From NCBI GenBank assembly GCA_035626775.1, contig DASPNA010000152.1, positions 64,135 through 128,134 of the forward strand: a stretch of 64,000 bases of DNA, in the 5' to 3' direction. Every line of letters begins with the position of its first letter. Position 1 is the stretch's first letter. This document shows, piece after piece, positions 1 to 64,000 of the stretch. The translations under genes were made by a program, and so were the position numbers. The stretch is from Thermoanaerobaculia bacterium. Its GTDB lineage: Bacteria; Acidobacteriota; Thermoanaerobaculia; Gp7-AA8. The notes beneath the pieces were generated by a model. That model was not told where the DNA came from. It made no database searches and worked only from the letters and a program-made list of their open reading frames with translations.

Positions 1-125
1 TCGCGGCCATGGCGATATGAAATACAACGATGGGCAGCTTCGCGATCGCGGCGGTGAAGTAGAGCGGCACCGCCGCGAACATCGTCAGCAGGAGCGTCTC
101 GATCTCACGCGCTCTTGGCGTCATG
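1..125 (-). CDS. N-terminal fragment of a membrane protein downstream of DUF58; continues beyond the window start. Possibly the transglutaminase-like/membrane partner of MoxR-DUF58 operons.
   Basis: Reverse complement of 1-125 reads MTPRAREIETLLLTMFAAVPLYFTAAIAKLPIVVFHIAMAA..., a hydrophobic N-terminus. The position after DUF58 matches the usual MoxR-DUF58-membrane protein order. It is a partial ORF only. Confidence 0.3.
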
Positions 126-1151
126 ACGTCCTCCTGCCAGCGAAAACACGACCGCGGTGCGATCGACGAGTTGATGCACCGGCTCGTGCTCCGCTTCCAC
201 CAGCGCCAGCGCGCGGAAGAGCGGCGCCGCGCTTTCGTCCTGCCGCGCGCGCAGCGTCACGCGCGGCATCGACAGCGTCACGTCCATCCCATCGCGGACG
301 GCGTAGTACACGAGCGTCGCCGCGGCGGCGATCATCTCCTCAAAGTCGTCTGTCGGTGTCCTGCGCGGTTTGTATGGATCGAGCACGACATGCAGCGACT
401 GTGACGCATCGGCCTCGTGCTGCTTCATGATCCAGCGGCCGAGGCTCGCGGATTTTTTCCAGTGCACCTGACGGAGCGAGTCGCCGCGCGCGTATTCGCG
501 GAACGCGTGGATCTCGGTTCCTTGTCCCGGGCGCGCGGCCGCGACTTCGTCGCCGAACGTCGCGCGGAAACGATCGCGCGCCGCGTCGTCGGCGTTGATG
601 CGCGGATAGACGACCACTTCGCTGCTGACGCGCAGGCGCCGCTTCTTCAGCACGAATCCGAACGGGTAACGCGTGTACGAATCGATCGCGCTCACATGCG
701 CGAGACCGCGGCGCGGAAAGAGAAATGTGGCTGCGACCTGGAGCGGCGGGCTCTTAGCCCGTCGAAGCCACCAACGGCCGACGGGCTGAGAGCCCGTCGC
801 TCCAGATGGCACGAGCGGGACCAGCACAGGTTCGGCGAGCGCTTCGGAGGTGAGGACGACATCGCGCACGTTCCAGAGACGCGAGTCGTTACGGATGCGC
901 AACGTGCCTTGCGCAGGACGTCCGGCCCACGCTTCCTCGATGCCCGCGATCTCGATGGTCAGATGTTTCAGGCCGCCCTTCGACGCGAGGCCGGAGAGCA
1001 ACAGGCAACCGAGCATCAGCGTGACGGCGATGTAAATCGCGTTGTTGCCGGTGTTGATCGCCGCGACCGCGAGGACCATCGTGGCGAGGATGTACGCCGT
1101 GCCGACTCGCGTCAGCCGAACGACGCCGTTGAACTCCCAGTCGTTGGTCAC
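105..1151 (-). CDS. DUF58 (vWA-like) domain protein, partner of the MoxR ATPase
   Basis: The 348-aa ORF carries the DUF58 hallmark IHAFREYARGDSLRQVHWKKSASLGRWIMKQHEADASQSLHVVLD. It sits immediately downstream of moxR. It also contains an in-frame copy of repeat family B (738-805). Confidence 0.8.
   Translation of the reverse strand: MTNDWEFNGVVRLTRVGTAYILATMVLAVAAINTGNNAIYIAVTLMLGCLLLSGLASKGGLKHLTIEIAGIEEAWAGRPAQGTLRIRNDSRLWNVRDVVLTSEALAEPVLVPLVPSGATGSQPVGRWWLRRAKSPPLQVAATFLFPRRGLAHVSAIDSYTRYPFGFVLKKRRLRVSSEVVVYPRINADDAARDRFRATFGDEVAAARPGQGTEIHAFREYARGDSLRQVHWKKSASLGRWIMKQHEADASQSLHVVLDPYKPRRTPTDDFEEMIAAAATLVYYAVRDGMDVTLSMPRVTLRARQDESAAPLFRALALVEAEHEPVHQLVDRTAVVFSLAGGRHDAKSA
738..805. repeat. 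Family B palindromic MITE/REP-like element, copy B1 (inside the DUF58 ORF)
   Basis: CTGGAGCGGCGGGCTCTTAGCCCGTCG...CGACGGGCTGAGAGCCCGTCGCTCCAG. Terminal inverted repeats and internal palindromes are shared with copies at 20032-20096 and 50362-50422 and a half copy at 35765-35785. Confidence 0.7.
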
Positions 1152-1159
1152 GGTTCGTC

Positions 1160-2122
1160 TTACCGGGGGACTGCGATCTCGCTGAGCAGCTTCTGGAGGA
1201 ACCGCGCTTCTGGCGATACATCGCCGCGGCTCATGCGCCGGTCCTTCATCACGATGCGATGCGACAACACCGGCACCGCCAGGCGCTTCACATCCTCGGG
1301 GATCACGAAGTCGCGTCCGCCGACCATCGCCAGCGCCTGGCAGGCCTTGAAGTACGTGAGCGCGCCGCGGGTCGAGACGCCGAGGGCGACGTCGCCATGC
1401 GTGCGCGTGATCTGCACGATCAGCATCAGGTACTCGACCAGCGCCTCGCTGACGTGCACGTCGCCGACGCGCGCCTGCAGCTCGCGCACTTCATCGCCGT
1501 CGAGCACAGCCTCGAGATGTTCGAGCGCGTCCTGTCCGCCGCCGGAGCGGAGGAGTTGCTTCTCGTCATTCGCGCTCGGATAGCCGATGGTGAGCTTCAT
1601 GAGGAAGCGGTCGAGCTGCGATTCCGGCAGCGGATACGTGCCGACGTGCTCGATCGGATTCTGCGTGGCGATGACCAGGAACGGATCGGGCAGCGGCATG
1701 CGCCGCTTCTCGATGGTAATGATGCCTTCGCTCATCGCCTCGAGCAGTGCGGATTGCGATTTCGGTGTGGCGCGATTGATCTCGTCGGCGAGCAGAACGT
1801 TGGTGAAGACCGGGCCGGAGACGAACTCGAACTCCTGCAGGTCCTGGTTGTAGATGGTGACGCCGACGATGTCGGAGGGGAGCAGATCGCTCGTGAACTG
1901 GATGCGCTGAAAGCCGAGCGACAGCGAGCGCGCCAGCGCATGTGCGAGCGTGGTCTTGCCGACGCCGGGAACGTCCTCGAGGAGGATGTGTCCCTTCGCG
2001 AGCAACGCGGCGATGCAGAACTGGATCACCTCCGACTTGCCGCGGATGACACGTTCTACGTTCTGCTGCAGCGCCGAAATGCGGTCGAGAGAGCGCGGGA
2101 CCGGTACGGGTTGCGTCGACAT
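1160..2122 (-). CDS. moxR: MoxR-family AAA+ ATPase
   Basis: Walker A LLEDVPGVGKTTLAHALA, Walker B VLLADEINRATP, and ATQNP, all typical MoxR. The protein is 320 aa. Confidence 0.9.
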   Translation of the reverse strand: MSTQPVPVPRSLDRISALQQNVERVIRGKSEVIQFCIAALLAKGHILLEDVPGVGKTTLAHALARSLSLGFQRIQFTSDLLPSDIVGVTIYNQDLQEFEFVSGPVFTNVLLADEINRATPKSQSALLEAMSEGIITIEKRRMPLPDPFLVIATQNPIEHVGTYPLPESQLDRFLMKLTIGYPSANDEKQLLRSGGGQDALEHLEAVLDGDEVRELQARVGDVHVSEALVEYLMLIVQITRTHGDVALGVSTRGALTYFKACQALAMVGGRDFVIPEDVKRLAVPVLSHRIVMKDRRMSRGDVSPEARFLQKLLSEIAVPR

Positions 2123-2192
2123 ACTTTTGTTCTACGTGCGACAGTGCGCGTTCGTTCTCCGGTGCAACAGGGTGGCCATGGGGCGCATTCTC

Positions 2193-2337
2193 CGGTCGGA
2201 GTACCTCGGAGTACCTCGGAGTTCCTCGGAGTACCTCGGGTTCCTCGGAGGGGCTCGGCAGTTCGTGGTTGAACTCCTCCGAGGAACTCCGAGGCACTCC
2301 GAGGTACTCCGAGGTACTCCGAGGAACCGAGGTACTA
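2193..2337. repeat. Family A composite hairpin repeat, copy A1. Tandem 10-bp units GAGTACCTCG/GAGTTCCTCG form a long imperfect inverted repeat.
   Basis: Left arm is 5 tandem units, followed by a central spacer, then right arm CTCCGAGGTA units (the reverse complement). Related copies lie at 32421-32517 and 47165-47268. Confidence 0.8.
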
Positions 2338-2344
2338 ATCGAAC

Positions 2345-2590
2345 CCTCAGCGCGAGCTGACCCGGATCGACCGGCTTGCGCACGAAGTCGCTGAAGCTGG
2401 GCGTCCATCACGCGGCGATAGTCGTCCTCGCCGGTGCCGATGGCCGAGACCGCGATCCCCGGTCCTTCGACTGCTCGCGGATGTGGCGCACGAGAGTGAG
2501 TCCGTCCTCGACCGGCATGGCGATGTCGCTCACGACCGCGTCGAACGAGCCGTTCTCGATCAACGCCATCGCGTGCGGCGGACGCTGCGC
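2345..2590 (-). pseudogene. Remnant of a CheY-like response-regulator receiver domain (C-terminal two-thirds, at least 2 frameshifts, N-terminal half missing)
   Basis: Three minus-strand frames together read ...ALIENGSFDAVVSDIAMPVEDGLTLVRHIREQSKD / GIAVSAIGTGEDDYRRVMDA / SFSDFVRKPVDPGQLAL. These are the beta3-alpha5 motifs of a receiver domain (DxxMP, KPV). No intact ORF exists and upstream stops remove the N-terminus. Confidence 0.5.
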
Positions 2591-2924
2591 TCATGACGCC
2601 AGAGCCCCGGCGCGGGGCTCAACTTCGCGGCGTGACGTCGAGTAGCAGGCAGTCCTCAGTTCAGACCGAACGGCAGGATCTCGCACCTTTCTGCGACCGC
2701 TCGTTCAACTGGCTTCAGGCGTATTCCGGATGGGTTACTTCCGGCGCGCTTCTTCCAACTGCAAACATATTTTTTTGTCCCACCCCTCCAAAGAGGCGCA
2801 CCGCAACGGCGGTACCGCGTTTAATTCTGTTCCCAATCGACAAGCGATGAGTTTTGCCAGTCATGCGCAATGCCCGCATCCGTTGCGCGCCGTTTCGATG
2901 AATGTCCGGTAGACGAGGGAAAGC

Positions 2925-5900
2925 ATGAAAGAAAAATGCGCGGTTCAAGCGAGTGAAACAAGGCGGATCACGAAAGGAGCGGCGTTAAGGCAAACCGGCG
3001 GCGGCCGGACGCGAATTTACCGGATGCTGCTCGCGACTCTCTTTGTCGCTCTGTTCGCGACCTCGCCCTGGGCGGAGGCGCAACCCGCCCGGTGGAACTA
3101 CCTGAGGGATTGGTTCGATCTGACCACCGCCAGTGGCCTCGCGCAAGCCCAACAACACGCGTTATGGGTTCTCGACAATGAAAGCTGGTTCATCGCGAGC
3201 GGTTTTGGCAACGGCGTCCATTACAGGACCGCCGACATGCCCAGACTGCACATCAAGTTGGTGAGAGATGATCTCCGCAAGATTCAAGAGGCCGCGCAAA
3301 TGCGGGGGCTGCGGCCGCAACACCAGACCGCTCAATACCGCCTCGCGAACCAGGCGCCGTACAGCGTCACGATGGGCCCGGCTGCCTTGACCTTTCAAGG
3401 TGCGTCCGTGCGAATGATCGAGGGTACGCGATATGAGCAGACCATCAATCGCGAAATAGAAATCGGCGACATCGTCACCAAGTGCAACAAGTTCAACACG
3501 GTTTCTGCGTTTTCCGGGTGGGCCACCGAAGTGGTGGCGGATCCCACGTTCAATGGTTCGTACCTCGACTCCTACAAGAACCAGTGGCTGAAAGGTCGCC
3601 TGACGCGGACGGCAGTCGAGACATATCGCGAGCCCAAACCCGACAGCTGCAGCCGGCACGTGGCCCGGTATGTCTACCGCTACGAGTATCACGGTCCTGA
3701 CGGGAGGATCCTCGCTTTCTTCCAGCGTCCGCAGGAAGTACCGGGGACTTCGACGTGGACTGCGGACAGTTGTCAGACGCGACAACCGATCCCTGCCCCG
3801 GAGCCGGACCATTTCTGGTCTTCGGAAGGAAACGCCGCACTCGACACATCGAACAAATGCCGCCCGGTGATTCGGTGGGCAGACGGGTCGACGGAAGAGT
3901 TTCACATGGCCGAAAGCCAACGCGATGTGAGCGCGTTCTCGCCCGAGGTCGCCAAACCTTTCAGGCCGACGTGCGCCTCAACAGACCTCACGAACGACCT
4001 GCGTGCCAAGGACCGTAATGGCAACATCACCACCTATCGTTTCACCAGCACAACCGAGACCATGATCGATCCGCAGGGACGTGAGACCATTCTCACGTTC
4101 GAACCGACGGACGACCGCGGCTTCCGACGCCTGATCAGCGTCGACCTGCCGTCTGTTGGCGCTGCACCGCGTCACCGGTACACGATCCAGTGGCGCGCGC
4201 CGCTCCAGGTTTCTTTTGCATCGATCTGGCCCGATGTGACCTGCCGCACGAGAGAGGGAGCCGTTCAAGCCTGCGGCACGAGCTTCGTTCAATTGGTGGA
4301 CTCCGTCACGATCCCTGACGGGCGTCGCTACACGTTCGAGTATGGCCCCTGGGGGAATCTGACGCGAGTCACGGAGCCTGGCGGCGCCATTCGCGAGTTC
4401 CAGTACGGCGATGCGGCCAACCTGGCGTACGCACGAGCGGCGTCTACGGAATCGGACACACTCATCGATTCGACCGATTGCGGCGTCATGTGGTCGGAGG
4501 AAACTCTGCGCATGCACGCTCGTGGCCTGGTCCGCGAGCGAGTCCTGCCGGACGGCGTGGGCGGCGCTGTTTACGAGACGAAAACCAACATCGTGGTGGA
4601 AAGGCTGAATCCGCAGCTGTATCCGCAATGCGAATACGACATCGTCGGAGCGGCTACGCGCGGGCCGGATGGTTGCGCGCAGGTCTGGAGAGAGAACACG
4701 CTGCCCGACGGATCAGTCGTGCGAAACGGTACCGTCTCTCGTGCGATTCCTTTCCCGACGGACCATGAAGATGACGTATTCACGTTGCCGCCGTCCGTGC
4801 CGGTGCTCATCCACGGATGGAGCATCGGGCAAGAGCGTTGGTCCGGCCCAACGTTGCTCAGCGCGCAATACTCCGGCGATAAACAGACCGGCGAGCTCTA
4901 TTACGACTTCGATCTGGTCAAGGCGGTCACTCTGCCCGGCGCAATCCCGGCGAACGTCCGTCCGTCGAAGGCGATCTCCTTCAAGGACGGTTTGTACACG
5001 ACCTCAAATTTCGTCTATGGCAACGCAGTGGATATCGATCCAAATCCGACCGCGCAGGAGTTGCGTGACACGGAATCGGCTGTCTCGACGTGTCTGTTCG
5101 GTGGATTGGTCGTCGCGCGCGGCTGTACCCCGCCGGGTGGGCGTCCGCTCGTCCGTACGGACAACGCGTACGTCAATTATCACGGTCCGGCGATTGACGG
5201 CCCGAATCTTCTTGGACTGGCCGCGGCAAACCGCATTTACGGACCCAACTCCACGGGCACGGCATTTTCCACGACCGCTTTGGCGGAAACGTCGATCGCG
5301 TTCGATCAATTCGCCGTGGTACCGAGCGGTCGGCCAAGTTCGTCTCTCGACCCAAATCTCGGGCGAGCCGCCGGCACGCCGCGCGGGAACGCCACCAGAA
5401 CCACGCAGAGGGTGAGCGCCGGAAAATTCATTTCCAGCGAAATCCGGTATTTCGATACGGGCGACGTGCAGTCGAGTACCGATGCAATGAGACGCACAAT
5501 GACGTCGCTGCAGGATTTCTCATTGTGCAGTTCGAGCACGCCACGATGGACGACGACCACCACGAATGCGCTCGGCCATGTGGCGAGCATCACGGTTGAC
5601 TGCAGTTCCGGGTTGACGCTGAAGACGACTGACGCCAATGGTGAAAGTAGTTTTTCACAGTATGACCATTTAGGACGGTTCGTGGAAACGGCAGGTCCGG
5701 GAGACCAGCTCACGGCCTTGCCACAGTCAGGTGCCCAGGCGTTCACGCGCGCGCCGGACGCTCCGACAGGCGCAGGCACGAAGCCGGGTGACGCAAGGGC
5801 CGCAGGATGGAGGGAGTACCTCGATTTCGGCATCCTCGGCCGGCAGCGTACGGTGATCCATGACAGAGATGGTTCGCCGGACGGCTATTACGTCAAGAGT

Positions 5901-8900
5901 TTCATGGACGGCCTCGGGCGGACCGTACAGACGAGATCCGAAGCTGATCCGGCCAGGTCTGGTTTCGCAGAGGTGGTCTCGACTACGGTCTACGACGGTC
6001 TTGGCCGAGCAGTCAAGAGCCTCGTGCCCTGCTTCGCCGCGTCCAGCAGCAGCATCACGCCGCATTGCGGCTCGGTCGCCACCGAGATCGTATATGACGC
6101 TTTGAGCCGCCCGACAAAAGTCACCTCCCCTGGCGCGGTGACAGTGACCTCTGCTTTCACGCACCAGGACGGCCGCTGGCTCACCATCAATGTCGATGGA
6201 CGCGGGTTGACGACGAAGAGATTCTCGAACCTGCTCGGCCAGGTCGAGCAAATAGACCGGCAGTCCGCGCTCTGTGGCGGTTTCTGTACGGAAAGAGCCA
6301 CGTTCGACGCCGCCGGCCGAACCCTTACCCAGGGAGACGCAGAGGGAAACACCATCCGTTACACGTACGACGATCTCGGCCGACCGTTGTCGATGTCCGA
6401 CCCAAACCTGGGCAACTTGACTTATGCGTATGACGACAACGGAAACTTGACGCGGCAGGTTGATGCAAAGGGGCAGACGATCACATTCAACTATGACGCT
6501 CTGAATCGATTGACCCTCAAAGATTTGCCACCGGCCGGACCGAGCATCGAAGACGTCACCAATTTCTATGATGGCCAGGGACCGAAACCGCCCGATCCGG
6601 GGAGCGCGGCGGCGATCGCATCGATCGCTCCGAACGTGCGCGACGCCGGGACCGGCGCATTCACGCTGACTGTTGACGGCAGCAATTTCGTCGCCGGTTC
6701 TGTAGTGACTTTCAATGGTCAAAGCCGGGCCACGACCTTCGTTAGTTCGCAGCAACTGCGCGCCGCGATACTCGCCGGTGACGTCAACACTGCCGGCTCG
6801 TTCCCGGTGATGGTCGTGAGTCCAGCCCCTGGCGGCGCGTCGAATGCCGCGACGTTCGTCGTCAACGCACGACCAGTGGTCAGTGTGACGCGGCCTGCTG
6901 CGAGCGCGATCTTCGATGCGCCTGCCTCGATCATCGTGGAGGCTGCTGCGACCGACGGCGACGGCATCCGCCAAGTCGAGTTCTTCCAAGGTGCGGCAAC
7001 TTTGGGCGTTGACCAGACGGCGCCGTACTCGGTCAGCTGGAGCAGCGTTCCGGAGGGCACTTATCGATTGACGGCAGTCGCGACGGATACCCGCGGCAGC
7101 ACCACCACCTCGGCGCCGGTCGACGTCACTGTCCGGCCGGGCTCACCGGTGAACGCGTCACAGTTCGTTTCACAATCGGTCCCTGCTGTGATGGTGGCAG
7201 GGCGAACGTACAACGTTTCGGTCACGGTGCAGAACAGCGGTACTACGACATGGACCGCCGCTGATAAATACAATCTCGGCTCCGAGGGGCCGCGGGACAA
7301 CCAGACGTGGGGCTTACACCGCGCACCGCTTCCTGGGTCCGTGCCGCCAGGAGCGCAGGTCACGATCCCGTTCACGGTCACCGCGCCAGCCACACCGGGC
7401 GAGTACGGGTTCCAGTGGGGGATGGTGCAGGACATGGTGGGAGGAGGATGGTTCGGCGCCACCCCACGAGTCACCGTCCGTGCGGAATCGCCTGTGAATG
7501 CGTCACAGTTCGTTTCGCAATCGGTGCCTGCTGTGATGGTGGCAGGGCGAACGTACAACGTCTCGGTCACGGTGCAGAACAGCGGTACTACGACGTGGAC
7601 CGCCGCTGATAAATACAATCTCGGCTCCGAGGGGCCGCGGGACAACCAGACGTGGGGCTTACACCGCGCACCGCTTCCTGGATCCGTGCCGCCAGGAGCA
7701 CAGGTCACGATCCCGTTCACTGTCACCGCGCCAGCCACTCCGGGCGAGTACGGGTTCCAGTGGGGGATGGTGCGGGACATGGTGGGAGGAGGATGGTTCG
7801 GCGCCACCCCACGAGTCACGGTCCGTACGGAAGCACCGGTGAACGCCGCACTGTTCGTTTCACAATCGGTCCCTGCTGTGATGGCGGCAGGGCGAACGTA
7901 CGCCGTCTCGGTGACCATGCAGAACAGCGGTACTACGACATGGACTGCCGCTGATAAATACAATCTCGGCTCCGAGGGGCCGCGGGACAACCAGACGTGG
8001 GGCTTACACCGCGCACCGCTTCCTGGATCCGTGCCGCCCGGAGCGCAGGTCACGATCCAGTTCACGGTCACCGCGCCAGCCACTCCGGGCGAGTACGGCT
8101 TCCAGTGGGGGATGGTGCGGGACATGGTGGGAGGAGGATGGTTCGGCGCCACCCCACGAGTCACGGTCCGTACGGAAGCGGCGGTGAACGCGTCGCGCTT
8201 CGTTTCGCAAATCGTCCCTGCTGCGATGATCGCGGGGCGCACCTATACCGTCTCGGTGAAGATGCAGAACAGCGGTACTACGACCTGGACCGCGGCCGGC
8301 CTATACAACCTCGGCTCGCACGGGCCGCAGGACAACACGACATGGGGCTTGCATCGCACCCCGCTTCCGGCCTCAGTGCCGCCGGGTGCGGAGACGACGT
8401 TCCAGTTCACAGTCACGGCCCCAGCGACGCCGGCCAACTACGTCTTCCAGTGGCGCACCGTGCAGGACACCGTGCAGTGGTTCGGCGAACTGACACCGGC
8501 CGTCACGATCCCGGTGCTTTCCGCCGCGAAGACGGGGCTGATCGCGAGCTGGAACTTCGACGAGGGCATGGGTACGACGACCGCTGATGCCACTGGCAAT
8601 GGAAGCACGGGTACGGCGGGTAAGCTCGACTGGACAAAGGGACGTATGAATTCGGGACTGCGGTTCGTGAGCACAACCAACAACCCGGTGAGGATCAGCC
8701 CTTCGCCCAGGGTCTCTGCGCTGAGTAACGACTTCACGGTTTCGTTCTGGGCGCAGCCGGAGTCCGCGCATCAGATCGACGTGGCGAGCGGCAGCGGCGC
8801 TAGCGGTGTCACGGGCCAGAAATATGTGATTGGTCCGCGCTACGAGTCGTTTGGAGACGCAGGCATTGGCATCTCGCTCGGCAACAACGGAGTGAGTGTC

Positions 8901-9416
8901 TACGAACACAGCGCGAGTCACATGCCGGCAGTGCTGGTGTATTCGGCACCGATCAGCGGCTGGACGCACATCGCCGTGGTGTATGAAAACAAAAGGCCGA
9001 CGCTCTATGTCAATGGCACATCGGTGCTGATCGGCGGGACCAGCTCGCGGTCGAATGTATACGCCGTGCCGGCCGACATCGGCGGGATGGCCTACGGCTA
9101 TTACGACGGTCTGCTGGATGAGGTGCGCATTCACGACAGTGCGCTGAGCCCGGCAACGATCGCGGCAATGGCTCAGGAGACTGTGGCGGATTTGAAAATC
9201 GATGGAGAAACCGGGACAGTGGTGGCGGATGCGTCGGCCGATGCTGCGCAACCGATGGCCCTGCTGAGCGGAACCGTGTCGGCCGACGGCCGGACCACGT
9301 GGATCGACCCCACCTCCTCCTCGACCGGAGACCTCCGTACATTCTCGGCGCGCCTGCGCAAAGCATCGTCTGTTTTTCCACTCACGAATCAACACCGACG
9401 GTTGGAGCCGCTATGA
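2925..9416 (+). CDS. Giant secreted multidomain protein: signal peptide, N-terminal YD/RHS-repeat region, IPT/TIG domain, bacterial Ig-like domain, 4 tandem NBR1-like Ig domains, C-terminal LamG/concanavalin-like domain
   Basis: Good RBS GAGGGA before ATG 2925 and signal-like [22 protein letters not shown] repeats: [36 protein letters not shown]: [33 protein letters not shown]. Four ~115-aa repeats: [31 protein letters not shown]...[16 protein letters not shown]. LamG-like: [12 protein letters not shown]...FTVSFWAQP. Confidence 0.85.
7141..8520 (+). repeat. Intragenic tandem DNA repeat, 4 x ~345 bp. Copies 1-3 are almost identical at nucleotide level and copy 4 is diverged. Each unit encodes one NBR1-like Ig domain.
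   Basis: Unit boundaries at about 7141, 7486, 7831 and 8176. Copies 1-3 differ at only a few positions. The antisense ORF 7061-8242 is a by-product of the repeat. Confidence 0.8.
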
Positions 9417-11569
9417 CGACCATCGAACACTTGCCCATGCATGATCGAGAGTCATCACTTCTGCGCGGCCGTAACGCCGGGAATGGAGAGAACACCGTGA
9501 CCAATCACCGATCCGATGCAAACCGATTGCTTCGTCGTTCCGTCATTGCTGTCGCAATCTCGTTTTGGAGCGTCACCGTACATGCACAGGCAGTGAACAC
9601 GACCACGAAACAGCTCGGCCGCTTGACGTCGTCCGGCAACGGTCTTACGCGAACGTATTTCCAGTACGACCCTCGGGGCCGCACGACGGCCACGCAAATC
9701 GTACAGGACGGACAGAGTCGCGTATTCAGGACACGCTACGGCTACCCGCAGAACCCGGCTGTTGCTGAAGGCCCTGGCACCGTCGCCGTTGCGCAGGTCT
9801 TGCCGGACGGCGACGAGGTCACTTACGCACATGACGCCATGGGGCGGCAGGTGACGATCAAGAGCACGCTCGGCTCCGCTACCGATGAGGTCCTGCGCGA
9901 TTTGCGACTCAACGCCCGCGGGCAGGTAACCAAGGTTGTGTTGGGAAACGGCACGACCACGCAGACCACATACAACGAGGCTGGAGATCTGCGCCTGGCG
10001 AGCACGGTGACGACCAACGCTGCAGGGCAAAAGATCCAGGAGTACCGATATACCTATGACGCGAATGGCAACGTCACCGGCACCAGCGATGGCGTGCGCC
10101 CCGATCAATCGGCGACGTATGGTTACGACGAGCTCGGGCAGCTCACAGTCATCAACAATAGCTCAGGCAATGCCATCGAAAGCTATAGTTATGACAAGAT
10201 CGGGAATCTCACTCAAAAAGGAGCGCTCGCGCAGACGTACGGCGCCGGCGGCCGGCCTCATGCCCTGGCGTCGTCTGGCGGCATCCCGTACAGCTACGAC
10301 GGCAACGGCAATGTTGTCGCCATCGGCACCACGACCACTCTGCAGTGGAACGGCGAGAACATGCCGGTGACGGTGGCGGCGGGCGCGGTAAACATCCAGA
10401 GGTCCTACATCGGTCACGCTTTGTGGAAGAAGGTTGAACAAGGGAAAACCACCTACTACCTGCCGTCGATGCACGTGGAGAACGGTGTCGCCACGAAGTA
10501 CTACGGCACGCTCGCGGAACGAACCGAACAGGCGGGGAACCGCGGACTGCGTTTCTACCACGCGGACCATCTGGGCAGCTCTTCAGTAATGACCGATCAG
10601 TCCGGAAACGTCATTCGGCGCGCATCCTACCTGCCGTGGGGGCAGGACCGGGGCGTGGTCGGTACGTTCGTACCCAAGCTGCAATTCAACTTCAAGGAAA
10701 AAGATGCGGCCGGCTTCTACGACTACGGAGCCCGTCTCTATCACCCGACAACGGGACGCTGGTTGTCGGCAGACCCGCTGTTGCTGGACGGCCCGAACCG
10801 CTATGCCTACGTCCGAAACAATCCGTTGACGTTCACCGATCCGACTGGATTGGCAGTGGACGACTATTTCATCAATAGAGACGGATCGATCTACAGAGTA
10901 CTCACAGATGACACTTTCGACCGCTTTTACGTCGAGACCGAAGACGAAAATTTGAGCGGCGGTTATACGCTCGCCGCACAGATCGAGAGAAATGAGGACG
11001 GTCTCACGCTGTTTCCTGCCACTGGTAATGGATTCGGTCGCCACCAAACATCCGAGCGCGGCGGTGAGTCCAAGATCACGCTAAAAAACGGCCGAGTAGT
11101 CGTAGAGACGGTCGGGTCTGGTGACCACTATCTGAAGCCGGCCACTGCTGCCGCTCTGTTTGGGGTCATTCACTTCTTGAACGCGAACTATCTCTCCTTC
11201 GGTGACATGTCATCGTCGAACGGAAGCGATCCATGGCAAACGGGGATGGATCATCATGGTGGTCACGGACACTTCGGCAAGCGGAGCGGCCTCGATATCG
11301 ACTACCGGTACCTTGACGCAGACGGCAACGCCCGGCAGGGCGTAATGACCGATTCGTGGTTCCATAGAGGCAACAATCAGGCGCTTTACGATAAGGCGGC
11401 TCTATTCGGATTCAACAACAATTACTCTGGGTTTTCCGTCGACCCCTTCGGAAACGCCAGGCAGCTGGGTGGCCACGATAATCATGGCCATCTCGGACAC
11501 AGCGGTGACGTGACGCGAACGATGACCCGGGAGCAAGGAAGAGGTTTCTACCCCTTCATCGTACGGTGA
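9413..11569 (+). CDS. RHS-repeat protein with RHS core and a divergent ~240-aa C-terminal domain (putative polymorphic-toxin-type effector)
   Basis: ATG 9413 overlaps the upstream stop (ATGA). Signal-like RRSVIAVAISFWSVTVHAQA. YD repeats: YTYDANGNVTG, YGYDELGQLT, YSYDKIGNLT, YSYDGNGNVV. RHS core: FYHADHLGSSSVMTDQSGNVIRRASYLPWGQ ... YDYGARLYHPTTGRWLSADPL ... DPTGL. The C-terminal tail carries HHGGHGHFGKRSGLDIDYRY and GGHDNHGHLGH. Confidence 0.85.
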   Translation: MTTIEHLPMHDRESSLLRGRNAGNGENTVTNHRSDANRLLRRSVIAVAISFWSVTVHAQAVNTTTKQLGRLTSSGNGLTRTYFQYDPRGRTTATQIVQDGQSRVFRTRYGYPQNPAVAEGPGTVAVAQVLPDGDEVTYAHDAMGRQVTIKSTLGSATDEVLRDLRLNARGQVTKVVLGNGTTTQTTYNEAGDLRLASTVTTNAAGQKIQEYRYTYDANGNVTGTSDGVRPDQSATYGYDELGQLTVINNSSGNAIESYSYDKIGNLTQKGALAQTYGAGGRPHALASSGGIPYSYDGNGNVVAIGTTTTLQWNGENMPVTVAAGAVNIQRSYIGHALWKKVEQGKTTYYLPSMHVENGVATKYYGTLAERTEQAGNRGLRFYHADHLGSSSVMTDQSGNVIRRASYLPWGQDRGVVGTFVPKLQFNFKEKDAAGFYDYGARLYHPTTGRWLSADPLLLDGPNRYAYVRNNPLTFTDPTGLAVDDYFINRDGSIYRVLTDDTFDRFYVETEDENLSGGYTLAAQIERNEDGLTLFPATGNGFGRHQTSERGGESKITLKNGRVVVETVGSGDHYLKPATAAALFGVIHFLNANYLSFGDMSSSNGSDPWQTGMDHHGGHGHFGKRSGLDIDYRYLDADGNARQGVMTDSWFHRGNNQALYDKAALFGFNNNYSGFSVDPFGNARQLGGHDNHGHLGHSGDVTRTMTREQGRGFYPFIVR

Positions 11570-11741
11570 TCAGGTTGAACGGCCCCGTCGAACAGGTCTC
11601 ACGCTCTCAACGTCCGCTGGTTCCGGCCAGCGGACGTTGTTCTCTCTGTACCTCACACCTCGAACAGCGATTCCGCTCGCACCGTCAAAACGCCACGCGC
11701 TTCGACGACTGAAAGAGGGAGCCGTTCGTCCCTGGATCACC

Positions 11742-12213
11742 ATGACCAGCAAGAAAACAACCGCGGGCTTCACCGTCGCCGAGCTGATCACCGTGGTGAC
11801 CATCATCGGCATCCTTGCGGCGCTCGCTCTGCCCGTGGCGAGAGTCGGAGTTCGGCGCCAGAAGGAAATCGAGCTCAGGGCGGCGCTGCGAAAAATTACG
11901 GACGCCATCGACCAGCATTACGACCTGCGGACGATGGGAATGATCAAGAATCCTCCGCACATCGGTCAGGAGAGTTACCCGCGATCGCTCGATGAGCTCG
12001 TCGAAGGCGTGGAGCTCATGCCCGCAGGAACGCGCGTCCGCTTTCTTCGTCAGCGCGACCTGATCGATCCGATGACCGGGCGGGCGGAGTGGCGCACTGT
12101 GTCCGAGAGCGACAGCCCGGACACGTTGACGAGCGACGGCAACACGTTTTCGAAGTGCACTCCACGTCGACGGCGCTGTCGCTCGACGGCAAGACGCGCT
12201 ATAGCGAGTGGTG
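11742..12213 (+). CDS. Prepilin-type N-terminal cleavage/methylation domain protein (type IV pilin / T2SS pseudopilin-like); C-terminus probably frameshifted
   Basis: MTSKKTTAGFTVAELITVVTIIGILAALALPV is a class III signal (G|F, E+5). The +1 frame near 12140 ends ...DVFEVHSTSTALSLDGKTRYSEW*. The listed ORF instead runs into the convergent regulator gene. Confidence 0.55.
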
Positions 12214-12214
12214 A

Positions 12215-12859
12215 TCAGTCCGGTCGAATGAGGCCGCGTTGGATCGCCTGCGTCGCGGCCTCGGTCCGATCCTGCACCCCGAGCTTCATCAGAATCTTCT
12301 TCACGTGACCTTTCACGGTCTGTTCGCCGATCCCCAGAATTCCGGCAATGACCTTGTTTCGCGTTCCCGGAATCAGCAATCGCAGAACGTCGCGTTCCCT
12401 CTCCGTGAGCAGCGAGGAGCTCCGCGTGTAGTTGACGAGTGCGGCCGATGCCTCCGCTGAAAGGTACCGGCGTCCGGCGTGAACCGCGCGGACCGCGCTG
12501 ATGATCTCCGACGGGTCGGCGTGCTTGAAGACGTACCCTCTCGCTCCCGCGGAAATGGAGTTGTGTACGTCTTCTTCGCTCCCGTAGCTGGTGAGCATGA
12601 CGCAGCGACAGCAGCAAGATGCCTCCGCCAGGGCGTGAACGACATCGACGCCCGAGTAGGAGCGCAGCCGGAGATCGACCACCGCCACGTCGGGACTCTT
12701 CTCGCGGCAGATCGCGACCGCACCCTCCAGATCCTCGGCTTCGCCAATGACCTCGATGTCGCGATGGTTTGCGAAATACGAACGAAGTCCGTGCCGGACG
12801 ATGAAATGATCGTCGACCAGGAGGAGACGGATTCGCTTCGTTTGCTGCATCACGCTCAC
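12215..12859 (-). CDS. NarL/FixJ-family response regulator (receiver + LuxR-type HTH)
   Basis: RIRLLLVDDHFIVRHGL...VAVVDLRL receiver. C-terminal LTERERDVLRLLIPGTRNKVIAGILGIGEQTVKGHVKKILMKLGV HTH. Start overlaps the HK stop (ATGA). Confidence 0.9.
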   Translation of the reverse strand: MSVMQQTKRIRLLLVDDHFIVRHGLRSYFANHRDIEVIGEAEDLEGAVAICREKSPDVAVVDLRLRSYSGVDVVHALAEASCCCRCVMLTSYGSEEDVHNSISAGARGYVFKHADPSEIISAVRAVHAGRRYLSAEASAALVNYTRSSSLLTERERDVLRLLIPGTRNKVIAGILGIGEQTVKGHVKKILMKLGVQDRTEAATQAIQRGLIRPD

Positions 12860-15790
12860 GCACGCACCTCCACGATGATCTCGAAGCCGCTGCGGCGGCT
12901 GTTCGCGGTCAGCTTCGCCCCGATGCGCTCCGCGCGCTCGCGCATGCCGCGCAACCCGTAACTCGACGAGCCCACTTGCTCCACGTTGAACTCGCCCGAT
13001 CCCTTTCCGTCGTCGCGAACCATCAGGCTCACCTTCTTCGGCTGAAAATCGATCCTCAACAGCACGTTCCGCGCGTTCGAGTGGCGCAGCGCATTCGTGA
13101 TCGCTTCCTGGCCGATCCGAAGAAGGTGATGCTCGATGACGGGATCGCTCAGGCGGCGCCGTTTGCCCACCACCTCGACCTCGCCGCGAATGTGCAAACC
13201 CTGAGTCATCGTATGCAGGACGTCGGTCAACGCCTGGGCCAGATCATCGGCTTCCAGTCGTTCGGAACGGACGTTTTGCAACCCGTTTCGCACCTCGGCC
13301 AGCGTCGTCATCAGCAATCCCTTGACGTTCTGCAGATGCTCGCTCGTTGCCTCACGATCGTCGGCGGCGTCCAAGGCACTCTGGACGTGCAGCATCGCGC
13401 CGGTCAATCCCTGCGCCAGGGTGTCGTGCATCTCGAGCGAGATCCGTTTGCGCTCGTCCTGAACGGCCTCGAGCCGCATGCGCACCTGGTGCAAACGCCT
13501 GTGATGGGCGAACCAGGCCAGGGATAGTAGAAGGGCCGCAGCCACGGCTCGGAACCAGTGCGTCTGATAGATGGCTGGCAGCCGCCGCACGTCCACCACC
13601 GAAGCAGCCAGCCAACGGCGCTCGTGCCCATCCGCCGCTTCGACGCGGAATTTGTAGTGGCCTGGCGGAAGACTGGTGTACTCGGCCACGCGGGATTCGC
13701 CCGCGTTGATCCATCCGTGGTCGTAGCCGTCGAGGCGGTAACGGAAGCGAACATGTTTGGCGACGACCGTTGTGGGGGCCGTATAGCGGAACTCGATGCG
13801 GTCACGATCGGTCTTCATCACGACCGGACCCTCGAGCGCTACGGTCGTGGCGTTGACGCGCACCCGCTCGACGAGCGGCGGTGTGCGCAATACCGGAGCT
13901 TGCCGGCGCGGGTCGAGAACGGCCAGGCCTCGCGCGGTGGACAGCCAGATGCGGCCGTCCGAGGCGTACCAACCCGAGGGAGACACGCCGAAAGAGCACT
14001 CCACGGAGGGCATGCCGTCGCTCACGCCATACACGACAGGATGCACTGTGGAAGTCCCTTGCCGAAAAACGGTGTCGAGCTCCTCGCGCGCTACGCGGGC
14101 GACACCCTTCGCAGTGGCGATCCAGAAAAAGCCGCGGTCGTCTTCGAAGAGTTGACTGACGGCGCCGTCAGGCATTCCTTGCTCAGCGGTGTAGCGAAAT
14201 GTGCCGGTGCCGTCGAACCGGTGCACGCCGGTTCGCGTGCCGAACCAGATCTCGCCGCGGCGATCCTGCGAGATCGTGATCGTGACGGCCCGCGGAAGTT
14301 GTCGTCCATCGCTGCGATCCGTAAAGCGCTCACCGTCGAACACGCGCGGTCCGCCACCGGAGTGGGGAGCGACCCAAAGGCGACCCTGCCGATCCTCGAA
14401 CATGTTGCTCATGAATTTCGACGGCAACCCATCCTCGAGACCGTACACACGCAGCCGGCCGTCCTTCAGATGAACCAGACCTTCCAGGGTACTGATCCAC
14501 AACGAACCGTCGCGTGCGCGAAGAAGACCCATGATGCAGTCGCTCGGCAGACCGTCGGCCTGGGTATAGACACGGACCGGCTTCCCGCCTTCGAGTCGAT
14601 AGAGTCCGCCGCCGTAAGTACCAATCCACGCCCGCTCCGCCGTTTCGGGTGCGACAGAAGTGACGAAGGCGTCGCGCAAAGGCGTGGACGCCGCGACATG
14701 CGTCCACGTTCCTTGGTAGAAGCGGTTTACGCCTCCCCGTTCCGTGCCCGCCCAGATCGATCCGTCATCGCCTTCGGCGACGGTCCAGGTGACATCGGAC
14801 GACAAGCCTTCGCGCCGGGCGTACGACTGGAAGGATCCTTCGAGCAGTTGGTTGACGCCGGCCAGGTGCGTTCCAGCCCACAGTGTGCCCTCGGCGTCTT
14901 CGAAAATCGATTCGACGAAGTCGTGAGAGAGCCCATCCTTCGCGCCGATTCGCGACAACCGGCCATTGGTCCAACGCCACAATCCGTTCCTGGTCCCGAC
15001 CCAGAGCGTGCCGTGCCGGTCGATGAACAGGCGCCACGTCTCTTCGTTGATCAGCTGTTCGATCGGACGTTCGACACGTGAACCCGAATAACGCCGAGGC
15101 CCCCACGAGCCTGCGAACCAGATCTCTCCCCCGGACGTGCTCACGACAGTGTAGATCTTGCCTTCGACTCCCTCGATTTTCGTGGTTGTGCTGCCTGCGC
15201 GCCGATAGAGCCCATCCCGCGCGCCGATCCAGAGAGTTCCCCGGTGCATCGCCAACGCATAGATGGCGCCAGGCGCGCCCGTCTGGTGCACGACACGGCC
15301 TTGCGCGTATCGAAACAGTCCTGCTGTTCCTGAACCGAACCAGATGTCGCTGCCTTCGCCGCCGACGATCGCGAAGACGGTCAACTCCGAGCGTTCATGG
15401 ATCAGCGCAAATCGATCGTCCCGATAGGAAAGGAGGCCACCATTCGTTCCGATCCACAAGGTATTCGCGCGATCGCGATACAGACTCAGGACGTTGTTTC
15501 CTCGGAACGCAGCGACGTTGCTGGAGTTGAAGACCTCGAAGCGGACACCGTCGAAGCGGACCAGTCCTTCCTGCGTGCCGAGCCAGAGGTATCCGTCGCG
15601 CGTCTGCGCGATCGCCTGCACCGCATCCTGGGGAAGACCGTCTTCGACGTCCCATGAACGCTGGACGTACTGTGTCAACGGAACCGCGGGATCCAGTGCA
15701 TGCGCTTCGACGCACAGGATGAGGCTCAACGAGAAGACCGCCCATCCCAACCGGTGCAACGGCGACACGTCCGGCTCTCCTCCCGGCATG
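12856..15790 (-). CDS. Sensor histidine kinase with large periplasmic beta-propeller (two-component-regulator propeller / Y_Y_Y type) sensor, TM, HisKA_3 and HATPase_c
   Basis: Preferred start is MPGGEPDVSPLHRLGWAVFSLSLILCVEAHA (signal/TM). Repeated propeller blades: LWIGT..GL, IWFGT..G, LWVGT..GL. H-box RKRISLEMHDTLAQGL. ATPase region NALRHSNARNVLLRI...DDGKGS...GLRGMRERAERIGAKL. Confidence 0.85.
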
Positions 15791-16285
15791 GTTGAATCAA
15801 TTGGCGCGAGCGGCCCGAGAATAGGCCGTGCGAAGCGTGCAGGGGCCTCGAAAGAGGGGGCCTGCGAGACTCGTTTCGAGCTGTTCAACGAATCGTCATC
15901 CATCCGTGACCGGCCGGGGCGCCTTCGCCGCGGAACGCCTTCATACGCCGGAACAAACTCCGGGGAACAGCAGACCGACCCACGCATCGTAGCTCCAGCC
16001 TGCGTCCCTGGATGAAAGGGTTCATCAACAACACCATGCGCACAATGTCGACGGGCGCCCCGCCGAGCGGCATGAAGACGAAATACGCGGCGCGCGCGAG
16101 GCACAACGCGATCGACGGCAGCGCCGGTCCCACGCGGCGGTGAGCACGAGCGCCACGGTCATTCCGCGACGACGCCGCTCGCGAGCGCGGTCTTCATGGC
16201 CGCCGGCCCCTCACCCGGACGTTGGCCACCCTCTCCCCGCAAGCGGGGCGAGGGCTACCAAAGCGTGAGCGTCCCCATCGTGGCC

Positions 16286-17998
16286 CTACAACTTCTTGTA
16301 GTCCGGGCCGCCGCCGCCCTCCGGCGGCACCCACGTGATCACCTGGTACGGGTCCATGATGTCGCACGTCTTGCAGTGGAAGCAGTTCGTGAAATTGAGG
16401 AATGGCACCCGTCCTCTTCCATCCGCGGTCGGCTGCGGCTCGTACACCTGCGCGGGACAGAAGTGGAAGCACGGATTCCCATACTCCTCGGTGCACCGCG
16501 TGATGCAAACCTCGGTGTCCTTGATCAGCAGATGCGCCGGCTGGTTCTCTTCATGGATCACGCCACCGTTGTAGACGTTGGTGACCTTGTCGAAGGTGTA
16601 GGTGCCGTCGTACTTCACCTTCGCCGGCGGATGCGGATCGTCGGAGCCGAAGTAACGCTTGATGCGCTCCATCCGCGCGTGGCCGGCCTCACCTTCGAGG
16701 CGGTCCGCCACGCCGAAGCCGCGGCCGCGTGTGACGATGCCGAGACCGGCGTTGATCATGCCGGCGAGCTGTCCGTTGTGAAAGCCCTGGTGGAAGTTGC
16801 GCTGCTGCCACAGCTCTTCCTTCGCCCATGACACCTCGAACACTTCGTCGTACTGCTTGAGTTGTTCGGACGAATAGTCCTCGTTCAGAAGTGCGGCGAA
16901 CGCGGTCTCGGCGGCGAGGATGCCGGACTTGAACGCGAGGTGGATGCCCTTGAGCCGCGCGCCGTTCAGGAAGCCGCCCGAGTCGCCGAGGATCATGAAC
17001 CCGTCGCCGTAGAGGCGCGGCATCGCGTAGTAACCGCCTTCGGGAATCGCCTTCGCGCCGGCCGCGATCATCTTGCCGCCGCGCAGAATCTCCTGCACAG
17101 CCGGATGGAGCTTGAGGCGCTGCAGCTCGTTGTGCGGATCGAGCGTCGGATTCTTGTAATCGAGCCCTACCACGAGTCCGATGTCGACGATGCGATCCTT
17201 CATGCCGTAGATGAAGGCGCCGCCGAACGTGTCCATGTCCAGCGGGAAGCCGAGTGTGTGAATGACGTTGCCCGCGGGATAGCGATCGTCGGGCAGTTGC
17301 CAGAGCTCTTTCACGCCGACCGAATACACCTGCGGGTTCTTGCCCGCGCCCAGGTCGAAGATCTCGGTGAGCTGCTTCACGCACGTGCCGCGCGGACCTT
17401 CGGCGAAGATCGTGACCTTCGCGCGGATGTCGACGCCCGGCTCGTAGTTCGGCTTCGGCTTGCCGAACTTGTCGATGCCTTTGTCGCCGGTGCGGACGCC
17501 GACGACGCGGCCGTCCTCGACGAGCACGCGCGACGCGGCGAACTCGGCGAACAGATCGACGCCCATCTCGCCGACGATCGGGCCGAGCCAGCGACAGAGC
17601 TCGCCGAGGGAGATGACGTAGTTGCCGTGGTTCTTGAGAGGCGGCGGCATGGCCATGCCCGAGAGGCGCACCGCGCGCAGCGTTTCGGTGAGATACCAGA
17701 ACTCATCGCCGTGCACGGGCGATTCGATCGGGCAGCCGCGGTCCAGCCAGTCGGGCATCAGCTCGGAAATGCCGCGCGGATCCATGACCGCGCCGGAGAT
17801 GCCGTGCGCGCCGATCTCTTTGCCCTTCTCGAGCACCGCGATGGAGATGCCTTCGAGCTTTTTCTCGGTGTCGGATTCGTTATGAACGCGGATCAGCTCC
17901 GCGAGCTTGTACGCGGCGGCGAGTCCGGCGGGACCCGCGCCCACGATGACGACGTCGACCTCGAGGGTCTCGCGATCGACTCCGGGAAGTTCAGCCAT
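16286..17998 (-). CDS. Electron-transfer flavoprotein:ubiquinone oxidoreductase (ETF-QO)
   Basis: FAD-binding VDVVIVGAGPAGLAAAYKLAE. C-terminal 4Fe-4S region CITRCTEEYGNPCFHFCPAQVYEP ... CFHCKTCDIMDPYQ. Start chosen at MAELPGV (ATG 17998). Confidence 0.85.
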   Translation of the reverse strand: MAELPGVDRETLEVDVVIVGAGPAGLAAAYKLAELIRVHNESDTEKKLEGISIAVLEKGKEIGAHGISGAVMDPRGISELMPDWLDRGCPIESPVHGDEFWYLTETLRAVRLSGMAMPPPLKNHGNYVISLGELCRWLGPIVGEMGVDLFAEFAASRVLVEDGRVVGVRTGDKGIDKFGKPKPNYEPGVDIRAKVTIFAEGPRGTCVKQLTEIFDLGAGKNPQVYSVGVKELWQLPDDRYPAGNVIHTLGFPLDMDTFGGAFIYGMKDRIVDIGLVVGLDYKNPTLDPHNELQRLKLHPAVQEILRGGKMIAAGAKAIPEGGYYAMPRLYGDGFMILGDSGGFLNGARLKGIHLAFKSGILAAETAFAALLNEDYSSEQLKQYDEVFEVSWAKEELWQQRNFHQGFHNGQLAGMINAGLGIVTRGRGFGVADRLEGEAGHARMERIKRYFGSDDPHPPAKVKYDGTYTFDKVTNVYNGGVIHEENQPAHLLIKDTEVCITRCTEEYGNPCFHFCPAQVYEPQPTADGRGRVPFLNFTNCFHCKTCDIMDPYQVITWVPPEGGGGPDYKKL

Positions 17999-18030
17999 GC
18001 GGTTGTGCTCCTCTTTGGGCGCGCATTGTA

Positions 18031-18190
18031 GTGGAGCGCCGGCGCGTTTACGGAGTGCGGCGACGCCAGTCGCCGCTTTCCAACGCCGCAGCGGAAGCTG
18101 CGGCTGGCCCGCGGAGGCTGGCGCCTCCGCATAGAAAGCGGCAGCTGGCGCTGCCGCACTCCACACGGCGCGGGACGCCGGCGCTCCGCC
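18031..18190. repeat. Family C GC-rich nested palindromic element (C1) in the divergent ETF-QO / wecA-like intergenic region
   Basis: Outer arms GTGGAGCGCCGGCGC / GCGCCGGCGCTCC. Inner arms GGAGTGCGGCGACGCCAGTCGCCGC / GCGGCAGCTGGCGCTGCCGCACTCC. Related to copies at 22351, 26067 and 29162. Confidence 0.6.
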
Positions 18191-18212
18191 TGCTATCCTT
18201 CCACCCGGTCCG

Positions 18213-19283
18213 ATGGCTGAGCTTTACCTTCCGCTGGTCCTGCTGTTCGTGTGCAGCGCACTCACCTCGTACGTGGCCACGGCCATCGTGAGGCGGGGCG
18301 CGACGCGCGTCGGGCTGGTCGACGAGCCGGGCGATCGGAAGCTGCACACGGTCGCGACACCGCGCCTCGGCGGGCTGGCAATCATCTTCGGCTTCGGCTT
18401 TCCGTTGCTACTGCTCGCCGCAAACTCGCGCGCGGCGGAGCTGGTGACGAAGAACCTCACGTATCTCTTCGCCGTCCTGGCCAGCGGCTCGATCATCGTC
18501 GGCCTTGGCGTCTACGACGATCTGATCGGCACGAACGCGCCGCAGAAATTCGCGGCGCAGTTCGCGGCGGCGTTCATCCTGGTCGCGTTCGGATTCCACT
18601 TCGACTTCATCTCCCTCGCCGGCACCATCTTCGACCTCGGCATCCTCGGTGCCATCGCGTCCGTGCTGTGGATCGTCGGCGTGATGAACGCGATGAACTT
18701 CATCGACGGCATGGACTCGCTCGCGACCGTCGTGGCGATGACGATCGCGGCCTCGTTCAGCGTCATCGCCGTGTTCCGCAACGACCTCTTTTCGCTCGTG
18801 ATCATGACTGCACTCACCGGCAGCCTGATCGGCTTCTATCCGTGGAACAAGCCGCCGGCGAAGATCTTCATGGGCGACACCGGCGCGCTCTTCATCGGCC
18901 TGCTGCTCGCCGCGGGATCGATCGCGCGGCCGAGCAAATCGCCGACGGCGCTGATCATCGGCGGGCCGATGCTCGCGCTGGCGCTGCCGGTGATCGACAC
19001 GCTGATCGTGATGAAACAGCGCTTCGGCGGCAAGAGCGTGCCGATCGGCGCGCGTCTGTCTCGCGTCTTTACCGCCGATCGCAAACACATCCACCACATC
19101 CTCGTCGCCCGCTACGGCGGTCCGGGCAAGGCGATTCTCGCGATCTGGCTGGTGACGCTGCTCTTCGCGGCGGCCGCGGTGATGACGGCGATCGATGGCT
19201 GGAAACGCGCCGGCTACGCCGCCGGTGCGGTGGCGCTGCTTGCGCTGTTCGTGTTGCGTTATTTCCCACGGCGGAACGCGTGA
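18213..19283 (+). CDS. WecA/MraY-family polyprenyl-phosphate N-acetylhexosamine-1-phosphate transferase (initiating transferase for polysaccharide synthesis)
   Basis: Multi-TM protein with the family motif VMNAMNFIDGMDSLA and DDLIG. 356 aa. Confidence 0.85.
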   Translation: MAELYLPLVLLFVCSALTSYVATAIVRRGATRVGLVDEPGDRKLHTVATPRLGGLAIIFGFGFPLLLLAANSRAAELVTKNLTYLFAVLASGSIIVGLGVYDDLIGTNAPQKFAAQFAAAFILVAFGFHFDFISLAGTIFDLGILGAIASVLWIVGVMNAMNFIDGMDSLATVVAMTIAASFSVIAVFRNDLFSLVIMTALTGSLIGFYPWNKPPAKIFMGDTGALFIGLLLAAGSIARPSKSPTALIIGGPMLALALPVIDTLIVMKQRFGGKSVPIGARLSRVFTADRKHIHHILVARYGGPGKAILAIWLVTLLFAAAAVMTAIDGWKRAGYAAGAVALLALFVLRYFPRRNA

Positions 19284-20026
19284 CGACCGCGCGCGACTTC
19301 TACGATTCCGACGATCCCGCGCGGTGGGGCCGCGACGAAATGCCGGAGCAGGAGCGCCTGACGCTGGAGTGGCTGGCGCGCGCGGATGACGGCATCGCGC
19401 TCGAGCTCGGATGCGGACGCGGCTTGCTCGCGCGCACGTCACGGCGTTATGTCGGACTCGATCTCGCGTTCGCGCCGTTGCGTGCGATGAGCGGCCGAGG
19501 AGTGCAGGGCGACATGGAGCGGTTGCCGTTCCGCGACGGGTCGATCGCGTTCGTGTTCAGTTGGGCCGCGATCGAGCACGTGCCGCATCCGGAGCGCGTG
19601 CTCGCGGAGATCGAGCGCGTGTTGCGCAGCGGCGGCACGGCGCTGCTCGCGCCGGCGTGGCACTGCCGGCCGTGGGCGGCAGAAGGTCTCGAGTTCCGGC
19701 CATACTCCGCGTTGAGCTTTACGCAGAAACTGCGCAAAGCGCTGATCCCCTTTCGCAACGCGGTGCTGTGGCGCGCGCTGTTCGAGCTGCCGCGCCGCGT
19801 CGCACGCGAACTGCTCGCGCTCGTGCGCACGCCGCCATTCAGCTACAAGCGACTGACGCCGAACCTCACCGAGTTTGTCGGCACCGACTGCGATGCCTTC
19901 ACGAGCATGGATCCGCATGCGGCCATCCTCTATTTCGCGAAACGCGGCTGGTCCGTGGTCAGCCACGGCACGTGGATGTCACGGATGCTGGTCCGGAACG
20001 GCGCGATCGTCGTGCGAAAAGCGTGA
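19280..20026 (+). CDS. Class I SAM-dependent methyltransferase
   Basis: GTG 19280 overlaps the upstream stop (GTGA). LELGCGRGLLAR is SAM motif I. MERLPFRDGSIAFVFSWAAIEHVPHPERVLAEIERVLRSGGTALL is the Methyltransf_11-like region. Confidence 0.75.
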   Translation: MTTARDFYDSDDPARWGRDEMPEQERLTLEWLARADDGIALELGCGRGLLARTSRRYVGLDLAFAPLRAMSGRGVQGDMERLPFRDGSIAFVFSWAAIEHVPHPERVLAEIERVLRSGGTALLAPAWHCRPWAAEGLEFRPYSALSFTQKLRKALIPFRNAVLWRALFELPRRVARELLALVRTPPFSYKRLTPNLTEFVGTDCDAFTSMDPHAAILYFAKRGWSVVSHGTWMSRMLVRNGAIVVRKA

Positions 20027-20031
20027 CCCAT

Positions 20032-20096
20032 CTGGAGCGACGGGCTCTCAGCCCGTCGACGCACGAGAACCGACGGGCTGAGAGCCGTCGCTCCAG
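20032..20096. repeat. Family B element, copy B2
   Basis: CTGGAGCGACGGGCTCTCAGCCCGTCGACGCACGAGAACCGACGGGCTGAGAGCCGTCGCTCCAG. Confidence 0.75.
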
Positions 20097-20110
20097 AAAT
20101 GATCTCCCTA

Positions 20111-20130
20111 TGCGACGCTGTTGCGTCGCA
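20111..20130. promoter_or_regulatory. Perfect 8-3-8 palindrome TGCGACGC-tgt-GCGTCGCA immediately upstream of the HMA-thioredoxin gene (candidate operator)
   Basis: The inverted repeat lies 4 bp before ATG 20134. Confidence 0.35.
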
Positions 20131-20133
20131 CGA

Positions 20134-20778
20134 ATGAAACGCCTCCTCGCCATCCTCTTCTTCACCCTGACGGCCTCGGCCGAGACGTTCACCTTCACGG
20201 TTGTGGGCATGGACTGCGCGGCGTGCGGCCCGCCCATCGTGAAGACGCTCAACGCCGTCGACGGCGTCGTGAACGCAAAGGTCGACTGGAAATCGAAGAC
20301 CGCCACGGTGGAGCTGCCGGCGAACTTCGACAAGCTGAAGATCCGCACCGCGCTGACGAACGCGGGCTTCGAGTCGGTGTTCCCGGGCGAAGATCGCCGC
20401 GAGATCCAGCCGCTGCCCGCCGACGTCGTGAAGACGCTCGACATCATCGAGTACAACGAAGGACGCAAGGTGGACATCCCCCGCCTCATGGCGCCCGGCA
20501 AAGTCACCATCGTCGACTTCTACGGCGCATGGTGCGGCCCATGCCGCGTGCTCGAGACGCGGCTGCAGCATCTGATGCGCGGCAAAAACAATCTCGCGCT
20601 GCGCCGCGTCGACATCGGCAAGTGGGACAACGAGGCGGCGAAGCAGGCCACGCGCGAGTTTCACGCCGAGGCGCTGCCGTACATCCGCGTGTATGACGCG
20701 AGCGGAGAGTTCGTTGGCGCCGTGACGGGCGGCATGTGGGACGAAGTGCTGGCGATGATCGCCAAGGCGGAGCGATGA
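20134..20778 (+). CDS. Heavy-metal-associated (HMA) domain - thioredoxin-fold fusion protein, secreted
   Basis: Signal MKRLLAILFFTLTASA. HMA motif GMDCAACGPP. Thioredoxin motif YGAWCGPCR. Confidence 0.75.
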   Translation: MKRLLAILFFTLTASAETFTFTVVGMDCAACGPPIVKTLNAVDGVVNAKVDWKSKTATVELPANFDKLKIRTALTNAGFESVFPGEDRREIQPLPADVVKTLDIIEYNEGRKVDIPRLMAPGKVTIVDFYGAWCGPCRVLETRLQHLMRGKNNLALRRVDIGKWDNEAAKQATREFHAEALPYIRVYDASGEFVGAVTGGMWDEVLAMIAKAER

Positions 20779-21740
20779 AGCGACTCGCATTCGCATTGCT
20801 GCTCACGCTGGCGCTGAATCCGAACGCATACGCCTGACCGGCCTGAGCGAATCCCAACCTCTCCGGCGGAGCAGGTCAGACCATCGCGGCGCCCGGCCAG
20901 TGGCGCCTCTCCTTCGACGTCGCACAAGGGACGTTCCGCACGTCGCACGTCGCGGAGTGTCCCGACGTCGCGCCGGAGTGCGCAACGGCGTTCATCCCTC
21001 CGCACATGCATCGCGCGGCCGTGCAACTCACGCACACCGAGACGACGCTGAGCTACGGCCTGCGCGAGCGCATGCAGCTCTCGCTGCGGCTGCCGTACGA
21101 CGTGAAAGACGTCGACATCCAATACGAAACGCTCGGCGGCGCGCCGTTCACGCCGCCGTACGGCGATATCCACCATCGCACGCAGACCCTGCGAGGCATC
21201 AGCGATCCGACCGTGCAGTTCGACTGGAATGCGCGCGGCAACTGGACGATCGGAGCCGGCCTGTCGCTTCCGATCGGCGACACCGTCGAGAATCCGATCA
21301 TCCTCGGGCGCGAAGGAAAGGAGCACCAGCACATCCAGTTCGGCAGCGGCACGTTCCGTCCTGTGCTCGCCGCGCAATGGTCGCGACCGAAGTTCTCCGC
21401 GCGCGCCGAAGCGCGATTGAGTCTCTACGAAAACGACGAAGGCTTCCGCGCGCCGAACAACTTCGTCTGGGCGCTCGGTCCGACCATCCGCGTGCGCGGC
21501 ATCGCCATCGATCCACGCCTGCAGGGACAGCATCAGACGCTGGGCAAGTGGAACGGCGAGCCGGACGAAGGCGACGGCTTCACGAACGCCGGCGTTCGCC
21601 TGCAAGTCGCGCTGCCGCAGTTTCGCGGCATCTCCATTGCGCCGGGCGTCTATCGCGAGCTGTATTCGAAGGGCTTGCATCACGAAGAGGATTTCCGGCA
21701 GGGGACGACCTGGAGCCTGTCGATGTCGCGGACGTTTTAG
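20775..21740 (+). pseudogene. Putative outer-membrane protein gene interrupted by two in-frame TGA codons directly after a 20-aa signal peptide
   Basis: In the same frame: ATG MKRLAFALLLTLALNPNAYA TGA P A TGA ANPNLSGGAGQ...MHRAAVQLTHTE... The 244-aa body is rich in beta-strand-like alternating residues. ATG 20775 overlaps the upstream stop. Confidence 0.45.
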
Positions 21741-21757
21741 TTGATTAAGATGCGCGG

Positions 21758-22345
21758 GTGCGCATCCTCGAAGACCTGATCCAGAACAACCGAACGTGGG
21801 CCGCCGACATGACCCGGCAGGACCCTCAATTCTTCACGCGACTCTCGCTGCAGCAGGCGCCGCAATACATGTGGGTCGGCTGCTCGGACAGCCGCGTGCC
21901 GGCCAATCAGATCGTCGGCCTCCTGCCCGGTGAGATGTTCGTGCATCGCAACGTCGGCAATGTCGTCGTGCACACGGACCTCAACTGCCTCTCCGCGATT
22001 CAGTTCGCCGTCGACGTGCTGCGCGTGCGCGACATCATCGTGTGCGGCCACTACGGCTGCGGCGGCGTCCTGTCCGCGCTCCGCGACGACAACCTCGGCC
22101 TCGTCGACAACTGGCTGCGCCACATCCAGGACGTGCGCCGCAAACACACGGCGGAAGTCGACGCGCTGCCCGACGAAGCGCAACGCCATCGGCGCCTGTG
22201 CGAGCTGAACGTCATCGAGCAGGTGCAGAATCTGCGGCAGACCACAGTCGTGCGCGATGCATGGGCGCGCGGCCAGGATCTCGCCGTACACGGATGGGTG
22301 TATGACCTCAACGACGGCTTGATCCAGGACCTCGGCGTAACGTAG
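21758..22345 (+). CDS. Beta-class carbonic anhydrase
   Basis: Zn-ligand motifs CSDSRV and HYGCGG. 195 aa, GTG start. Confidence 0.85.
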   Translation: MRILEDLIQNNRTWAADMTRQDPQFFTRLSLQQAPQYMWVGCSDSRVPANQIVGLLPGEMFVHRNVGNVVVHTDLNCLSAIQFAVDVLRVRDIIVCGHYGCGGVLSALRDDNLGLVDNWLRHIQDVRRKHTAEVDALPDEAQRHRRLCELNVIEQVQNLRQTTVVRDAWARGQDLAVHGWVYDLNDGLIQDLGVT

Positions 22346-22350
22346 CCAAA

Positions 22351-22369
22351 GTGGAGCGCCGGCGCTCCA
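22351..22369. terminator. Family C short palindrome GTGGAGCGCCGGCGCTCCAAC (C4), likely an intrinsic terminator-like hairpin after the carbonic anhydrase gene
   Basis: Perfect GGAGCGCC/GGCGCTCC stem. No U-tract. Confidence 0.4.
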
Positions 22370-22388
22370 ACGCTAGAATCGCGCCTTC

Positions 22389-24086
22389 ATGTGCGGAATC
22401 GCGGCGATGTTCGCTTACCGCTCCGGCGCGATCGATCGCGCGGAGCTCGAGGCGATCACGGCGCGCATGATCCCGCGCGGTCCGGACGCCGGCGGCACCT
22501 GGCTCTCGGACGATCAGCGCATCGGCCTCGGCAGCAGGCGGCTGGCCATCATCGACCTCTCCGCGGAAGGCACGCAGCCGATGTGGGACGTCCAGCGCGA
22601 ACTGGTCATCGTCTTCAACGGCGAGATCTACAACCACGCCGAGCTGCGCGCATCGCTCACACGCGGCGGCGCGCAGTTCCACTCGCGCACCGACACGGAA
22701 GTCCTGCTCGGGCTCTATCGCCGCGACGGCGCGCGCATGACCGAGCTGCTGCGCGGGATGTTCGCGTTCGCGATCTTCGACACGCGCATGCGCCGGATGT
22801 TCGTCGCGCGCGATCCGTACGGCATCAAGCCGCTGTATCTCGCCGATGACGGCGCGACGATCCGCATCGCGTCAGAGGTGAAAGCTCTCACGGCCGGCGG
22901 ACGCGTATCGAACGCGATCGATCCCGCCGGCGCGGCCGGTTTCTTTCTCACCGGTTCGGTGCCGGAGCCCTTCACCATTCGCCGCCACGTCCGGGCGATC
23001 GAACCCGGCACGTCGTTCTTCATCGACGAAGAACGCGGCATCAACGAGCAACGCCGCTATTTCTCGATCGCCGAAGTCTTCCGCGACGCGAAAGACGACG
23101 CGCTCGTCGATCCCGCGGTCTTCGTGCGCGAGCGGCTCGAAGAATCGGTGACGCACCATCTCGTCGCGGACGTTCCGGTCGGCGTGTTTCTTTCGGCCGG
23201 CATCGACTCCTCCGCGATCGCACGCATCGCCGCGCGCAAGACGCTGCTGCACACGTTCACGCTCTCCTTCACGGAGTTCAGCGAGGCGCCGCTGGCGGAA
23301 CGATTCGCGCGCGAGCTCGGCATGAGCCAGATCACGCGCGTCGTCGGACGCGACGAGTTCCTCGGCGACCTGCCGCGCATCTTCGAGCGGATGGATCAGC
23401 CGACCATCGACGGCGTGAACACGTGGTTCATCAGCAAAGCGGCGCACGAAGCCGGCATCAAGCTCGCCCTCTCCGGCCTCGGCGGCGATGAGCTCCTCGG
23501 CGGTTATCCGTCGTTCAGGAACGTGCCGCGCATGGTGCGTTTCCCGCGCCTGGCACGCGTCGTTGGCGCGCTGCGGCGCCATCCGAAAGCGCGACTGATC
23601 CGCGAATATGGCGGCACGTACGCGGGCGCGTATCTGTTGCAACGCGGCCTCTTTCTCCCTGACGAACTGCCGGACATCCTCGGCGCCGACGTTGCGCGCG
23701 AAGGAATGGAGCGCCTGCAGCCCCTCGAGAACTTCGAGCGCGCGATCGAGCCCGATCCCGGCACGCCGTTCGGCCGCGTGGCCGCGCTCGAATCGTCGCT
23801 CTACATGCGCAATCAACTGCTGCGCGACGCCGACTGGGCGAGCATGGCCCATTCGGTGGAAGTGCGCACGCCGCTCGTCGACGTGTACCTGCTGCGCCAG
23901 CTCGCGCCGATGCTCGCGCAGCAGGGTGACAAGTCCGCGCTTGCCGCCGACCTCCCGGATTACCTGCGCGATCGCAAGAAGACCGGCTTCTTCGTGCCGA
24001 TGAAAGAGTGGGGGAACTTGCCGCCGGACGGCACATCGACGCGCATGCGCAGTTGGGCGCGACGCGTATGGGAATCGTTCGCATGA
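22389..24086 (+). CDS. Asparagine synthase (glutamine-hydrolysing) family amidotransferase, of the type found in exopolysaccharide loci
   Basis: N-terminal MCGIAAMF (class II GATase Cys2). RLAIIDL motif. Synthetase region LSAGIDSSAIA. Confidence 0.85.
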   Translation: MCGIAAMFAYRSGAIDRAELEAITARMIPRGPDAGGTWLSDDQRIGLGSRRLAIIDLSAEGTQPMWDVQRELVIVFNGEIYNHAELRASLTRGGAQFHSRTDTEVLLGLYRRDGARMTELLRGMFAFAIFDTRMRRMFVARDPYGIKPLYLADDGATIRIASEVKALTAGGRVSNAIDPAGAAGFFLTGSVPEPFTIRRHVRAIEPGTSFFIDEERGINEQRRYFSIAEVFRDAKDDALVDPAVFVRERLEESVTHHLVADVPVGVFLSAGIDSSAIARIAARKTLLHTFTLSFTEFSEAPLAERFARELGMSQITRVVGRDEFLGDLPRIFERMDQPTIDGVNTWFISKAAHEAGIKLALSGLGGDELLGGYPSFRNVPRMVRFPRLARVVGALRRHPKARLIREYGGTYAGAYLLQRGLFLPDELPDILGADVAREGMERLQPLENFERAIEPDPGTPFGRVAALESSLYMRNQLLRDADWASMAHSVEVRTPLVDVYLLRQLAPMLAQQGDKSALAADLPDYLRDRKKTGFFVPMKEWGNLPPDGTSTRMRSWARRVWESFA

Positions 24087-25123
24087 ACGTGCTCTTTCTC
24101 GTCACCGACGCGTACGGCGGCTACGGCGGCATCGCGCTTTTCAATCGCGAGCTGTGCGCGGCATTGCGCGACGCGCGCATCACCGTGATTCCGCGAATCG
24201 TGCGCGGCTCGGTTCCCGATCCGCCACCGCACGTGACGTTCATCGCGGAGGCGGCCAACGGTCCGGCGGCGTATCTGCGCGCGATCTCGAACGCGCGCCG
24301 CGCGAAGTGGGACCTGATCATCTGCGGCCATATCAACCTGCTGCCGGTGGCGACGTTCTGGCGTCCTCTGCTCGTCGTGCACGGCATCGAGGCGTGGAAG
24401 AAGCGGAAGATACCGATCGCGCAATGTCGCGGGATCGTATCGGTGAGCGCGCTGACGAGGGATCGCATGTGCGGCTGGTCGCGCTACGCCGGACCCGCGT
24501 ACGTGCTGCCGAACGCGGTGCATCTCGAACAGTACGGCATCCGCGAACAACGCGCGGATCTCATCGCGCGCTATCGTCTCGAAGGAAAGCGCGTGCTGCT
24601 CACGGTCGGCAGGCTCGATTCGGCGGAGCGCTCGAAGGGCTTCGATGAAGTGATCGACGTGCTGCGCGATCTGCCGGAGGACGTCGTGTACATGATCGCC
24701 GGCGGCGGAGATGATGCGTCGCGATTGCAGGCGCGCGCGCGCGAGCTCGGTGTGGCGTCGCGCGTCATCTTCACCGGGCTCTTTGGAGAAGAAGACAAGG
24801 CCGATCTCTACAACCTCGCCGATGTGTACGTGATGCCGAGCCGAGGGGAGGGCTTCGGCTTCGTGTTCCTCGAGGCGATGGCGTGCGGCGTGCCCGCGAT
24901 TGCAAGCAAACTCGATGGCGGCCGCGAGGCGCTGCTGAACGGAAAGCTCGGCGCGCTGGTCGATCCAACCAATCGCGCGGAGATCCGCGCGGCCATCCTC
25001 GAGACCTTGGAACGACGGGCTCTCGCCCCGTCGAGTCGGCGCATTCCGGAGGGACTCGAACATTTTTCGTTCGAGAACTTCGCGGCACGCGCGCAGGCGA
25101 TCATCGCTCGCGCAGCCGTCTGA
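24083..25123 (+). CDS. Glycosyltransferase, GT4 family
   Basis: ATG overlaps the asnB-like stop. C-terminal EGFGFVFLEAMACGVPAIAS motif. Confidence 0.8.
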   Translation: MNVLFLVTDAYGGYGGIALFNRELCAALRDARITVIPRIVRGSVPDPPPHVTFIAEAANGPAAYLRAISNARRAKWDLIICGHINLLPVATFWRPLLVVHGIEAWKKRKIPIAQCRGIVSVSALTRDRMCGWSRYAGPAYVLPNAVHLEQYGIREQRADLIARYRLEGKRVLLTVGRLDSAERSKGFDEVIDVLRDLPEDVVYMIAGGGDDASRLQARARELGVASRVIFTGLFGEEDKADLYNLADVYVMPSRGEGFGFVFLEAMACGVPAIASKLDGGREALLNGKLGALVDPTNRAEIRAAILETLERRALAPSSRRIPEGLEHFSFENFAARAQAIIARAAV

Positions 25124-26045
25124 TGCGCTCTTCGGGAGCGATCGCGCGCAGTTCCTCGTAGCGCTGCATCGCCGGCGCGGCGTTGCCGATGATCTTGCCG
25201 GGTTGCGCGCGATGCCAGATGTGCACGATCGGGAGGTAGCCGAACTCGTAGACGCGGCCGTGCGCGCGTGCGCGTTCCCAGAACTCGAGGTCCTCGCCGC
25301 CCCAGCCGACGAAACTCTCATCGAAGCCGCCGATGGCGAGGTACGCCTCTTTCGTCGCGGCGATACTGCCGCCTTTGAGGTTCTGCACGACGTTGGTGAT
25401 GCGCTCGCCAAGTTCGTCCTGGTAGAAGATGAAGCGTTTCAGATCGACGAAGTGCGCGCCCTCGCTGACGCGGTCGACGACTTCAGCCGCGTAGCGTGCA
25501 GGGACGAGCATGTCGTTGTCGTGCGCGATGATCACATCGCCGCGCGCCATGCGCACCGCTTCGTTGAACGTCGCGGCGCGGCAGTAATCGAAGTCGCGCG
25601 CGACGGGCGTGTGGAGATAGCGCACCCACGTGGGGAGCGCGGCTTCGATCTCGCGCTGCGCGGATTGCTCGATGACGATGCATTCGATCGGGACGTCGAT
25701 CTGGCCGGCGATGCTGCGCAGGGTCGCGAGCAGGTTCGGGAGGCGTTCCATGCCGCGATGGCCGATGAGGAACGAGACCTTCGGCGGGCCGGGCATTCGC
25801 GGCGCATCGCGGTTGTCGATCGGCCAGCGGCTCAGCGTGCGGCGCAACAGCACGTTCGCGGTGAACGGATAGACCTTCGCGATGTGCAGATCGGACGTGA
25901 AGCGCCACTCGCAGCGTACGCCGCGGCCGTCGGTGACGATGGCCTCATTGCGGTTGCGCATCAGGTTCGGATCGCCCGCCAGGCCGTGGCGCAGGAAGCG
26001 CGGCCAGTCGTAGGCGAGGGCGCCGAGTTTGTGGCGAAGCGACAT
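25101..26045 (-). CDS. GT2-like (GT-A fold) glycosyltransferase
   Basis: DND (DxD) motif and the GGFDESFVGWGGEDLEF C-terminal motif of GT2/GT7-like enzymes. Confidence 0.7.
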   Translation of the reverse strand: MSLRHKLGALAYDWPRFLRHGLAGDPNLMRNRNEAIVTDGRGVRCEWRFTSDLHIAKVYPFTANVLLRRTLSRWPIDNRDAPRMPGPPKVSFLIGHRGMERLPNLLATLRSIAGQIDVPIECIVIEQSAQREIEAALPTWVRYLHTPVARDFDYCRAATFNEAVRMARGDVIIAHDNDMLVPARYAAEVVDRVSEGAHFVDLKRFIFYQDELGERITNVVQNLKGGSIAATKEAYLAIGGFDESFVGWGGEDLEFWERARAHGRVYEFGYLPIVHIWHRAQPGKIIGNAAPAMQRYEELRAIAPEERIRRLRER

Positions 26046-26066
26046 GCGCGCCGATTCTCACATGTA

Positions 26067-26109
26067 TGGAGTGCGGCAGCGCCAGCTGCGGCTTTGCCGC
26101 CGCACTCCA
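26067..26109. repeat. Family C palindrome, copy C2
   Basis: GGAGTGCGGCAGCGCCAGCTGCGGCTTTGCCGCCGCACTCC. Confidence 0.6.
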
Positions 26110-26111
26110 GA

Positions 26112-27323
26112 TCAACCCGCGTGGGGCCATTCGCTGCCGGGATCGTCGTGTGCCCGTTTGCGCAGGCCGCGCACGAGCAGCTCCGCGACGCTGTCCGGAA
26201 CGCCGAGTCGCGTGAGAAAGCCCTCGTCGCGCGAGGCGGGAGGAAGCGCGCCGCCAACGCGCGCAGGCCGCGCGAGTGCATCGCGGAATGCGGCAGCCCA
26301 CGCATCGATCGCGCCCTGTTCGGAACGAATGCCCTGCTGCGACACGCGCGCCGCGCCCGACAACTTTTCGAGCAAAGCGCGATCGCGATGCAGACGCTCG
26401 ATCGCATCCGCCGCCGCGCCGATGTCGCCGATCGGAAAACGCAGTGCATTCTCGCCGTCGATGAAATCCTCGGAACCGACATCGAGCGACGTCACGGGCA
26501 CGACGCCATGCGCCATCGCCTCGCGTGGCGCGATGGTCAGCCCCTCATACTCCGCAAAGTGCACGAGCACATCGAGCTCCGGATAGACGCGCTCGTACAA
26601 CTCCGTCGTAGAAAGCCATCCGTGCATGCGCGCGCGGGGCAGACGCGAGCGAAGCTCCTCGAGCAGCGTCCCGTCTCCTGCCACATCGAGCGTGAACGGA
26701 ATCGCGCGACGTTCCAGCTCTTCGACGAGCAACGGCAGATCGCGCACGCGCTTCTGCACCTGCTCGAGTCTCCCGACGTAGCCGATGCGCAGCGGTCCGT
26801 CGTTTGACGCATGCATGCGATGCGGACTCGCGACGCCGCCCGGGATACTCACTGCCGGCACGGAAGTCATCCGTTGCACCTCGTCGAGTATGCGCCGGCC
26901 GCTCGTGACGCAGACATCGACGAACTCTCGATAGCGCGCGAGGTCCACAAAGTACTCGCGCTCGAAGGCCTGCACGGTCACGGCTAAACGCAGCCGATGC
27001 CCAGCTCGTTTGAGTGCCGACGCTACCGGATACGCGTCGAACATGCGCGCGATCAGTACGACGTCCGGATCGGTCTCGAACATCACGCGGCGCAATGCGC
27101 GCCTGCGCCCGTACACGGTGCCGCTGGTGCCGTCGACGTCGACGCCGCGCACGTCGGGAAACGCGCGCCGGAACGCATCGGGATCGTGAAACCGCTTCCC
27201 TTTCGCGAGCGCGAACACCACCTCGAACCCGCGCGACGGCAGGTGCCGCGCCAGCGACTCCATGATCCGCTCGACGCCGCCCTGCAGGTAGTGCGTCGGC
27301 GTGCAGATGAGGACGCGCGCCAT
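26112..27323 (-). CDS. Glycosyltransferase, GT4 family
   Basis: The 403-aa protein has the general organisation of GT4 enzymes (assigned by eye). Confidence 0.7.
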   Translation of the reverse strand: MARVLICTPTHYLQGGVERIMESLARHLPSRGFEVVFALAKGKRFHDPDAFRRAFPDVRGVDVDGTSGTVYGRRRALRRVMFETDPDVVLIARMFDAYPVASALKRAGHRLRLAVTVQAFEREYFVDLARYREFVDVCVTSGRRILDEVQRMTSVPAVSIPGGVASPHRMHASNDGPLRIGYVGRLEQVQKRVRDLPLLVEELERRAIPFTLDVAGDGTLLEELRSRLPRARMHGWLSTTELYERVYPELDVLVHFAEYEGLTIAPREAMAHGVVPVTSLDVGSEDFIDGENALRFPIGDIGAAADAIERLHRDRALLEKLSGAARVSQQGIRSEQGAIDAWAAAFRDALARPARVGGALPPASRDEGFLTRLGVPDSVAELLVRGLRKRAHDDPGSEWPHAG

Positions 27324-27350
27324 CGTTGGCCCATAATCTCACGCTGCAAC

Positions 27351-28316
27351 ATGGAGATGCGCGCGGGGCTGGTCACCACGATCCTTCCGGTGTACAACCG
27401 CGCGGCGATGCTGCGCGACTCGGCCGCGAGCGTGCTCGCGCAGACGTATCGCGACTTCGAGCTGATCATCATCGACGACGGCTCGACCGACGACACCGGC
27501 GCGGTTGCCGATGCCATCGTGGCGGAGCATCCCGACGTCGTGCGCGTCATTCATCAGCGCAACGCCGGCGTGGGTGCTGCGCGCGAAGCAGGACGCCTCG
27601 CCGCGCGCGGTGAGTTCATCCAGCACCTCGACAGCGATGACCTGCTCTACCCGCGCAAGTTCGAGTGCCAGGTGGCCGGGCTGCGGGCGCATCCGGAATG
27701 CGGAGTGTCGTACGGCTGGACGCGCTCCCACATGTACGACGGCACGCTCAGCGAGACACCGGACAAGCGCACCGGCGAGCGCATCGAGACGATGTTTCCG
27801 GCCATGCTGCAGTCGCGCTGGTGGCAGACCATCACGCCGCTGTATCGCGCCTCGCTGATCCATCGCGCCGGCGCGTGGCTGCCGCTGCGCAACGAGGAGG
27901 ACTGGGAGTACGACGCACGCATCGCCGCACTGGGCGTGCGTCTGCACCACTGCGAGGAGTGGCTGGCCGAGATGCGCCATCACGATCGCGGCCGGCTTTC
28001 CGATCACGGCATGGCGCCCGACATCCTCCGCGACCGCGCCCGCGCCCACGCCCTCATCCTCGGCCACGCGCAACGCGCCGGCATCGGGGCGGACGTGCCG
28101 GAGATGAAGCGCTTCGCACGCGAGTTGTTCCTGCTCGCGCGCCAATGCGGCGACGCGGGCCTGCCCGATGAGTCCAAGATGCTGTTCCTGCTCGCGCGCG
28201 AGGCATCCGGTCCCGATCGCGATCGCTTTCAGTTCCGCCTGTACGCCGCGGCCGCACGCGTGTTCGGCTGGTCGCTCACCGGCCGCATCGCCTGCCTCTC
28301 GGATCACCTGCGATGA
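27351..28316 (+). CDS. Glycosyltransferase, GT2 family
   Basis: TILPVYNRAAML...ELIIIDDGSTDDT...LDSDD, classic GT2. Confidence 0.8.
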   Translation: MEMRAGLVTTILPVYNRAAMLRDSAASVLAQTYRDFELIIIDDGSTDDTGAVADAIVAEHPDVVRVIHQRNAGVGAAREAGRLAARGEFIQHLDSDDLLYPRKFECQVAGLRAHPECGVSYGWTRSHMYDGTLSETPDKRTGERIETMFPAMLQSRWWQTITPLYRASLIHRAGAWLPLRNEEDWEYDARIAALGVRLHHCEEWLAEMRHHDRGRLSDHGMAPDILRDRARAHALILGHAQRAGIGADVPEMKRFARELFLLARQCGDAGLPDESKMLFLLAREASGPDRDRFQFRLYAAAARVFGWSLTGRIACLSDHLR

Positions 28317-29206
28317 GACTCTCCGTCGTGATGGCGGTGTTCAACGGCGCGCGCACGCTCGACGCGACGCTGCAGAGCATCCTCACCCAGAGCGAGCGTG
28401 ATTTCGAGTTGATCGCGATCGACGACGGCTCGACCGACGAAACACCCGCGATCCTGGCGCGCTGCGAAGATCCACGACTGCGCTTGATCACGCAGGCCAA
28501 TGCGGGACTCACGCGCGCGCTCATCCGCGGTTGCGGCGAGGCGCGCGCCGACGTCATCGCGCGCCACGATTGCGGCGATCGTTCGCGGCCCGAGCGGTTC
28601 GCGCGGCAGCTCGCGCTACTTGAACAGGGACACGCGGTCGTGTCCTGTGCGACGCGTTTCGTCGATGGCGATGGTGACTTTCTGTATGTCTCGCGCGCGA
28701 ATGGCGAGGAAGTGCGGCGCAGTCTGGTCAGCGATGACGCGCGTGCCATTCACGCGCTGCCGCATCACGGCTCGGCGATGTTCACACGCGACGCATATGA
28801 GCGCGCGGGCGGGTATCGCGAAGAGTTTCGCGTTGCGCAGGATCTCGATCTCTGGATCCGTATCGCGCGCGACGGTGGGACGTTCGCGATCGATGACGAA
28901 GTTCTGTACGAGGCCACGGTCGACGCGCGCAGCATCAGCGGAACCGCGCGCGACGCGCAGGTGCGGCTTACCGAGATCGCGGTTGCGTTGCGCGATGGTC
29001 GCGGGTCGCTCGATGACGCGCGAGCGGTACAACCAGCGCGAATGACACCGCGCGGCGAAGCGGCGGCGTTGTATTTCATCGCGAGGTGTCTGCTGCGGCA
29101 GAAGAATCGGAAGGGGTGGCGGATGTTACTCGATGCGATACGGCGCGATCCGCTGCTGCTATGGAGTGCGGCAGCGAAGCTGCCGCTTTCAAAGCGGCGG
29201 CGATAG
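28313..29206 (+). CDS. Glycosyltransferase, GT2 family
   Basis: ATGA overlap with the upstream gene. SVVMAVFNGARTL...ELIAIDDGSTDET. The C-terminus runs into repeat C3. Confidence 0.8.
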   Translation: MRLSVVMAVFNGARTLDATLQSILTQSERDFELIAIDDGSTDETPAILARCEDPRLRLITQANAGLTRALIRGCGEARADVIARHDCGDRSRPERFARQLALLEQGHAVVSCATRFVDGDGDFLYVSRANGEEVRRSLVSDDARAIHALPHHGSAMFTRDAYERAGGYREEFRVAQDLDLWIRIARDGGTFAIDDEVLYEATVDARSISGTARDAQVRLTEIAVALRDGRGSLDDARAVQPARMTPRGEAAALYFIARCLLRQKNRKGWRMLLDAIRRDPLLLWSAAAKLPLSKRRR

Positions 29207-29260
29207 CCGCCGCACTTCAGGGTGCGGCAGCGAAGCTGCCGGCTTTGCCGCCGCACTCCA
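29162..29260. repeat. Family C palindromic element, copy C3 (two tandem hairpin modules)
   Basis: GGAGTGCGGCAGCGAAGCTGCCGC ... GCCGCCGCACTTCAGGGTGCGGCAGCGAAGCTGCCGGCTTTGCCGCCGCACTCC. Confidence 0.65.
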
Positions 29261-30332
29261 TCATGATCTCGGCGATGCGGTCGCCGATCGCGGTCCAGTT
29301 GTATTGCGGCAGGACCGATGCGTGCGCGTTCGACGCCAGTCTTGCGCGCAGCTCTTCATCGCGCGCGAGCATTTCGATCGCGTTCGCCAGCGCGAGCGGA
29401 TCGCCGGGTGGAACGAGCAGCCCGTTCTCGCCGTCGCGCACGACGGCACGATTCGCATCGATGTTCGTCGCGATCACCGGCAGGCCGCACGCGAGCGCCT
29501 CGAGCACCACGAGCGCGAAGCCCTCGCTGAGCGTGGCGGTGATGAAGACGTCGTGCTCGGAATAGAGGCGGCCGAGGGAAGAGCGGGGAACGCTGCCGAG
29601 GAATTGGACGTGCGGGAGATCGGCGGCGGCGCCGCGCAGGCCGGTCTCCAGCGCTCCGCTGCCGGCGATAGTCAACTCCGCGTCGTGAACATTGCGCATC
29701 GCCGCAACCAGATCATCGACACCTTTTTCGATCGAAAGGCGACCAACGCTGATCAAACGCAGCGGCCGCGACGAAGTACGCACGACCGGCACGTCGATGC
29801 CGAGGTCGTGGAGGTCGATGCCATTGGGAACGACTTCGACGCGGCGCGCCCCGTGTCGCCGCACCACATCGGCAAGATGCGGCGCGACTACGAACACGAC
29901 GTCCGCGGAGCGATACGCGCGCGGTGCGATCCAGCGATAGAACGCAGTGAGCCGTGGGTCGTACGTTCCTTTCGGCCGTTCGAAGATGTCCCCGTGCACG
30001 AAGAACCCGACAAGGATGCCCAGGCCACGCGTGCCGATGTGCGCGGCGCTATGCGCGTGAACGAGGATGAAATCGGGTTTGTGCAGCGACTGCAGCACCA
30101 CTCGCGCGCCGCGGCCGAAGAGGACTTCATCCGGCACATGACGGAAGCGGCGCAGCGAATAAAGGTCCGGCAGCCGCACCCGCGCCCGCACCATTCCGTG
30201 CGTGTCTTCCGGAAACGTATCGGAGACGAGCGTGACCTGCGCGTGGCGCGTCAGCTCGCGCGCCTGGCGCATCGCCACCGAGGCGACAGCACCCGCTCCG
30301 CCGAGGGCACGGCAAACAATCGCAACGTGCAT
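29217..30332 (-). CDS. Glycosyltransferase, GT4 family
   Basis: GT-B organisation with a C-terminal E..E/G-rich nucleotide-sugar motif (VLEALACGLPVIAT). Confidence 0.8.
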   Translation of the reverse strand: MHVAIVCRALGGAGAVASVAMRQARELTRHAQVTLVSDTFPEDTHGMVRARVRLPDLYSLRRFRHVPDEVLFGRGARVVLQSLHKPDFILVHAHSAAHIGTRGLGILVGFFVHGDIFERPKGTYDPRLTAFYRWIAPRAYRSADVVFVVAPHLADVVRRHGARRVEVVPNGIDLHDLGIDVPVVRTSSRPLRLISVGRLSIEKGVDDLVAAMRNVHDAELTIAGSGALETGLRGAAADLPHVQFLGSVPRSSLGRLYSEHDVFITATLSEGFALVVLEALACGLPVIATNIDANRAVVRDGENGLLVPPGDPLALANAIEMLARDEELRARLASNAHASVLPQYNWTAIGDRIAEIMMECGGKAGSFAAAP

Positions 30333-30400
30333 CGGCGGACACTATAGCGAGACGACCAGGGGCCGCCGGAGGCCCCTCGTCGTCTACTCTAGGCCCACCG

Positions 30401-31558
30401 ATGAAAGTCGCGCTCATTGCTTCGCACGTCATTCAGTACCAGGCGCCGTTTTTTCGGTTGCTGGCGGCGGAGCGCGTGCTCGATCTCGACGTGATCTTCT
30501 GCTCGACGGACGGCGCGCACGTCTATCGCGACGAAGAAATGCAAACCACCTTTCGCTGGGACCTCGACCTCCTCGGCGGCTATCGCCACCGCTTCCTTCG
30601 CAACTTCGGATTCGGCGAGGGCTACACGCGCCTCATCAACCCCGGCATCGTCCCCGCGCTTTTGTTCGGCAAATACGACGCGGCCATCTTCTTCCTTGGC
30701 TGGGGGACCATTACGTCGCTCATGGGCATCGCCGCGTGCCGCATGAGCGGCACTCCGATCCTGATGTACGGCGACAGCAGCTTCCCGCCGCCGGCGAACA
30801 CGATCGCGTCGCGAGTGCGCGCGGGCGTGTTGCGCACGATCTTTGGCGTGACCGATCGCTTCCTGGTCAGCGGCGTTTTGAATGCCGACTACTACCGCCG
30901 CTACGGTGCCGATGAAAGGCGCTTCCATCTCGTGCCGTGGGCCATCGACAACATCCGCTTCGAGGAGGGCAGCCGCTTCGCGCCCGGCGAGCGCGAGGCG
31001 ATGCGCGAGCGCTTCGGCATCCGCTCCGATCAACTGGCCATCGTCTTCTCCGCGAAGTTCCTGCCGCGCAAGGATCCGATGACGCTGCTCCGCGCGGTCG
31101 ATGCGATGCGGCATCGCGATCGCGCGGCGGTGATTTTTCTCGGTCACGGCGAGTTGCGCGATGAGATGGAACGCTTTGCGCGCGAGCGCAGCCTCTCCGT
31201 CCATTTCGCCGGCTTCGTGAATCAATCGCAGCTGCCAAAACACTATGCCGCGGCGGACGTCTTCGTGTTGCCGTCCGTCTACGAGCCGCGCGGCACGGTG
31301 ATCAATGAGGCGATGGCGTCGGGGCTGCCGGTGATCATCAGCGACCGCTGCGGTCCGATTGCCGACATCGTGCAGCACGGCGAGAACGGTTTCGTCTTCG
31401 CGGCCGGCGACGTCGCGGCGCTCGCGCGCCATCTCGACGAGCTCGTCGCGGATCCCGAGCTGCGCGCGCGCATGGCGCTGCGTTCGCGCGAGATCATCTC
31501 GACCTGGGACTACGCGCGCGGAGTAGAAGGTGTGTTGGAGGCTCTGCGGGCGTGCTGA
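30401..31558 (+). CDS. Glycosyltransferase, GT4 family
   Basis: VLPSVYEPRGTVINEAMASGLPVIISD motif. Confidence 0.8.
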   Translation: MKVALIASHVIQYQAPFFRLLAAERVLDLDVIFCSTDGAHVYRDEEMQTTFRWDLDLLGGYRHRFLRNFGFGEGYTRLINPGIVPALLFGKYDAAIFFLGWGTITSLMGIAACRMSGTPILMYGDSSFPPPANTIASRVRAGVLRTIFGVTDRFLVSGVLNADYYRRYGADERRFHLVPWAIDNIRFEEGSRFAPGEREAMRERFGIRSDQLAIVFSAKFLPRKDPMTLLRAVDAMRHRDRAAVIFLGHGELRDEMERFARERSLSVHFAGFVNQSQLPKHYAAADVFVLPSVYEPRGTVINEAMASGLPVIISDRCGPIADIVQHGENGFVFAAGDVAALARHLDELVADPELRARMALRSREIISTWDYARGVEGVLEALRAC

Positions 31559-32415
31559 CCATCGCCATTCCGACGTACGAGCGCGGCGTGATCCTGTGCG
31601 ACACGATCGAGCTGCTCCTCGCCGTCGAGCCGCGCGCTCTCGAGATCGTGATCGTCGATCAGACGCGCGAACATCCGCCGGACGTCGCCGCGCGATTGCA
31701 GGCATGGCAGGACGCGAACGCAATCCGCGTGATTCATCTCGCGCAACCGTCGATCCCGCACGCGATGAACACGGCGCTGCGCGAGGCGACGTCCGCGCAG
31801 GTGCTGTTCCTCGACGACGACATCATCCCGGACAAGAACCTCGTCCGCGCGCACGCCAGCGCGCTCGCCGAGCTCGGCGTGTGGGCCGTGGTCGGACAAG
31901 TGCTGCAACCGGGCGAAACGCCGGCGCACTTTCCCGAAGGCGTACTGCGCCGCGGGTTCATCCGCGATCTCGAATTTCGCTTCACGCATGACACCGCGTG
32001 CGACGTGCGGAACGTGATGGCCGGAAACCTGTCGGTCGATCGCGAGCGCGCGCTTTCGATCGGCGGCTTCGATGAGCGCTACATCGCGGTCGCGTATCGC
32101 TTCGAGACCGATTTCGCGTTGCGCCTCGTCGCCGCCGGCGGCCGCATCCGCTATGAGCCGGCCGCATCCATTCGTCATCTCAAAGCGCCTGGCGGCGGCG
32201 TGCGCATGTGGGGCGATCACCGCACCAGCATCTCGCCGGCACATTCGATGGGCGACTACTATTTCGCGCGCAAACACATCCCCGCATTCTGGCGCTACGT
32301 TGCACGCAGACTGATCAACAACGTGGCCACGCGCTATCACCTGCGCCACCCCTGGACTATCCCCGGCAAATTGCTCGGGGAAGTGCGGGGGCTGGTTCGC
32401 GCGTTGCGCACCTGA
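31552..32415 (+). CDS. Glycosyltransferase, GT2 family
   Basis: TIAIPTYERG...LFLDDD. GTG start overlaps the upstream stop. Confidence 0.75.
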   Translation: MLTIAIPTYERGVILCDTIELLLAVEPRALEIVIVDQTREHPPDVAARLQAWQDANAIRVIHLAQPSIPHAMNTALREATSAQVLFLDDDIIPDKNLVRAHASALAELGVWAVVGQVLQPGETPAHFPEGVLRRGFIRDLEFRFTHDTACDVRNVMAGNLSVDRERALSIGGFDERYIAVAYRFETDFALRLVAAGGRIRYEPAASIRHLKAPGGGVRMWGDHRTSISPAHSMGDYYFARKHIPAFWRYVARRLINNVATRYHLRHPWTIPGKLLGEVRGLVRALRT

Positions 32416-32420
32416 GAAAA

Positions 32421-32517
32421 CAGTTCCTCGGAGCACCTCGGTTCCTCGGAGTTCCTCGGAGGAGCTGAGACTCCCGTCCGACGAACCCCGAGGTACTCTG
32501 AGGAAACCGAGGTACTG
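32421..32517. repeat. Family A hairpin repeat, copy A2
   Basis: AGTTCCTCGGAGCACCTCGGTTCCTCGGAGTTCCTCGGAGG ... CCCCGAGGTACTCTGAGGAAACCGAGGTACTG. Confidence 0.75.
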
Positions 32518-32526
32518 ACTCCCCCG

Positions 32527-33921
32527 ATGGCCTTTGCGCTCTACCTGCTGTTCCTCGCCGCCTCCTGCGCGTACGCATGGGTGGACTGGCGGCGTGGCTG
32601 GTTCCTGGTCATGGTCTGCGGCGTGATCCAGGATCCGGTGCGCAAGCTGTCGCCGAACTCGCCGGTGGTCATCTCGTTCGCGGTCGTCGTGGTGTATGCG
32701 GTGATCCTGTTTGCCGCGCGCAACGAGATGCGCGCGCACGCGCTCGAGTTCACGCGCCGGTTTCGCAGCGTCTCGACCGGCATCATGGTCTTCCTCTTCC
32801 TGCTCCTCATCGCGGCCGTCAATGGCCTGGTCACGTACGGCATCGACAAGTGGCAGGCGCCGCTGGTCAGCCTCATCACGTACGTGCTGCCGGTCGTCGC
32901 CGCGCTGCTCGGATACACGTGGCTGCATCGCGAAGAAACGATGCTGCGCTGGTTCCGCCTGTATTCGGCGATCACCTCCATCGCGCTCATCGGCACCGTC
33001 CTCGAGTACCTTCGCGTCCCCTCGCGCATCCTGGGCATGGTGTCGTTCGAAGGCGACTACATCCGCCACCTTCCCGGCATCCAGATCCGCATGCTCTCCG
33101 GCATCTATCGCAGCCCTGATGTCATGGCGTGGCACGCCGGCATGCTCACCACGATCGCCGCCGCGATGGCCCTGCGCGCGGGACTGCGGCGGCAGATGCT
33201 GATCTGGTCCGCGGTCGCAGGCTGGGGCTTCTTCAACTGCCTGATCGCGGGACGCCGCAAGGCGGTGTATTTCGTCATCATCTTCGTCGGCGTGTTTCTG
33301 TGGCGCTACCTCGGGCGCATCAAGGCGTCGCAGGTCTTCGCGAGCGTCGGCTTGCTGATCGTCCTCTCCGCCGTCGTGAACCAGCTCTCGTCCGACGAAG
33401 CGACCAGTGTCTACACGCGCACGGCCGTGGCATCGAAGCGCGAGCTGAGCGACCGTTTCGAAGGCGGCGTCATGCAGACGTTCCGGGAAGTCGGTTACAT
33501 GGGCGCCGGCCTCGGCACCGCCACGCAGGGCGTCCACCATCTCCTCGGCAAGAGCGGCATCGGCTGGCAGGAAGGCGGAATGGGCAAGGTGGCGATGGAG
33601 CTCGGGCTCCCCGGCTTGCTCGCGTTGCTGCTGATGGTTCCGATCATTGGACGGATGCTGTTGCTCCTGACGCGCATCGGCGACGTCGAAGGCTCCTCGC
33701 AGTTCATCCGCGTGACGCTGTTCGCGCTGGTCGCGGCGAACGCCGCCGGCTTCATCGGGTCCGCACAGGCGTACACCGACGCAGTGCTCGGACTCACGGC
33801 GGGCTTCCTCGTCGGCGCGCTGTTCGCGACCGCGGCGCTCGACGAGCGACTGGCTGCAACGAAGAAGGCGCAGACAGTCGAGAAAGCATCGCCGCTCACT
33901 CCCATCCCCTCTGCCGTCTGA
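32527..33921 (+). CDS. Wzy_C / O-antigen ligase-polymerase family integral membrane protein
   Basis: About 10-12 TM segments. Motif YMGAGLGTATQGVHHLLGKSGIGWQEGGMGKVAMELGLPGLL resembles Wzy_C. Confidence 0.65.
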   Translation: MAFALYLLFLAASCAYAWVDWRRGWFLVMVCGVIQDPVRKLSPNSPVVISFAVVVVYAVILFAARNEMRAHALEFTRRFRSVSTGIMVFLFLLLIAAVNGLVTYGIDKWQAPLVSLITYVLPVVAALLGYTWLHREETMLRWFRLYSAITSIALIGTVLEYLRVPSRILGMVSFEGDYIRHLPGIQIRMLSGIYRSPDVMAWHAGMLTTIAAAMALRAGLRRQMLIWSAVAGWGFFNCLIAGRRKAVYFVIIFVGVFLWRYLGRIKASQVFASVGLLIVLSAVVNQLSSDEATSVYTRTAVASKRELSDRFEGGVMQTFREVGYMGAGLGTATQGVHHLLGKSGIGWQEGGMGKVAMELGLPGLLALLLMVPIIGRMLLLLTRIGDVEGSSQFIRVTLFALVAANAAGFIGSAQAYTDAVLGLTAGFLVGALFATAALDERLAATKKAQTVEKASPLTPIPSAV

Positions 33922-35018
33922 TGCGCATCCTGCATGTCGTTCCGACGTACCTTCCGGCGCGGCGATACGGCGGACCGATCGTGGCCGTTCATGGACTCTG
34001 CAAAGCGCTCGCGGCGCGCGGTCATGAAGTCGACGTCTTCACGACCAACGTCGACGGCGATCGCACGCTCGACGTTCCGGAAAGCAAACCGGTCGACGTC
34101 GACGGCGTGCGCGTGACCTATTTCCCTTCGCCATTCCGCCGTCTGTACTGGTCACCCGCGATGCGCAAGGCGCTCGCGGTGCGCATCCGCACGTATGACG
34201 TCGTGCACATTCACGCCGTGTATCTGTGGACCGGGATCGCCGCCGCACGCGCCGCGCGCAACGCACGCGTGCGTTACGTGATCTCGCCGCGCGGCATGCT
34301 CGTGCACGAGCTCATCCGCCGCAAGAGCCGCATGGTCAAGACGCTGTGGCTGCGCTTGCTGGAGCGCCGCGGCTTCGATGCCGCCGCCGCGATCCACTTC
34401 ACCACGGTCCTCGAAGGACAGGAAGCCGCTCGCATCGGCCTGCCGCTGCCGTCGCCATTCGTGGTACCGAATGGCATCGACCTGGTGCCGCGCCCGAACA
34501 TCGCCCGCGACGAAAACACGCTGGTCTTCCTCGGCCGCGTGACGTGGAAGAAAGGACTCGACCGCGTCCTCGAAGCCTTGCCTTCGCTGGCGAATGTGCG
34601 ATTCGTCATCGCGGGCAATGATGAGGAATCGCTCACGCCGAAACTGCGCGAGCTCGCGCAAAAGCTCGGCGTCGCCGATCGCGTGGAGTTCCTCGGTCCG
34701 GTGTATGGCGCCGCAAAATACGAGCTGCTCGCGCGCGCCACGCTGTTCGTACTGATGTCGACGTCGGAGAACTTCGGGAACGCCGTGCTCGAAGCGTTGA
34801 TGATGGAGACGCCTGTGGTGCTTTCGCAGGAAGTCGGACTCGCGGCAGAGGTGGCGCGCGCCGGCGCGGGCGTGATCGGATTGGAGGAAGTGCCCGCCCT
34901 GCTGCACGATCGCGGACGGCGCACGCGCATGGGACGGCACGGCCGGGCGCTGGTCGAGTCGCGTTTCTCCTGGCCGCGAATCGCCGAGGAAATGGAGCGC
35001 GCGTATGCAGCTCTCTGA
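33921..35018 (+). CDS. Glycosyltransferase, GT4 family
   Basis: MRILHVVPTYLP...GGP; SENFGNAVLEALMMETPVV. Confidence 0.8.
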   Translation: MRILHVVPTYLPARRYGGPIVAVHGLCKALAARGHEVDVFTTNVDGDRTLDVPESKPVDVDGVRVTYFPSPFRRLYWSPAMRKALAVRIRTYDVVHIHAVYLWTGIAAARAARNARVRYVISPRGMLVHELIRRKSRMVKTLWLRLLERRGFDAAAAIHFTTVLEGQEAARIGLPLPSPFVVPNGIDLVPRPNIARDENTLVFLGRVTWKKGLDRVLEALPSLANVRFVIAGNDEESLTPKLRELAQKLGVADRVEFLGPVYGAAKYELLARATLFVLMSTSENFGNAVLEALMMETPVVLSQEVGLAAEVARAGAGVIGLEEVPALLHDRGRRTRMGRHGRALVESRFSWPRIAEEMERAYAAL

Positions 35019-35763
35019 GATCACGCCGCTAATTCTCACGCGCGATGAGGAAGCGAACCTCGAGCGCACGCTCGCGCAGCTTTCGTGGGCGGACGATGTG
35101 GTGATCGTCGACAGTTTCTCGACCGACGCGACCGTCGAGATCGCGCGGCGCTTTCCGAACGTGCGCGTGCTGCGGCGCGAGATGGACACGCTTGCCGGTC
35201 AGAGCAACTACGGGCTGCAGCAGGCGCACACGCCATGGGTGCTGCTGCTCGACGCCGACTATTTCGTTCCTGCCGCATTCGTCGACGAGTTGCGCGAGAT
35301 CGAGCCCCCGAGTGGCACGCGCGCATACGCCGCGTCGTTTCGTTACGCGATCGGCGGCAAGCCGCTGCGCGCGTCGCTGTATCCCGCACGCATCGTGCTG
35401 CTGCATCGCGAGCACGCAACTGTATGGCAGGACGGCCACGCGCATCGCGTCACCGCGGACGGCGACGTGCGCATGCTGTCGACGAAGATCGTTCATGACG
35501 ACCGCAAACCATTCGCGCGTTTCATCGAACGGCAGAAACGCTACATGCGCGAAGAAGCGGAGAAACTGCGCCACGCCGATCCGCGCGCACTTTCGATTCC
35601 GGGACGCCTGCGCAAACTGATCGTGGTCGCGCCGGTTGCGGTGGTCATCCATTCACTGTTCGTGAAGGGACTGATCCTCGACGGCGTGTCCGGCCTGCGC
35701 TACACGTGGGAACGCTTCGTGGCGGAGTTGATCCTGTCGCGCGAGATGATGCGCCGAAGGTGA
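35005..35763 (+). CDS. Glycosyltransferase, GT2 family
   Basis: PLILTRDEEANLERTL...VVIVDSFSTD...LLDADY. Confidence 0.75.
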   Translation: MQLSEITPLILTRDEEANLERTLAQLSWADDVVIVDSFSTDATVEIARRFPNVRVLRREMDTLAGQSNYGLQQAHTPWVLLLDADYFVPAAFVDELREIEPPSGTRAYAASFRYAIGGKPLRASLYPARIVLLHREHATVWQDGHAHRVTADGDVRMLSTKIVHDDRKPFARFIERQKRYMREEAEKLRHADPRALSIPGRLRKLIVVAPVAVVIHSLFVKGLILDGVSGLRYTWERFVAELILSREMMRRR

Positions 35764-35764
35764 T

Positions 35765-35785
35765 CTGGAGCGACGGGCTCTAGTG
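35765..35785. repeat. Family B element, half copy (B4: left arm only)
   Basis: CTGGAGCGACGGGCTCTA immediately after the GT2 stop. Confidence 0.45.
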
Positions 35786-35800
35786 TTCCGGATCTGAGAA

Positions 35801-36460
35801 CTACTTCGCCAACAACGTGCACGGGACGACGTTGAACCCACTCCATACCGTGTTCGTCGCCGCGACGATCGGCTGATCCGAGGTGATGCGCAACGTGATC
35901 GCCACGTTCGTATCCGTACTCAGGTTCCCCTGCGCCGTGAACCACGACGTCATCAACGTGTTCGCCGCAGCAATCGGCACGGTCGCCGCGCCGGTCTGAC
36001 CGGGATAGAGCGGCGCCGGATCGCCGGGAGGAATCGTGCCCGGGCTGACCGCAATCGGCGCTCCGGCGAGGTTCGTCCCGTTCATGTTCAGGAAATGCGC
36101 AGCCACGTTCGCTGTCGCGGTGCCGCCGTTGTAGACGAAGAGATACTCCGTCGTCGTGCCGGCGTTGTGATAGTTGATCGGCGTACAGACGTAGACGTAC
36201 GGCGCACCGCCGCCGCCGGATTCACCGGCCGGACCTTGCGGACCTTCGGGTCCCTGCGGACCTTCGGGTCCCTGCGGTCCCGCGGGACCTTCCTGATTCC
36301 ACGACACACGCGTTTCGTTGGCGTGGCACAACGTGGTCGCATTGACCATTCGCATCCCGCCATTGCCTTTGTTGATGCACGCTTCGAGGACAGCCGCTTC
36401 CATCACCTGGGAGAACGCGGCGACCACCATGAGAACCGCGAACGAACGGAGTACACGCAT
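35801..36460 (-). CDS. Secreted collagen-like (GPQ/GPE triple-helix repeat) protein of unknown function
   Basis: Signal MRVLRSFAVLMVVAAFSQVMEA. EGPAGPQGPEGPQGPEGPQGPAGESGGGG. Cys-containing N-region and a Thr/Asn/Ala-rich C-domain. Confidence 0.6.
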   Translation of the reverse strand: MRVLRSFAVLMVVAAFSQVMEAAVLEACINKGNGGMRMVNATTLCHANETRVSWNQEGPAGPQGPEGPQGPEGPQGPAGESGGGGAPYVYVCTPINYHNAGTTTEYLFVYNGGTATANVAAHFLNMNGTNLAGAPIAVSPGTIPPGDPAPLYPGQTGAATVPIAAANTLMTSWFTAQGNLSTDTNVAITLRITSDQPIVAATNTVWSGFNVVPCTLLAK

Positions 36461-36548
36461 AGAACGCTCCTTTTTCAGTTGTCCGAGAGAGGCGCGTAAT
36501 CTATGCGAGTGATCACTCACGGCCGCGTGAGCCAGAGCACACCGCGCG

Positions 36549-36974
36549 TCAACTCTTCGACTGAATCTGCGCGCGCAACCGCTCGTCCTGTTCGCGAAGC
36601 TCGGGCGTGTACTCCGCGCCGAAATCCTCGGCCTCGAAGATCTGCCGGAGCTCGATCACCGACTCGCCCGGCATCGGATTCGGGCAGCGCTTCACCCACT
36701 CGATCGCCTCGTCCATCGATTTCACGTTCCACAACCAGAACCCTGCGATCAGCTCCCCGGTATTGCCGAACGGCCCTTTCGTGACCGTTCGATCGCTTCC
36801 GGAGAAGCGCACGCGCGCGCCCTTCGATGACGGATGCAGTCCTTCACCAGCCTGCATGATCCCCGCTTTGACCAGCTCCTCGTTGTACTGCCCCATCTCC
36901 GCCAGCATCTGCTCCGACGGCATCTCCCCCGCCTCCGAGTCCTTCGTTGCCTTGACGATCACCATCACTCGCAT
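36549..36974 (-). CDS. YciI/DGPF-family small protein
   Basis: TKGPFGNTGELIAGFWLWNVKSMDEAIEWVKRCP matches the DGPFAETKE...FW..V.S.eEA.eW signature. Confidence 0.65.
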   Translation of the reverse strand: MRVMVIVKATKDSEAGEMPSEQMLAEMGQYNEELVKAGIMQAGEGLHPSSKGARVRFSGSDRTVTKGPFGNTGELIAGFWLWNVKSMDEAIEWVKRCPNPMPGESVIELRQIFEAEDFGAEYTPELREQDERLRAQIQSKS

Positions 36975-36990
36975 GTCGTTGCTCCTTTCG

Positions 36991-38736
36991 TCACGCCGGC
37001 CGTTGAATCATCAGATCGCCCATCACGAGCAGATCCATCTTCGTCCTCAGAAAACAATCCAGAGCCTCGGACGGCGTGTTCACCACCGGCTCGTTCTCGT
37101 TGAACGAAGTGTTCAGCACGAGCGGCACGCCCGTGATGTCGCGGAACGCCTCGATCAGCGCGTAATAGCGCGAATTCTGCGCGGCGGTCACGGTCTGCAG
37201 CCGTCCGGAGCCATTCACGTGCGTCACCGCCGGGATCTGCGCGCGTTTCTCTTCGCGGATCTGGTAGACCTGCAGCATGAACGGCACGTCGTAATCGGTC
37301 TCGAACCATTCCGCCACGGCCTCGCGCATCACCGACGGCGCGAACGGACGGAACGACTCGCGCCGCTTGATCTTGTGATTGAGGATGTCCTTCATGTCGG
37401 CGCGGCGCGGATCGCACACGATAGAACGATTGCCGAGGGCGCGCGGTCCCCATTCCATGCGTCCTTGAAACCAGCCAACGACGTTGCCTTTCGCGACCTG
37501 TTCCGCGGTGAGGCTGCACAACTCGCGCTCATTGCGCACGCGCCGCACGACGCATTGCGCTTCCTCGAGATCCGCCAGTCGCGCGTGTACCGCTTTGTCG
37601 ACCGCGCCATCGTCGTATTCGGGACCCCAGTACGCGTGATCCATCACGAACGCGCGCGGGTTGCGCAACTCTTCGTTCCATACCCAGTACGCGGCGCCGA
37701 TCGCGCCGCCCGCATCCCCAGCCGCCGCGGGGATGTACAGCTCGCGATACGGCGAGCGATCGAATACCAACCCGTTCGCGACGCTGTTGTAGCCGCAGCC
37801 GCCGGCGAGACACAGCGTCTTCATGCCGGTCTTCTCGTGCAGCGCATTCGCGAGGCCGAAGTAAGCCTCCTCGAAGATCGCCTGCATCGATGCCGCGAGG
37901 TCTTTGTGCCGCTGCTCCATCGGCTCCTCGGCCGCACGCATCGGTCCGAGCTTCTCGATCAGCTTCTCGGAGAACACCGGTCCGATCACAGGCGCGCCAC
38001 CGAGCCACACCATGTCGAGACCGGCGGTGTGATGCGTGAAGTACTCGAGGTTCAATTCGAAGCGACCGTCTTTCACCTGCACGATGTCGCGCATCTCGGA
38101 AAGAAACGACGGCTTGCCGTACGGCGCGAGGCCCATGACTTTGTACTCGTCGCCGTAATGCGGGAAGCCGAGGTACTGGGTCATGGCCGTGTAGAAGATG
38201 CCGAGGGAGTGCGGAAAGCCGATCTCGCCGAGGATGTCGATGTGGTTGCCGCGCGCGACGCCCCACATCGAGCTGACGAAATCGCCGAAGCCATCGATGG
38301 AAAGCACGGCCGCTTCCTCGAACGGAGCGACGAAGAACGCCGATGCAAGATGCGCGCGGTGATGCTCGACGTGATGCACTTTCGGTTTCAGCGAATCGAC
38401 GCGGAACGCTTCCATCAGTTCCGTCGCGAGGTCTTTGATCTTCGAGCGATTCTCGAGCCGCCGCTTGATCGCGCCGAGCGACGGCCGTTTCTTCACGATG
38501 AATTTCGCGCGCTGTAAGAGGCGCGCGTTCGGATCGCGATTGACGGCGACATGATCGACGTCGTTCAGTGAAACACCCGCGGTGCGCAGGCAGTACTCGA
38601 TGGAGGCGCTTGGGAATCCGGCCCAGTGCTTGAGGCGCCGGAAGCGTTCTTCTTCGGCAGCGGCGACGAGCTTGCCGTCGACGACGATGCACGCGGCGGC
38701 GTCGGCGTGATGCGCGTTCAATCCTAGAATGATCAT
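36991..38736 (-). CDS. NodU/CmcH-family carbamoyltransferase
   Basis: N-terminal MIILGLNAHHADAAACIVVDGKLVAAAEEERFRR. Full length ~580 aa, typical for O-carbamoyltransferases. Confidence 0.85.
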   Translation of the reverse strand: MIILGLNAHHADAAACIVVDGKLVAAAEEERFRRLKHWAGFPSASIEYCLRTAGVSLNDVDHVAVNRDPNARLLQRAKFIVKKRPSLGAIKRRLENRSKIKDLATELMEAFRVDSLKPKVHHVEHHRAHLASAFFVAPFEEAAVLSIDGFGDFVSSMWGVARGNHIDILGEIGFPHSLGIFYTAMTQYLGFPHYGDEYKVMGLAPYGKPSFLSEMRDIVQVKDGRFELNLEYFTHHTAGLDMVWLGGAPVIGPVFSEKLIEKLGPMRAAEEPMEQRHKDLAASMQAIFEEAYFGLANALHEKTGMKTLCLAGGCGYNSVANGLVFDRSPYRELYIPAAAGDAGGAIGAAYWVWNEELRNPRAFVMDHAYWGPEYDDGAVDKAVHARLADLEEAQCVVRRVRNERELCSLTAEQVAKGNVVGWFQGRMEWGPRALGNRSIVCDPRRADMKDILNHKIKRRESFRPFAPSVMREAVAEWFETDYDVPFMLQVYQIREEKRAQIPAVTHVNGSGRLQTVTAAQNSRYYALIEAFRDITGVPLVLNTSFNENEPVVNTPSEALDCFLRTKMDLLVMGDLMIQRPA

Positions 38737-38738
38737 GC

Positions 38739-39845
38739 GTGCGCGTCGTCTTCGTGAATCGCTACTTCCATCCGGACCATTCTGCAACAAGTCAGATCGC
38801 GACCGACCTCGCGTTCCATCTGGCGTCGCGCGGGTGGGAAGTTGCGGCCATCACCAGCCGGCAGCGCTATGACGACGCGAATGCGAAGCTCGAGTCCGGA
38901 ATCGCGAATGGCGTGCAGATCCAGCGCGTGTGGTCGACGCGCTTCGGCCGCGCGGGCCTGCTTGGCCGCGCGATCGACTACGTCACGTTCTACCTGAGCG
39001 CGTTCTTCACCATGCTGCGTCATCGTCGTGCCGTTCTGATCGCGATGACCGATCCGCCGCTGCTCTCCGTCATCGCGGCAGTCGCATCGAATCGCGTCGT
39101 GAACTGGGTGCAGGACCTGTTCCCTGAAGTCGCCGAGTCCCTCGGGATCCGCACGCCGCGCGTGTTTCGCACGCTGCGCGACTGGTCGCTGCGCCGCGCG
39201 CGCGCGAACGTCGTCCTCGGCGAGTTGATGGCCGCGCGCGTACCGAAGAGCGTGATCATTCACAACTTCGCGGATGCCGCACTCGCGCCACAACCGCGTC
39301 CCAACACCGACAGCTTCGTCGTCGGTTACTCCGGCAACCTCGGTCGCGCGCACGATTTCGACACCATCGCCGGCGCGATGCAGCGGCTGCCCGACGTGCG
39401 CTTCCTCTTCACCGGCGCGGGCGCGCAACTCGACGCGGTGAAACGCGCAGCAGGCGCAAACGCGACGTTCCGCCCCTACGCGCCGCGTGAAGAACTGAGC
39501 GCGAGTCTCTCCGCGGCCGACGTGCATCTCGTGTCGCTGAAGCCGTCGCTCGAAGGCCTGATCGTGCCGAGCAAGTTTTATGGCGTGCTTGCGGTGGCGC
39601 GGCCGGTGATCTTCATCGGCGCGCGCGACGGCGAGCTGGCGCGCATCATCGAGGCGCATCGATGCGGTATCGTCGTCGGCATGGGTGACGTCGACGGGCT
39701 CGTGAACGCGATCAGCTCGCTCGCAGCCGATCGCGAAGAAGCGGCGGCCATGGGCGGGCGCGGACGCGACCTCTATCTCGAGCGCTTCGCACCGCGGCAC
39801 GCATTCGCGGCGTGGGAACGCGTGCTCGAAGAGGCCGCTTCGTGA
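38739..39845 (+). CDS. Glycosyltransferase, GT4 family (WcaI-like)
   Basis: MRVVFVNRYFHPDHSATSQ N-terminus. GTG start lies 3 bp from the divergent carbamoyltransferase start. Confidence 0.8.
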   Translation: MRVVFVNRYFHPDHSATSQIATDLAFHLASRGWEVAAITSRQRYDDANAKLESGIANGVQIQRVWSTRFGRAGLLGRAIDYVTFYLSAFFTMLRHRRAVLIAMTDPPLLSVIAAVASNRVVNWVQDLFPEVAESLGIRTPRVFRTLRDWSLRRARANVVLGELMAARVPKSVIIHNFADAALAPQPRPNTDSFVVGYSGNLGRAHDFDTIAGAMQRLPDVRFLFTGAGAQLDAVKRAAGANATFRPYAPREELSASLSAADVHLVSLKPSLEGLIVPSKFYGVLAVARPVIFIGARDGELARIIEAHRCGIVVGMGDVDGLVNAISSLAADREEAAAMGGRGRDLYLERFAPRHAFAAWERVLEEAAS

Positions 39846-41125
39846 CGCGCACGCAGCGGCTGTTCGTGCTCGCGTCGATCGCAATCGCGTCGGCGCTGCT
39901 GCTCGCGACGTTCCTGCTCATGCCATCGCTGATGACCGATCCCGAACGTCCCGGCGAGCTCGAGCCGCTCGTCGCGTGGCTGGCGTGGCATCCGGCGGAC
40001 TGGCTGGCGGCGAGCGCGATCACCGACCGCTCGCTCGACTCGCCGTTGCCGCTGCGGCAGCGCATCGCGTTGTGGCGCAGCAGTTACGCGCTCGCGCATT
40101 ACCTCGCGCCGCTGCGGCCGAATGCGACCGCCGGCTTCGTACGCGCAGGACTCTTTCACTGGTACGAGCTCGGGAAAGCCGATCGCGACGAGATCCTGAA
40201 TGCGGCGCGGCCGCTGCTGCGCGATCCGAAAGTTTTTGAATCGATGCACCGCCCGCTGTGGGAGCTCACGCGCGACCTCGGCTACCTGCGCCGCGCCGCG
40301 CCGCCCACGATCCCTTCGCTGCTGATGCTGCGCGAGCTCGCGCTGACCAGCGGCAATTTTCACGAGTATCGCGAGCTTCGCACCGCACTGCGTGAGGCGC
40401 GCATGAACGAATTCCACGCGAAACGCGCGACCGCGACGATCGCCGATCTCATCGCGCTGTTGCCCGAGTCGGTCGGCGATGCCGATGAGCCGCTCGTGCG
40501 CGCGATTCTCGAAGAAATTGATCGCAGGCCGTTCGACGTCGAGCAAATGGGGCATCGTCTCGAAGAGCTTGCGCTGTTCGCCATTCGCCATGAAGTGAAG
40601 CCGCTCACCGCGCTGCAGCCACTCGTCGAGATCAACGGCAAGCTCACCAATCCGACGCGCGCACGCCTCGCCATTGCCCTCGGCGACCGCGCTGCTGCCG
40701 TGCGCGTGGAGCTACTCACCACCAGCACCACCGCGCCGGCATGGATGCGGTACCACCTCGAGCGCGCCGCGTTCGAGGAGCGGCAGGGCGATTCCGCGAT
40801 GGCGGCGCTCTATCGCGCGCGCGCGGCGGCCGCGGAGCCGCAGCACTTCGGCGCATGGGAAAACTACTGCTCGCCTCAGGAGCTCTGCACGTCGGTCTTC
40901 CGCACGCACGAAGCGTCGTTCGAGTTCAGGCTCGCCCCGGCGCAAACGGATGAGATCCCGCCCTACGTCGAGGTGTACCTCGACGACGTGCTGATCGCCG
41001 AAACGGAGATCCGCGAAGAGAAAACGTTCACCGTGAAGACCGGCCCGGGCCTGCATCGCACCGAGGTGCGGCTGGTGAATCGGCATATGCGCAATGGCGC
41101 TCAGCGGCGCGTGCGCCTGTCGTGA
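39842..41125 (+). CDS. Hypothetical membrane-anchored protein (single N-terminal TM)
   Basis: LFVLASIAIASALLLATFLL TM. The remainder is soluble and Ala/Arg/Leu-rich with no recognisable motif. GTG overlaps the upstream stop. Confidence 0.45.
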   Translation: MTRTQRLFVLASIAIASALLLATFLLMPSLMTDPERPGELEPLVAWLAWHPADWLAASAITDRSLDSPLPLRQRIALWRSSYALAHYLAPLRPNATAGFVRAGLFHWYELGKADRDEILNAARPLLRDPKVFESMHRPLWELTRDLGYLRRAAPPTIPSLLMLRELALTSGNFHEYRELRTALREARMNEFHAKRATATIADLIALLPESVGDADEPLVRAILEEIDRRPFDVEQMGHRLEELALFAIRHEVKPLTALQPLVEINGKLTNPTRARLAIALGDRAAAVRVELLTTSTTAPAWMRYHLERAAFEERQGDSAMAALYRARAAAAEPQHFGAWENYCSPQELCTSVFRTHEASFEFRLAPAQTDEIPPYVEVYLDDVLIAETEIREEKTFTVKTGPGLHRTEVRLVNRHMRNGAQRRVRLS

Positions 41126-42558
41126 TCGACTGACGCGACTGCCGCACCGATGATCGCCGCGAGCGTGGCAGGGTTCGATGGAATGTGGAAGTTGAAGTCG
41201 AAGAGCGCGTGCACCATCGCGATCGTCAGGCTGCACAGCGCGGCGACCTGAAAAGCGCGGCGGCGCCACGTAAGCTCCTTCGCCGAAGCGCCGAACGTCA
41301 TCCGCACCAGCGCGACGTAGCCGCCGAGCAGCGCCACGATGCCGATCATGAATCCGAGCGTGCCCGCCGTGGCGGCCAGCTCCGCGTAGTCGTTGTGCGC
41401 GTGGTGGTAGATCTTCGTCAGGTCCTGCGATTGCTCCATCGACACCACGCGCTCGAACGTACCCAGGCCGCTGCCGAAGACCGAGAAGCGCTGCCATAGC
41501 TCGAACGCCGCGGCGATGCCGATGCGCCGTCCGACGAACGTCTGGCGCTCGAACTCCGACGGCACGAAGCGCGCGACCGTGCGCTCCGGCCCGAGGTAGA
41601 AGACCAGCGCGCCGACGAGCACGAGTCCGCCGGTGGTGGCGAGTGCGACACGCGCGAGCCGGCGGCCGGGCAACAGCGCTGCGACGAAGAGCAGGCCGCT
41701 GCCGAGGGCGAGAAGGGCCCCGCGCGATTGCGCAAGGAGGATAGCGGCGAGGCACGCGCCTGCGGCCACGATCGCGAACCCCGTCGCGAGCACGCGCTGC
41801 TCGAGCAGCAGCACCAACCGGCGAGCGACCGGAATATCGTCACTGCGGCCCGACACGTGCCACGCGAACGCGATGAGAAACAACGCGAGCGGCAATACGA
41901 TCGCGACGTAGTGCGCGAAGTGATTGGGATTCACGAACGTACCGGTGACACGATTGAAGATCAGGCGATTGGGCCAGCCCCAGATCTCGTAACGCTGCAG
42001 CGCAGCCTCGCGCAGTCCGTACATCGACTCGAAGATCGCGGTCGAGCAGAGCACCGTCGCGAGCGCCATGCGGCGCATGTGGTGGCGGATGAGCAACGCC
42101 GCGGCGGTAAACGCGGCGAGGATCGACGCGATGCGGAAAAGCTCGAGCGTGGTCGCGCGCGGATCGACTGTGATCGGATGTGTATCGCCGACCGCGAGAC
42201 CGGCGAAACGCGCGACGCGCGTCGCGGTTCGCCAGATCACTTCCGATTCCGGCGACAACAACGCGAGTGCCGAAGGCGGCAGCGGCAGCAGTTGAAATGC
42301 GCCGGTGACCACGAGCAACGCGCCGCCGACGGACCAGATCACCCACGCACGTGAAGGTTGTGTCGCGTTGGCGCGATCGCGCATCGCGTAGAGCCGCGCG
42401 ACGGCGGCTACCGCGCAAATCAGCAACGGGACCGCGATCAGCGGCAGCCGCGCGCGCGGAACGATCGAGCCGAACGGCAACGGCAGCCACGCGAGCCACG
42501 CCAGCAACACCACCAGACAGCACCGTTCCACAACGGCAATGCGACGCGTTCCGGGCAT
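41101..42558 (-). CDS. O-antigen ligase (Wzy_C) family membrane protein
   Basis: Multi-TM. Motif KIYHHAHNDYAELAATAGTLGFMIGI is a typical Wzy_C/WaaL signature. Confidence 0.75.
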   Translation of the reverse strand: MPGTRRIAVVERCCLVVLLAWLAWLPLPFGSIVPRARLPLIAVPLLICAVAAVARLYAMRDRANATQPSRAWVIWSVGGALLVVTGAFQLLPLPPSALALLSPESEVIWRTATRVARFAGLAVGDTHPITVDPRATTLELFRIASILAAFTAAALLIRHHMRRMALATVLCSTAIFESMYGLREAALQRYEIWGWPNRLIFNRVTGTFVNPNHFAHYVAIVLPLALFLIAFAWHVSGRSDDIPVARRLVLLLEQRVLATGFAIVAAGACLAAILLAQSRGALLALGSGLLFVAALLPGRRLARVALATTGGLVLVGALVFYLGPERTVARFVPSEFERQTFVGRRIGIAAAFELWQRFSVFGSGLGTFERVVSMEQSQDLTKIYHHAHNDYAELAATAGTLGFMIGIVALLGGYVALVRMTFGASAKELTWRRRAFQVAALCSLTIAMVHALFDFNFHIPSNPATLAAIIGAAVASVDHDRRTRR

Positions 42559-42684
42559 GGATGCGGCGCATTGTAGACCGGGTGTGGGTTAAAGATGAGC
42601 CCACATCGTGCTAAACTCCTGCCAATTCGTGATTTATGGGTGGAGGGTAGTGTGCGCGCCGTGAGCCAACGGATATTGACGATC

Positions 42685-43914
42685 ATGATGGCTGCGGCCA
42701 TCACTCTCTCAGCCGCGGGGCAGGCCCCGCAGAATATGCGCGATCGCGATCCCAACCTCGACGCGACGCGGGAGCTCTACGAACAGCTCCAGCAGGCAAA
42801 TTTCCACTCTGGCCCCTTCTACCTCTGGTCGCGCTTCCGCATCTCGGACGCCGGCTTCTCCGAATCGGGCTACGTTCCGACTGGCGAGCACGGCAACGGT
42901 TTGACGCTCGCGGTCGAAGCGCCGCAACGCTTCTTCTTCGTCCCGCGCAAGAAGATGATCTTCACGGTCGACGTCGTCCCCGGATACAGCTTCTTCCAGT
43001 CGGACGAAGGTGAAGGGCAGTTCAATTACTCCGCGCGCGCCGACGCGCACTTCCTCTGGAACCATCTCTATCTCGACGTCTACGGCGCGCGCGCCGATCA
43101 ACTGCGCGCGCATGTCGCCGACATCAACCGCCTCGCCACCGCGCGCGAGGACGAAGTCGGCATCGCCAGCGAGTGGAAGTACTCGAGCCGCACCAGCGGC
43201 ATCGTGAATGTGCGCTATCGCAACACTTCGTATCCGACCGATCGTTATCAGCCCGAGATCAACTCACCGCAAAACGATTTCAATCCGATCAATCTCCTCG
43301 ATCGGAACGAGCGCAACGCGCGAGTGTCGTTCAATCACAAAACCTTCCCGCTCACTTCGCTCTTCGCGTCGGCAGAAGTCAGCGACTACGGTTTCCGCTT
43401 CGCGACGTACAAGGACAGCCGGCGGACGTGGTACGGCGCAGGCTTCAACTACAACAGCGGCCGCACGAACATCCGCGGCGAGGCCGGACCGCTGAAGCTC
43501 GAGTTCGAGGACGCGACGCAGCGCGATTTCACCGGCGTCGGTGCCAACCTCGACGTCTCGCGCGTCAATGGCCGCTGGACCTACGTCGCCTCCGCCAGCC
43601 GCGACCTCGGCTTTTCGGTCTTCGCCGCCAACAACTACTACATCGCCAACAAGCTCAGCGGCGGCATCGACTACGCGGCGACGCGCCGCCTGACGCTGCG
43701 CACGAATGCCGTATGGGAACGCGACGAGTACGACGTGCAGGTGCGCGGCAACGACCGTGAAGATGAGGTCGTCTTCACCAGCGTCGGCTTCAACTACGCC
43801 ATTCGACGCGTCCGCGCCGGAGTGGATGTCGGCTGGTACGAGCGGGATTCCACCTTCGGCGGAGACGTGGACTCCGGAATACGTTACGTGCTCCATTTGT
43901 CGTTCGTCCCGTAG
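42685..43914 (+). CDS. Putative outer-membrane beta-barrel protein of the EPS locus
   Basis: Signal-like MMAAAITLSAAGQA. Tyr/Phe/Asn-rich with alternating hydrophobic pattern. Ends in aromatic ...LSFVP. Assignment by composition only. Confidence 0.45.
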   Translation: MMAAAITLSAAGQAPQNMRDRDPNLDATRELYEQLQQANFHSGPFYLWSRFRISDAGFSESGYVPTGEHGNGLTLAVEAPQRFFFVPRKKMIFTVDVVPGYSFFQSDEGEGQFNYSARADAHFLWNHLYLDVYGARADQLRAHVADINRLATAREDEVGIASEWKYSSRTSGIVNVRYRNTSYPTDRYQPEINSPQNDFNPINLLDRNERNARVSFNHKTFPLTSLFASAEVSDYGFRFATYKDSRRTWYGAGFNYNSGRTNIRGEAGPLKLEFEDATQRDFTGVGANLDVSRVNGRWTYVASASRDLGFSVFAANNYYIANKLSGGIDYAATRRLTLRTNAVWERDEYDVQVRGNDREDEVVFTSVGFNYAIRRVRAGVDVGWYERDSTFGGDVDSGIRYVLHLSFVP

Positions 43915-44094
43915 TCGATTGTCCAAATAACAAAAACCCGCGTCAACGAACGTTTCACGGTCGCGTCACATCGTTGACGACGGGGACATGACAGCGGAAC
44001 GGGTAGCTTCATCACGGTCCAATTCGGTCAATGAAGTGAGCCCGCTCCGCCGCCGGCTTTCGCCGGCGGCGTGTGTGCGTTGGGGAAGGGTCTG

Positions 44095-44928
44095 ATGAGA
44101 CGTACTGCGATTCTGATTCCGTTCGTCGTCCTGGCCGGCATTGCCGCCGCACAGGAGTTGCCGATTCTGTCGTACGACACGCCCATCGGCTCGCGCGACG
44201 TGCTCGACATCAGCGTGCTCGAGGACAAATCGATCGCAGCGAAAGTAACGGTCAGCGAAGAGGGAACGGTCGTGCTCAACGTTCTCGAGAAGGTACACGT
44301 CGCCGGACTCACCGCCACGCAGATCGAGGCGAAGCTCAAGTCGCTGCTCGAAGCGTCCTATCTCGCGAAGGCCACCGTGACCGTGCAGGTGCTCGAGTTC
44401 TCCAGCAAGCCGATCTCGGTCGTCGGCGCGGTCGTCCGTCCGGGCCGCATCAGCGCCACCGGAAACACCACCCTCATCCAGGCCATCACGCAGGCCGGCG
44501 GTCTCGCCACCGGACACGGTAAGGAGCTGTACGTACTGCGCACGGCGTCGAACGGCATCAGCGAGCAGGTCGCGATCTCGATCGATGAACTGCTCATCAA
44601 CGGCAATCCCGACGTGAACATCCCGCTCGCGCCGAACGACCTGGTCAACGTGCCGGCCGATACGCCGATCACGATCTACATGCTCGGCGAGTTCGCCAAG
44701 CCGGGCGCGACGCTCTTCCGCAGCTCGCAGACGCCGACGCTGCTGCAGGCGATCTCTGCCGCGGGCGGCTACACCGACCGCGCCGGGAAGAAGATCGTCA
44801 TCACGCGCCTTGTCGATGGCAAGAGCGAGCGCATGGAAATCAACTATCGCGACATCCTGTCCGGCCGGAAGCCGGACATGGTTTTGCGCGATAACGACAC
44901 CGTTTTTCTCGACGCTGCTCTATTCTGA
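44095..44928 (+). CDS. Polysaccharide export protein (Wza-like; Poly_export + SLBB domains)
   Basis: Signal peptide. Motifs PIGSRDVLDISVLED...VSEEGTV and GAVVRPGRISATGNTTLIQAITQAGG. Confidence 0.8.
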   Translation: MRRTAILIPFVVLAGIAAAQELPILSYDTPIGSRDVLDISVLEDKSIAAKVTVSEEGTVVLNVLEKVHVAGLTATQIEAKLKSLLEASYLAKATVTVQVLEFSSKPISVVGAVVRPGRISATGNTTLIQAITQAGGLATGHGKELYVLRTASNGISEQVAISIDELLINGNPDVNIPLAPNDLVNVPADTPITIYMLGEFAKPGATLFRSSQTPTLLQAISAAGGYTDRAGKKIVITRLVDGKSERMEINYRDILSGRKPDMVLRDNDTVFLDAALF

Positions 44929-44946
44929 TCCGGCGCGAGGGCCGAC

Positions 44947-47163
44947 ATGGATCTCAATACGCAGCAGCACGACGTCCATCTCCTCCACTACTGGAACGTC
45001 ATCCGGAAGCGGTGGAAGGTCGCGCTGGCGATCGTGATCGTCGTGATGCTGGGAACGTTCCTGGCGAGCTACTTCTCGAAGCCGCTCTACGTTTCCACGA
45101 TCCGCATTCAGATCGACCGCGAATCGAACACGGTCACGATCGAAGACATCTTCGGCATCGCCGCGTCCGATCAGGAGTTCCTGCAGACGCAGTACGAGCT
45201 GCTCAAGAGCCGCGGTCTCGCGTTGCGCGTGGTCGAGGACCACAAGCTCTACAACGATCGGGAGCTTTACCCTCCCGGCGTGGCCGGCAAGACTCCCGCC
45301 GAAGTGCAGGGCATCAAAGAAGGCATCGCCGGCGGACTTCTCGGCGGCATCACCATCACGCCGGTGCGCGGCACGTCGCTGGTCGACATCTCATACATCG
45401 GCGGCTCGCCGCGGCTCGCGCAGAAGATCGCCGAGGCATGGGGCGATTCGTTCATGCGGATGAACATCGCCAAAAAACTCGATGCGGTGCAGCAGGCCAG
45501 CGACTTCCTCGATCGGCAGATTGCCGCCGTGCAGCAAGACCTCGAAGGCAGCCGCCGCGAATTGCAGGAGTACGGCCGCACGCACGGCATCATCTCGATG
45601 GGCGAGGACAACAGCGACGACGTCGTGATGTCGAAGCTCGAACAGCTCAATCGCAGCCTGACCGAGGCGCAGAACGCGGTGTTCCAGAAGGAAGCGGCGT
45701 TCGGCGCGTTGCAGCGCACCGACGCGGAAGCGATTGCAGCGAACGACGAGGTCGTGCAACGTCTCACCAGCGAGTTGAGCGCGTTGCAGCGCGAGTACAG
45801 CGAGAAGCTCTCGACGCTCAAGGAAGGCCATCCCGACATGAAGCGGCTGGCCTCCCAGATCGAGAAGGCGCGCGCGTCACGCTCGCAGTCGGTCCAGCAG
45901 TCGTATCGCAAGCAGCTCGAATCTGCGCGCGCCGAATACGCGGCCGCGCAGGCGCAGGCGAACTCGATCCGCTCCGCTTACAACCAGCAGCGCAGTGAAG
46001 CGCAACGTCTGAACGCCGATTCCGCCGGTTATCTCGACCTGCGCATGGCGGTCGAGAACAAGCAGGCGCTTCTCGGTTCACTGCAGAAGCAGCTCAGCGA
46101 AACGCAGGTCGCAGCGCGCTTGCGCGGCTCGGCCTCGTCGAACATCCACTGGGTCGATCACGCGCCGCTGCCCGGCGGCCGCTTCAACCTGTCGATGAAG
46201 AAGAACCTCCAGAACGCGTTTCCGCTTGGCATGATCCTCGGCTTCGCGGCGATCTTCTTCCTCGAGTACATGGATCGTTCGATCAAGACGCCGGAAGAAC
46301 TGGAGCGGCTGACGCAGTTCGCATCGCTCGGCGTGATTCCGTCCGCGTCATCGATGGCCGCGCGTCAGGCCGGATATGGTCAGGAGTACGGACGCGCGCT
46401 GCCTCGCCTGCGCGCGGTCGACACCGGCGACAAGTCCGCGGGTGTCGAGCTGATCCCGCACACCGATGCACGCTCGCCCGTGTCGGAAGCGTATCGCGCG
46501 TTCCGGACGTCGCTGCTGCTCGCCTCCGCGGCGTCGCCCAAGATCATCGTCATCACGTCGTCGTTCGCGCGCGAAGGAAAGACCACGACGTCCGTCAACC
46601 TCGCCACGGTACTCGCGCAAATGGGCAAGCCGGTGTTGCTCGTGGACGCTGATCTCCGCCGCCCACGCCTGCAGAAGGTGTTCACCGGCAAGATGAACCT
46701 CGGCCTCGTGAACTACCTCGCCGCGAACATTCCGTTCGAAGACATCATCCAGGCGACCGACGTGCCGAACCTTTCGGTCGTGTTGTCGGGACCGATTCCG
46801 CCGAATCCATCCGAGCTGCTCGCGTCGGATCGGATGAAGCACATCATCGAGGAAGTGCGCAGCAAGTACGCGTACGTGATCTTCGACTCGCCGCCCGTGC
46901 TGGCGGTAACGGACGCGATCGTGCTCGCCGCGAACGCGGACGGCGTCGTGCTGACCGTGCATGGCGGCCAGACTCCGCGCGAGCTCGTGCAGCGCTCCTC
47001 CGAGCGCCTCCGTCAGGCCAACATCCCCGTCCTCGGCGCGATCCTCAACAACCTCGACCTGCATCAGTACGGCTACTCGTACAAGAGGAGCTACTACGAC
47101 TACTACGAGTCGAACGAGGACGAGGGGACGCCCGCGGCGGAACGCCCGCGCAAGTCTTTGTAG
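44947..47163 (+). CDS. Wzc/GumC-like polysaccharide co-polymerase with C-terminal BY-kinase (tyrosine autokinase) domain
   Basis: N-terminal Wzz-like TM and coiled-coil region. C-terminal Walker A SSFAREGKTTTSVNLA plus VLLVDADLRRP and Walker B YVIFDSPP. Confidence 0.85.
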   Translation: MDLNTQQHDVHLLHYWNVIRKRWKVALAIVIVVMLGTFLASYFSKPLYVSTIRIQIDRESNTVTIEDIFGIAASDQEFLQTQYELLKSRGLALRVVEDHKLYNDRELYPPGVAGKTPAEVQGIKEGIAGGLLGGITITPVRGTSLVDISYIGGSPRLAQKIAEAWGDSFMRMNIAKKLDAVQQASDFLDRQIAAVQQDLEGSRRELQEYGRTHGIISMGEDNSDDVVMSKLEQLNRSLTEAQNAVFQKEAAFGALQRTDAEAIAANDEVVQRLTSELSALQREYSEKLSTLKEGHPDMKRLASQIEKARASRSQSVQQSYRKQLESARAEYAAAQAQANSIRSAYNQQRSEAQRLNADSAGYLDLRMAVENKQALLGSLQKQLSETQVAARLRGSASSNIHWVDHAPLPGGRFNLSMKKNLQNAFPLGMILGFAAIFFLEYMDRSIKTPEELERLTQFASLGVIPSASSMAARQAGYGQEYGRALPRLRAVDTGDKSAGVELIPHTDARSPVSEAYRAFRTSLLLASAASPKIIVITSSFAREGKTTTSVNLATVLAQMGKPVLLVDADLRRPRLQKVFTGKMNLGLVNYLAANIPFEDIIQATDVPNLSVVLSGPIPPNPSELLASDRMKHIIEEVRSKYAYVIFDSPPVLAVTDAIVLAANADGVVLTVHGGQTPRELVQRSSERLRQANIPVLGAILNNLDLHQYGYSYKRSYYDYYESNEDEGTPAAERPRKSL

Positions 47164-47164
47164 A

Positions 47165-47268
47165 CGAGTACCTCGGGTACCTCGGAGTTCCTCGGAGGGG
47201 CGTGGTCAGGAGATACTCCTTCTCCCCCGAGGAACTCCGAGGTACTCCGAGGAACTCCGAGGTACTCG
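47165..47268. repeat. Family A hairpin repeat, copy A3 (between wzc-like and cpsB-like)
   Basis: GAGTACCTCGGGTACCTCGGAGTTCCTCGGAGG ... CCCCGAGGAACTCCGAGGTACTCCGAGGAACTCCGAGGTACTCG. Confidence 0.8.
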
Positions 47269-47270
47269 TA

Positions 47271-48065
47271 ATGATCGACATCCACCACCACTGCCTGCCC
47301 GGTGTCGATGACGGTCCGGGCGAGCTCGATGAAGCGGTCGATCTCTGCGCCGCCGCAGCGGAAGCGGGGATCGAAACGATCGTGGCGACGCCGCATGTGT
47401 TGCGCGGGCGGTGGCGGGTGTTCTCGCGGCTCGAGTTGCAATCGCGGCTCGACGAGCTCCGCGCACGCGTCGGAGAAACGCCACGCATCCTCCTCGGCTG
47501 CGAATACTTTTTCAGTCACGACATGGCCGATGTGCTGCGCGAAGGCACGTCCGTGTTCGCGCTGGCGGGCAGCCGTTACGTGCTGCTCGAGCTGCCGGCG
47601 AACAGCGTGCCGCCGATGTTCAATCAGCCGCTGTATCGTGCGCAGCTCGACGGATGGCTGCCAATCCTCGCGCATCCGGAGCGCAACACGGTCTTTCAAG
47701 CGAATCCGGAGATCCTCGCGGCGCTCATCGGCCATGGCCTGCGCGTGCAGCTCACAGCGACGAGCCTGACCGGCGCATTTGGATCGCACGCGCGTGCGGC
47801 GGCGGAGACGCTGCTGCAGCGCCGGCTCGTGCATTTCGTGGCCACGGATGCGCATAACACGAGCAAGCGTCCGCCGCGGATGGCCGAGGCGCTGGCGGCG
47901 CTGCGGGAGCTCGTCGGAGAGGAAGTCGCGACGGCGTTGACCGTCGATAACCCGCGCGCCGTGATCGAAAACCGGGCGCTGCCGTACGATCCGGAACCGC
48001 AGGAAGTCGACTCTCCCGGACTTTTCACGCGACTCCGCGGGTTTTTCCGCCCGAACCAGGCTTAA
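47271..48065 (+). CDS. CpsB/YwqE-type PHP-family protein-tyrosine phosphatase
   Basis: MIDIHHHCLPGVDDGP ... ATPHV ... HPER ... TDAHN motifs. Confidence 0.8.
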   Translation: MIDIHHHCLPGVDDGPGELDEAVDLCAAAAEAGIETIVATPHVLRGRWRVFSRLELQSRLDELRARVGETPRILLGCEYFFSHDMADVLREGTSVFALAGSRYVLLELPANSVPPMFNQPLYRAQLDGWLPILAHPERNTVFQANPEILAALIGHGLRVQLTATSLTGAFGSHARAAAETLLQRRLVHFVATDAHNTSKRPPRMAEALAALRELVGEEVATALTVDNPRAVIENRALPYDPEPQEVDSPGLFTRLRGFFRPNQA

Positions 48066-48079
48066 AATCCGAGGAAATC

Positions 48080-48589
48080 ATGAAAGCTCGCGCCACGATC
48101 GCCGCTGCTGCACTCCTGCTTGCCACCGTTGGCGACGCTGCTCCCGCTGCGTCGATGCAGTTCACGCCAGTGTCGTGCATCAAGGCGGGCGAGCTTCCGC
48201 TGCTGCAGCTCAACATCGATGGCAAGGGCGAGTTGCGCAGCTATTTCCGCCGCATCAACAGCACCGACTGGTGCTCGGTGGAAGGTCTGAACGACGGTCC
48301 ACTGTCGCGCGTGACGTTGCCGAAGTTCGAGAACGGCGACGAGATCGAGTACTTCTTCGTGCTGCTCCAGGGCCGCCGTGTTGTCGCGCGTAGCCCGCGC
48401 ATCTATCGCTCGCGCGTCGGCGACGATTGCCAGTTGCCCTTCTCGCGCCACGTGCTGAACCTCTCGCTGAGCTGCGGCGAAGAAGTGCAGGCCGTGCCCT
48501 CCGCGATGGGCGCCGGCTACGCGGTCGAGGATCAGTTGATCATCGGAGACCCGCCGACCGGTTCTCCCGATCGGCCGATCGACCAGTAA
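48080..48589 (+). CDS. Secreted Cys-containing hypothetical protein at the distal end of the EPS locus
   Basis: Signal MKARATIAAAALLLATVGDAAPAAS. 6 Cys. No recognisable motif. Confidence 0.5.
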   Translation: MKARATIAAAALLLATVGDAAPAASMQFTPVSCIKAGELPLLQLNIDGKGELRSYFRRINSTDWCSVEGLNDGPLSRVTLPKFENGDEIEYFFVLLQGRRVVARSPRIYRSRVGDDCQLPFSRHVLNLSLSCGEEVQAVPSAMGAGYAVEDQLIIGDPPTGSPDRPIDQ

Positions 48590-48604
48590 GCGCGCGCATC
48601 TCGC

Positions 48605-49555
48605 CTAGTGCGCTTTCGCCTTCTTCACTTCTTCGGTCAGCGCCGGGAGGATCTGGAAGAGATCGCCGACCACGCCGAGATCGGCCACGCGGAAGATCGG
48701 CGCTTCCGGATCCTTGTTCACGGCGACGATGTGCTTCGACGACGACATGCCGGCGAGGTGCTGGATCGCGCCGGACACGCCTGCCGCGATGTAGAGATTG
48801 GGACTGACCACGCGCCCTGTCTGGCCAACCTGATGCTGGTGATCGATCCAGCCCGCATCGACGGTTGCGCGTGACGCGCCGACCGCGCCGTTGATCGCGT
48901 GCGCGAGATCGCGGATGTACGAAAAGTTCTGCGCTTCCTTCAGCCCGCGGCCGCCCGACACGATGATGTCCGCCTCGGCGATCGTCAGCTCGCCCGCTTC
49001 CGGCGTCTTCGTCTCGACGAGCTTCACGCGGTTGTCCGCGGACGCGCTGAGGTTCACGACTTCCGCCGCGCCGCCGCCGCTTTCTTCCAGCGGAAACGCA
49101 TTCGGACGCGTCGTCGCGATCGCGGGCGTGCCGGTGACTTCGACCGACGCGAATGCTTTGCCCGAGTACACCGGGCGCCGCGCGCGCAGTTTGCCGTCAG
49201 TCCATTCGAGCCGATCGACGTCGGATGCAACGCCGACGTTCAGTCGCGCGGCGAGGCGCGGCGCGACGTCGCGGCCGTTCGACGTGCCGGCGAACAACAC
49301 CACCGACGGCTGCGCTTCACTCACCACCTGCGCGAGCGCGGCGGTGTACGGCTCCGTCGCGTAATCGCCGCTGATGACGTACAGCTTTTTCGCGCCGTAC
49401 CGCCCCGCATCTCCGGCGACCGCCGCATCGTTCGCGAACGCCATCAACTCACCGCCTGCCGCTTCCGCGAGCTTGCGGCCGATCGAGAGTGCTTCCCGCG
49501 AAGCCTTCTTCAGCTTCCCGTCTTTGATTTCCGTGAATACCAGAACACCAGGCAT
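48605..49555 (-). CDS. etfA: Electron transfer flavoprotein alpha subunit
   Basis: C-terminal FAD-binding region [27 protein letters not shown]. Confidence 0.85.
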
Positions 49556-49563
49556 GCCTTCTC

Positions 49564-50340
49564 CTAGAGAGCCTTCGCTTCTTCTTTGATGTACTTCAGG
49601 ATTTCGCGGGCCGCGTTCGCGGGATCGGAGCCGTCGATCTTGCGGCCTCCGCTCTTTTCCGCGGGCAGCTCGAGCGAGAGCACGACCACGCGATTCTTGT
49701 AGATGTCGCTGTCGTCGAGGCCGAGATCGGCGACGCTCTTCGTGTCGATGGCGATCTTCTTCGCGGCCATGATGCCCTTGAGCGACGAGTAGCGCGGCTC
49801 GTTCAATCCCTTCTGTGCAGTCACGATCGCAGGAATCGGCGACTCGAGCACTTCCTCGGCACCTTCAATCTCGCGATGCGCGGTGAGCTTGCCCTCGCCG
49901 ACTTCGAGATGCGTGACGACGTTGACCTGCGGGTAGCCAAGAAGCTCGGCGAGCATCGGACCGACGAGACCGTTGTCGGTGCCGACGCCCTGCTTGCCGA
50001 GAAACACCAGATCGTGCGGTACGGTCTTGATGGCGGCGCCAAGGACCTTGGCGATGCCGAGCGAATCGGCGTCCCCGGACTCGCCCTTGATGTGCAGCGC
50101 CTTGGTTGCGCCGCGCGCGAGGCATTCGCGCAACGCCTGTTGCGCACGCTCGGGGCCGAACGTGACGACGGTGACGTCGCCGCCCGATTTCTCTTTCTGG
50201 CGGATCGCTTCCTCGAGCGCGAACTCGTCGTACGGCGAGACGATGAACTTCAGTCCGGCCTCGTCGACCTTGCGGCCGTCGGCGATCTTGATGCGCGATT
50301 CGGTATCGGGAACGTGAGAGATGCAGACCACGGAATTCAA
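49564..50340 (-). CDS. etfB: Electron transfer flavoprotein beta subunit
   Basis: LNSVVCISHVPDTESRIKI... with TTG start 8 bp after GGAGG. The annotated longer ORF lacks an in-frame Met at the true N-terminus. Confidence 0.8.
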   Translation of the reverse strand: MNSVVCISHVPDTESRIKIADGRKVDEAGLKFIVSPYDEFALEEAIRQKEKSGGDVTVVTFGPERAQQALRECLARGATKALHIKGESGDADSLGIAKVLGAAIKTVPHDLVFLGKQGVGTDNGLVGPMLAELLGYPQVNVVTHLEVGEGKLTAHREIEGAEEVLESPIPAIVTAQKGLNEPRYSSLKGIMAAKKIAIDTKSVADLGLDDSDIYKNRVVVLSLELPAEKSGGRKIDGSDPANAAREILKYIKEEAKAL

Positions 50341-50361
50341 GAGGGAAACCTCCGGTAAGTT

Positions 50362-50422
50362 CTGGAGCGGCGGGCTCTCAGACCGCCGGCGTGAATGAGG
50401 GGCTGAGAGCCCGTCGCTCCAG
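50362..50422. repeat. Family B element, copy B3
   Basis: CTGGAGCGGCGGGCTCTCAGACCGCCGGCGTGAATGAGGGGCTGAGAGCCCGTCGCTCCAG. Confidence 0.7.
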
Positions 50423-50523
50423 CGGCGAAGCCGCGCAATTCTAGTGATGAGGCACGCAAATCGCAATCGCGTTTCGGCCAAGCAGAAATCTCCCCGAAAC
50501 AACGCCAGGAACGGAGGACGGCG

Positions 50524-50907
50524 ATGCCAATCGCGAGCAGGCCGCACGAAGTGGAAGGTCAGTCGGTTCACGGTCGCAGAACGTTTCGCTCGATGCCCGA
50601 TTTCAAACGAGCAAAGGGCAACGGAAACGGCAATGGACACGGCAGCAACTACGTGCGGAACAACGGGAACAACAACACCCGTACCGCTCCCCCGGAGTCG
50701 ACGAACGCGGAGAATTTCTACTACCTCAAACAGATGAACTCGCGGACGCCGATGGTGATCGTGCTCACCGACGGCGAACAGGTCCACGGCTGGATCGAGT
50801 GGTACGACAAGACCTGCCTCAAAGTGAACCGCGAAGGCGCGCCCAACCTGCTCATCCAGAAGCACTGCATCAAGTACCTGTTCAAGCAGGAAGAGATGGT
50901 GGAGTGA
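50524..50907 (+). CDS. Hfq-like Sm-fold RNA-binding protein with N-terminal Gly/Asn-rich extension
   Basis: The C-terminal ~65 aa, [57 protein letters not shown], align to Hfq Sm1/Sm2 (F..L..PV.I.L.NG....G.IE..D...L....Q.L..KHAI). The N-terminal 60 aa are low-complexity (GNGNGNG, NNGNNN). Confidence 0.6.
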
Positions 50908-50917
50908 CGCTTCGCGC

Positions 50918-50980
50918 TGTTATCGGTTGTCGGTTCAAAGACAACGGAAAAACCGATAACCGATCACCGATAATCGCGTG
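50918..50980. terminator. Hairpin with repeated ACCGATAA / TTATCGGT half-sites between the hfq-like gene and pdxA (terminator or operator)
   Basis: GTTATCGGTTGTCGGTTC-aaagacaacggaaaa-ACCGATAACCGATCACCGATAA. Confidence 0.35.
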
Positions 50981-50981
50981 A

Positions 50982-51845
50982 ATGAAGCCGCTCGCCATCA
51001 CCTTGGGCGATCCCGCGGGCATCGGCGCGGAGATCGTCGAGAAGGCGCTCGCGACGCTCGGCGTTCCGCATCGCATCTTCGGTGCGGTGCGCGGTCCCAT
51101 TCGGTATGGTGCGATCTCGGCGGACTACGGACGCGTCGCACTCGACGCGATCGACGCCGCCATCGACGCGATCGAGCGCGGCCAGTGCTCCGCACTCGTC
51201 ACCGCTCCCATCCACAAGCAATCGATTGCACTGGCCGGCTCGCCGCATCCGGGACACACGGAGTTGCTCGCAGCGCGTGCGGGACTGTCGACATATGGCG
51301 TCGACTACGCGATGTACTTCGACTCGCCGCGACTGCGCACCGTGCTCCTCTCGGTCCACGTATCGCTACGTGAAGCGCTGCGTATCATCGATGCGGACAC
51401 CATCGCCGCGCTGGCGCGACTCACTTCGCGCGAATACACGCGACTCCATGGCGCAGTGCCGCGCATCGCGGTGGCCGGCGTGAATCCGCACGCAGGCGAA
51501 GGCGGACGCTTCGGCGATGAAGAAGACGTCATCGCACGCGGCGTCGAGCTCGCACGCGCGATGTCGCTCGACGTCACCGGCCCGCATCCACCCGACACGG
51601 TCTTCCTCGCGGCGAGCGGCGGGAAGTACGATGTGGTCATGGCGATGTATCACGACCAGGGATTGATCCCGATCAAGACCATGGCCTTTACCGAATCGGT
51701 CAACGTGACCATCGGCCTCCCCTATCTGCGCGTCTCCGTCGATCACGGCACGGCGTTCGACATCGCCGGCAAAGGCATCGCCGACGCGGCTCCGATGCGT
51801 TACGCGATCGAGTGGGCGGCACGGCACCAGGAGCGGTTCGCATGA
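50982..51845 (+). CDS. pdxA: 4-hydroxythreonine-4-phosphate dehydrogenase
   Basis: MKPLAITLGDPAGIGAEI ... GHTELLA ... VNPHAGEGG. Confidence 0.85.
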   Translation: MKPLAITLGDPAGIGAEIVEKALATLGVPHRIFGAVRGPIRYGAISADYGRVALDAIDAAIDAIERGQCSALVTAPIHKQSIALAGSPHPGHTELLAARAGLSTYGVDYAMYFDSPRLRTVLLSVHVSLREALRIIDADTIAALARLTSREYTRLHGAVPRIAVAGVNPHAGEGGRFGDEEDVIARGVELARAMSLDVTGPHPPDTVFLAASGGKYDVVMAMYHDQGLIPIKTMAFTESVNVTIGLPYLRVSVDHGTAFDIAGKGIADAAPMRYAIEWAARHQERFA

Positions 51846-51970
51846 CGGGCAAGTGGGTGTGGCGCATCATCGGGATCCTGATGCTGCTGGTGATGCTGAT
51901 GGTGCTCACGCAGATGAAGAACACGCTCGTGCGCCTGCAGCAAACGCAACAAAAAACAGCCCCGCGATGA
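51842..51970 (+). CDS. Small (42 aa) single-TM protein, translationally coupled between pdxA and the EamA transporter
   Basis: MTGKWVWRIIGILMLLVMLMVLTQMKNTLVRLQQTQQKTAPR. ATG overlaps the pdxA stop and its stop overlaps the next start. Confidence 0.3.
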   Translation: MTGKWVWRIIGILMLLVMLMVLTQMKNTLVRLQQTQQKTAPR

Positions 51971-52833
51971 CGCGGCGGTGGCTGGCCGTCCTGGCGCTCT
52001 TCGCGACGGCCGCGGCATGGGGCGCGTCGTTCACGCTCGTGAAGAGTCTCGTCGCGAAGATGGCGCCGGAGCCGTTCATCTTCTGGCGCTTCACGCTCGC
52101 CGGAGTGATCCTGCTGATCGCCGCGCGCCGCCATCTCACCCGCGCCCTCCTCCTCCCCGGCCTCGTCCTCGGCATGTTCGTCTTCACCGGCTACCTCGCG
52201 CAGACGCACGGCCTGCGCTTCATCTCCGCTCCGCGCTCCGCGTTTCTCACCGGCCTCTACGTGGTCATGGTGCCCTTCTTCCAGTGGCGTACGACCGGCG
52301 CTCCGCGCATTCATGTCTGGATCGCGAGCGTGCTCGCCGTGGTCGGGACTTCCATCCTGATCGGCGCCGGCTTCGACGCGCCGCCGACATTCGGCGATCT
52401 GCTCACGCTCGCGTGCGCCGTGATCTTCGCGATGCACGTGGTCTACTCCGCGCGCTGGAGCACCAGCGAGAGCTCGGCCGCGCTCGCGGGCGTGCAAGTC
52501 ACTTTCGTCGGACTCGCGGCCGCGCCGCTCACGTTTTTCACACCGCCGACGCCCTGGGACGCGAGTCTCGTCGCCATCATCCTCATCACCGCGATCATCA
52601 CCACCGCCATCGCGTTTGCCGCGCTGATGTGGGCGCAGGCGCATGTCAGTGCGACCGAGGCGGCGGTGATTCTGGCGTTTGAACCGGTGGCGGCGGCGTT
52701 CACCGCGATCGCGTTCGAAGGTGAGCCGCTCACGCCGTCGTTCCTGACGGGCGCGGTGCTCATCCTCGCGGCGATGTTGCTCTCGCAGATAACGCCGCAT
52801 CCACCGAGGCCGCCCGATGGGGGGTGGTGCTAG
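51967..52833 (+). CDS. EamA/DMT-family transporter
   Basis: 10-TM pattern with two EamA-like halves. N-terminal MTRRWLAVLALFATAAAWGASFTLVK. Confidence 0.75.
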   Translation: MTRRWLAVLALFATAAAWGASFTLVKSLVAKMAPEPFIFWRFTLAGVILLIAARRHLTRALLLPGLVLGMFVFTGYLAQTHGLRFISAPRSAFLTGLYVVMVPFFQWRTTGAPRIHVWIASVLAVVGTSILIGAGFDAPPTFGDLLTLACAVIFAMHVVYSARWSTSESSAALAGVQVTFVGLAAAPLTFFTPPTPWDASLVAIILITAIITTAIAFAALMWAQAHVSATEAAVILAFEPVAAAFTAIAFEGEPLTPSFLTGAVLILAAMLLSQITPHPPRPPDGGWC

Positions 52834-52846
52834 CATTCCCCGCCAC

Positions 52847-53614
52847 ATGCCCCGCATCCTGGTCACCAACGACGACGGCATCTACAGCGAAGGACTGCGC
52901 AAGCTCGCCGCCGCGTGCCGCGAAGTCGCGGATGTGATCATCGTCGCGCCGGACCGCGAACAGAGTGCCGCGTCGCACGCGCTCACGCTCAATCGACCGC
53001 TGCGCCTGTTGCAGATCGAGACCGATGAATGGATCGTCGACGGCACGCCGGCGGATTGCGTCAACCTGGCCATCCTGAAGTTGATGAAGGACGCGCGTCC
53101 CGACCTGATCGTCTCCGGCATCAACTTCGGCCCCAACCTCGGCGACGACGTCACGTACTCCGGCACGATCTCGGCGGCGTTCGAAGGTGCTCTGCTGAAC
53201 ATCCCGTCGATCGCCTTTTCCGCGGTGATTGGCAAACACTTCTCGTTCGATCCGTGCGCGAAGTTCGCCGGACAGCTCGTACGCATCGCGCTCGAGCAGC
53301 ATCGCGATCCGGGCATCGTGCTGAACGTGAACTTCCCGCTCGGCGAGTTCAAGGGCGTGAAGATCGCGCCGCTCGGGAAGCGGACGTACCTGGAAGGTGT
53401 CATCGAGCGCCTCGATCCGCGCGGGCGCAAGTACTACTGGATCGGCGGCGAGCCGCCGGTGTGGCATCCGGGACAAGGGACGGATTTCGACGCGGTGCAG
53501 AACGGCTATGTCTCGATCACGCCGCTGCACCTCGACCTCACGCACCACGAGTCGATCGAGCGACTGCGGCCTCTCGAGGAGATGCTTGGCCACCACGCCG
53601 CCTCGCAGGGATGA
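52847..53614 (+). CDS. surE: 5'/3'-nucleotidase SurE
   Basis: MPRILVTNDDGIYSEGL ... SGINFGPNLGDDVTYSGT. Confidence 0.85.
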   Translation: MPRILVTNDDGIYSEGLRKLAAACREVADVIIVAPDREQSAASHALTLNRPLRLLQIETDEWIVDGTPADCVNLAILKLMKDARPDLIVSGINFGPNLGDDVTYSGTISAAFEGALLNIPSIAFSAVIGKHFSFDPCAKFAGQLVRIALEQHRDPGIVLNVNFPLGEFKGVKIAPLGKRTYLEGVIERLDPRGRKYYWIGGEPPVWHPGQGTDFDAVQNGYVSITPLHLDLTHHESIERLRPLEEMLGHHAASQG

Positions 53615-53648
53615 GCAGGAGCGCGAGCTCGCGCATCAGCGCGCGCTG

Positions 53649-54263
53649 ATGGTCGAGCGCCACGTCGCCGCGCGCGGCATCAAGGACGAGCGCGTGCTGC
53701 AGGCCATGCGCGACGTGCCGCGGCATAAATTCGTGCCGCAGGTTGTGGCCGCGAAAGCGTACGGCGCCGGCGCGCTGCCGATCGGGTCGAAACAAACGAT
53801 CTCGCAGCCGTACATCGTGGCGCGCATGATCGAGCTGCTGGAACTGCGCGGCACCGAGAAGGTGCTCGAGATTGGCACGGGAACGGGATATCAGGCCGTG
53901 GTGCTCTCGAAGCTGTGCGCGAAAGTCTTCACCATCGAACGAGTCAACGAGTTGGCGCTGAGAGCCGCGGACATCTTCCGCGAGCTCAAGTTGCACAACG
54001 CATCGGTGAAAGTGTTCGACGGGACCTATGGCTGGTCCGATCAGGCCCCGTTCGACCGCATCATCGTGGCCGCGGCGGCGCCGGAGATTCCCGATCCGCT
54101 GGTGCAGCAGCTCGCGCGCACGGGCCGCATGGTCATCCCGGTCGGGCCCGCCGGCAATCAGCGGCTCGCACGCGTAACGCGCGTCGGAACGGGAGTGAAG
54201 ATCGAGGACTGCGGCAGCGCCGAATTCGTCCCGCTGGTCGGCCGCTTCGGCTGGCGCGAGTAG
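53649..54263 (+). CDS. pcm: Protein-L-isoaspartate O-methyltransferase
   Basis: AMRDVPRHKFVP ... VLEIGTGTGYQAVVLS ... gives the canonical surE-pcm pair. Confidence 0.8.
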   Translation: MVERHVAARGIKDERVLQAMRDVPRHKFVPQVVAAKAYGAGALPIGSKQTISQPYIVARMIELLELRGTEKVLEIGTGTGYQAVVLSKLCAKVFTIERVNELALRAADIFRELKLHNASVKVFDGTYGWSDQAPFDRIIVAAAAPEIPDPLVQQLARTGRMVIPVGPAGNQRLARVTRVGTGVKIEDCGSAEFVPLVGRFGWRE

Positions 54264-54267
54264 CGTC

Positions 54268-54738
54268 ATGAAGAAAGTCCGCTGGCTGCTGATCCTCACC
54301 AGCATCGTCTCCTCGATTCTCGGGGCGCTGGTGGTCTACCTGATGCTTTCCGTGCCGAACGATCTGCGCGCGGACTCCCTGCTGAAGGACGCGCGGAAAA
54401 ACATCACGGACGGGCAGAACGACAAAGCGCGCGAGTCGCTGCTGAAGATCGTGCAGCAACATCCGCGTACCGACGCCGCGGCCGCGGCCACCGCGGCGCT
54501 GATGACGCTCGCGCAGAAGGAACGCGACGACCTCGCGCGCGCCGTCGGCGTGGTGCGCACGCAGAACGAGCAACAAACGAAGCTCATCAACGAGCTGCGC
54601 ACGAATCTCGACACGCTGAAGAACGCGCCGCCGAAAGTCGTGACCGTGCAGGCGCCGCCGCCGAAGCCGCCGGCGAAGAAAGTGACTCCGAAGAAGAAAA
54701 CGACGCCGAAGAAGAAACCGACGCGGCGCAGGCGCTGA
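54268..54738 (+). CDS. Membrane-anchored coiled-coil protein with Lys/Pro-rich C-terminal tail
   Basis: TM WLLILTSIVSSILGALVVYLML. Tail PPPKPPAKKVTPKKKTTPKKKPTRRRR. Confidence 0.5.
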   Translation: MKKVRWLLILTSIVSSILGALVVYLMLSVPNDLRADSLLKDARKNITDGQNDKARESLLKIVQQHPRTDAAAAATAALMTLAQKERDDLARAVGVVRTQNEQQTKLINELRTNLDTLKNAPPKVVTVQAPPPKPPAKKVTPKKKTTPKKKPTRRRR

Positions 54739-54763
54739 GAAGCGCATATACAATCTCGCACTT

Positions 54764-55039
54764 ATGAAGGAACAGCGGCATCTGCGGATCCACGGCAAGG
54801 TCCAGGGAGTCGGCTACCGCTTTTACGCCACGCGCGTCGCGCGGCGGATGGGGCTGAAGGGCTGGATCCAGAACAACCGCGACGGCTCGGTCGAGGCGCT
54901 CGTCGAAGGCGAGAAGAAGTCGATCGATGAGTGGATCGAGGAGATCCGAGAAGGGCCGCGCTACGCGGAAGTGATCAAGATCGATTCGGAGACGAAGGAC
55001 TACACCGGCAAGCTCCCCGACTTCGACGTGAAGTTCTGA
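54764..55039 (+). CDS. acyP: Acylphosphatase
   Basis: IHGKVQGVGYR...GWIQNNRDGSVE, the acylphosphatase signature. Confidence 0.8.
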   Translation: MKEQRHLRIHGKVQGVGYRFYATRVARRMGLKGWIQNNRDGSVEALVEGEKKSIDEWIEEIREGPRYAEVIKIDSETKDYTGKLPDFDVKF

Positions 55040-55041
55040 TC

Positions 55042-55566
55042 ATGAAGCCGGCAGAGCTGCAATCGTTCATCCGCGACGTGCCCGACTTCCCGAAGCCGGG
55101 CATCATGTTCAAGGACATCACGCCGCTGCTGCGTTCGGCCGACGCGCTGTCGAACGCATGCGCGATGATGGCCGAGCCGTTCCGCGATCGCGGCGTCACC
55201 CTGGTCGCCGGCATCGAGTCGCGCGGCTTCATCTTCGGCAGCATCGTCGCGCAGAACCTCGGCGCCGGATTCGTCCCGATTCGCAAGCCCGGCAAGCTGC
55301 CGTGGACGAAACGACGCCACGAATACGTGCTCGAGTACGGCAGCGACGCGCTCGAGATTCACGACGACGCGCTCGCGCCATCCGACAAAGTGCTGGTCAT
55401 CGATGATGTGCTCGCAACCGGCGGAACGCTCGTCGCGGCAACGCAGCTCGTGCACGGCTTCGATGCAACGCTCGTTGGCGCGGCGGTGCTGATCGAGCTC
55501 GGTTTTTTGAATGGGCGCTTGAAATTCGAGGACGACGCGATCGTGCACTCGGTGCTGCGGTACTGA
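55042..55566 (+). CDS. apt: Adenine phosphoribosyltransferase
   Basis: FPKPGIMFKDITPLL ... VLVIDDVLATGGTL PRPP-binding motif. Confidence 0.85.
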   Translation: MKPAELQSFIRDVPDFPKPGIMFKDITPLLRSADALSNACAMMAEPFRDRGVTLVAGIESRGFIFGSIVAQNLGAGFVPIRKPGKLPWTKRRHEYVLEYGSDALEIHDDALAPSDKVLVIDDVLATGGTLVAATQLVHGFDATLVGAAVLIELGFLNGRLKFEDDAIVHSVLRY

Positions 55567-55642
55567 CGGAACGCCGGCGTCTCGCCGGCTGAGCACGCGG
55601 CGTCCCGCCGCGGGTGGGGGACGGCGCCGGGACGGCGCCCGA

Positions 55643-55894
55643 TCAGCCGGCGGGGACGCCGGCGTTCCGCAACCGTAAGCGCAGCAGTGGTGACTCGCCC
55701 GTCACGTGCACTCCGGGCGCGAGCTCGAACGCGTCGTCGTTCGTTTGCGTCCCGCCGAGGAGCAGACAGAGCCGCGCGAGCTCCTTGAACGATGCGGCGT
55801 CTGCTTCGATGACGATTTCGCCGCCTTCGCTGCGCACGCTCATCGGCGCGCGCGTCAGCCCTTCGAGCGCCATCATCGCCAGGTCGTAATTCAT
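55643..55894 (-). CDS. Small hypothetical protein coupled downstream of queD
   Basis: 83-aa ORF with ATGA overlap with the queD stop. No motif recognised. Confidence 0.3.
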   Translation of the reverse strand: MNYDLAMMALEGLTRAPMSVRSEGGEIVIEADAASFKELARLCLLLGGTQTNDDAFELAPGVHVTGESPLLRLRLRNAGVPAG

Positions 55895-56316
55895 GACTCC
55901 TCGTCCTCCCCGCGATAGCGCACCGAGTTCCGCTCCGTCTCTTCCAGCACCACTTCGTACAGCTGGCCGGTCGGGATCGCGGACGCGAGCTGTTGCCAGA
56001 AACAGCGCGCGAGATTTTCGGCCGTGGGGATCACGCCCTTCAGGAAATCGACGTCTTCGTTGAGATTCGTGTGATCGACGCGGTCGACCACGCGGTCGCG
56101 CATGATGTCCTTGAGCCGCTTCAGATCGATCACCATTCCGGTCTCCGGATCGATGCGGCCGCGCACGCTGACTTCAAGCGCGTAATTGTGGCCGTGGCCG
56201 CGCGGGTTGTCGCATTTGTCGTACGTGCGGCGGTTCCAGTCCGCATCACGGTTCGGATTGTGCAATCGGTGAGCTGCCGAGAACGTCAGTCGTGCCGTAA
56301 CGATCATCGCGCGCAA
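55891..56316 (-). CDS. queD: 6-carboxy-5,6,7,8-tetrahydropterin synthase
   Basis: FSAAHRLHNP ... CDNPRGHGHNY ... DHTNLN motifs of the PTPS/QueD family. Confidence 0.8.
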   Translation of the reverse strand: MRAMIVTARLTFSAAHRLHNPNRDADWNRRTYDKCDNPRGHGHNYALEVSVRGRIDPETGMVIDLKRLKDIMRDRVVDRVDHTNLNEDVDFLKGVIPTAENLARCFWQQLASAIPTGQLYEVVLEETERNSVRYRGEDEES

Positions 56317-56318
56317 TT

Positions 56319-56630
56319 ATGGACGCAAACGAGCCGCTCTACGTGGTCTGCCGAAACGGCGCTTTCACGCTGCCGGAGAGCATCTTTCGCGCGCTCTCGG
56401 CGCAGGTGACGAACGGCTTCGTCTACTTCCGCGAGGACGAAGATTCGCTGACGATCTCCGCCACGCGCATCACCGGCGCCTTCCGGCGGCCGTTTCTGGC
56501 GCGCATGCGCGCGCCGATGTTTCGCAACGCGACGCAGCTCGGCATCGTCAACCTGCGCGAGTCGATCCGCGTGATGGTCACAGACGGAGCTGGGCGAGCG
56601 CCGTCCGCGCCTCCGCCTGTTGCGCGATGA
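56319..56630 (+). CDS. Hypothetical protein (weak call; 3' end overlaps the convergent kinase-like gene)
   Basis: ORF only. No motif. Confidence 0.25.
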   Translation: MDANEPLYVVCRNGAFTLPESIFRALSAQVTNGFVYFREDEDSLTISATRITGAFRRPFLARMRAPMFRNATQLGIVNLRESIRVMVTDGAGRAPSAPPPVAR

Positions 56631-59445
56631 GCGTCTCCTTCACTTGCATGAAGCGGGAATCGCTGGCGAGATAACGGAAGAGCGGATGCGCCAGCACGTA
56701 CGCAGCGCTCGGCTCTTTGCGCTGCGCGGCTTTCTCCAGTGCTGTCAGCAGACCGGCCGTGTCATCGAGTAGCGCGTGCACCTCGGCCGCGTACGTCCAC
56801 GACTGATCGCCCGGCGCCGCCGCCGCGAGCGCCGTGTTGAGCTCTCTCAGTGCAGTCGTTCGATCGCGCTTCTCCGCCGCGACGTATGCGGCGAGGATGT
56901 GATTGCCATAAAGCGGATCGGATTGCACGAGCTTCTTCTGCTCGATGTCCGCGATCTCGAGCGAATGACGCAACACAGCCAAACGCCCGATTTTGAGCGC
57001 GAGCGCGGCGTTGTCCGCTGCCGTCTCTTCGACGTCGTAATAGCGCTGAATGGCCCGGTCGATGCGCCCCTCGGACGCGAGCACATCGGGCTCGTGCGCC
57101 TCGATCTGCTGCGCCGGAACTGCTTTGAGCCGCGCGAGAGTCGCGTTGAATTTCGCCGTATCGCCCGCCGACAACGCATAGCGCGCCGCGAGGTTCAGCG
57201 CCTCGGCATCGTTCGGCACGCGGCGCAACACGAGACCGTACGACGCGAACGCCTGATTCAGATCGCCGGCGATGAGGCTCGAGCGCGCGACCTTTCGCGC
57301 GGCTCCGAGGTTGTCGGGATCGAGCGCGACCACTTCGCGGGCCGCGGCCATCGCGTCCGCATCGCGGCCGGTCGACGCAAAGAGATCCATCGCGAACAGT
57401 TGCGCCGGCAGGAACTTCGGATCGGATGCGAGTGCCGCACGCAGCGATGCATCGGCGCGCGCGGCGTCGTTTTGCGAGCGCGCGACCACTGCATCGGCGA
57501 ACGAGTTCAACGCGTCGGCGGCGGCGTACGTGCGCGGCCTGGCCTGGACTTCCGAGGTCACGTATTGCACGACGGCGCGAATGCCGCTCGCGGTATCGGA
57601 CAGCGGTACCGGTTGCGATGTCTTCAAGCCGCTCGTCGCGACGATCTCCGGCCCGGCAGCGCCGTTGCGCACGCGCGCCGAGAATGACGCGACATCAGCC
57701 GCCGCGGCATCGCTCACACGCAATTCGGGGAACGCGCGGAGGATCTCGATCGCCCCGAGGCGCACGGCATTCGCGCGCTCGACGACGGCGGGATCGGGCG
57801 ACTCGATCGCGAACGGTTCGAGCACGACGGCGCGCGGTTGTTCGGCCGTTGCCGGCTGCGGTCCTGTGGGCGCGGTGGTCGTCGCAACCGGCGCCGCGTT
57901 GCCGTCGCGTCGCGACCACATCAGACCCGCGCCGCCGAGGACGACCAGGATCAGCACAGCGGCCGCGGCGAGCATCAACGCGCGCTTGCGACGCGCGGCG
58001 GCCGCGACCATCGCTTCCGCTTCCGCGATCGCGGCATCTTCCGCTTCGAGCTCGGCGGTGGTGGGCTCCGGATCGGTCATCGTCGGCGCCGCCGGCTCTG
58101 CCGGCACGATCGTGTACAGCTTCACGCCCGCGCGCGCGCCCGCGTCGCGCAACCGCACGTTCCCGCGACCCTCCTTCACGAACTCCTCGGTGATGAAGAG
58201 CGTGTTCGGCGGCAATTGCGCGAGCGTCGCGGTAGCCTTGTCGATCGACGGACCGGTCGGCACGCCATCGACCATTTCGAGCTCGCCCGCATGCAGCAGC
58301 ATGCGCACGGAAATCGGCTCGCCTTCCTGCTGCGACGGCGAGAGATCGAATTCGCCTTTGCGTCCTGCCTCGAGCGCACTGTCGACCGATGGCAGCTCCG
58401 CGATCAAACGCGTGCCGAATGGATCGACCACCTGCCCGTCGAAGAGATACACCGATTCGCCGAGAACCTGCTGCATGCGCGCGGCGGCTCGCGTTGCAGC
58501 TTCCGGATCGCCGGCTGCGAGCTCGTCGTAATTCGCGACGTCGGCGATGAACAGGATCGAACGCTTCGCGGTCGACACGACCGGAGTCGCGGTGGAAATC
58601 TTCTTCTCCATCGCCGCGGCGAACAGCAAGACTTCCGGCTCCGCCTTCTCGATCGCGGCGAGCAGCGTTTTCATGCTGTCGTGCCGCTTGAACGGGTCCT
58701 TGAACAGACAGTTGCCGAGGATGCCGATGATGGTCCCGTCGATGTTCGGATTGGCGGCCTTCGGCGAGATCGGTTGACCTTCGACGATCGCGCGGGCGAT
58801 GTCGCCTGCAACCGCGCCCGCGAACGGCAGCTTGCCGGTGGCCATCTCGTACATGACTACGCCGGTGGAGAACACGTCGGTGCGCTCGTCGATGTTCTGC
58901 GAGGCGATCTGCTCGGGCGCCATGTATGCGACCGAGCGCGGATCGGCGCCCTTCTGTTGATAAGACGTGGACGTGCGCTCGCGCCGCAGCAGATTGCCGA
59001 CATTCAAGCCGCCGAGCCGCACCTGTCCGTCGGACGACACGAGCACGGAATCGCCGGTGACGTTGCCGTGGAGGATGCCTTTCACGTGCAGGTACTTGAG
59101 GACGCTGGCGAGCTGGAAGGCGATGCGGAGGACTTCCGTACGTTGCAGCGGATTGCTCGCCACTTTGCGCGAGACCGGTTCCGCGTCGACGTGTTCCATC
59201 ACCATCAGAAGGTTGTCGCCGACCGGCGTGATCTCGGTGACCGGCACCAGGAAGGTGTGGTACAGCGCGGCCGCGAGGCGCACATCGCGCACGAGCGCAT
59301 CGCGCCTGGCCTGATCCTTCGGAAGCTGCTTCGTCAGCAGCTTGATCGCGACCTTGCGGCTGTTGCGCGTGTCTTCCGCGAGCCACACGGAAGCACCGAC
59401 ACGTTCACCGATGACGTAATGCCCGAGGGGCGCGTTCGAGGACAT
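56578..59445 (-). CDS. Ser/Thr-protein-kinase-like domain (predicted inactive), class III nucleotidyl-cyclase-like domain, TM, C-terminal TPR repeats
   Basis: Kinase subdomains GERVGASVWLA, VAIKLL and YMAPEQ are present. The catalytic loop is ILHGNVTGDSVLV (no HRD Asp) and DFG is replaced by LGG. RSILFIADVANYDEL is cyclase-like. A TM segment LMLAAAAVLILVVLGGAGLMW follows, then a long TPR-like Ala/Leu-rich C-terminus. Confidence 0.8.
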   Translation of the reverse strand: MSSNAPLGHYVIGERVGASVWLAEDTRNSRKVAIKLLTKQLPKDQARRDALVRDVRLAAALYHTFLVPVTEITPVGDNLLMVMEHVDAEPVSRKVASNPLQRTEVLRIAFQLASVLKYLHVKGILHGNVTGDSVLVSSDGQVRLGGLNVGNLLRRERTSTSYQQKGADPRSVAYMAPEQIASQNIDERTDVFSTGVVMYEMATGKLPFAGAVAGDIARAIVEGQPISPKAANPNIDGTIIGILGNCLFKDPFKRHDSMKTLLAAIEKAEPEVLLFAAAMEKKISTATPVVSTAKRSILFIADVANYDELAAGDPEAATRAAARMQQVLGESVYLFDGQVVDPFGTRLIAELPSVDSALEAGRKGEFDLSPSQQEGEPISVRMLLHAGELEMVDGVPTGPSIDKATATLAQLPPNTLFITEEFVKEGRGNVRLRDAGARAGVKLYTIVPAEPAAPTMTDPEPTTAELEAEDAAIAEAEAMVAAAARRKRALMLAAAAVLILVVLGGAGLMWSRRDGNAAPVATTTAPTGPQPATAEQPRAVVLEPFAIESPDPAVVERANAVRLGAIEILRAFPELRVSDAAAADVASFSARVRNGAAGPEIVATSGLKTSQPVPLSDTASGIRAVVQYVTSEVQARPRTYAAADALNSFADAVVARSQNDAARADASLRAALASDPKFLPAQLFAMDLFASTGRDADAMAAAREVVALDPDNLGAARKVARSSLIAGDLNQAFASYGLVLRRVPNDAEALNLAARYALSAGDTAKFNATLARLKAVPAQQIEAHEPDVLASEGRIDRAIQRYYDVEETAADNAALALKIGRLAVLRHSLEIADIEQKKLVQSDPLYGNHILAAYVAAEKRDRTTALRELNTALAAAAPGDQSWTYAAEVHALLDDTAGLLTALEKAAQRKEPSAAYVLAHPLFRYLASDSRFMQVKETLIAQQAEARTALAQLRL

Positions 59446-59465
59446 TTCAGAAAATTATAGGCGAG

Positions 59466-59583
59466 CCCCTCATCCGGCCTTCGGCCACCTTCTCCCCCGC
59501 GGCGAGAAGGTTACAAGGCACCTCCCCTGTGTAGCCTTCTCCCCTCGGCGAGGAAAGAAGGTGCCGAAGGCGGATGAGAGGAG
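59466..59583. repeat. Repeat E: ~118-bp compound inverted repeat between the DinB gene and the kinase-like gene
   Basis: CCTCATCCGGCCTTCGGCCACCTTCTCCCC ... GGCGAGGAAAGAAGGTGCCGAAGGCGGATGAGAGG, with an inner CCTTCTCCCCCGCGGCGAGAAGG palindrome. Confidence 0.6.
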
Positions 59584-59588
59584 CGCCG

Positions 59589-60098
59589 TCACCACGCCGG
59601 TTCCGGCCTGCCGAACCAGACCCACGCGATGTAATCGACGAGCGGCGGCTCGCCTCCGACTTCGCGCAAACGCGCATTGATCTGCCCGCGGTGATACGTG
59701 CTGTGCGCCGGCAGTTGTACGAGCGTGTCCGCGAGCGTCGGCGCCTGCAGCGGCCGGCCGAGCTGTTCGGCGAAGTACTGCAGCCACGGCATGACCACGA
59801 TGTCGTTGAGCGCGTCGCTGCTCGTCTGCGCGAGAAATGCGTCCGCATCCGCATAATACGAGCGCGCCCACGCGCGTAGTGTGTCGACGTCGCGTGCTGC
59901 GTAGAGCGCTTCCGGATCGATCTCGCTGTTCGTCCACATCAGATAGAAGGCGCGCTGCACCGCATGAAGATGGAGCAGGATCGCCATCAACTTCTGATCG
60001 GACGATGCGGCGGGCACGGCGTCGATGGCGCGCCAGATCTCGGCGTCGGCCCACTGCATGTGGCGGAATGTATCGCGCGCGAGCGCCAGCGTAATCAT
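59589..60098 (-). CDS. DinB/YfiT-family (DinB_2) four-helix-bundle metal-binding protein
   Basis: His triad pattern HMQWADAEIW ... LLHLHAVQRAFY ... HSTYHRGQI. Confidence 0.7.
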   Translation of the reverse strand: MITLALARDTFRHMQWADAEIWRAIDAVPAASSDQKLMAILLHLHAVQRAFYLMWTNSEIDPEALYAARDVDTLRAWARSYYADADAFLAQTSSDALNDIVVMPWLQYFAEQLGRPLQAPTLADTLVQLPAHSTYHRGQINARLREVGGEPPLVDYIAWVWFGRPEPAW

Positions 60099-60601
60099 GA
60101 GATGTGCAGCAATTCTGCACCCGATTCCACGGTCTGTCCCGCCTCGACGAACAATTCATCGACCGTTCCGTCGGCTGGAGACGTGATCTCGTTCTCCATC
60201 TTCATCGCTTCGAGGATCAGCAGGCCCGCGCCCTTACGCACGGCGTCGCCTTTCGCGACGAGCACACGCACGACGCGGCCCGGCATGAGCGCTTTGACCA
60301 CGCCGCTCGTGGCCATCTCGTCGTCGCGCCTGCGCCGCTTCGCGGCGAGCGGGTCGATGATGTCGACGGTGACTGTCGCGCCGCCGAGGGAGATCTCGTG
60401 CGTGTTGCCTTCGCGGTGATGGATGAGCGAGATCTGTGTTCCGTCGTCGAGGCGCAGCGAACGCACGAACGGACCCGCGCTGACGAGATCGGCTTCGAGC
60501 CATCGCTCGCCGATGCGCACGCGATAGCCGGCGCCGTGGCGCAGCACTTCCACTTCGACGTCGCGCGGCGCGTCGCCGGACATGCGGGCGATGAACTTCA
60601 T
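60095..60601 (-). CDS. Biotin carboxyl carrier (biotinyl-domain) protein
   Basis: C-terminal LILEAMKMENEITSPADGTVDELFVEAGQTV biotinylation motif (AMKM). Confidence 0.7.
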   Translation of the reverse strand: MKFIARMSGDAPRDVEVEVLRHGAGYRVRIGERWLEADLVSAGPFVRSLRLDDGTQISLIHHREGNTHEISLGGATVTVDIIDPLAAKRRRRDDEMATSGVVKALMPGRVVRVLVAKGDAVRKGAGLLILEAMKMENEITSPADGTVDELFVEAGQTVESGAELLHIS

Positions 60602-62088
60602 CGCAGGGCTTCCTTGCGTGCGGCATCGCGCCAGCGCGACGGCGCGTCTTCCGGCAATTGCACGTTCTGTGATTCCTCGAATGCCAGGATCGCGGCCGCG
60701 GCGATCGCAGCCTGGACGTCCTGGGCGTCGGCCGGCGGATGCGCGAAGTCGAGCGTCGGCAGGATGCGGTCGATGAAGCCGGTGTCGAAGTCGCCGGCCT
60801 GGAATTTCGCGTCGTTCATGATGAACGTGAAGAACGGGATCGTGGTCATGATCCCTTCGACGCGATATTCGGTCAGCGCGCGGCGCATGCGGCCGATCGC
60901 TTCATCGCGCGTCTTCGCGTGCGCCATCAGTTTCGACAGCATCGGATCGTAGAACACCGGCACGGTATAGCCGGCGTACACGCCTTGATCGTTGCGCACG
61001 CCCGGTCCCTGCGGAAGGCTGATGTAGCGGATCAGGCCTGGCGACGGCGCGAAATTGCGCGCGGGATCTTCGGCGTAGATGCGGCATTCGATGGCGTGGC
61101 CGAGCGGCCGTAGTTCTTCCTGCGTGAACGACAACCGCTCGCCCTGCGCGATGCGCAGTTGCTCCTTGACGAGATCGACGCCCCACACCATCTCCGTGAC
61201 CGGGTGCTCGACCTGCAGGCGCGTGTTCATCTCGAGGAAGTAGAACTGGCGATCGGGTCCCATCAGGCATTCGATGGTGCCGGTCGAGTAGTAGTTCACC
61301 GCGGCCGCGGCTTTGACGGCCATGGCGCCGAGGCGGGCGCGGAGCTCGTCGTCGACGACGGGCGATGGACATTCCTCGACGACCTTCTGATGGCGGCGCT
61401 GCAGCGTGCATTCGCGCTCGCCGACGTGCACGATGTTGCCGTGCTGATCGCCGACGATCTGCACCTCGATGTGTCGCGGGTTGGCGATGAACTTCTCGGC
61501 GTAAACGGCGCCGTCGCCGAAGAATGATTCCGCTTCGCTGGTAACGCGCTCGTACGCGGAACGGAGGTCTTCCTCGCGCTCGACGAGGCGCAGACCTTTG
61601 CCGCCGCCGCCGGCGCTCGCCTTGATCATGATCGGGAAGCCGGCCTCGCGCGCAAAGTCCGCGATCTCGTCGAACGACTTCACCGCTTCGGTGAGGCCGG
61701 GCACCACCGGTACGCCCGCGGCTTGCATCCGCTGCCGGCTCTCGGTCTTCGAGCCCATCGCCTCGATCGATTCGGGCGAAGGTCCGATGAAGAGCAGGCC
61801 TGCGTCGCGGCAGGCGCGCGCGAAATCGGCGTTCTCCGCGAGGAATCCGTAGCCCGGATGGATCGCCTCGGCGCCGCTCTTCTTCGCGGCTTCGAGGATG
61901 CGATCCACGCGCAGGTAGCTCTCGCGCGATGGTGCCGGACCGATGGGCATGGCCTCGTCCGCGGAGACCACGTGCAGTGCGGCGCGATCGGGCTCGGAGT
62001 AGACGGCAACGGTGGGATAACCGAGCTCGCGGCATGCGCGAATGATGCGCACGGCGATCTCGCCGCGGTTTGCAATGAGCACCTTCAT
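60598..62088 (-). CDS. accC: Biotin carboxylase subunit of a biotin-dependent carboxylase
   Basis: MKVLIANRGEIAVRIIRACRELG ... HPGYGFLAENADFA ... MIKASAGGGGKGLRLV. Confidence 0.9.
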   Translation of the reverse strand: MKVLIANRGEIAVRIIRACRELGYPTVAVYSEPDRAALHVVSADEAMPIGPAPSRESYLRVDRILEAAKKSGAEAIHPGYGFLAENADFARACRDAGLLFIGPSPESIEAMGSKTESRQRMQAAGVPVVPGLTEAVKSFDEIADFAREAGFPIMIKASAGGGGKGLRLVEREEDLRSAYERVTSEAESFFGDGAVYAEKFIANPRHIEVQIVGDQHGNIVHVGERECTLQRRHQKVVEECPSPVVDDELRARLGAMAVKAAAAVNYYSTGTIECLMGPDRQFYFLEMNTRLQVEHPVTEMVWGVDLVKEQLRIAQGERLSFTQEELRPLGHAIECRIYAEDPARNFAPSPGLIRYISLPQGPGVRNDQGVYAGYTVPVFYDPMLSKLMAHAKTRDEAIGRMRRALTEYRVEGIMTTIPFFTFIMNDAKFQAGDFDTGFIDRILPTLDFAHPPADAQDVQAAIAAAAILAFEESQNVQLPEDAPSRWRDAARKEALR

Positions 62089-62131
62089 GCCGCGCGGCAT
62101 TGTAGCCGCAACGCTGCTACCATTCGCCGCC

Positions 62132-62455
62132 ATGCCGAACGAAGCACTGCAGCAGCAGCGAGCGCAAATTCTCTCCGGTGTCGTGACCACGTTGCTCTCC
62201 GATCTGAAGACCGGAGTGGGCGACAAGGACCGGCGCCGTCAGGTCGAGGAATGGATGCGCACGCTCGCGGAAAAGTATCCCGAGTTCCGCATCGAGACCG
62301 GCCTGCGCGACTACTACCTGGCCGAGGCGGAGCGCCTGCGCGCGGACTTTGACAAATCGAGCGACCTCACGGAGAAGCTGGGGTTGGGTCGGAGCATCGA
62401 GTCGTTTCTGGACCGGGCGGCGGAGTACGATCGGCGGATTGCGGATCGCGGGTGA
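62132..62455 (+). CDS. Hypothetical protein divergent from accC
   Basis: 107-aa ORF from MPNEALQQQ. No motif. Followed by the hairpin CGAGGTTG...CAACCTCG at 62465-62496. Confidence 0.3.
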   Translation: MPNEALQQQRAQILSGVVTTLLSDLKTGVGDKDRRRQVEEWMRTLAEKYPEFRIETGLRDYYLAEAERLRADFDKSSDLTEKLGLGRSIESFLDRAAEYDRRIADRG

Positions 62456-62886
62456 AACAACGAGGTTGTCGGTTGTCGAACATCCAACCTCGCATCACAC
62501 CGTGCTAGTCACCATCGTCATACGGTGAGTTATCACCACGGCAATCGGCGCACTGGCACCCGATGAGGATCATCGCGATCCTCCGCCTTCGTGGTTACGG
62601 CTGGTATCACGTACTTCGCTCTCCCGTATGGCACAGCGCTCGGGGTCTTCACGTTTCTGGTACTTTCACGGACATCTGTCATCGCGCAGTTCCAAGGGTG
62701 TGGAAGTTCGTAACGATGCGCGAGTAACGACTAGATGGCGAGAACGAAATGCAAGAGCATCAGCCCGAACGCGACTGGAAACGGTGGCAGCAACTCGTTT
62801 CATCGTCCACTCCAACCGGGACATCGCGATCGTATTCGATGACCGGCGTCGTTCTTCGGCGAGCTCTTTTGACGTCAATTTACAAG

Positions 62887-62971
<85 letters not shown>

Positions 62972-62988
62972 AGGCGAATCAAAGAACG

Positions 62989-63288
62989 TTACTTCGCCGG
63001 TGCTTTGGCCGGAGCCGGGGCCGCCGGTGCTGCGGTGCCGCTCATCACGGAGCTGCGCGGGCGGGCCTGAAGGACGGCCAGCGAGAGCGACGTGATGACG
63101 AACGCAACGAAGAACCCCGTCGTGAGCTTATGCAGGAGCGTCGTCGCGCCGCGCGCGCCGAATGCCGTCTGCGAGCCGCCGCCACCAAACGCACCCGCCA
63201 GATCCGCGCCCTTGCCCTGCTGGACCAGGACCACGAGGATCAGAAAGATGCTGATGATGACGTGCAAAATGACGAGAAGGGTAATCAT
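62989..63288 (-). CDS. secG: Preprotein translocase subunit SecG
   Basis: MITLLVILHVIISIFLILVVLVQQGKGADLAGAFGGGGSQTAFGARG. Conserved tpiA-secG-tRNA-Leu arrangement. Confidence 0.85.
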   Translation of the reverse strand: MITLLVILHVIISIFLILVVLVQQGKGADLAGAFGGGGSQTAFGARGATTLLHKLTTGFFVAFVITSLSLAVLQARPRSSVMSGTAAPAAPAPAKAPAK

Positions 63289-63377
63289 GGATTCTCCGAT
63301 GCGCTGACCCGAAACGGGGCAGGGACGCGGATTGTTCCCGAGTCGCGGAGGTTCGTCAAGCCCCTGTTTGGGCGGAG

Positions 63378-63479
63378 TCGCAGAGTCTCAGAGTCTCAGA
63401 GTCTCAGAGGGTTTTGCGGCATGCGCTGCGCCTGAAGAATACCCTCTGAGACTCTGAGACTCTGAGACTCTGCGACTCG
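63378..63479. repeat. Element D: hairpin built from 3 tandem CAGAGTCT units per arm in the tpiA-secG intergenic region
   Basis: GTCGCAGAGTCTCAGAGTCTCAGAGTCTCAGAGGGT-(loop)-ACCCTCTGAGACTCTGAGACTCTGAGACTCTGCGAC. Confidence 0.8.
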
Positions 63480-64000
63480 CTACCGCATCCCCGCGTGGAT
63501 GGCCAGAAACTTCCGCGCGTCCAGGCTCGCGCCGCCCACCAGGAACCCGTCGATCGTGCCATGCTCGACAAGGTCGGGCACGTTGTCCGGAGTCACGCTG
63601 CCGCCGTAGAGGATGGGCGCTTTTGCGAGACGCGCCGGCCAGAAGCGGTCCAGCGCGGCGCGGATCTCGACGAGCGTTTCGGCGACCATCGTGCCGCTCG
63701 CCACGCGGCCGGTGCCGATCGCCCAGATCGGCTCGTACGCGATCACCACTTCATCCGCGGACTCGAGCGCGTCGACGGCGGCGGTCTTCAGCTGATCCGC
63801 GAGGAACTGCGCGACACCGCCAATGTCGCGCACGCGCATGTCCTCGCCGATGCAGAGCACCGGCTTGAGACCGTGCTGAATGGCGAGCGTCAGCTTGCGC
63901 GCGATGAGAGCGTCAGGCTCGTGAAAGAGATTGCGGCGTTCCGAGTGGCCGAGGATGACGGCGTCGGCGCCGCATTCACGAATCATCCCGGGGGAAACTT
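63480..64000 (-). CDS. tpiA: Triose-phosphate isomerase, C-terminal part (gene continues past the window end)
   Basis: AYEPIWAIGTG ... ILYGGSV ... GFLVGGASL motifs. Confidence 0.85.
   Translation of the reverse strand, partial: VSPGMIRECGADAVILGHSERRNLFHEPDALIARKLTLAIQHGLKPVLCIGEDMRVRDIGGVAQFLADQLKTAAVDALESADEVVIAYEPIWAIGTGRVASGTMVAETLVEIRAALDRFWPARLAKAPILYGGSVTPDNVPDLVEHGTIDGFLVGGASLDARKFLAIHAGMR

Follow-up and report, generated by a model that had tools for sequence, protein, structure and literature searches.

A probable REP-RAYT system of Thermoanaerobaculia with an in-frame REP dimer inside a DUF58 gene

Palindromic repeats of one family (family B) occur in the analysed 64-kb stretch of DNA from a Thermoanaerobaculia bacterium, hereafter called the window. 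Very probably, family B is the REP family, with REPIN-like dimers, of a Thermoanaerobaculia REP-RAYT system, and its copy B1, which lies within a DUF58 gene, is a derived in-frame insertion. The initial annotation had called the repeat both MITE-like and REP-like. The latter designation is borne out, as the element is a tagged hairpin that occurs mostly in head-to-head dimers, is dispersed and flanks RAYT genes at two loci (L083 and L088). The former, taken in its strict sense, is not: neither target-site duplication nor a parental DDE transposon was seen. Since target-site duplications are absent and REPs flank RAYT genes, we assign the repeat to the REP/REPIN-RAYT family and not to classical MITEs.

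Family B has five sites in the window, two of them intragenic (Table 1). These comprise the three complete copies and the half copy reported earlier, the latter ending at 35783. The arm 21-mer has eight matches with up to three mismatches in the window, compared with 0.01 expected from shuffled sequences. An ATG at 20134 lies 37 nt downstream of B2, whose left flank, CCAT, is the same as at the right arm of B1. B3 is intergenic with divergent genes on either side, and its end lies 6 nt before the Shine-Dalgarno sequence of a minus-strand etfB-like gene. The truncated unit starts right behind the TGA stop of the gene at 35005-35763. The decayed single unit is translated as LERRALAPS within its host gene. 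In a comparison aimed at the figure of 27 nt, or nine codons, per unit, this glycosyltransferase proved about six residues longer than its homologues at the REP loop, the homologues being at most 59% identical and variable in loop length.

Table 1. Family-B repeats, associated genes and family-C repeats. Positions refer to the window unless another contig is named.
Feature	Position	Strand	Length	Remarks
DUF58 family protein gene	105..1151	-	348 aa	Pfam DUF58
MoxR-type AAA+ ATPase gene	1160-2122	-		upstream of the DUF58 gene
B1, REP dimer	738-805	.	68 nt	head-to-head, REPIN-like
B1 left arm	738-764			CTGGAGCGGCGGGCTCTTAGCCCGTCG; 2 changes relative to consensus
B1 spacer	765-778		14 nt	
B1 right arm	779-805			CGACGGGCTGAGAGCCCGTCGCTCCAG; reverse orientation, perfect match to consensus
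B2, REP dimer	20032-20096	.	65 nt	right arm with 1-nt deletion; intergenic
Decayed single REP unit	25006-25033	+		TTGGAACGACGGGCTCTCGCCCCGTCG; within glycosyltransferase-like CDS 24008-25123 (+)
Truncated REP unit	35765-35783	+		CTGGAGCGACGGGCTCTAG; tag and 5' half of hairpin
B3, decayed REP dimer	50362-50422	.	61 nt	inner stems degenerate
Family C repeat	18111-18166			
Family C repeat	26064-26112			
Family C repeat	29161-29263			
RAYT ORF, locus L083	73-528 of 1136-bp contig		151 aa	HUH motif DHVHLIV; YYLMNNPVRAKLV

The family-B unit is 27 nt long and consists of a hairpin, CGACGGGCT-CTC-AGCCCGTCG, with a 9-bp stem and a 3-nt loop, preceded by the unpaired tag CTGGAG. Each arm had been described as palindromic in itself, and a single arm indeed folds on its own (-11.5 kcal/mol as DNA, z = -4.1), while a complete dimer forms a single long hairpin (-35.8 kcal/mol, z = -10.2). 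Across loci, the consensus of the unit is the tag followed by NNNC-GGGCTCTCAGCCC-GNNN, and the tag reads CTGGAG in 98 of 107 unique units. Compensatory changes are found at the three basal stem pairs, which occur as CGAC/GTCG, TGCC/GGCA, CGGC/GCCG, GAAC/GTTC, CACC/GGTG and TACC/GGTA. In the covariation analysis of 48 distinct units, 94% of cells were paired, compared with 17-46% when the partner was slid; the basal pairs contain 35 double-change cells, and the observed covariation score was reached by none of 500 shuffles.

Dimers with tags pointing outward (+/-) make up 54 of the 75 clusters at metagenome loci, and all three full copies in the window are of this type. Single units also occur alone, each one a hairpin. 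Dimer spacers measure 4-20 nt and are different at each of 44 unique dimers. Such unrelated spacers fit poorly with replication of a fixed REPIN unit; the arms may be spread by single units, by dimers or by gene conversion. Heterodimers and an 8-nt outer extension (consensus CGTKCTCT) occur in SMAG_U3424, and CGAC homodimers and a weaker CCAT/ATGG extension in the window and the Ga0196977/8 genomes. The conserved 5' flank (CGTKCTCT or CCAT) was considered as a target motif and set aside. Since it borders dimers on either outer side and also adjoins RAYT, it is more likely a part of the element. At B1, however, the first six bases (CGTGCC) are native, which may point to a target or microhomology preference at the flank. 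A Rho-independent terminator was rejected as well: no T-run or terminator-like site was found at B2 or B3, and the flanks are CCAT/ATGG. In an Rfam search of the window only one tRNA reached the gathering threshold, and no family covered the element.

Family B is abundant in Thermoanaerobaculia genomes and metagenomes. With the arm as query, a scan of genomes, one for each species, returned at least 33 loci; among the matches listed, almost all come from the Thermoanaerobaculia MAG SMAG_U3424, one from SMAG_U4347 and one from an Acidobacteriota MAG. A scan of JGI metagenomes for perfect homodimers yielded 48 loci, nearly all from the sister samples Ga0196977 and Ga0196978, and the window overlaps none of them. 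Presence of an intergenic REP differs between loci L007 and L053.

A RAYT gene accompanied by family-B units was found among the metagenome loci, at L083. Its product exceeds the cut-offs of Pfam Y1_Tnp (35.8 bits; cut-off 23) and of NCBIfam REP_Tyr_transpos, the equivalog "REP-associated tyrosine transposase" (87.6 bits; cut-off 80), and its nearest solved structures are ISDra2 and IS608 TnpA chains. Upstream, a window-type unit ends 46 nt before the ORF (...CGTCGCTCCAG-ATGG, the hyphen marking the junction). Downstream, a full window-type dimer begins 13 nt after it (CCAT-CTGGAG...CTCCAG-ATGG). The CCAT-CTGGAG junction is common to L083, the right arm of B1 and the left arm of B2. Judging from sequence, we regard the L083 protein as a candidate transposase and the family-B unit as its putative cognate hairpin.

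Among the homologues of this RAYT, several bear the names REP-associated or RayT in their source records, and several belong to Thermoanaerobaculia MAGs. Where contigs are longer, the homologues occupy a syntenic locus, in the order UnbV_ASPIC - Peptidase_M48 - RAYT - MacB/FtsX. The RAYT of L088, 66% identical to that of L083, has inverted CTGGAG units at its flanks. At L085-L087 and L090-L092, RAYT flanks carry a GTGGAG tag with the same or a similar hairpin. Since RAYT homologues are flanked by either CTGGAG or GTGGAG units, the repeat co-varies with its RAYT. CTGG differs by a single base from GTGG, one form of the GT[AG]G tag. Neither a motif regex nor tblastn with E. coli RayT detected a RAYT in the window or in the first genome loci listed. 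About 660 kb of related loci contained no RAYT other than that of L083, and ORFs beside the REP clusters of L033, L017 and L026 included nothing HUH-like.

Copy B1 runs through the DUF58 ORF without a stop and encodes SGATGSQPVGRWWLRRAKSPPLQ, read on the minus strand as SGATGSQPV-GRWWL-RRAKSPPLQ; residues 116-138 of the protein correspond to T plus the 68-nt element. Relatives of the protein are Thermoanaerobaculia/Acidobacteriota proteins of about 329-332 aa. An alignment with orthologues, proposed along with the initial annotation, comprised 26 sequences. Only the window protein carries an additional 17 residues, at a single position, and all 25 orthologues, including one at 91% identity, are devoid of the insert. 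Since none of them has these residues, B1 is, on the evidence of the alignment, a derived insertion and not a sequence arising from the DUF58 gene.

At DNA level, the closest relative (locus L001, 91% protein identity) reads GTGCCG-AAGCGTTCCTCGATCACG-GTCGCG, where the window has GTGCCA, T plus the 68-nt element, and GTCGCA. Thus, the window has 69 nt (23 codons) where this orthologue has 18 nt (six codons, KRSSIT). The copy had been said to lie in the ORF without introducing a stop and to add about 23 aa. The open frame and the 23 codons are as described, but the net gain is 17 aa, six native residues having been lost. No target-site duplication at B1 is seen in the empty-site comparison with L001. 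Replacement of 18 nt is not predicted by a simple cut-and-paste model. Compared by hand, the 14-nt spacer of B1 and the native 18 nt are identical at 8 of 15 positions, which is suggestive and not significant.

The gene looks alive because its dN/dS relative to L001 is low (0.15 overall, 0.11 upstream of the insert and 0.14 downstream, with dS of 0.33), coding-type GC3 is continuous in one frame across B1, and the same 348-aa protein (P0001) is recorded from two contigs. In an AlphaFold model, the insert follows strand 109-112 and precedes strand 137-144, both in the N-terminal beta-sandwich, with pLDDT below 50 at residues 118-123 and 126-128 (mean pLDDT 65.6, 26-row alignment). Since the model is of moderate quality, the insert is only probably a loop between two beta-strands. 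With the insert in such a loop, the protein probably still folds.

From the known behaviour of RAYTs and IS200/IS605 enzymes, we infer that RAYT mobilises the repeats; presence/absence differences at orthologous sites are indirect evidence of such mobilisation. Units or dimers would be mobilised in trans, as single-stranded DNA hairpins, by a single-copy HUH/Y1 transposase (RAYT), in a movement akin to IS200/IS605 transposition that would leave no target-site duplication. B1 entered the DUF58 gene after its lineage split from the closest sampled relative, and the same event removed or overwrote 18 nt of native sequence. Its survival is probably due to the stop-free state of five of the six frames, to the small polar residues encoded and to the site in a loop between beta-strands.

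Sites were regarded as intragenic when one stop-free frame ran through the element and coding-type GC1/2/3 was present over 240 nt on each side. By this measure, 9 of 40 evaluable SMAG_U3424 sites (among the matches listed) and 18 of 58 unique Ga0196977/8 sites lie in frame within coding sequence, and are in this sense not extragenic. Pfam domains flank or span the REP in SMAG genes for an aldolase/SDR fusion, an M56 peptidase, TilS, YfhO, an AAA-TPR-BTAD regulator and a DUF3857-transglutaminase, and likewise in Ga0196977/8 genes for PEP carboxylase, an AMP-binding enzyme, an AraC regulator (in its linker), an HlyD-type protein and an alpha/beta hydrolase. A palindromic element tolerated in frame had been considered uncommon. 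This holds for bacteria in general but not here, where about 22-31% of sampled copies are in frame. Bacterial genomes are typically about 85-90% coding. Relative to this general-knowledge baseline, REPs remain under-represented within coding sequence.

In the unit, five of six frames are free of stops, and the sixth contains TGA. Tag-first frames read SGATGSQPV, LERRALSPS and WSDGLSARR, and those of the opposite direction RRAESPSLQ and DGLRARRSR. Usage of the tag-first frames, counted by hand, is skewed towards SGATGSQPV (18 cases, compared with 6 of LERRALSPS and 3 of WSDGLSARR), and the frame combination of B1, SGATGSQPV...RRAESPSLQ, is the commonest. This skew fits a filter for benign, flexible peptides.

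One intragenic site is shared between species. In the aldolase/SDR gene, a dimer occupies the same position in SMAG_U3424 (L002) and Ga0196977 (L050), with surrounding coding DNA about 80% identical. The arms are perfect to the type of each genome, CACC/GGTG and CGAC in one, CGAC and CGAC in the other, and the spacers are unrelated. In another lineage (L094), a dimer of a different REP family, with tag TGGAG and a GCGGCGGC-type hairpin, is found at the same place; this family matches family C of the window (Table 1). All 120 orthologues are hypervariable in the interdomain linker, so this gene was of no use for defining insertion boundaries. The pattern points either to arms that evolve in concert where the site is retained or to a permissive linker that was invaded more than once.

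A broader reading, which we regard as rather unlikely, is that Thermoanaerobaculia REPs are more than passengers and form a lineage-wide system that repeatedly writes short, frame-biased peptides into loops and interdomain linkers of ordinary as well as essential genes. It would mean that intragenic sites are kept across species while their arms are re-homogenised to the current REP type and their spacers turn over. If true, RAYT/REP activity would be a steady source of loop and linker variation, or the intragenic hairpins would themselves be selected. Genes named in connection with this reading are those of PEP carboxylase, TilS and acyl-CoA synthetase, together with the aldolase/SDR linker.

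Other explanations of family B were weighed against mobilisation as REPs. A dimer resembles a short core bounded by terminal inverted repeats of 27 nt, as expected of a classical MITE, that is, a non-autonomous deletion derivative of a DDE-type IS inserted with target-site duplication. The "core", however, is different in every copy, and the lone units, each folding as a hairpin, do not suit such a structure. AT at both ends of 16 of 44 dimers would suit a MITE, but it belongs to the palindromic CCAT/ATGG extension and is absent from the B1 empty site. A check of the flanks for duplicated target sites, which had been recommended, gave direct repeats of at least 3 nt at the ends of 0-1 of 44 unique dimers, not above the 0.4-1.1 obtained in shuffles. 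Moreover, the only transposase found adjoining the repeat is the Y1 RAYT, and no parental IS was seen in either the window or the loci. We therefore hold a MITE origin to be very improbable. Even less credible is an artefact or coincidence, in which mis-assembly placed the repeat in the DUF58 gene or a dead pseudogene has stayed open by chance. Metagenome assemblers can be misled by short repeats, and high G+C content yields long spurious ORFs; nevertheless, the identical 348-aa protein comes from two contigs, the sequence to either side of the element is colinear with that of the orthologue, dN/dS is 0.11-0.14 on either side of the element with coding-type GC3 in one frame across it, and similar in-frame copies occur in dozens of genes from independent assemblies.

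Family B might also be a structural motif, not currently mobile, that the host maintains because it acts as a signal in RNA or DNA, e.g. in mRNA stability or processing, protein binding or supercoiling. Covariation of the stem agrees with this, as do the position of B3 in a possible 5' UTR directly ahead of a Shine-Dalgarno sequence and the aldolase/SDR site, where the arms in each of two species match that species' own consensus type perfectly, the stem changes are compensatory and the spacers are unrelated. We nonetheless consider it improbable in view of presence/absence differences between close relatives, of copies in unrelated genes and intergenic contexts in every orientation, and of the decay of B2 and B3 in the window; in addition, neither a T-run terminator signature nor an Rfam match was found. 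Such a structural role and mobilisation by RAYT are compatible, not mutually exclusive.

With the REP-RAYT assignment, a repeat that had no annotation, from an uncultured lineage of soil Acidobacteriota, joins a known class together with a candidate transposase. It also adds a well-documented intragenic REP dimer with an empty-site comparison. Family-B repeats explain lineage-specific inserts of 9-25 residues in many proteins of Thermoanaerobaculia, and such REP-derived inserts should not be taken for functional motifs or frameshifts. The intragenic share, the unique spacers and the species-specific arms provide material on what spreads, be it units, dimers or gene conversion.

For tagged REPs, the comparison set comprised Nunvar 2010, Bertels & Rainey 2011, Di Nocera et al. 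2013 and E. coli RayT/TnpA-REP. REPINs and RAYTs were defined by Bertels and Rainey (PMC3116915, PMC3337134). Tagged REPs are known in more than 80 species and form sub-families with complementary stem changes; they are mainly head-to-head dimers with variable spacers, and RAYT genes are flanked by GTAG REPs (Di Nocera et al. 2013, PMC3733652). Family B shares with GTAG REPs and REPINs a 20-40 nt hairpin that carries a conserved, unpaired tag on one side, sub-families with compensatory stems, head-to-head dimers, many copies and no target duplication. Both also have a Y1 transposase gene in single copy at a syntenic locus, with the repeats bordering it. The tag is different, CTGGAG as opposed to GT[AG]G, whereas sister systems in the same class have GTGGAG. 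Tags of the GTAG super-family are GTAG and its variants GYAG, GYRG, GTRG, GTMG and GTGG, and family B departs from them in its first base, C. Pseudomonas REPINs have a conserved spacer, in contrast to the unique spacer at each family-B locus. Further differences from described REPs concern the host phylum, family B being found in Thermoanaerobaculia (Acidobacteriota), and the fairly high intragenic share (22-31% of sampled copies) despite the name "extragenic". A literature search on REPs in Acidobacteria did not find a description of family B, though this says little about whether one exists.

Intragenic REP dimers encoding 20-30 aa have already been described, Opitutus terrae alone having some 70 intragenic inserts (Di Nocera et al. 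2013, PMC3733652, Additional file 3). Opitutus terrae, also a high-G+C soil bacterium, has GTAG-17/18/19 REPs as single units and dimers in frame within genes for known proteins, as is the case here, and host genes are similar, e.g. those of AraC regulators. As in family B, the dimers encode about 15-30 residues rich in G, A, S and P. Unlike these REPs, family B belongs to another sequence family and phylum, shows a clear frame bias, and its B1 insertion was accompanied by loss of 18 native nucleotides.

Rickettsia palindromic elements (RPEs) are the classic case of in-frame palindromes; RPE-1 and RPE-4/6 were reportedly treated by Ogata and colleagues in 2000. They resemble family B in that in-frame palindromes occur in many genes at surface positions and add short peptides. 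RPE-1, however, is 100-150 bp long. The RPEs have no sequence relationship to family B, and they live in an obligate intracellular alphaproteobacterium whose genome is reduced. RPEs have been linked to CGTC REPs (PMC3733652). CGTC-type RPEs are without an associated transposase, in contrast to family B.

Relationship to the IS200/IS605 family (IS608 and ISDra2 TnpA) is indicated by matches of the RAYT to Y1_Tnp and to TnpA chains, and a common chemistry on single-stranded hairpin ends, leaving no duplication, is presumed. Unlike IS200/IS605 elements, family-B repeats are not the ends of a multicopy mobile transposase gene; the RAYT resides at a conserved chromosomal locus and there is no TnpB. 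The in-frame REP in the DUF58 gene is real, and the phenomenon that it represents is already documented for REP families in other bacteria.

The native sequence immediately 5' of B1, the family B REP dimer within the DUF58 gene, is CGTGCC on the coding strand, as seen when window positions 700-830 are compared with the closest DUF58 relative (L001). It matches at six positions the outer-flank consensus of the family in the Thermoanaerobaculia MAG SMAG_U3424 (CGTKCY). The match is either coincidental, which assuming uniform base composition would happen roughly once in 500, or it points to a preference for a target sequence or for microhomology. At B3, another dimer of the family, the hairpin ends 6 nt before the GGAGG of an etfB-like gene; it would fall in the 5' UTR of this gene if transcription started from the sigma-70-like site (TTGCGA-17-TAGAAT).

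The REP-associated tyrosine transposase (RAYT) resides at a locus conserved in several Thermoanaerobaculia contigs, in the order UnbV_ASPIC/FG-GAP protein, Peptidase_M48, RAYT and MacB/FtsX permease. This is what would be expected for a single-copy, vertically inherited RAYT.

Features detected in the window and in related loci or contigs (L numbers)
Feature	Sequence	Position	Strand	Remark
RAYT at conserved locus	L085, L086, L091, L092	about 2501 or 1501		
GTGGAG-tagged family, SMAG_U3424	L006	3879-3905		
GTGGAG-tagged family, SMAG_U3424	L015	3778-3804		
GTGGAG-tagged family, SMAG_U3424	L020	7271-7297		
Family C, second REP-like family	window	18111-18166, 26064-26112, 29161-29263		
Family-C-type dimer	L094	about 830-910		in frame, aldolase/SDR linker, another Thermoanaerobaculia contig
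Orthologous intragenic REP dimer	L002	5703-5764		two species, with L050
Orthologous intragenic REP dimer	L050	3624-3688		two species, with L002
Sigma-70-like site	window	50438-50466 (also listed: 50325-50361)	minus	B3 downstream on this strand
Tandem-unit palindromes	window	2192-2339, 32432-32505, 47176-47277, 63372-63478		
345-bp unit, four in tandem	window	7125-8459		copies 76-95% identical to reference copy
tRNA gene (one)	window	62890-62971	minus	Rfam match

Family C units consist of an xTGGAG tag followed by the hairpin GCGGCAGC-N3/4-GCTGCCGC, and they also form head-to-head dimers. The in-frame dimer of this type in L094 encodes the peptide FGVRRPQPPLSEHTKAVAAATALQ and folds into a 72-nt hairpin. 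Besides the CTGGAG family, SMAG_U3424 has one tagged GTGGAG, whose hairpin loop is 2 nt long (GTGGAG CGGC GGGCT-TC-AGCCC GCCG).

A repeat class apart from the REP families is formed by intergenic palindromes of tandem 10-bp units, (GAGTACCTCG)n opposite (CGAGGTACTC)n, or (GAGTCTCAGA)n at the last site, with arms of 41-44 nt and 95-98% complementarity. The 345-bp tandem repeat is probably a repeated domain within a gene. Rfam search of the window gave no match besides the tRNA.

Arms and spacers of family B dimers were compared in an intragenic dimer that is orthologous in two species, SMAG_U3424 (L002) and the Ga0196977 metagenome (L050). Its flanks are about 80% identical between the species, the arms are perfect for the sub-type of each genome, with compensatory stem differences, and the spacers are unrelated. 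This pattern suggests concerted evolution of arms or repeated re-insertion. Among 44 unique dimers (L037-L084) and B1-B3 of the window, every dimer has its own spacer (4-20 nt, no common sequence), and the consensus CGAC/GTCG stem is present in 84 of the 107 unique arms. Since all spacers differ while so many arms retain the consensus stem, these dimers are not consistent with the copying of a fixed REPIN unit.

Follow-up and report, generated by a model that had tools for sequence, protein, structure and literature searches.

Repeat loci in the window and their surroundings

The window, that is, the whole 64,000-nucleotide stretch of DNA analysed here, contains three loci at which a tandem array of short units is followed, after a spacer, by an array of the reverse-complement units. 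Copy 1 occupies the gap between two divergent genes, one for a MoxR-type AAA+ ATPase (positions 1160–2122, minus strand; PF07726, E=3.6e-62), whose start is ∼70 nt from the repeat, and the other, on the opposite side, for a giant RHS-repeat protein of 2163 amino acids (2925–9416). A first-pass annotation had placed a decayed regulator gene beside this copy; this placement is unsupported, the flanking genes being the two just named. Copies 2 and 3 are located inside a same-strand polysaccharide operon, as that annotation had recognized. Upstream of copy 2 lies a family 2 glycosyltransferase (GT2) gene (31552–32415, plus strand; PF00535, E=1.8e-13) and downstream of it a gene for a polytopic membrane protein (32527–33921, plus strand), whose sole match is a weak one to EamA, below the Pfam cut-off. 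Copy 3 is preceded by a Wzc-like tyrosine-kinase/chain-length gene (44947–47163, plus strand; PF02706 Wzz and PF13614) and followed by a gene for a CpsB/CapC-type phosphatase (47271–48065, plus strand; PF19567, E=6.8e-55). The GT2, Wzc and CpsB assignments made earlier are thus backed by Pfam, whereas the label 'wzy-like' given to the membrane protein is unproven.

In all three loci, arrays of GAGT[A/T]CCTCG stand opposite reverse-complement arrays, in agreement with the initial description, and TRF called these arrays independently. The 5′ arm of copy 1 (2199–2247) comprises five units (GAGTACCTCG twice, then GAGTTCCTCG, GAGTACCTCG and GGTTCCTCG) and is followed by a unique loop of 32 nt (2248–2279), with GAGG...CCTC at its edges, and by a 3′ arm (2280–2337) of six reverse-complement units of the form CGAGG[A/T/C]AC plus a linker. 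Copy 2 starts 5 nt past the TGA stop codon of the GT2 gene with four units, one of them degenerate (32421–32458), continues through a unique 30-nt loop (32459–32488) and closes with three partly decayed units (32489–32517), 9 nt short of the ATG at 32527. Copy 3 starts 2 nt past the TAG stop codon of the Wzc-like gene (47161–47163) and consists of three units (47166–47194), a unique 33-nt loop (47195–47227) and four units (47228–47267), the last of which ends 3 nt before the cpsB ATG (47271) and puts a GAGG 8 nt upstream of it; this right arm is a duplicated 20-bp block of two units (T, A). The numbers of units in the two arms (5/6, 4/3 and 3/4) therefore differ within each locus, contrary to what had first been stated.

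Neither chance nor low complexity accounts for these arrays. With up to two mismatches allowed, the 13-mer GAGTWCCTCGGAG is found 30 times in the window, as compared with 3.0 expected occurrences, and none of 100 shuffled sequences reached 30. All three loci fold far better than shuffled controls, whether as RNA (z of −11.9, −4.2 and −7.9 on the plus strand and of −12.2, −5.2 and −8.8 on the minus strand for copies 1, 2 and 3, respectively) or as single-stranded DNA (z of −11.2, −4.3 and −7.3), while single arms taken alone do not fold on themselves (z of +0.4, +1.7 and −0.06). The stem of copy 1 extends over ∼55 bp, within the 40–60 bp initially estimated, but copies 2 and 3 pair over ∼30–40 bp. 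Over copy 3, the window is matched with 100% identity by three contigs that were assembled independently and stem from different samples; one of these breaks within the right arm. The element is therefore real, even if it breaks assemblies, and the suspicion of an assembly artefact can be dropped. The only contigs retrieved by exact protein identity for a comparison of strains were identical to the window. Spurious ORFs run through the arrays because all six of their frames are open; a coding repeat is ruled out, given that copies 2 and 3 are flanked by stop and start codons belonging to genes confirmed by Pfam.

Family A and its sister families

The repeats of the window, referred to as Family A, are dispersed over 100 or more sites in soil Acidobacteriota of the class Thermoanaerobaculia and form a repeat family, as the first-pass annotation had surmised. 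A two-unit pattern retrieved at least 104 eight-kb blocks from species-representative genomes; among the matches listed, 101 blocks came from ten Thermoanaerobaculia/Acidobacteriota metagenome-assembled genomes (MAGs), with at least 3–23 blocks in each. Syntenic genes of these carriers are ∼70–75% identical to those of the window, which therefore represents a related species. Viral (phage) contigs gave no match to Family A. The loci collected contain 125 arrays, 69 of which form clean hairpin copies, and in all 69 the order of the arms is U...U′, never U′...U; solo arrays and very lopsided pairs also occur. Family A is thus a multi-copy element, present in at least ten species, in which two convergent arrays enclose a unique centre of ∼20 nt. 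The 10-bp unit first proposed is real insofar as arrays of GAGT[A/T]CCTCG exist, but what actually repeats is an 8-mer core, GT[T/A]CCTCG, which together with a linker of 0–3 nt gives units of 8–11 bp. The commonest linker is GA (136 cases), followed by G (43), no linker at all (32) and GG (13), and the other arm has the same spectrum. The median element is 99 bp long, with a loop of 21 nt, and folds with 44 bases paired and a ΔG of about −84 kcal/mol; the arms contain on average 4.7 and 4.3 cores (range 2–18).

All that the copies have in common is the unit. In no pair of copies were the loops more similar than shuffled sequences (top score 10, against 11 for shuffles), and although the loops are weakly unit-like (z=3.7), they display no left/right polarity and no folding of their own, which speaks against decayed central units. 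The 150–350-bp 'loops' found in one MAG harbour a palindromic repeat of another kind, which is nested there and connected with the arms via unique sequence; this rules out a composite mobile element with a conserved core, and no ORF is present between widely spaced arms. Target-site duplication, which had been suggested as a check, was not observed, the longest flank repeat being 1.65 nt, as compared with 1.61 nt in controls. The termini correspond to the outermost unit (NRGTWCCTCG...CGAGGWACYN) within variable flanks, with no conserved terminus beyond the unit and no GTAG/CGTC tag. Nor do the flanks show a conserved target 5′ of the element in the manner of IS200/IS605, or a TA duplication with CAGT ends as in Tc1/IS630-like elements. 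Complementarity between the flanks is rare and the stem extends into them in few copies, for example, L001; insertion into palindromic targets, being true of ∼5% of the copies, is not the rule.

The two arms of an element are independent of each other. Linkers at equal rank of the two arms are of the same length in 47% of the cases (null, 46–47%), the A/T variant is the same across arms in 54% (null, 53%), and two copies (L041 and L091) even have an AAAA arm opposite a TTTT arm. The arms are of equal length in 25 of 65 copies, and they are internally homogeneous without being mirror images. The unmatched linkers and variants, the unequal arms and the block duplication indicate that each arm evolves separately by slippage; differences in unit number, one-unit indels and the homogeneity of non-mirrored arms equally reflect independent remodelling through replication slippage. 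Inverted duplication of one arm, or maintenance driven by pairing, is unsupported for Family A, in which the arms are not mirrored. Such an origin or maintenance is possible for a sister element of the window, Family B (63372–63480), which consists of four copies of GAGTCTCA, a 30-nt loop and four copies of TGAGACTC, so that its arms are perfect mirrors.

Comparison of related genomes revealed syntenic loci without the element, as had been sought. L013 is a filled site, L083 the corresponding 18-nt operon junction in its empty state; the flanks of L013 wholly explain the empty site, which rules out that the loop of this element derives from the target. Likewise, L088 is filled and L021 empty, and the junction between the GT2 and membrane-protein genes, which holds copy 2 in the window, is empty in L072. 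One empty site carries a unit-like seed, AAGTTCC. Clean gain or loss of the element thus takes place between genes and leaves the target unduplicated. Where the same site is occupied in two genomes (L011/L090), the arms are 73–75% identical and the loops 46%, against 49% for random sequence; in a pair from a sister family (L105/L177), the values are 82–86% for the arms and 59% for the loop (random, 48%). In a third pair (L106/L174), with cpsB genes 89% identical, the copies differ by an indel of one unit (8 nt). The identity of arms (73–86%), as compared with that of loops (46–59%, against 48–49% at random), indicates that arms are constrained or regenerated while loops drift. Pure neutrality is inadequate to account for this difference, which counts against the explanation that we favour below.

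Each of the 48 copies that could be scored is situated between called genes (30 co-directional, 7 convergent and 11 divergent), a result partly built into the method, since the gene calls at these loci come from a crude GC3-based caller for which the elements were masked as barriers. The distance to the stop codon is usually 3–13 nt; it is at most 19 nt in 22 of 44 cases and 3–6 nt in 14 of 44. In the 17 well-resolved co-directional cases, the stop is at a median distance of 5 nt and the start at one of 26 nt, as given by the same crude caller, and the element often occupies the entire intergenic gap. Three copies (L008, L057 and L104) abut the stop codon even where the gap seems large, another observation that sits uneasily with the explanation favoured below.

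As regards transcription signals, a T-tract (T- or A-tract scored) accompanies 3 of 62 copies, and no terminator or promoter motif was detected at the copies of the window. An intrinsic terminator is thereby rejected, and the attenuator proposed earlier is unlikely. No Rfam family matched at the gathering threshold, which argues against a known RNA family; a permissive scan yielded sub-threshold matches to eukaryotic miRNA precursors on both strands. A role at the mRNA level, also put forward in the first-pass annotation, is conceivable, yet the sense strand was the better-folding one in 16 copies and the antisense strand in 27 (p=0.41). Sense being no better than antisense, there is no sign of tuning at the RNA level; the palindromic symmetry belongs to the DNA, in which either strand folds as well as the other.

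Many other unit families share the architecture of Family A, a fact that had been overlooked at first. A TRF survey of all the DNA examined yielded 95 mirrored arrays belonging to at least 28 unit families, mostly heptamers, with periods of 7–8 bp, and several of these families, including Family B, recur across loci and genomes. Polarity is uniform within each unit family, and G outnumbers C in the 5′ arm of 17 families, as opposed to 4 with the reverse (p=0.007); Family A itself is G/C-neutral.

The wzc–cpsB junction was studied in 79 relatives of the CpsB of the window from soil metagenomes, of which 69 gave a resolved junction. Hairpins of this type are present at the junction in at least 15 of the 69, with at least 12 unit types (for example, GCTGTTGA, CAGCTGT, GTTGGGC, GTGTCGG, GTAGGCA, GGTTGGC, GTTGCTC, GGCAGAA, GGATGAA, GTTGCCG, GAGTTGC, GAGTGAC and GAGTTCT), as compared with roughly 3% of other gaps. 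Another clade has at this place a mini-hairpin, CGGCGAGG-N4-CCTCGC, and in unoccupied relatives the stop and start codons overlap or are separated by a 20–21-nt gap. The junction is a hot spot, because the rest of these loci contain only ∼10 such hairpins in ∼380 kb. Its repeated occupancy could mean that a hairpin is selected there, which would also weigh against the explanation favoured below.

Origin and possible consequences of the elements

With moderate confidence, we regard Family A as the decamer member of a dispersed class of non-coding elements that fold on themselves, are remodelled by slippage and are selfish or near-neutral at the DNA level. The unit of Family A is the GT[T/A]CCTCG core with a purine linker of 0–3 nt and is present about four times per arm. 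The element would survive where a self-folding insert is harmless, especially between co-directional genes; there, the insert may be tolerated because, with the stem folded, the stop codon of the first gene and the start codon of the second remain neighbours. The intra-operon copies must be co-transcribed, judging from their position in the operon. The mRNA would then form a hairpin of 30–55 bp with its foot <16 nt past the stop codon. According to PMC12306157, which cites Liang 2015 and Newbury 1987, stop-proximal REPs of E. coli stall terminating ribosomes and protect the upstream mRNA, and those located <16 nt from the stop lower translation. By analogy, the hairpins described here should hold up ribosomes at termination, impede 3′ exonucleases and present RNase III with a substrate, and the ratio of upstream to downstream expression would be altered as a result, for the GT2 versus the membrane protein and for Wzc versus CpsB. 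Such a change would be a side effect and not a designed function.

Ordinary transposition is a poor fit to elements whose polarity is fixed, whose arms vary independently and whose units are irregular, with loops unique to each copy and no target-site duplication. Movement of a REP/REPIN type would imply that an HUH tyrosine transposase (RAYT or TIRYT-like) acts in trans from a single-copy gene elsewhere in the genome and reads the array as single-stranded DNA; each arm would then represent one 'REP', and the pair of arms a dimer with a variable spacer. REP dimers are indeed inverted, with 20–100-bp spacers of variable sequence, may be heterodimers, cause no target duplication and insert into palindromes (PMC3733652, PMC3116915, PMC8266576), and Family A shares with them the unique spacers, the independence of the arms, the missing duplication and, in the few copies such as L001, a stem that runs into the flanks. 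This origin nonetheless seems unlikely to us, given that neither a GTAG/CGTC tag nor any conserved terminus beyond the unit is present, that single arms have no fold of their own and that a phmmer search with E. coli RayT (E up to 10) detected no RAYT-like ORF in 1.15 Mb. Moreover, no protein family, and no transposase in particular, recurs among 568 predicted neighbour proteins, and the ≥28 unit families would demand many cognate enzymes. Alternatively, the elements may be RNA hairpins that the host has selected at operon junctions, where they would set the expression of the cistrons through ribosome stalling, translational coupling, RNase III processing or protection of 3′ ends. The latter proposal would account for the enrichment at the wzc–cpsB junction, with its many unit types and the mini-hairpin of the other clade, as well as for the stronger conservation of the arms in orthologous copies; the foot of the stem, 3–13 nt from the stop, falls inside the <16-nt range given for E. 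coli REPs in PMC12306157, and the last unit of copy 3 supplies the GAGG ahead of the cpsB ATG. We nevertheless hold this explanation to be improbable: sense folding is no better than antisense folding, arm variants are uncompensated, close relatives cope with a stop/start overlap and no hairpin, copy 1 and 11 of the 48 copies lie between divergent genes, and one and the same unit is found at over 100 unrelated junctions.

It is tempting to consider, too, that the elements could be scars of de novo repair, formed if a reverse transcriptase or a slipping polymerase added templated units reiteratively to both 3′ ends of a break, which were then joined via filler DNA. This would predict the fixed polarity observed, in which the unit strand points 5′ to 3′ towards the centre from either side (all 69 copies), along with unequal and independent arms, irregular units of 8–11 bp, unique loops and no target duplication. 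The G-richer strand being 5′ in 17 families against 4, the 'always convergent' pairs of Xanthomonas and the unit-like seed AAGTTCC at one empty site are in line with it. If true, such a scar would be the bacterial counterpart of a head-to-head telomere fusion, the arrays being written and not transposed, and the orientation of the G-rich strand towards the centre, as well as the repeated use of one fragile junction by different unit families, would be covered too. Yet slippage acting on an inserted element can yield every one of these features, Family A is G/C-neutral, solo arrays exist and the seed stems from a single case; no such enzyme was found here, and we know of no bacterial enzyme that carries out this kind of repeat addition. 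We therefore rate a repair scar as quite improbable. Least credible, in our opinion, and hardly to be expected at all, are phased DNA sites, under selection as DNA, to which a nucleoid or topology protein would bind in the way of gyrase or IHF at BIMEs. Conservation appears to bear on the unit sequence more than on the pairing, the period of Family A is about one helical turn and both strands are equivalent. Linker variation of 0–3 nt inside an arm would, on the other hand, destroy the phasing, most sister families have periods of 7–8 bp, dozens of different units exist and no candidate protein is known to us.

A slippage-remodelled element, selfish or near-neutral, is thus the explanation we prefer, and whatever the mechanism, it is constrained by the findings that copies have the unit alone in common, keep one polarity, vary independently in their arms and differ in their loops, and that the target is not duplicated. 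The short tandem repeat families of Xanthomonas, cyanobacteria and Beggiatoaceae have been known for decades, and to our knowledge the mechanism of their origin and spread has never been established. The clade described here appears to be a richer system for such studies, with its dozens of unit families, filled and empty sites, a re-occupied junction and a member that is not G-rich. The most useful outcome accordingly lies at the level of the class, i.e. the many unit families, the re-used junction and the polarity rule. In practical terms, the elements break short-read assemblies of Acidobacteriota MAGs, create spurious ORFs and probably shift expression ratios in operons, for example, that of the Wzc/CpsB kinase–phosphatase pair.

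Comparison with known systems

Family A is not a CRISPR array, MITE, REP/REPIN, integron attC site or terminator. CRISPR arrays consist of direct repeats of 21–48 bp separated by regular unique spacers of similar size. Here, as the first-pass annotation had rightly remarked, the situation is different: the units abut head to tail with linkers of 0–3 nt and the second array is inverted. In attC sites, the R″/R′ core sites RYYYAAC...GTTRRRY surround a variable centre, and cassette arrays are found beside intI. The ends of Family A elements, GTTCCTC/GAGGAAC, have pyrimidines where RRR is needed; moreover, the elements are located at junctions of conserved operons, and relatives lack them without any gain or loss of genes. 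MITEs such as Correia/NEMIS and ERIC are, like Family A, small non-coding dispersed elements with inverted repeats and presence/absence polymorphism, which are often co-transcribed. MITE copies, however, are alike throughout their interior, end in defined terminal inverted repeats, cause target-site duplications and derive from insertion sequences, whereas Family A copies share the unit only. The term 'MITE-like' used at first is therefore apt in a loose sense, but neither a duplication of the target, nor a conserved internal sequence, nor, among the 568 predicted neighbour proteins, a parent insertion sequence was found.

The resemblance to REPs, BIMEs and REPINs is closer. All are high-copy extragenic inverted doublets with a less conserved spacer, which form one long hairpin, often ≤15 nt from a stop codon, and are not accompanied by target duplication. 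REPs, however, are single self-folding palindromes of 20–50 nt, with GTAG or CGTC ahead of them and an associated RAYT gene. The arms of Family A, by contrast, are tandem arrays that neither fold on their own nor carry such a tag, and the 1.15 Mb searched contained no RAYT, so that the earlier statement that these are not classic REPs stands. Dispersed intergenic tandem arrays of 7-nt units also exist in Calothrix (the cyanobacterial STRR heptamers, as cited in PMC4692102) and in Beggiatoaceae (TAACTGA repeats; PMC4679880). Unlike Family A, these are mostly direct arrays, with 1 inverted set in 170 in Beggiatoa and few pairs in Nostoc, and the TAACTGA repeats are positioned just upstream of starts, not past stops.

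The closest analogue is provided by the GGGAATC heptamers of Xanthomonas campestris and X. axonopodis, of which each genome contains ∼180–185 arrays, most commonly of four units, including 70–75 pairs that are 'always' convergent and capable of forming a stem-loop (Rehm et al. 2015, PMC4692102). These arrays are 89–93% intergenic, mainly between co-directional genes, and the upstream ORF is 28 nt away, as compared with 160 nt for the downstream one; the arrays are transcribed, unlinked to IS elements and variable in length among related species (PMC4692102). Family A resembles them in several respects: a short tandem unit at many dispersed loci (at least 104 blocks and 125 arrays), convergent pairing around a short spacer (U...U′ in 69 of 69) next to solo arrays, about four units per array (means of 4.7 and 4.3) in variable number, and an intergenic position, with the upstream stop nearer than the downstream start. 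The differences reside in the unit, which in Family A measures 10 bp (an 8-bp core with a variable linker, hence a period of 8–11 bp), in the phylum, and in the coexistence of many unit families in Acidobacteriota. Furthermore, GAGTWCCTCG lacks a run of three or more G; the G-quadruplex reading advanced for Xanthomonas is thus inapplicable here and not general. A search of the literature retrieved nothing specific on the Family A sequence or on repeats of Thermoanaerobaculia. It follows from the description of the Xanthomonas arrays by Rehm et al. that Family A is not a new kind of element, contrary to a possibility raised for it at first. What is new is the phylum: the GGGAATC heptamer pairs and the decamer hairpins of Family A are the same kind of element, which is described here for a phylum in which it had not been described before.

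The wzc|cpsB junction in relatives

Mirrored arrays of at least 12 unit types were found between the Wzc-like gene and cpsB at loci surrounding CpsB relatives (L105–L183), as against about 3% of other gaps. They are located just upstream of the cpsB start, as exemplified by L105:774–867, L117:873–974 and L131:2852–2950. Between L105, whose unit is AGCTGTTG, and L106, where it is AGCTGTAC, 2 of the 8 unit positions differ, and this comparison of sequences hints that the unit could be turned over in place. In an array-free clade of about 35 loci (L129, L135 and L138–L170), a mini-hairpin, CGGCGAGG-N4-CCTCGC, is kept directly 5′ of the cpsB start codon, within the 20–21 nt that precede the ATG; this hairpin may mask a Shine-Dalgarno-like motif, GAGG. 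In two further relatives (L108 and L116), the junction is filled by the palindromic repeat cctgtcatcc(c/t)gagc...gctc(g/a)ggatgacagg, which is distinct from the arrays. This repeat, of about 150–250 bp, is also nested within the loops of copies of Family A, the dispersed hairpins with two facing arrays of a ~10-bp unit (L068:1690–2270, L082:1810–2240, L036:5460–5990, L070:2700–3180, L099:3650–4010 and L005:1860–2240). A mirrored array with a GCTGGTG unit is present at L116:4356–4455; its tandem copies spell the E. coli Chi octamer, GCTGGTGG, which is probably a coincidence.

Other repeats of the window

The hairpin at window 63372–63480 represents a second family, Family B, with the 8-bp unit GAGTCTCA and further copies in related loci (L023:7333–7427 and L040:1607–1736). 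Its architecture is that of Family A: four units are followed by a 30-nt loop bracketed by GAGGG...CCCTC and then by four more units, and GAGT...CTC and CTCNGAG are common to the units of both families. However, the Family B arms are perfect mirrors, including the outermost variant unit GAGTCGCA, which is not the case for Family A. Two other hairpins, at 18052–18162 and 29161–29261, have the common arms GGAGTGCGGC(A/G)...GCCGCACTCC and look like a third palindromic repeat family of this genome. By contrast with a hairpin element, the 18-bp tandem repeat at 36237–36286, which reads GPAGPQGPEGPQGPEGPQGP on the minus strand, is a collagen-like Gly-X-Y coding repeat. Within the gene for a 2163-aa RHS/Ig-like/CARDB protein (2925–9416), positions 7146–8453 hold 3.8 copies of a 345-bp unit, with 90% match. 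At the gathering threshold, Rfam matched nothing in the whole window besides a tRNA gene (62890–62971, minus strand).

Effects on assembly and gene calling

Many contigs, from MAGs and metagenomes alike, terminate in Family A arrays (L006, L012, L016, L024, L049, L055, L071 and L186), and short-read assemblies are therefore fragmented by these elements. In addition, all six reading frames stay open across the arrays, and spurious long ORFs result, such as the one that runs through the array on the minus strand at window 1566–2594 and the one with a false upstream start at 47202–48065. Candidate Family-A-like solo arrays, one each, were seen in MAGs of Pirellulaceae, Armatimonadia and Phycisphaeraceae (L037:7908–7957, L030:4083–4104 and L100); these may have arisen by chance, be parts of coding repeats or come from contigs that were mis-binned.

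Polarity of the arms

Among the 28 unit families from all loci examined, G exceeds C in the 5′ arm of 17, while the reverse holds for 4 (p=0.007). This polarity agrees with that of the G-rich arrays in Xanthomonas, which Rehm et al. (2015; PMC4692102) describe as 'always convergent', and its geometry is that of a head-to-head telomere fusion.

Follow-up and report, generated by a model that had tools for sequence, protein, structure and literature searches.

Single-chain and two-chain RHS capsules

RHS (YD-repeat) capsules are known in two forms: as single proteins (Rhs, WapA, teneurins), and as the TcB/TcC pair of insecticidal Tc toxins. In solved RHS proteins, the core acts as the plug of the shell and cleaves the toxin off. 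TcB-TcC (TcdB2-TccC3, YenB-YenC2) builds its RHS/YD cocoon from two polypeptides, and the smaller of the two contributes both the RHS core autoprotease and the hypervariable toxin. A large subunit can go with several small ones; in YenTc it has been shown to serve alternative small subunits (PMC11067744).

Several single-chain groups also bear on the gene pair described here. T6SS Rhs effectors (RhsA, Tse5, Tse15, RhsP, Tre23) share its shell fold, core autoprotease and C-terminal toxin (encapsulated in the effectors), but each is encoded by one gene, has a PAAR or VgrG-binding N-terminus, lacks a signal peptide and is delivered by the T6SS. Some of them self-cleave into fragments after translation, but no two-gene example is known to us. 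Polymorphic RHS/YD toxins that depend on Sec and have adhesion domains form a class in Zhang et al. [quoted passage not shown] Such proteins (WapA; P0192, P0204, P0022, P0081) have, like the pair, a signal peptide, YD shell, core, DPxGL cleavage and variable toxin, with LamG, discoidin, NBR1-Ig and TIG decoration; they are one chain each, whereas two genes share the shell in the pair and in all of its close relatives. Bacterial teneurin-like proteins (TLPs; PMC13018210, PDB 9ifo) are unsplit single chains with an FN-plug, NHL propeller and YD-shell superfold. They are mostly Sec-exported, as the pair would be, with a YD shell enclosing a polymorphic toxin, and are also found in Acidobacteriota; they are predicted to be surface-anchored and have immunity genes (PMC13018210).

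A two-gene RHS locus in an uncultured soil acidobacterium

The pair lies in a 64 kb stretch of DNA (the window), on a contig from a metagenome assembly; the host is an uncultured soil acidobacterium. Judged by homology, complementarity and linkage, from which their assembly is inferred, its two genes probably encode two parts of a single RHS toxin capsule. Roughly two thirds of the shell comes from gene 1, which continues into Ig-like and lectin-like domains; the last third, the core and the toxin come from gene 2. The features are as follows.

2925..9416, + strand: gene 1, the “base” subunit, with signal peptide, YD half-shell and binding domains, 2163 aa (ORF, translation, Pfam/NCBIfam)
2925..3080, + strand: gene 1 N-terminal leader, a Sec-type signal peptide with a hydrophobic core of 14 residues, then AEA/QP (sequence)
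3081..6605, + strand: gene 1 N-module (aa 53-1227), covering roughly two thirds of an RHS/YD shell
6606..6863, + strand: IPT/TIG-like (CoaZ repeat) domain, aa 1228-1313, first decoration directly after the half-shell (NF058597, E 9e-27)
6873..7076, + strand: Big_7 bacterial Ig domain, aa 1317-1384 (PF17957, E 1.6e-14; PDB 9kvu Ig domain, E 7.5e-17)
7146..8489, + strand: four tandem NBR1-like Ig (N_BRCA1_IG) domains (PF16158, 4 stretches, E 2e-24)
8679..9164, + strand: LamG / concanavalin-like lectin domain (Laminin_G_3), aa 1919-2080 (PF13385, E 1.3e-16)
9404..9416, + strand: coupling junction, with GGAG at 9404-9407, gene 2 ATG at 9413-9415 and gene 1 TGA at 9414-9416 (sequence)
9413..11569, + strand: gene 2, the “cap-toxin” subunit, 718 aa (sequence, Pfam/NCBIfam)
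9413..9586, + strand: gene 2 leader, its own Sec-type signal peptide, RRSVIAVAISFWSVTVHA/QA (sequence)
9587..10552, + strand: gene 2 YD repeats, aa 59-380 (~320 aa), the missing third of the shell
10553..10849, + strand: RHS core / aspartyl autoprotease plug, aa 381-479, with D454, D476 and the DPTG/L site (PF03527, TIGR03696)
10850..11566, + strand: variable C-terminal toxin, aa 480-718 (239 aa), a mobile polymorphic-toxin domain (homologue divergence)
11608..11639, + strand: terminator-like hairpin with a 14-bp stem and T-rich tail, closing the two-gene operon

At the junction (gctATGAcg, 9410-9418), the gene 2 start and gene 1 stop codons share bases, as the preliminary description had read them, so that the ORFs overlap by 4 nt in different frames; GGAG, five nt 5' of the ATG, is the Shine-Dalgarno sequence of gene 2. 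With the terminator-like hairpin after gene 2, these features make the two genes an operon. Between gene 2 and the terminator or the pseudopilin gene there is no plausible small, immunity-size ORF. A cognate immunity gene downstream is typical of antibacterial RHS toxins, if not strictly defining; the pair differs from a typical RHS toxin in having none directly downstream, and in having no complete shell plus core in one polypeptide. The neighbouring pseudopilin gene has an apparent frameshift. No T6SS genes are found among the ORFs neighbouring the pair, and the window shows no evident machinery for export across the outer membrane or for translocation.

The gene 1 product is identical to P0001 (NCBI), a protein of a Thermoanaerobaculia MAG. 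Its long YD region (1,175 aa, with RHS-shell fold) was expected to be followed by TIG, Ig-like, four NBR1-like Ig and LamG domains, without an RHS core, and Pfam and NCBIfam searches find just this. RHS_repeat matches at E 1e-24, DUF6443 matches at aa 992-1043, and the core models PF03527 and TIGR03696 have no match. Pfam's own TIG model matches weakly (E 8e-4; 19.8 bits, under the 20.9-bit gathering cut-off). The four N_BRCA1_IG domains correspond to a tandem DNA repeat at 7146-8453 (345 nt x 3.8, 90% matches). A crude hydrophobic-segment scan finds a hydrophobic N-terminal segment in 15 of 17 full-length family members.

Gene 2, identical to NCBI P0211 (labelled “RHS repeat-associated core domain-containing protein”), likewise has the predicted content of further YD repeats, canonical core and variable C-terminus. 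The YD repeat models PF05593 and TIGR01643 match both proteins; in gene 2, RHS_repeat matches at E 2e-19, RHS (PF03527) at aa 381-411 and Rhs_assc_core (TIGR03696) at aa 406-480 (E 5e-20), and the motifs FYHADHLGSS, YDYGARLYHPTTGRWLSADPL and DPTGL are all found. All of the domain matches in this confirmation, for either gene, are far past chance. D454 and D476 are invariant in 75 homologues and 22 residues apart, as are the two Asp of the Tse15 D1369/D1391 mutant named in PDB 8uxt. With both catalytic Asp and the DPTG/L site intact, the core is a predicted autoprotease. A hydrophobic N-terminus is also present in the two aligned homologues of gene 2, and in the crude scan 51 of 71 family members are positive.

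Homologues of gene 2 are 46-69% identical up to DPTG and unrelated beyond, diverging exactly after it. Unrelated proteins end in the same C-terminal domain: it was found in 120 representative proteins of up to 2766 aa, nearly always at the C-terminus. It has conserved His/Asp motifs, and 3 of 14 members have weak, sub-threshold Pfam matches to Peptidase_M74 (E >= 0.099); from these it is possibly a LAS/MepA-like zinc peptidase.

A probable single shell in two polypeptides

Structure and profile comparisons both relate gene 1 to RHS shells. A model of its YD module (pLDDT 82) resembles the Rhs, teneurin and TcB-TcC shells, and by these comparisons the region is a true RHS-type shell. On the single-chain RHS protein P0192, the gene 1-module family maps to 256-1041 (Prob 99.9, E 3e-32) and the gene 2 family to 1067-1504 (E 2e-19); on P0204, also single-chain, they map to 264-1115 and 1129-1583, so that the two modules lie end to end and collinear. 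On solved Rhs shells, the aligned residues of gene 1 and gene 2 are 643+389 of 1047 (7pq5), 649+377 of 1021 (8qja) and 642+375 of 1037 (8qjb), sums close to the whole chain in each. The content is complementary: gene 1 offers shell but lacks a core, while core and toxin are found in gene 2.

The fused or split state was surveyed in relatives. There are ~21 non-redundant informative loci, all in Acidobacteriota and mostly in Thermoanaerobaculia; both modules are adjacent and on the same strand in 19 of them, none has the modules fused, and both gene orders occur. No RHS core is present in 26 gene 1-family proteins. Over 14 locus pairs, the pairwise identities of the two modules are correlated (r = 0.93; Mantel 0 of 5000), although simple linkage would give likewise. 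The preliminary proposal of an RHS shell split across two polypeptides is thus supported by domain content, mapping and relatives; as far as could be found, the literature holds no description of this particular split, which is conserved in relatives.

The adhesin-like domains, described at first as appended to the first half, are so here but are not fixed there. They are C-terminal to the gene 1 module in this locus and in L001, L003, L007, L008, L009, L053, L059 and L075, and N-terminal to the gene 2 module in L005, L011, L070, L071/72 and L073; in L067/L068 neither partner is decorated. In sequence, the decoration switches partner but keeps to the seam between the halves. In L005, L011 and L066 the base is a YD module alone. 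Caps can also be multiplied: L009 has two, the P0105 contig has the order cap-base-cap, and L053 has base-cap-180 aa ORF-cap (WHH/colicin DNase)-123 aa ORF, with a small immunity-like ORF after each cap. These arrays suggest that one large subunit serves several small ones here, as in TcB-TcC.

The two proteins could instead be independent, gene 1 a surface adhesin with a YD beta-sheet stalk or scaffold and gene 2 a small self-sufficient RHS toxin, brought together by recombination at an rhs locus. RHS loci are recombination hotspots, each protein has its own signal peptide, and caps do occur elsewhere, with no base within 12.5 kb in L076 and beside other genes in L006. This seems unlikely, however. 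Gene 2 alone is ~37% of a shell (375-417 of ~1040 residues aligned), and with ~320 aa its YD repeats are too few to enclose a toxin of 239 aa. Independence also leaves aside that the modules are contiguous on single-chain RHS proteins, that adjacency persists in 19 of ~21 loci despite changes of order and of the decorated partner, and that bases with no adhesin domains still adjoin a cap.

Relation to TcB/TcC and other RHS systems

The resemblance to TcB/TcC noted at the outset stands as a functional one; the pair is not a member. That the pair is a diverged BC unit from a Tc (ABC) toxin, which has to dock on a translocator (TcA-like or other) encoded at another place in the genome, is less probable still than two independent proteins. 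The attraction of this reading is that TccC2 and YenC2 have the cores most similar in sequence to that of gene 2 (E 1e-18 to 4e-21 against PDB TcC cores), and that in L006 a cap homologue is directly upstream of a canonical TcB-like gene. By fold, gene 2 best matches YenC2, with 397 of 668 residues covered; it has a core and a hypervariable region, and also a signal peptide. SpvB, the FG-GAP propeller and TcdB_toxin_midN form the TcA-docking gate in solved Tc structures. Gene 1, by contrast, has no SpvB, FG-GAP beta-propeller or TcdB_toxin_midN/midC match at E <= 0.01, in a Pfam search by which every one of these domains is recovered from the L006 TcB-like gene. Both proteins have Sec-type signal peptides, unlike Tc components, and the window holds no TcA-sized gene, its largest other ORFs being 1082 and 955 aa. 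The split point is also different: the cap is ~430 aa, ~270 residues shorter than the ~680 aa of TcC. The lectin and Ig domains at the seam, and the occurrence in soil Acidobacteriota, sometimes with immunity-like ORFs (L053), are further differences from TcB-TcC; this occurrence, with the immunity-like ORFs, suggests that the targets are bacteria and not insects.

A single RHS gene broken by frameshift, assembly error or domain insertion is very improbable: the ORFs do overlap by 4 nt in different frames, on a metagenome contig with a frameshifted pseudopilin gene nearby, but gene 2 comes with a Shine-Dalgarno sequence and a signal peptide of its own, there are >110 clusters of 600-780-aa caps, the split recurs in independent assemblies with 1-nt overlaps or gaps of ~190 nt, and a frameshift is excluded because close relatives are all split, never fused, and variable in gene order.

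Neither gene has a Pfam or NCBIfam match to PAAR, DUF6531 or VgrG, or a Pfam match to NHL, the propeller of the TLPs; the Pfam search detected no FN-plug either, and the shell is split where that of the TLPs is not. DUF6531 starts the shell in the decorated single chains P0022, P0031, P0081 and P0084, and is widespread among other generic RHS matches; the gene 1 family lacks it, and it was likewise detected in neither P0192 nor P0204.

If the pair is a two-part capsule, the polypeptides would be exported separately by Sec and then join edge to edge, as TcB and TcC do, so that the toxin, cut by the core, ends up enclosed in the shell. The TIG, Big_7, NBR1-Ig and LamG domains would project from the seam and may bind surface carbohydrate, whether of a target cell or of the producing cell's envelope. 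What is exchanged would be the cap-toxin subunit, one base pairing with alternative caps, since more than one cap is present at some loci, with a different toxin on each. The toxin encoded here might be a zinc peptidase acting on the cell wall. The case seems evenly balanced for a broader reading: that this is a second, independent evolutionary invention of the two-piece RHS capsule, distinct from TcB/TcC, in which a Sec-exported base with lectin/Ig targeting at its seam self-assembles outside the cytoplasm with interchangeable cap-toxins, as a TcA-independent, glycan-targeted particle of soil Acidobacteriota.

The genes are now labelled apart, as “LamG-like/Ig-like/discoidin domain protein” and “RHS repeat-associated core domain protein”, with no sign of pairing, and their annotation can be corrected. 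The pair offers a compact cargo-encapsulation scaffold of ~1,600 aa without TcA, and as a two-protein system makes testable how an RHS shell folds and closes round an unfolded toxin after Sec export, and how targets are chosen. A second, independently split form, if true, would mean that a YD shell can be divided at more than one point, that targeting domains can be grafted at the seam, and that the toxin part can be swapped as a whole subunit, beyond recombination of C-terminal tips: a natural modular route to varied cargos in one RHS shell.

Organization of the two-gene locus

Genes 1 and 2 form a conserved pair organized as an operon, with separate signal peptides and complementary RHS shell content. 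As the preliminary description had it, gene 2 starts inside the gene 1 stop codon, and this can be read directly from the sequence:

2925..9416, forward strand: gene 1 ("base"), open reading frame (ORF) of 2163 amino acids (aa)
9413..11569, forward strand: gene 2 ("cap"), ORF of 718 aa
11608-11639: hairpin after gene 2, with a 14-bp stem and a T-rich tail

Positions 9410-9418 read gctATGAcg, so that the gene 2 ATG (at 9413) overlaps the gene 1 TGA (9414-9416); a GGAG lies five nt upstream of this ATG. The hairpin stands 3′ of gene 2, and the two genes therefore make up a compact operon. By tblastn, no other copies or orphan fragments of either protein are found in the window. Each protein has an identical entry from a Thermoanaerobaculia (Acidobacteriota) metagenome-assembled genome, where the two carry separate labels: “LamG-like jellyroll fold” protein for gene 1, and “RHS repeat-associated core” protein for gene 2.

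Gene 1 begins with a Sec-type signal peptide (predicted cut before QP). Domain model searches agree with its earlier reading as a YD-repeat protein (matches to RHS_repeat, YD_repeat_2x, and DUF6443) with TIG, Ig-like, four NBR1-like, and LamG domains, and give no match to either RHS core model:

gene 1 aa 1228-1313: TIG/CoaZ repeat
gene 1 aa 1317-1384: Big_7
7146..8453, forward strand: four N_BRCA1_IG (NBR1-like) domains
gene 1 aa 1919-2080: Laminin_G_3

At the DNA level the NBR1-like domains are a 345-nt tandem repeat in 3.8 copies (90% matches), a copy number that comes from a short-read metagenome assembly and may be unreliable; the repeat, whose first two copies are nearly identical as protein, suggests that duplication was recent. 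Ahead of these domains lies the N-terminal module (aa 53-1227), which is conserved over its full length in ~26 protein clusters (31-53% identity), several of which consist of this module alone (1156-1259 aa); none of the gene 1-family proteins carries a core. Its AlphaFold2 model is all-beta and confident (pLDDT 82.4, pTM 0.80).

Gene 2 has its own leader, with a predicted cut between …RRSVIAVAISFWSVTVHA and QA. YD repeats make up the next ~320 aa, and the RHS core and a C-terminal domain of 239 aa complete the protein. Gene 2 matches RHS_repeat, PF03527, and TIGR03696 (E 5e-20), and the core motifs quoted in the preliminary description are present. D454 and D476, 22 residues apart, and the site between DPTG and L are invariant in 75 homologues; judged by sequence, the autoprotease motif is intact. 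Modelled alone, the gene 2 shell and core are predicted very confidently (pLDDT 92-98).

Mapping onto RHS shells and comparison with known systems

The earlier proposal that one RHS shell is split over two polypeptides gains support from profile mapping, PDB residue sums, relatives, and the position of the binding domains at the seam, where the two parts would meet. In profile-profile comparisons, the gene 1 module aligns to residues 256-1041 of P0192, a single-chain RHS protein of 1698 aa (Prob 99.9, E 3e-32, 709 columns), and the gene 2 family to residues 1067-1504 (E 2e-19); in P0204, another such protein (1780 aa), the ranges are 264-1115 (E 4e-32) and 1129-1583 (E 2.5e-17). Both families thus map in order, nearly gapless, and end to end onto single-chain RHS proteins. 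The first ~230 structured residues of gene 1 (aa ~130-360; window 3081..~4000) are well-modelled beta structure and lack a counterpart in these matches, which begin at gene 1 aa ~360; they might close the opposite end of the shell.

Residues aligned to PDB entries (counts only, without aligned positions)
7pq5: gene 1 module 643, gene 2 389; 1047 resolved
8qja: gene 1 module 649, gene 2 377; 1021 resolved
8qjb: gene 1 module 642, gene 2 375; 1037 resolved

These sums are supportive rather than conclusive of a joint shell, because the comparison tool does not display the aligned residues. When the profiles of the two families were searched against PDB sequences, all matches were local, to repeats or core, with no global mapping. 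The YD repeats of gene 1- and gene 2-type sequences resemble one another (29-34% identity), and as a result MAFFT joint alignments slid the last 100-400 residues of gene 1 types onto gene 2 columns, or the reverse. Module identities of the two types are correlated over 14 locus pairs (r = 0.93; Mantel 0/5000), which fits partnership, though linkage alone would give the same. Overall, both genes probably supply parts of one RHS shell. If gene 1 were instead an independent adhesin and gene 2 a mini-RHS protein, neither the small shell content of gene 2 nor the conserved pairing would be expected, and this reading is unlikely.

On its repeats, core, cleavage site, and variable toxin, all of them found here, the pair can be assigned by sequence to the RHS/YD polymorphic-toxin superfamily, but it departs from that superfamily's rule of a single polypeptide. 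The likeness to TcB/TcC seen earlier holds for how the pair works and not for membership: the SpvB, propeller, and TcdB_mid domains of TcB are all absent. In TcB-TcC the subunit ends meet, and the two were crystallised as a direct fusion (PDB 4o9x title). The pair might still be a divergent BC unit needing a TcA encoded elsewhere, since gene 2 is structurally like TcC and a cap in one relative's locus (L006) adjoins a true TcB-like gene; with those three domains missing, Sec signals present, and no TcA-sized ORF in the window, this is rather improbable. In the L006 locus (10001..20135), the cap P0279 (722 aa) is followed directly by a canonical TcB-like gene (1475 aa; SpvB, FG-GAP, TcdB_toxin_midN) and then by a 1048-aa YD protein ending in DUF4082, a layout that may connect the cap family with true Tc-like systems.

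Of the single-chain proteins, those most closely related to the pair are Sec-dependent RHS proteins, including P0192 and P0204. Decorated single-chain RHS proteins (P0022, P0031, P0081, and P0084) have the same binding domains, placed before the DUF6531 shell start. Bacterial teneurin-like proteins (TLPs) share the Sec-exported, surface-anchored lifestyle (PMC13018210), but each is a single chain bearing an NHL propeller, where the present pair is two chains. A literature search for split, bipartite, or TcA-independent RHS proteins, with most subscription journals outside its coverage, yielded nothing beyond Tc toxins, single-chain Rhs proteins, and TLPs.

Gene order and decoration among relatives

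Relatives were surveyed by contig look-ups and by scans of species-representative genomes and metagenomes, followed by ORF and BLAST analysis; the scans were queried with the gene 2 alignment, that of gene 1 having no sufficiently conserved stretch. Of ~21 non-redundant loci whose flanking DNA was long enough, 19 have the two modules side by side on one strand and none has them fused, which answers the fused-or-split question raised in the preliminary description in favor of split genes. The order is base-cap in the window, L001, L007, L009, L053, and L059, and cap-base in L003, L008, L005, L011, L066-L068, and L070-L075; junctions range from a 1-nt overlap to a ~190-nt gap. A frameshift or assembly artefact is therefore excluded as the origin of the split and, with the identical split in independent assemblies and in both gene orders, artefact or pseudogene is an extremely improbable reading. 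One cap has no base within its 12.5-kb contig (L076).

The placement of adhesin-like domains on the first half, as first described, holds for the window and eight other loci, where binding domains are C-terminal to the gene 1 module. It does not hold for L005, L011, L070, L071/72, and L073: there the base is bare, and discoidin, LamG, CBM6, Big_7, PKD, or NBR1-Ig domains are fused ahead of the gene 2-type module. The binding domains switch partner and keep their place: in both layouts they separate the C-terminal end of the first shell part from the N-terminal end of the second, an arrangement to be expected if the particle brings these two ends together. L067/L068 is an exception: in L068 neither base (1179 aa) nor cap carries binding domains.

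Cap proteins of 600-780 aa form >110 clusters, which are 40-69% identical over aa ~60-480 and diverge beyond DPTG, bearing out the description of the C-terminal domain as variable. L009 has two tandem caps, and the P0105 contig has the order cap-base-cap. The L053 array (1752..12484) contains a base (YD + BACON + LamG, 1876 aa), a cap, a 180-aa ORF, a WHH/colicin-DNase cap, and a 123-aa ORF; the two small ORFs have no Pfam match and look like immunity genes. This layout resembles toxin-immunity cassettes, except that what is exchanged here is an entire subunit, leader included. At 8 kb downstream of the array there is a group II intron reverse transcriptase.

Toxin domain, neighboring genes, and proposed assembly

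The toxin domain of gene 2 occurs in 120 representative proteins (up to 2766 aa), nearly always C-terminally, with conserved motifs GDHYL, GDMSSxNGSDPW, HHxGHGHxGxRxGxDxDxRY, and GHxDHGHL. These are similar to the H-x-D and H-x-H zinc sites found in MepA and other LAS peptidases; the sole computed support for a peptidase is Peptidase_M74 matches in three of 14 members, all sub-threshold (E at least 0.099). The window domain itself has no Pfam match at E ≤ 10, and neither single-sequence nor 14-member profile searches found a PDB sequence match; its AlphaFold2 model is unreliable (pLDDT 25-50). No immunity-size ORF follows gene 2 in the window. The neighboring genes are:

105..1151, reverse strand: DUF58-like protein (translation read by eye)
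1160..2122, reverse strand: MoxR-type AAA ATPase (translation read by eye)
11743..12214, forward strand: GspG/pseudopilin-like gene, prepilin-type N-terminus GFTVAELITVVTIIGILAALALP
12215..16104, reverse strand: Reg_prop/Y_Y_Y sensor histidine kinase (1082 aa) and LuxR-type response regulator, adjoining the RHS pair

The first two, which directly precede gene 1 on the other strand, seem to have no connection with the RHS genes. The pseudopilin-like gene is apparently frameshifted near 12140-12150, by either assembly error or pseudogene formation: one frame stops being protein-like after “...TSDGNTF”, and the other reads “...VFEVHSTSTALSLDGKTRYSEW” to a stop, ending exactly at the stop of the adjacent response-regulator gene. 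Homologues of the kinase and regulator are likewise adjacent in L001/L063, L069, L007/L055, L059, and L068, which may reflect regulation of the RHS locus or mere synteny among close relatives.

In the proposed mechanism, both products would be exported by Sec and then join at their edges to form a closed capsule, with the gene 2 core cutting off the toxin and plugging the shell. Through its lectin and Ig domains, the seam could bind surface glycans of the target or of the producer's own envelope; a glycan-binding role was proposed for the same domains in single-chain toxins by Zhang et al. (PMC3482391). Caps might be interchangeable on the base.
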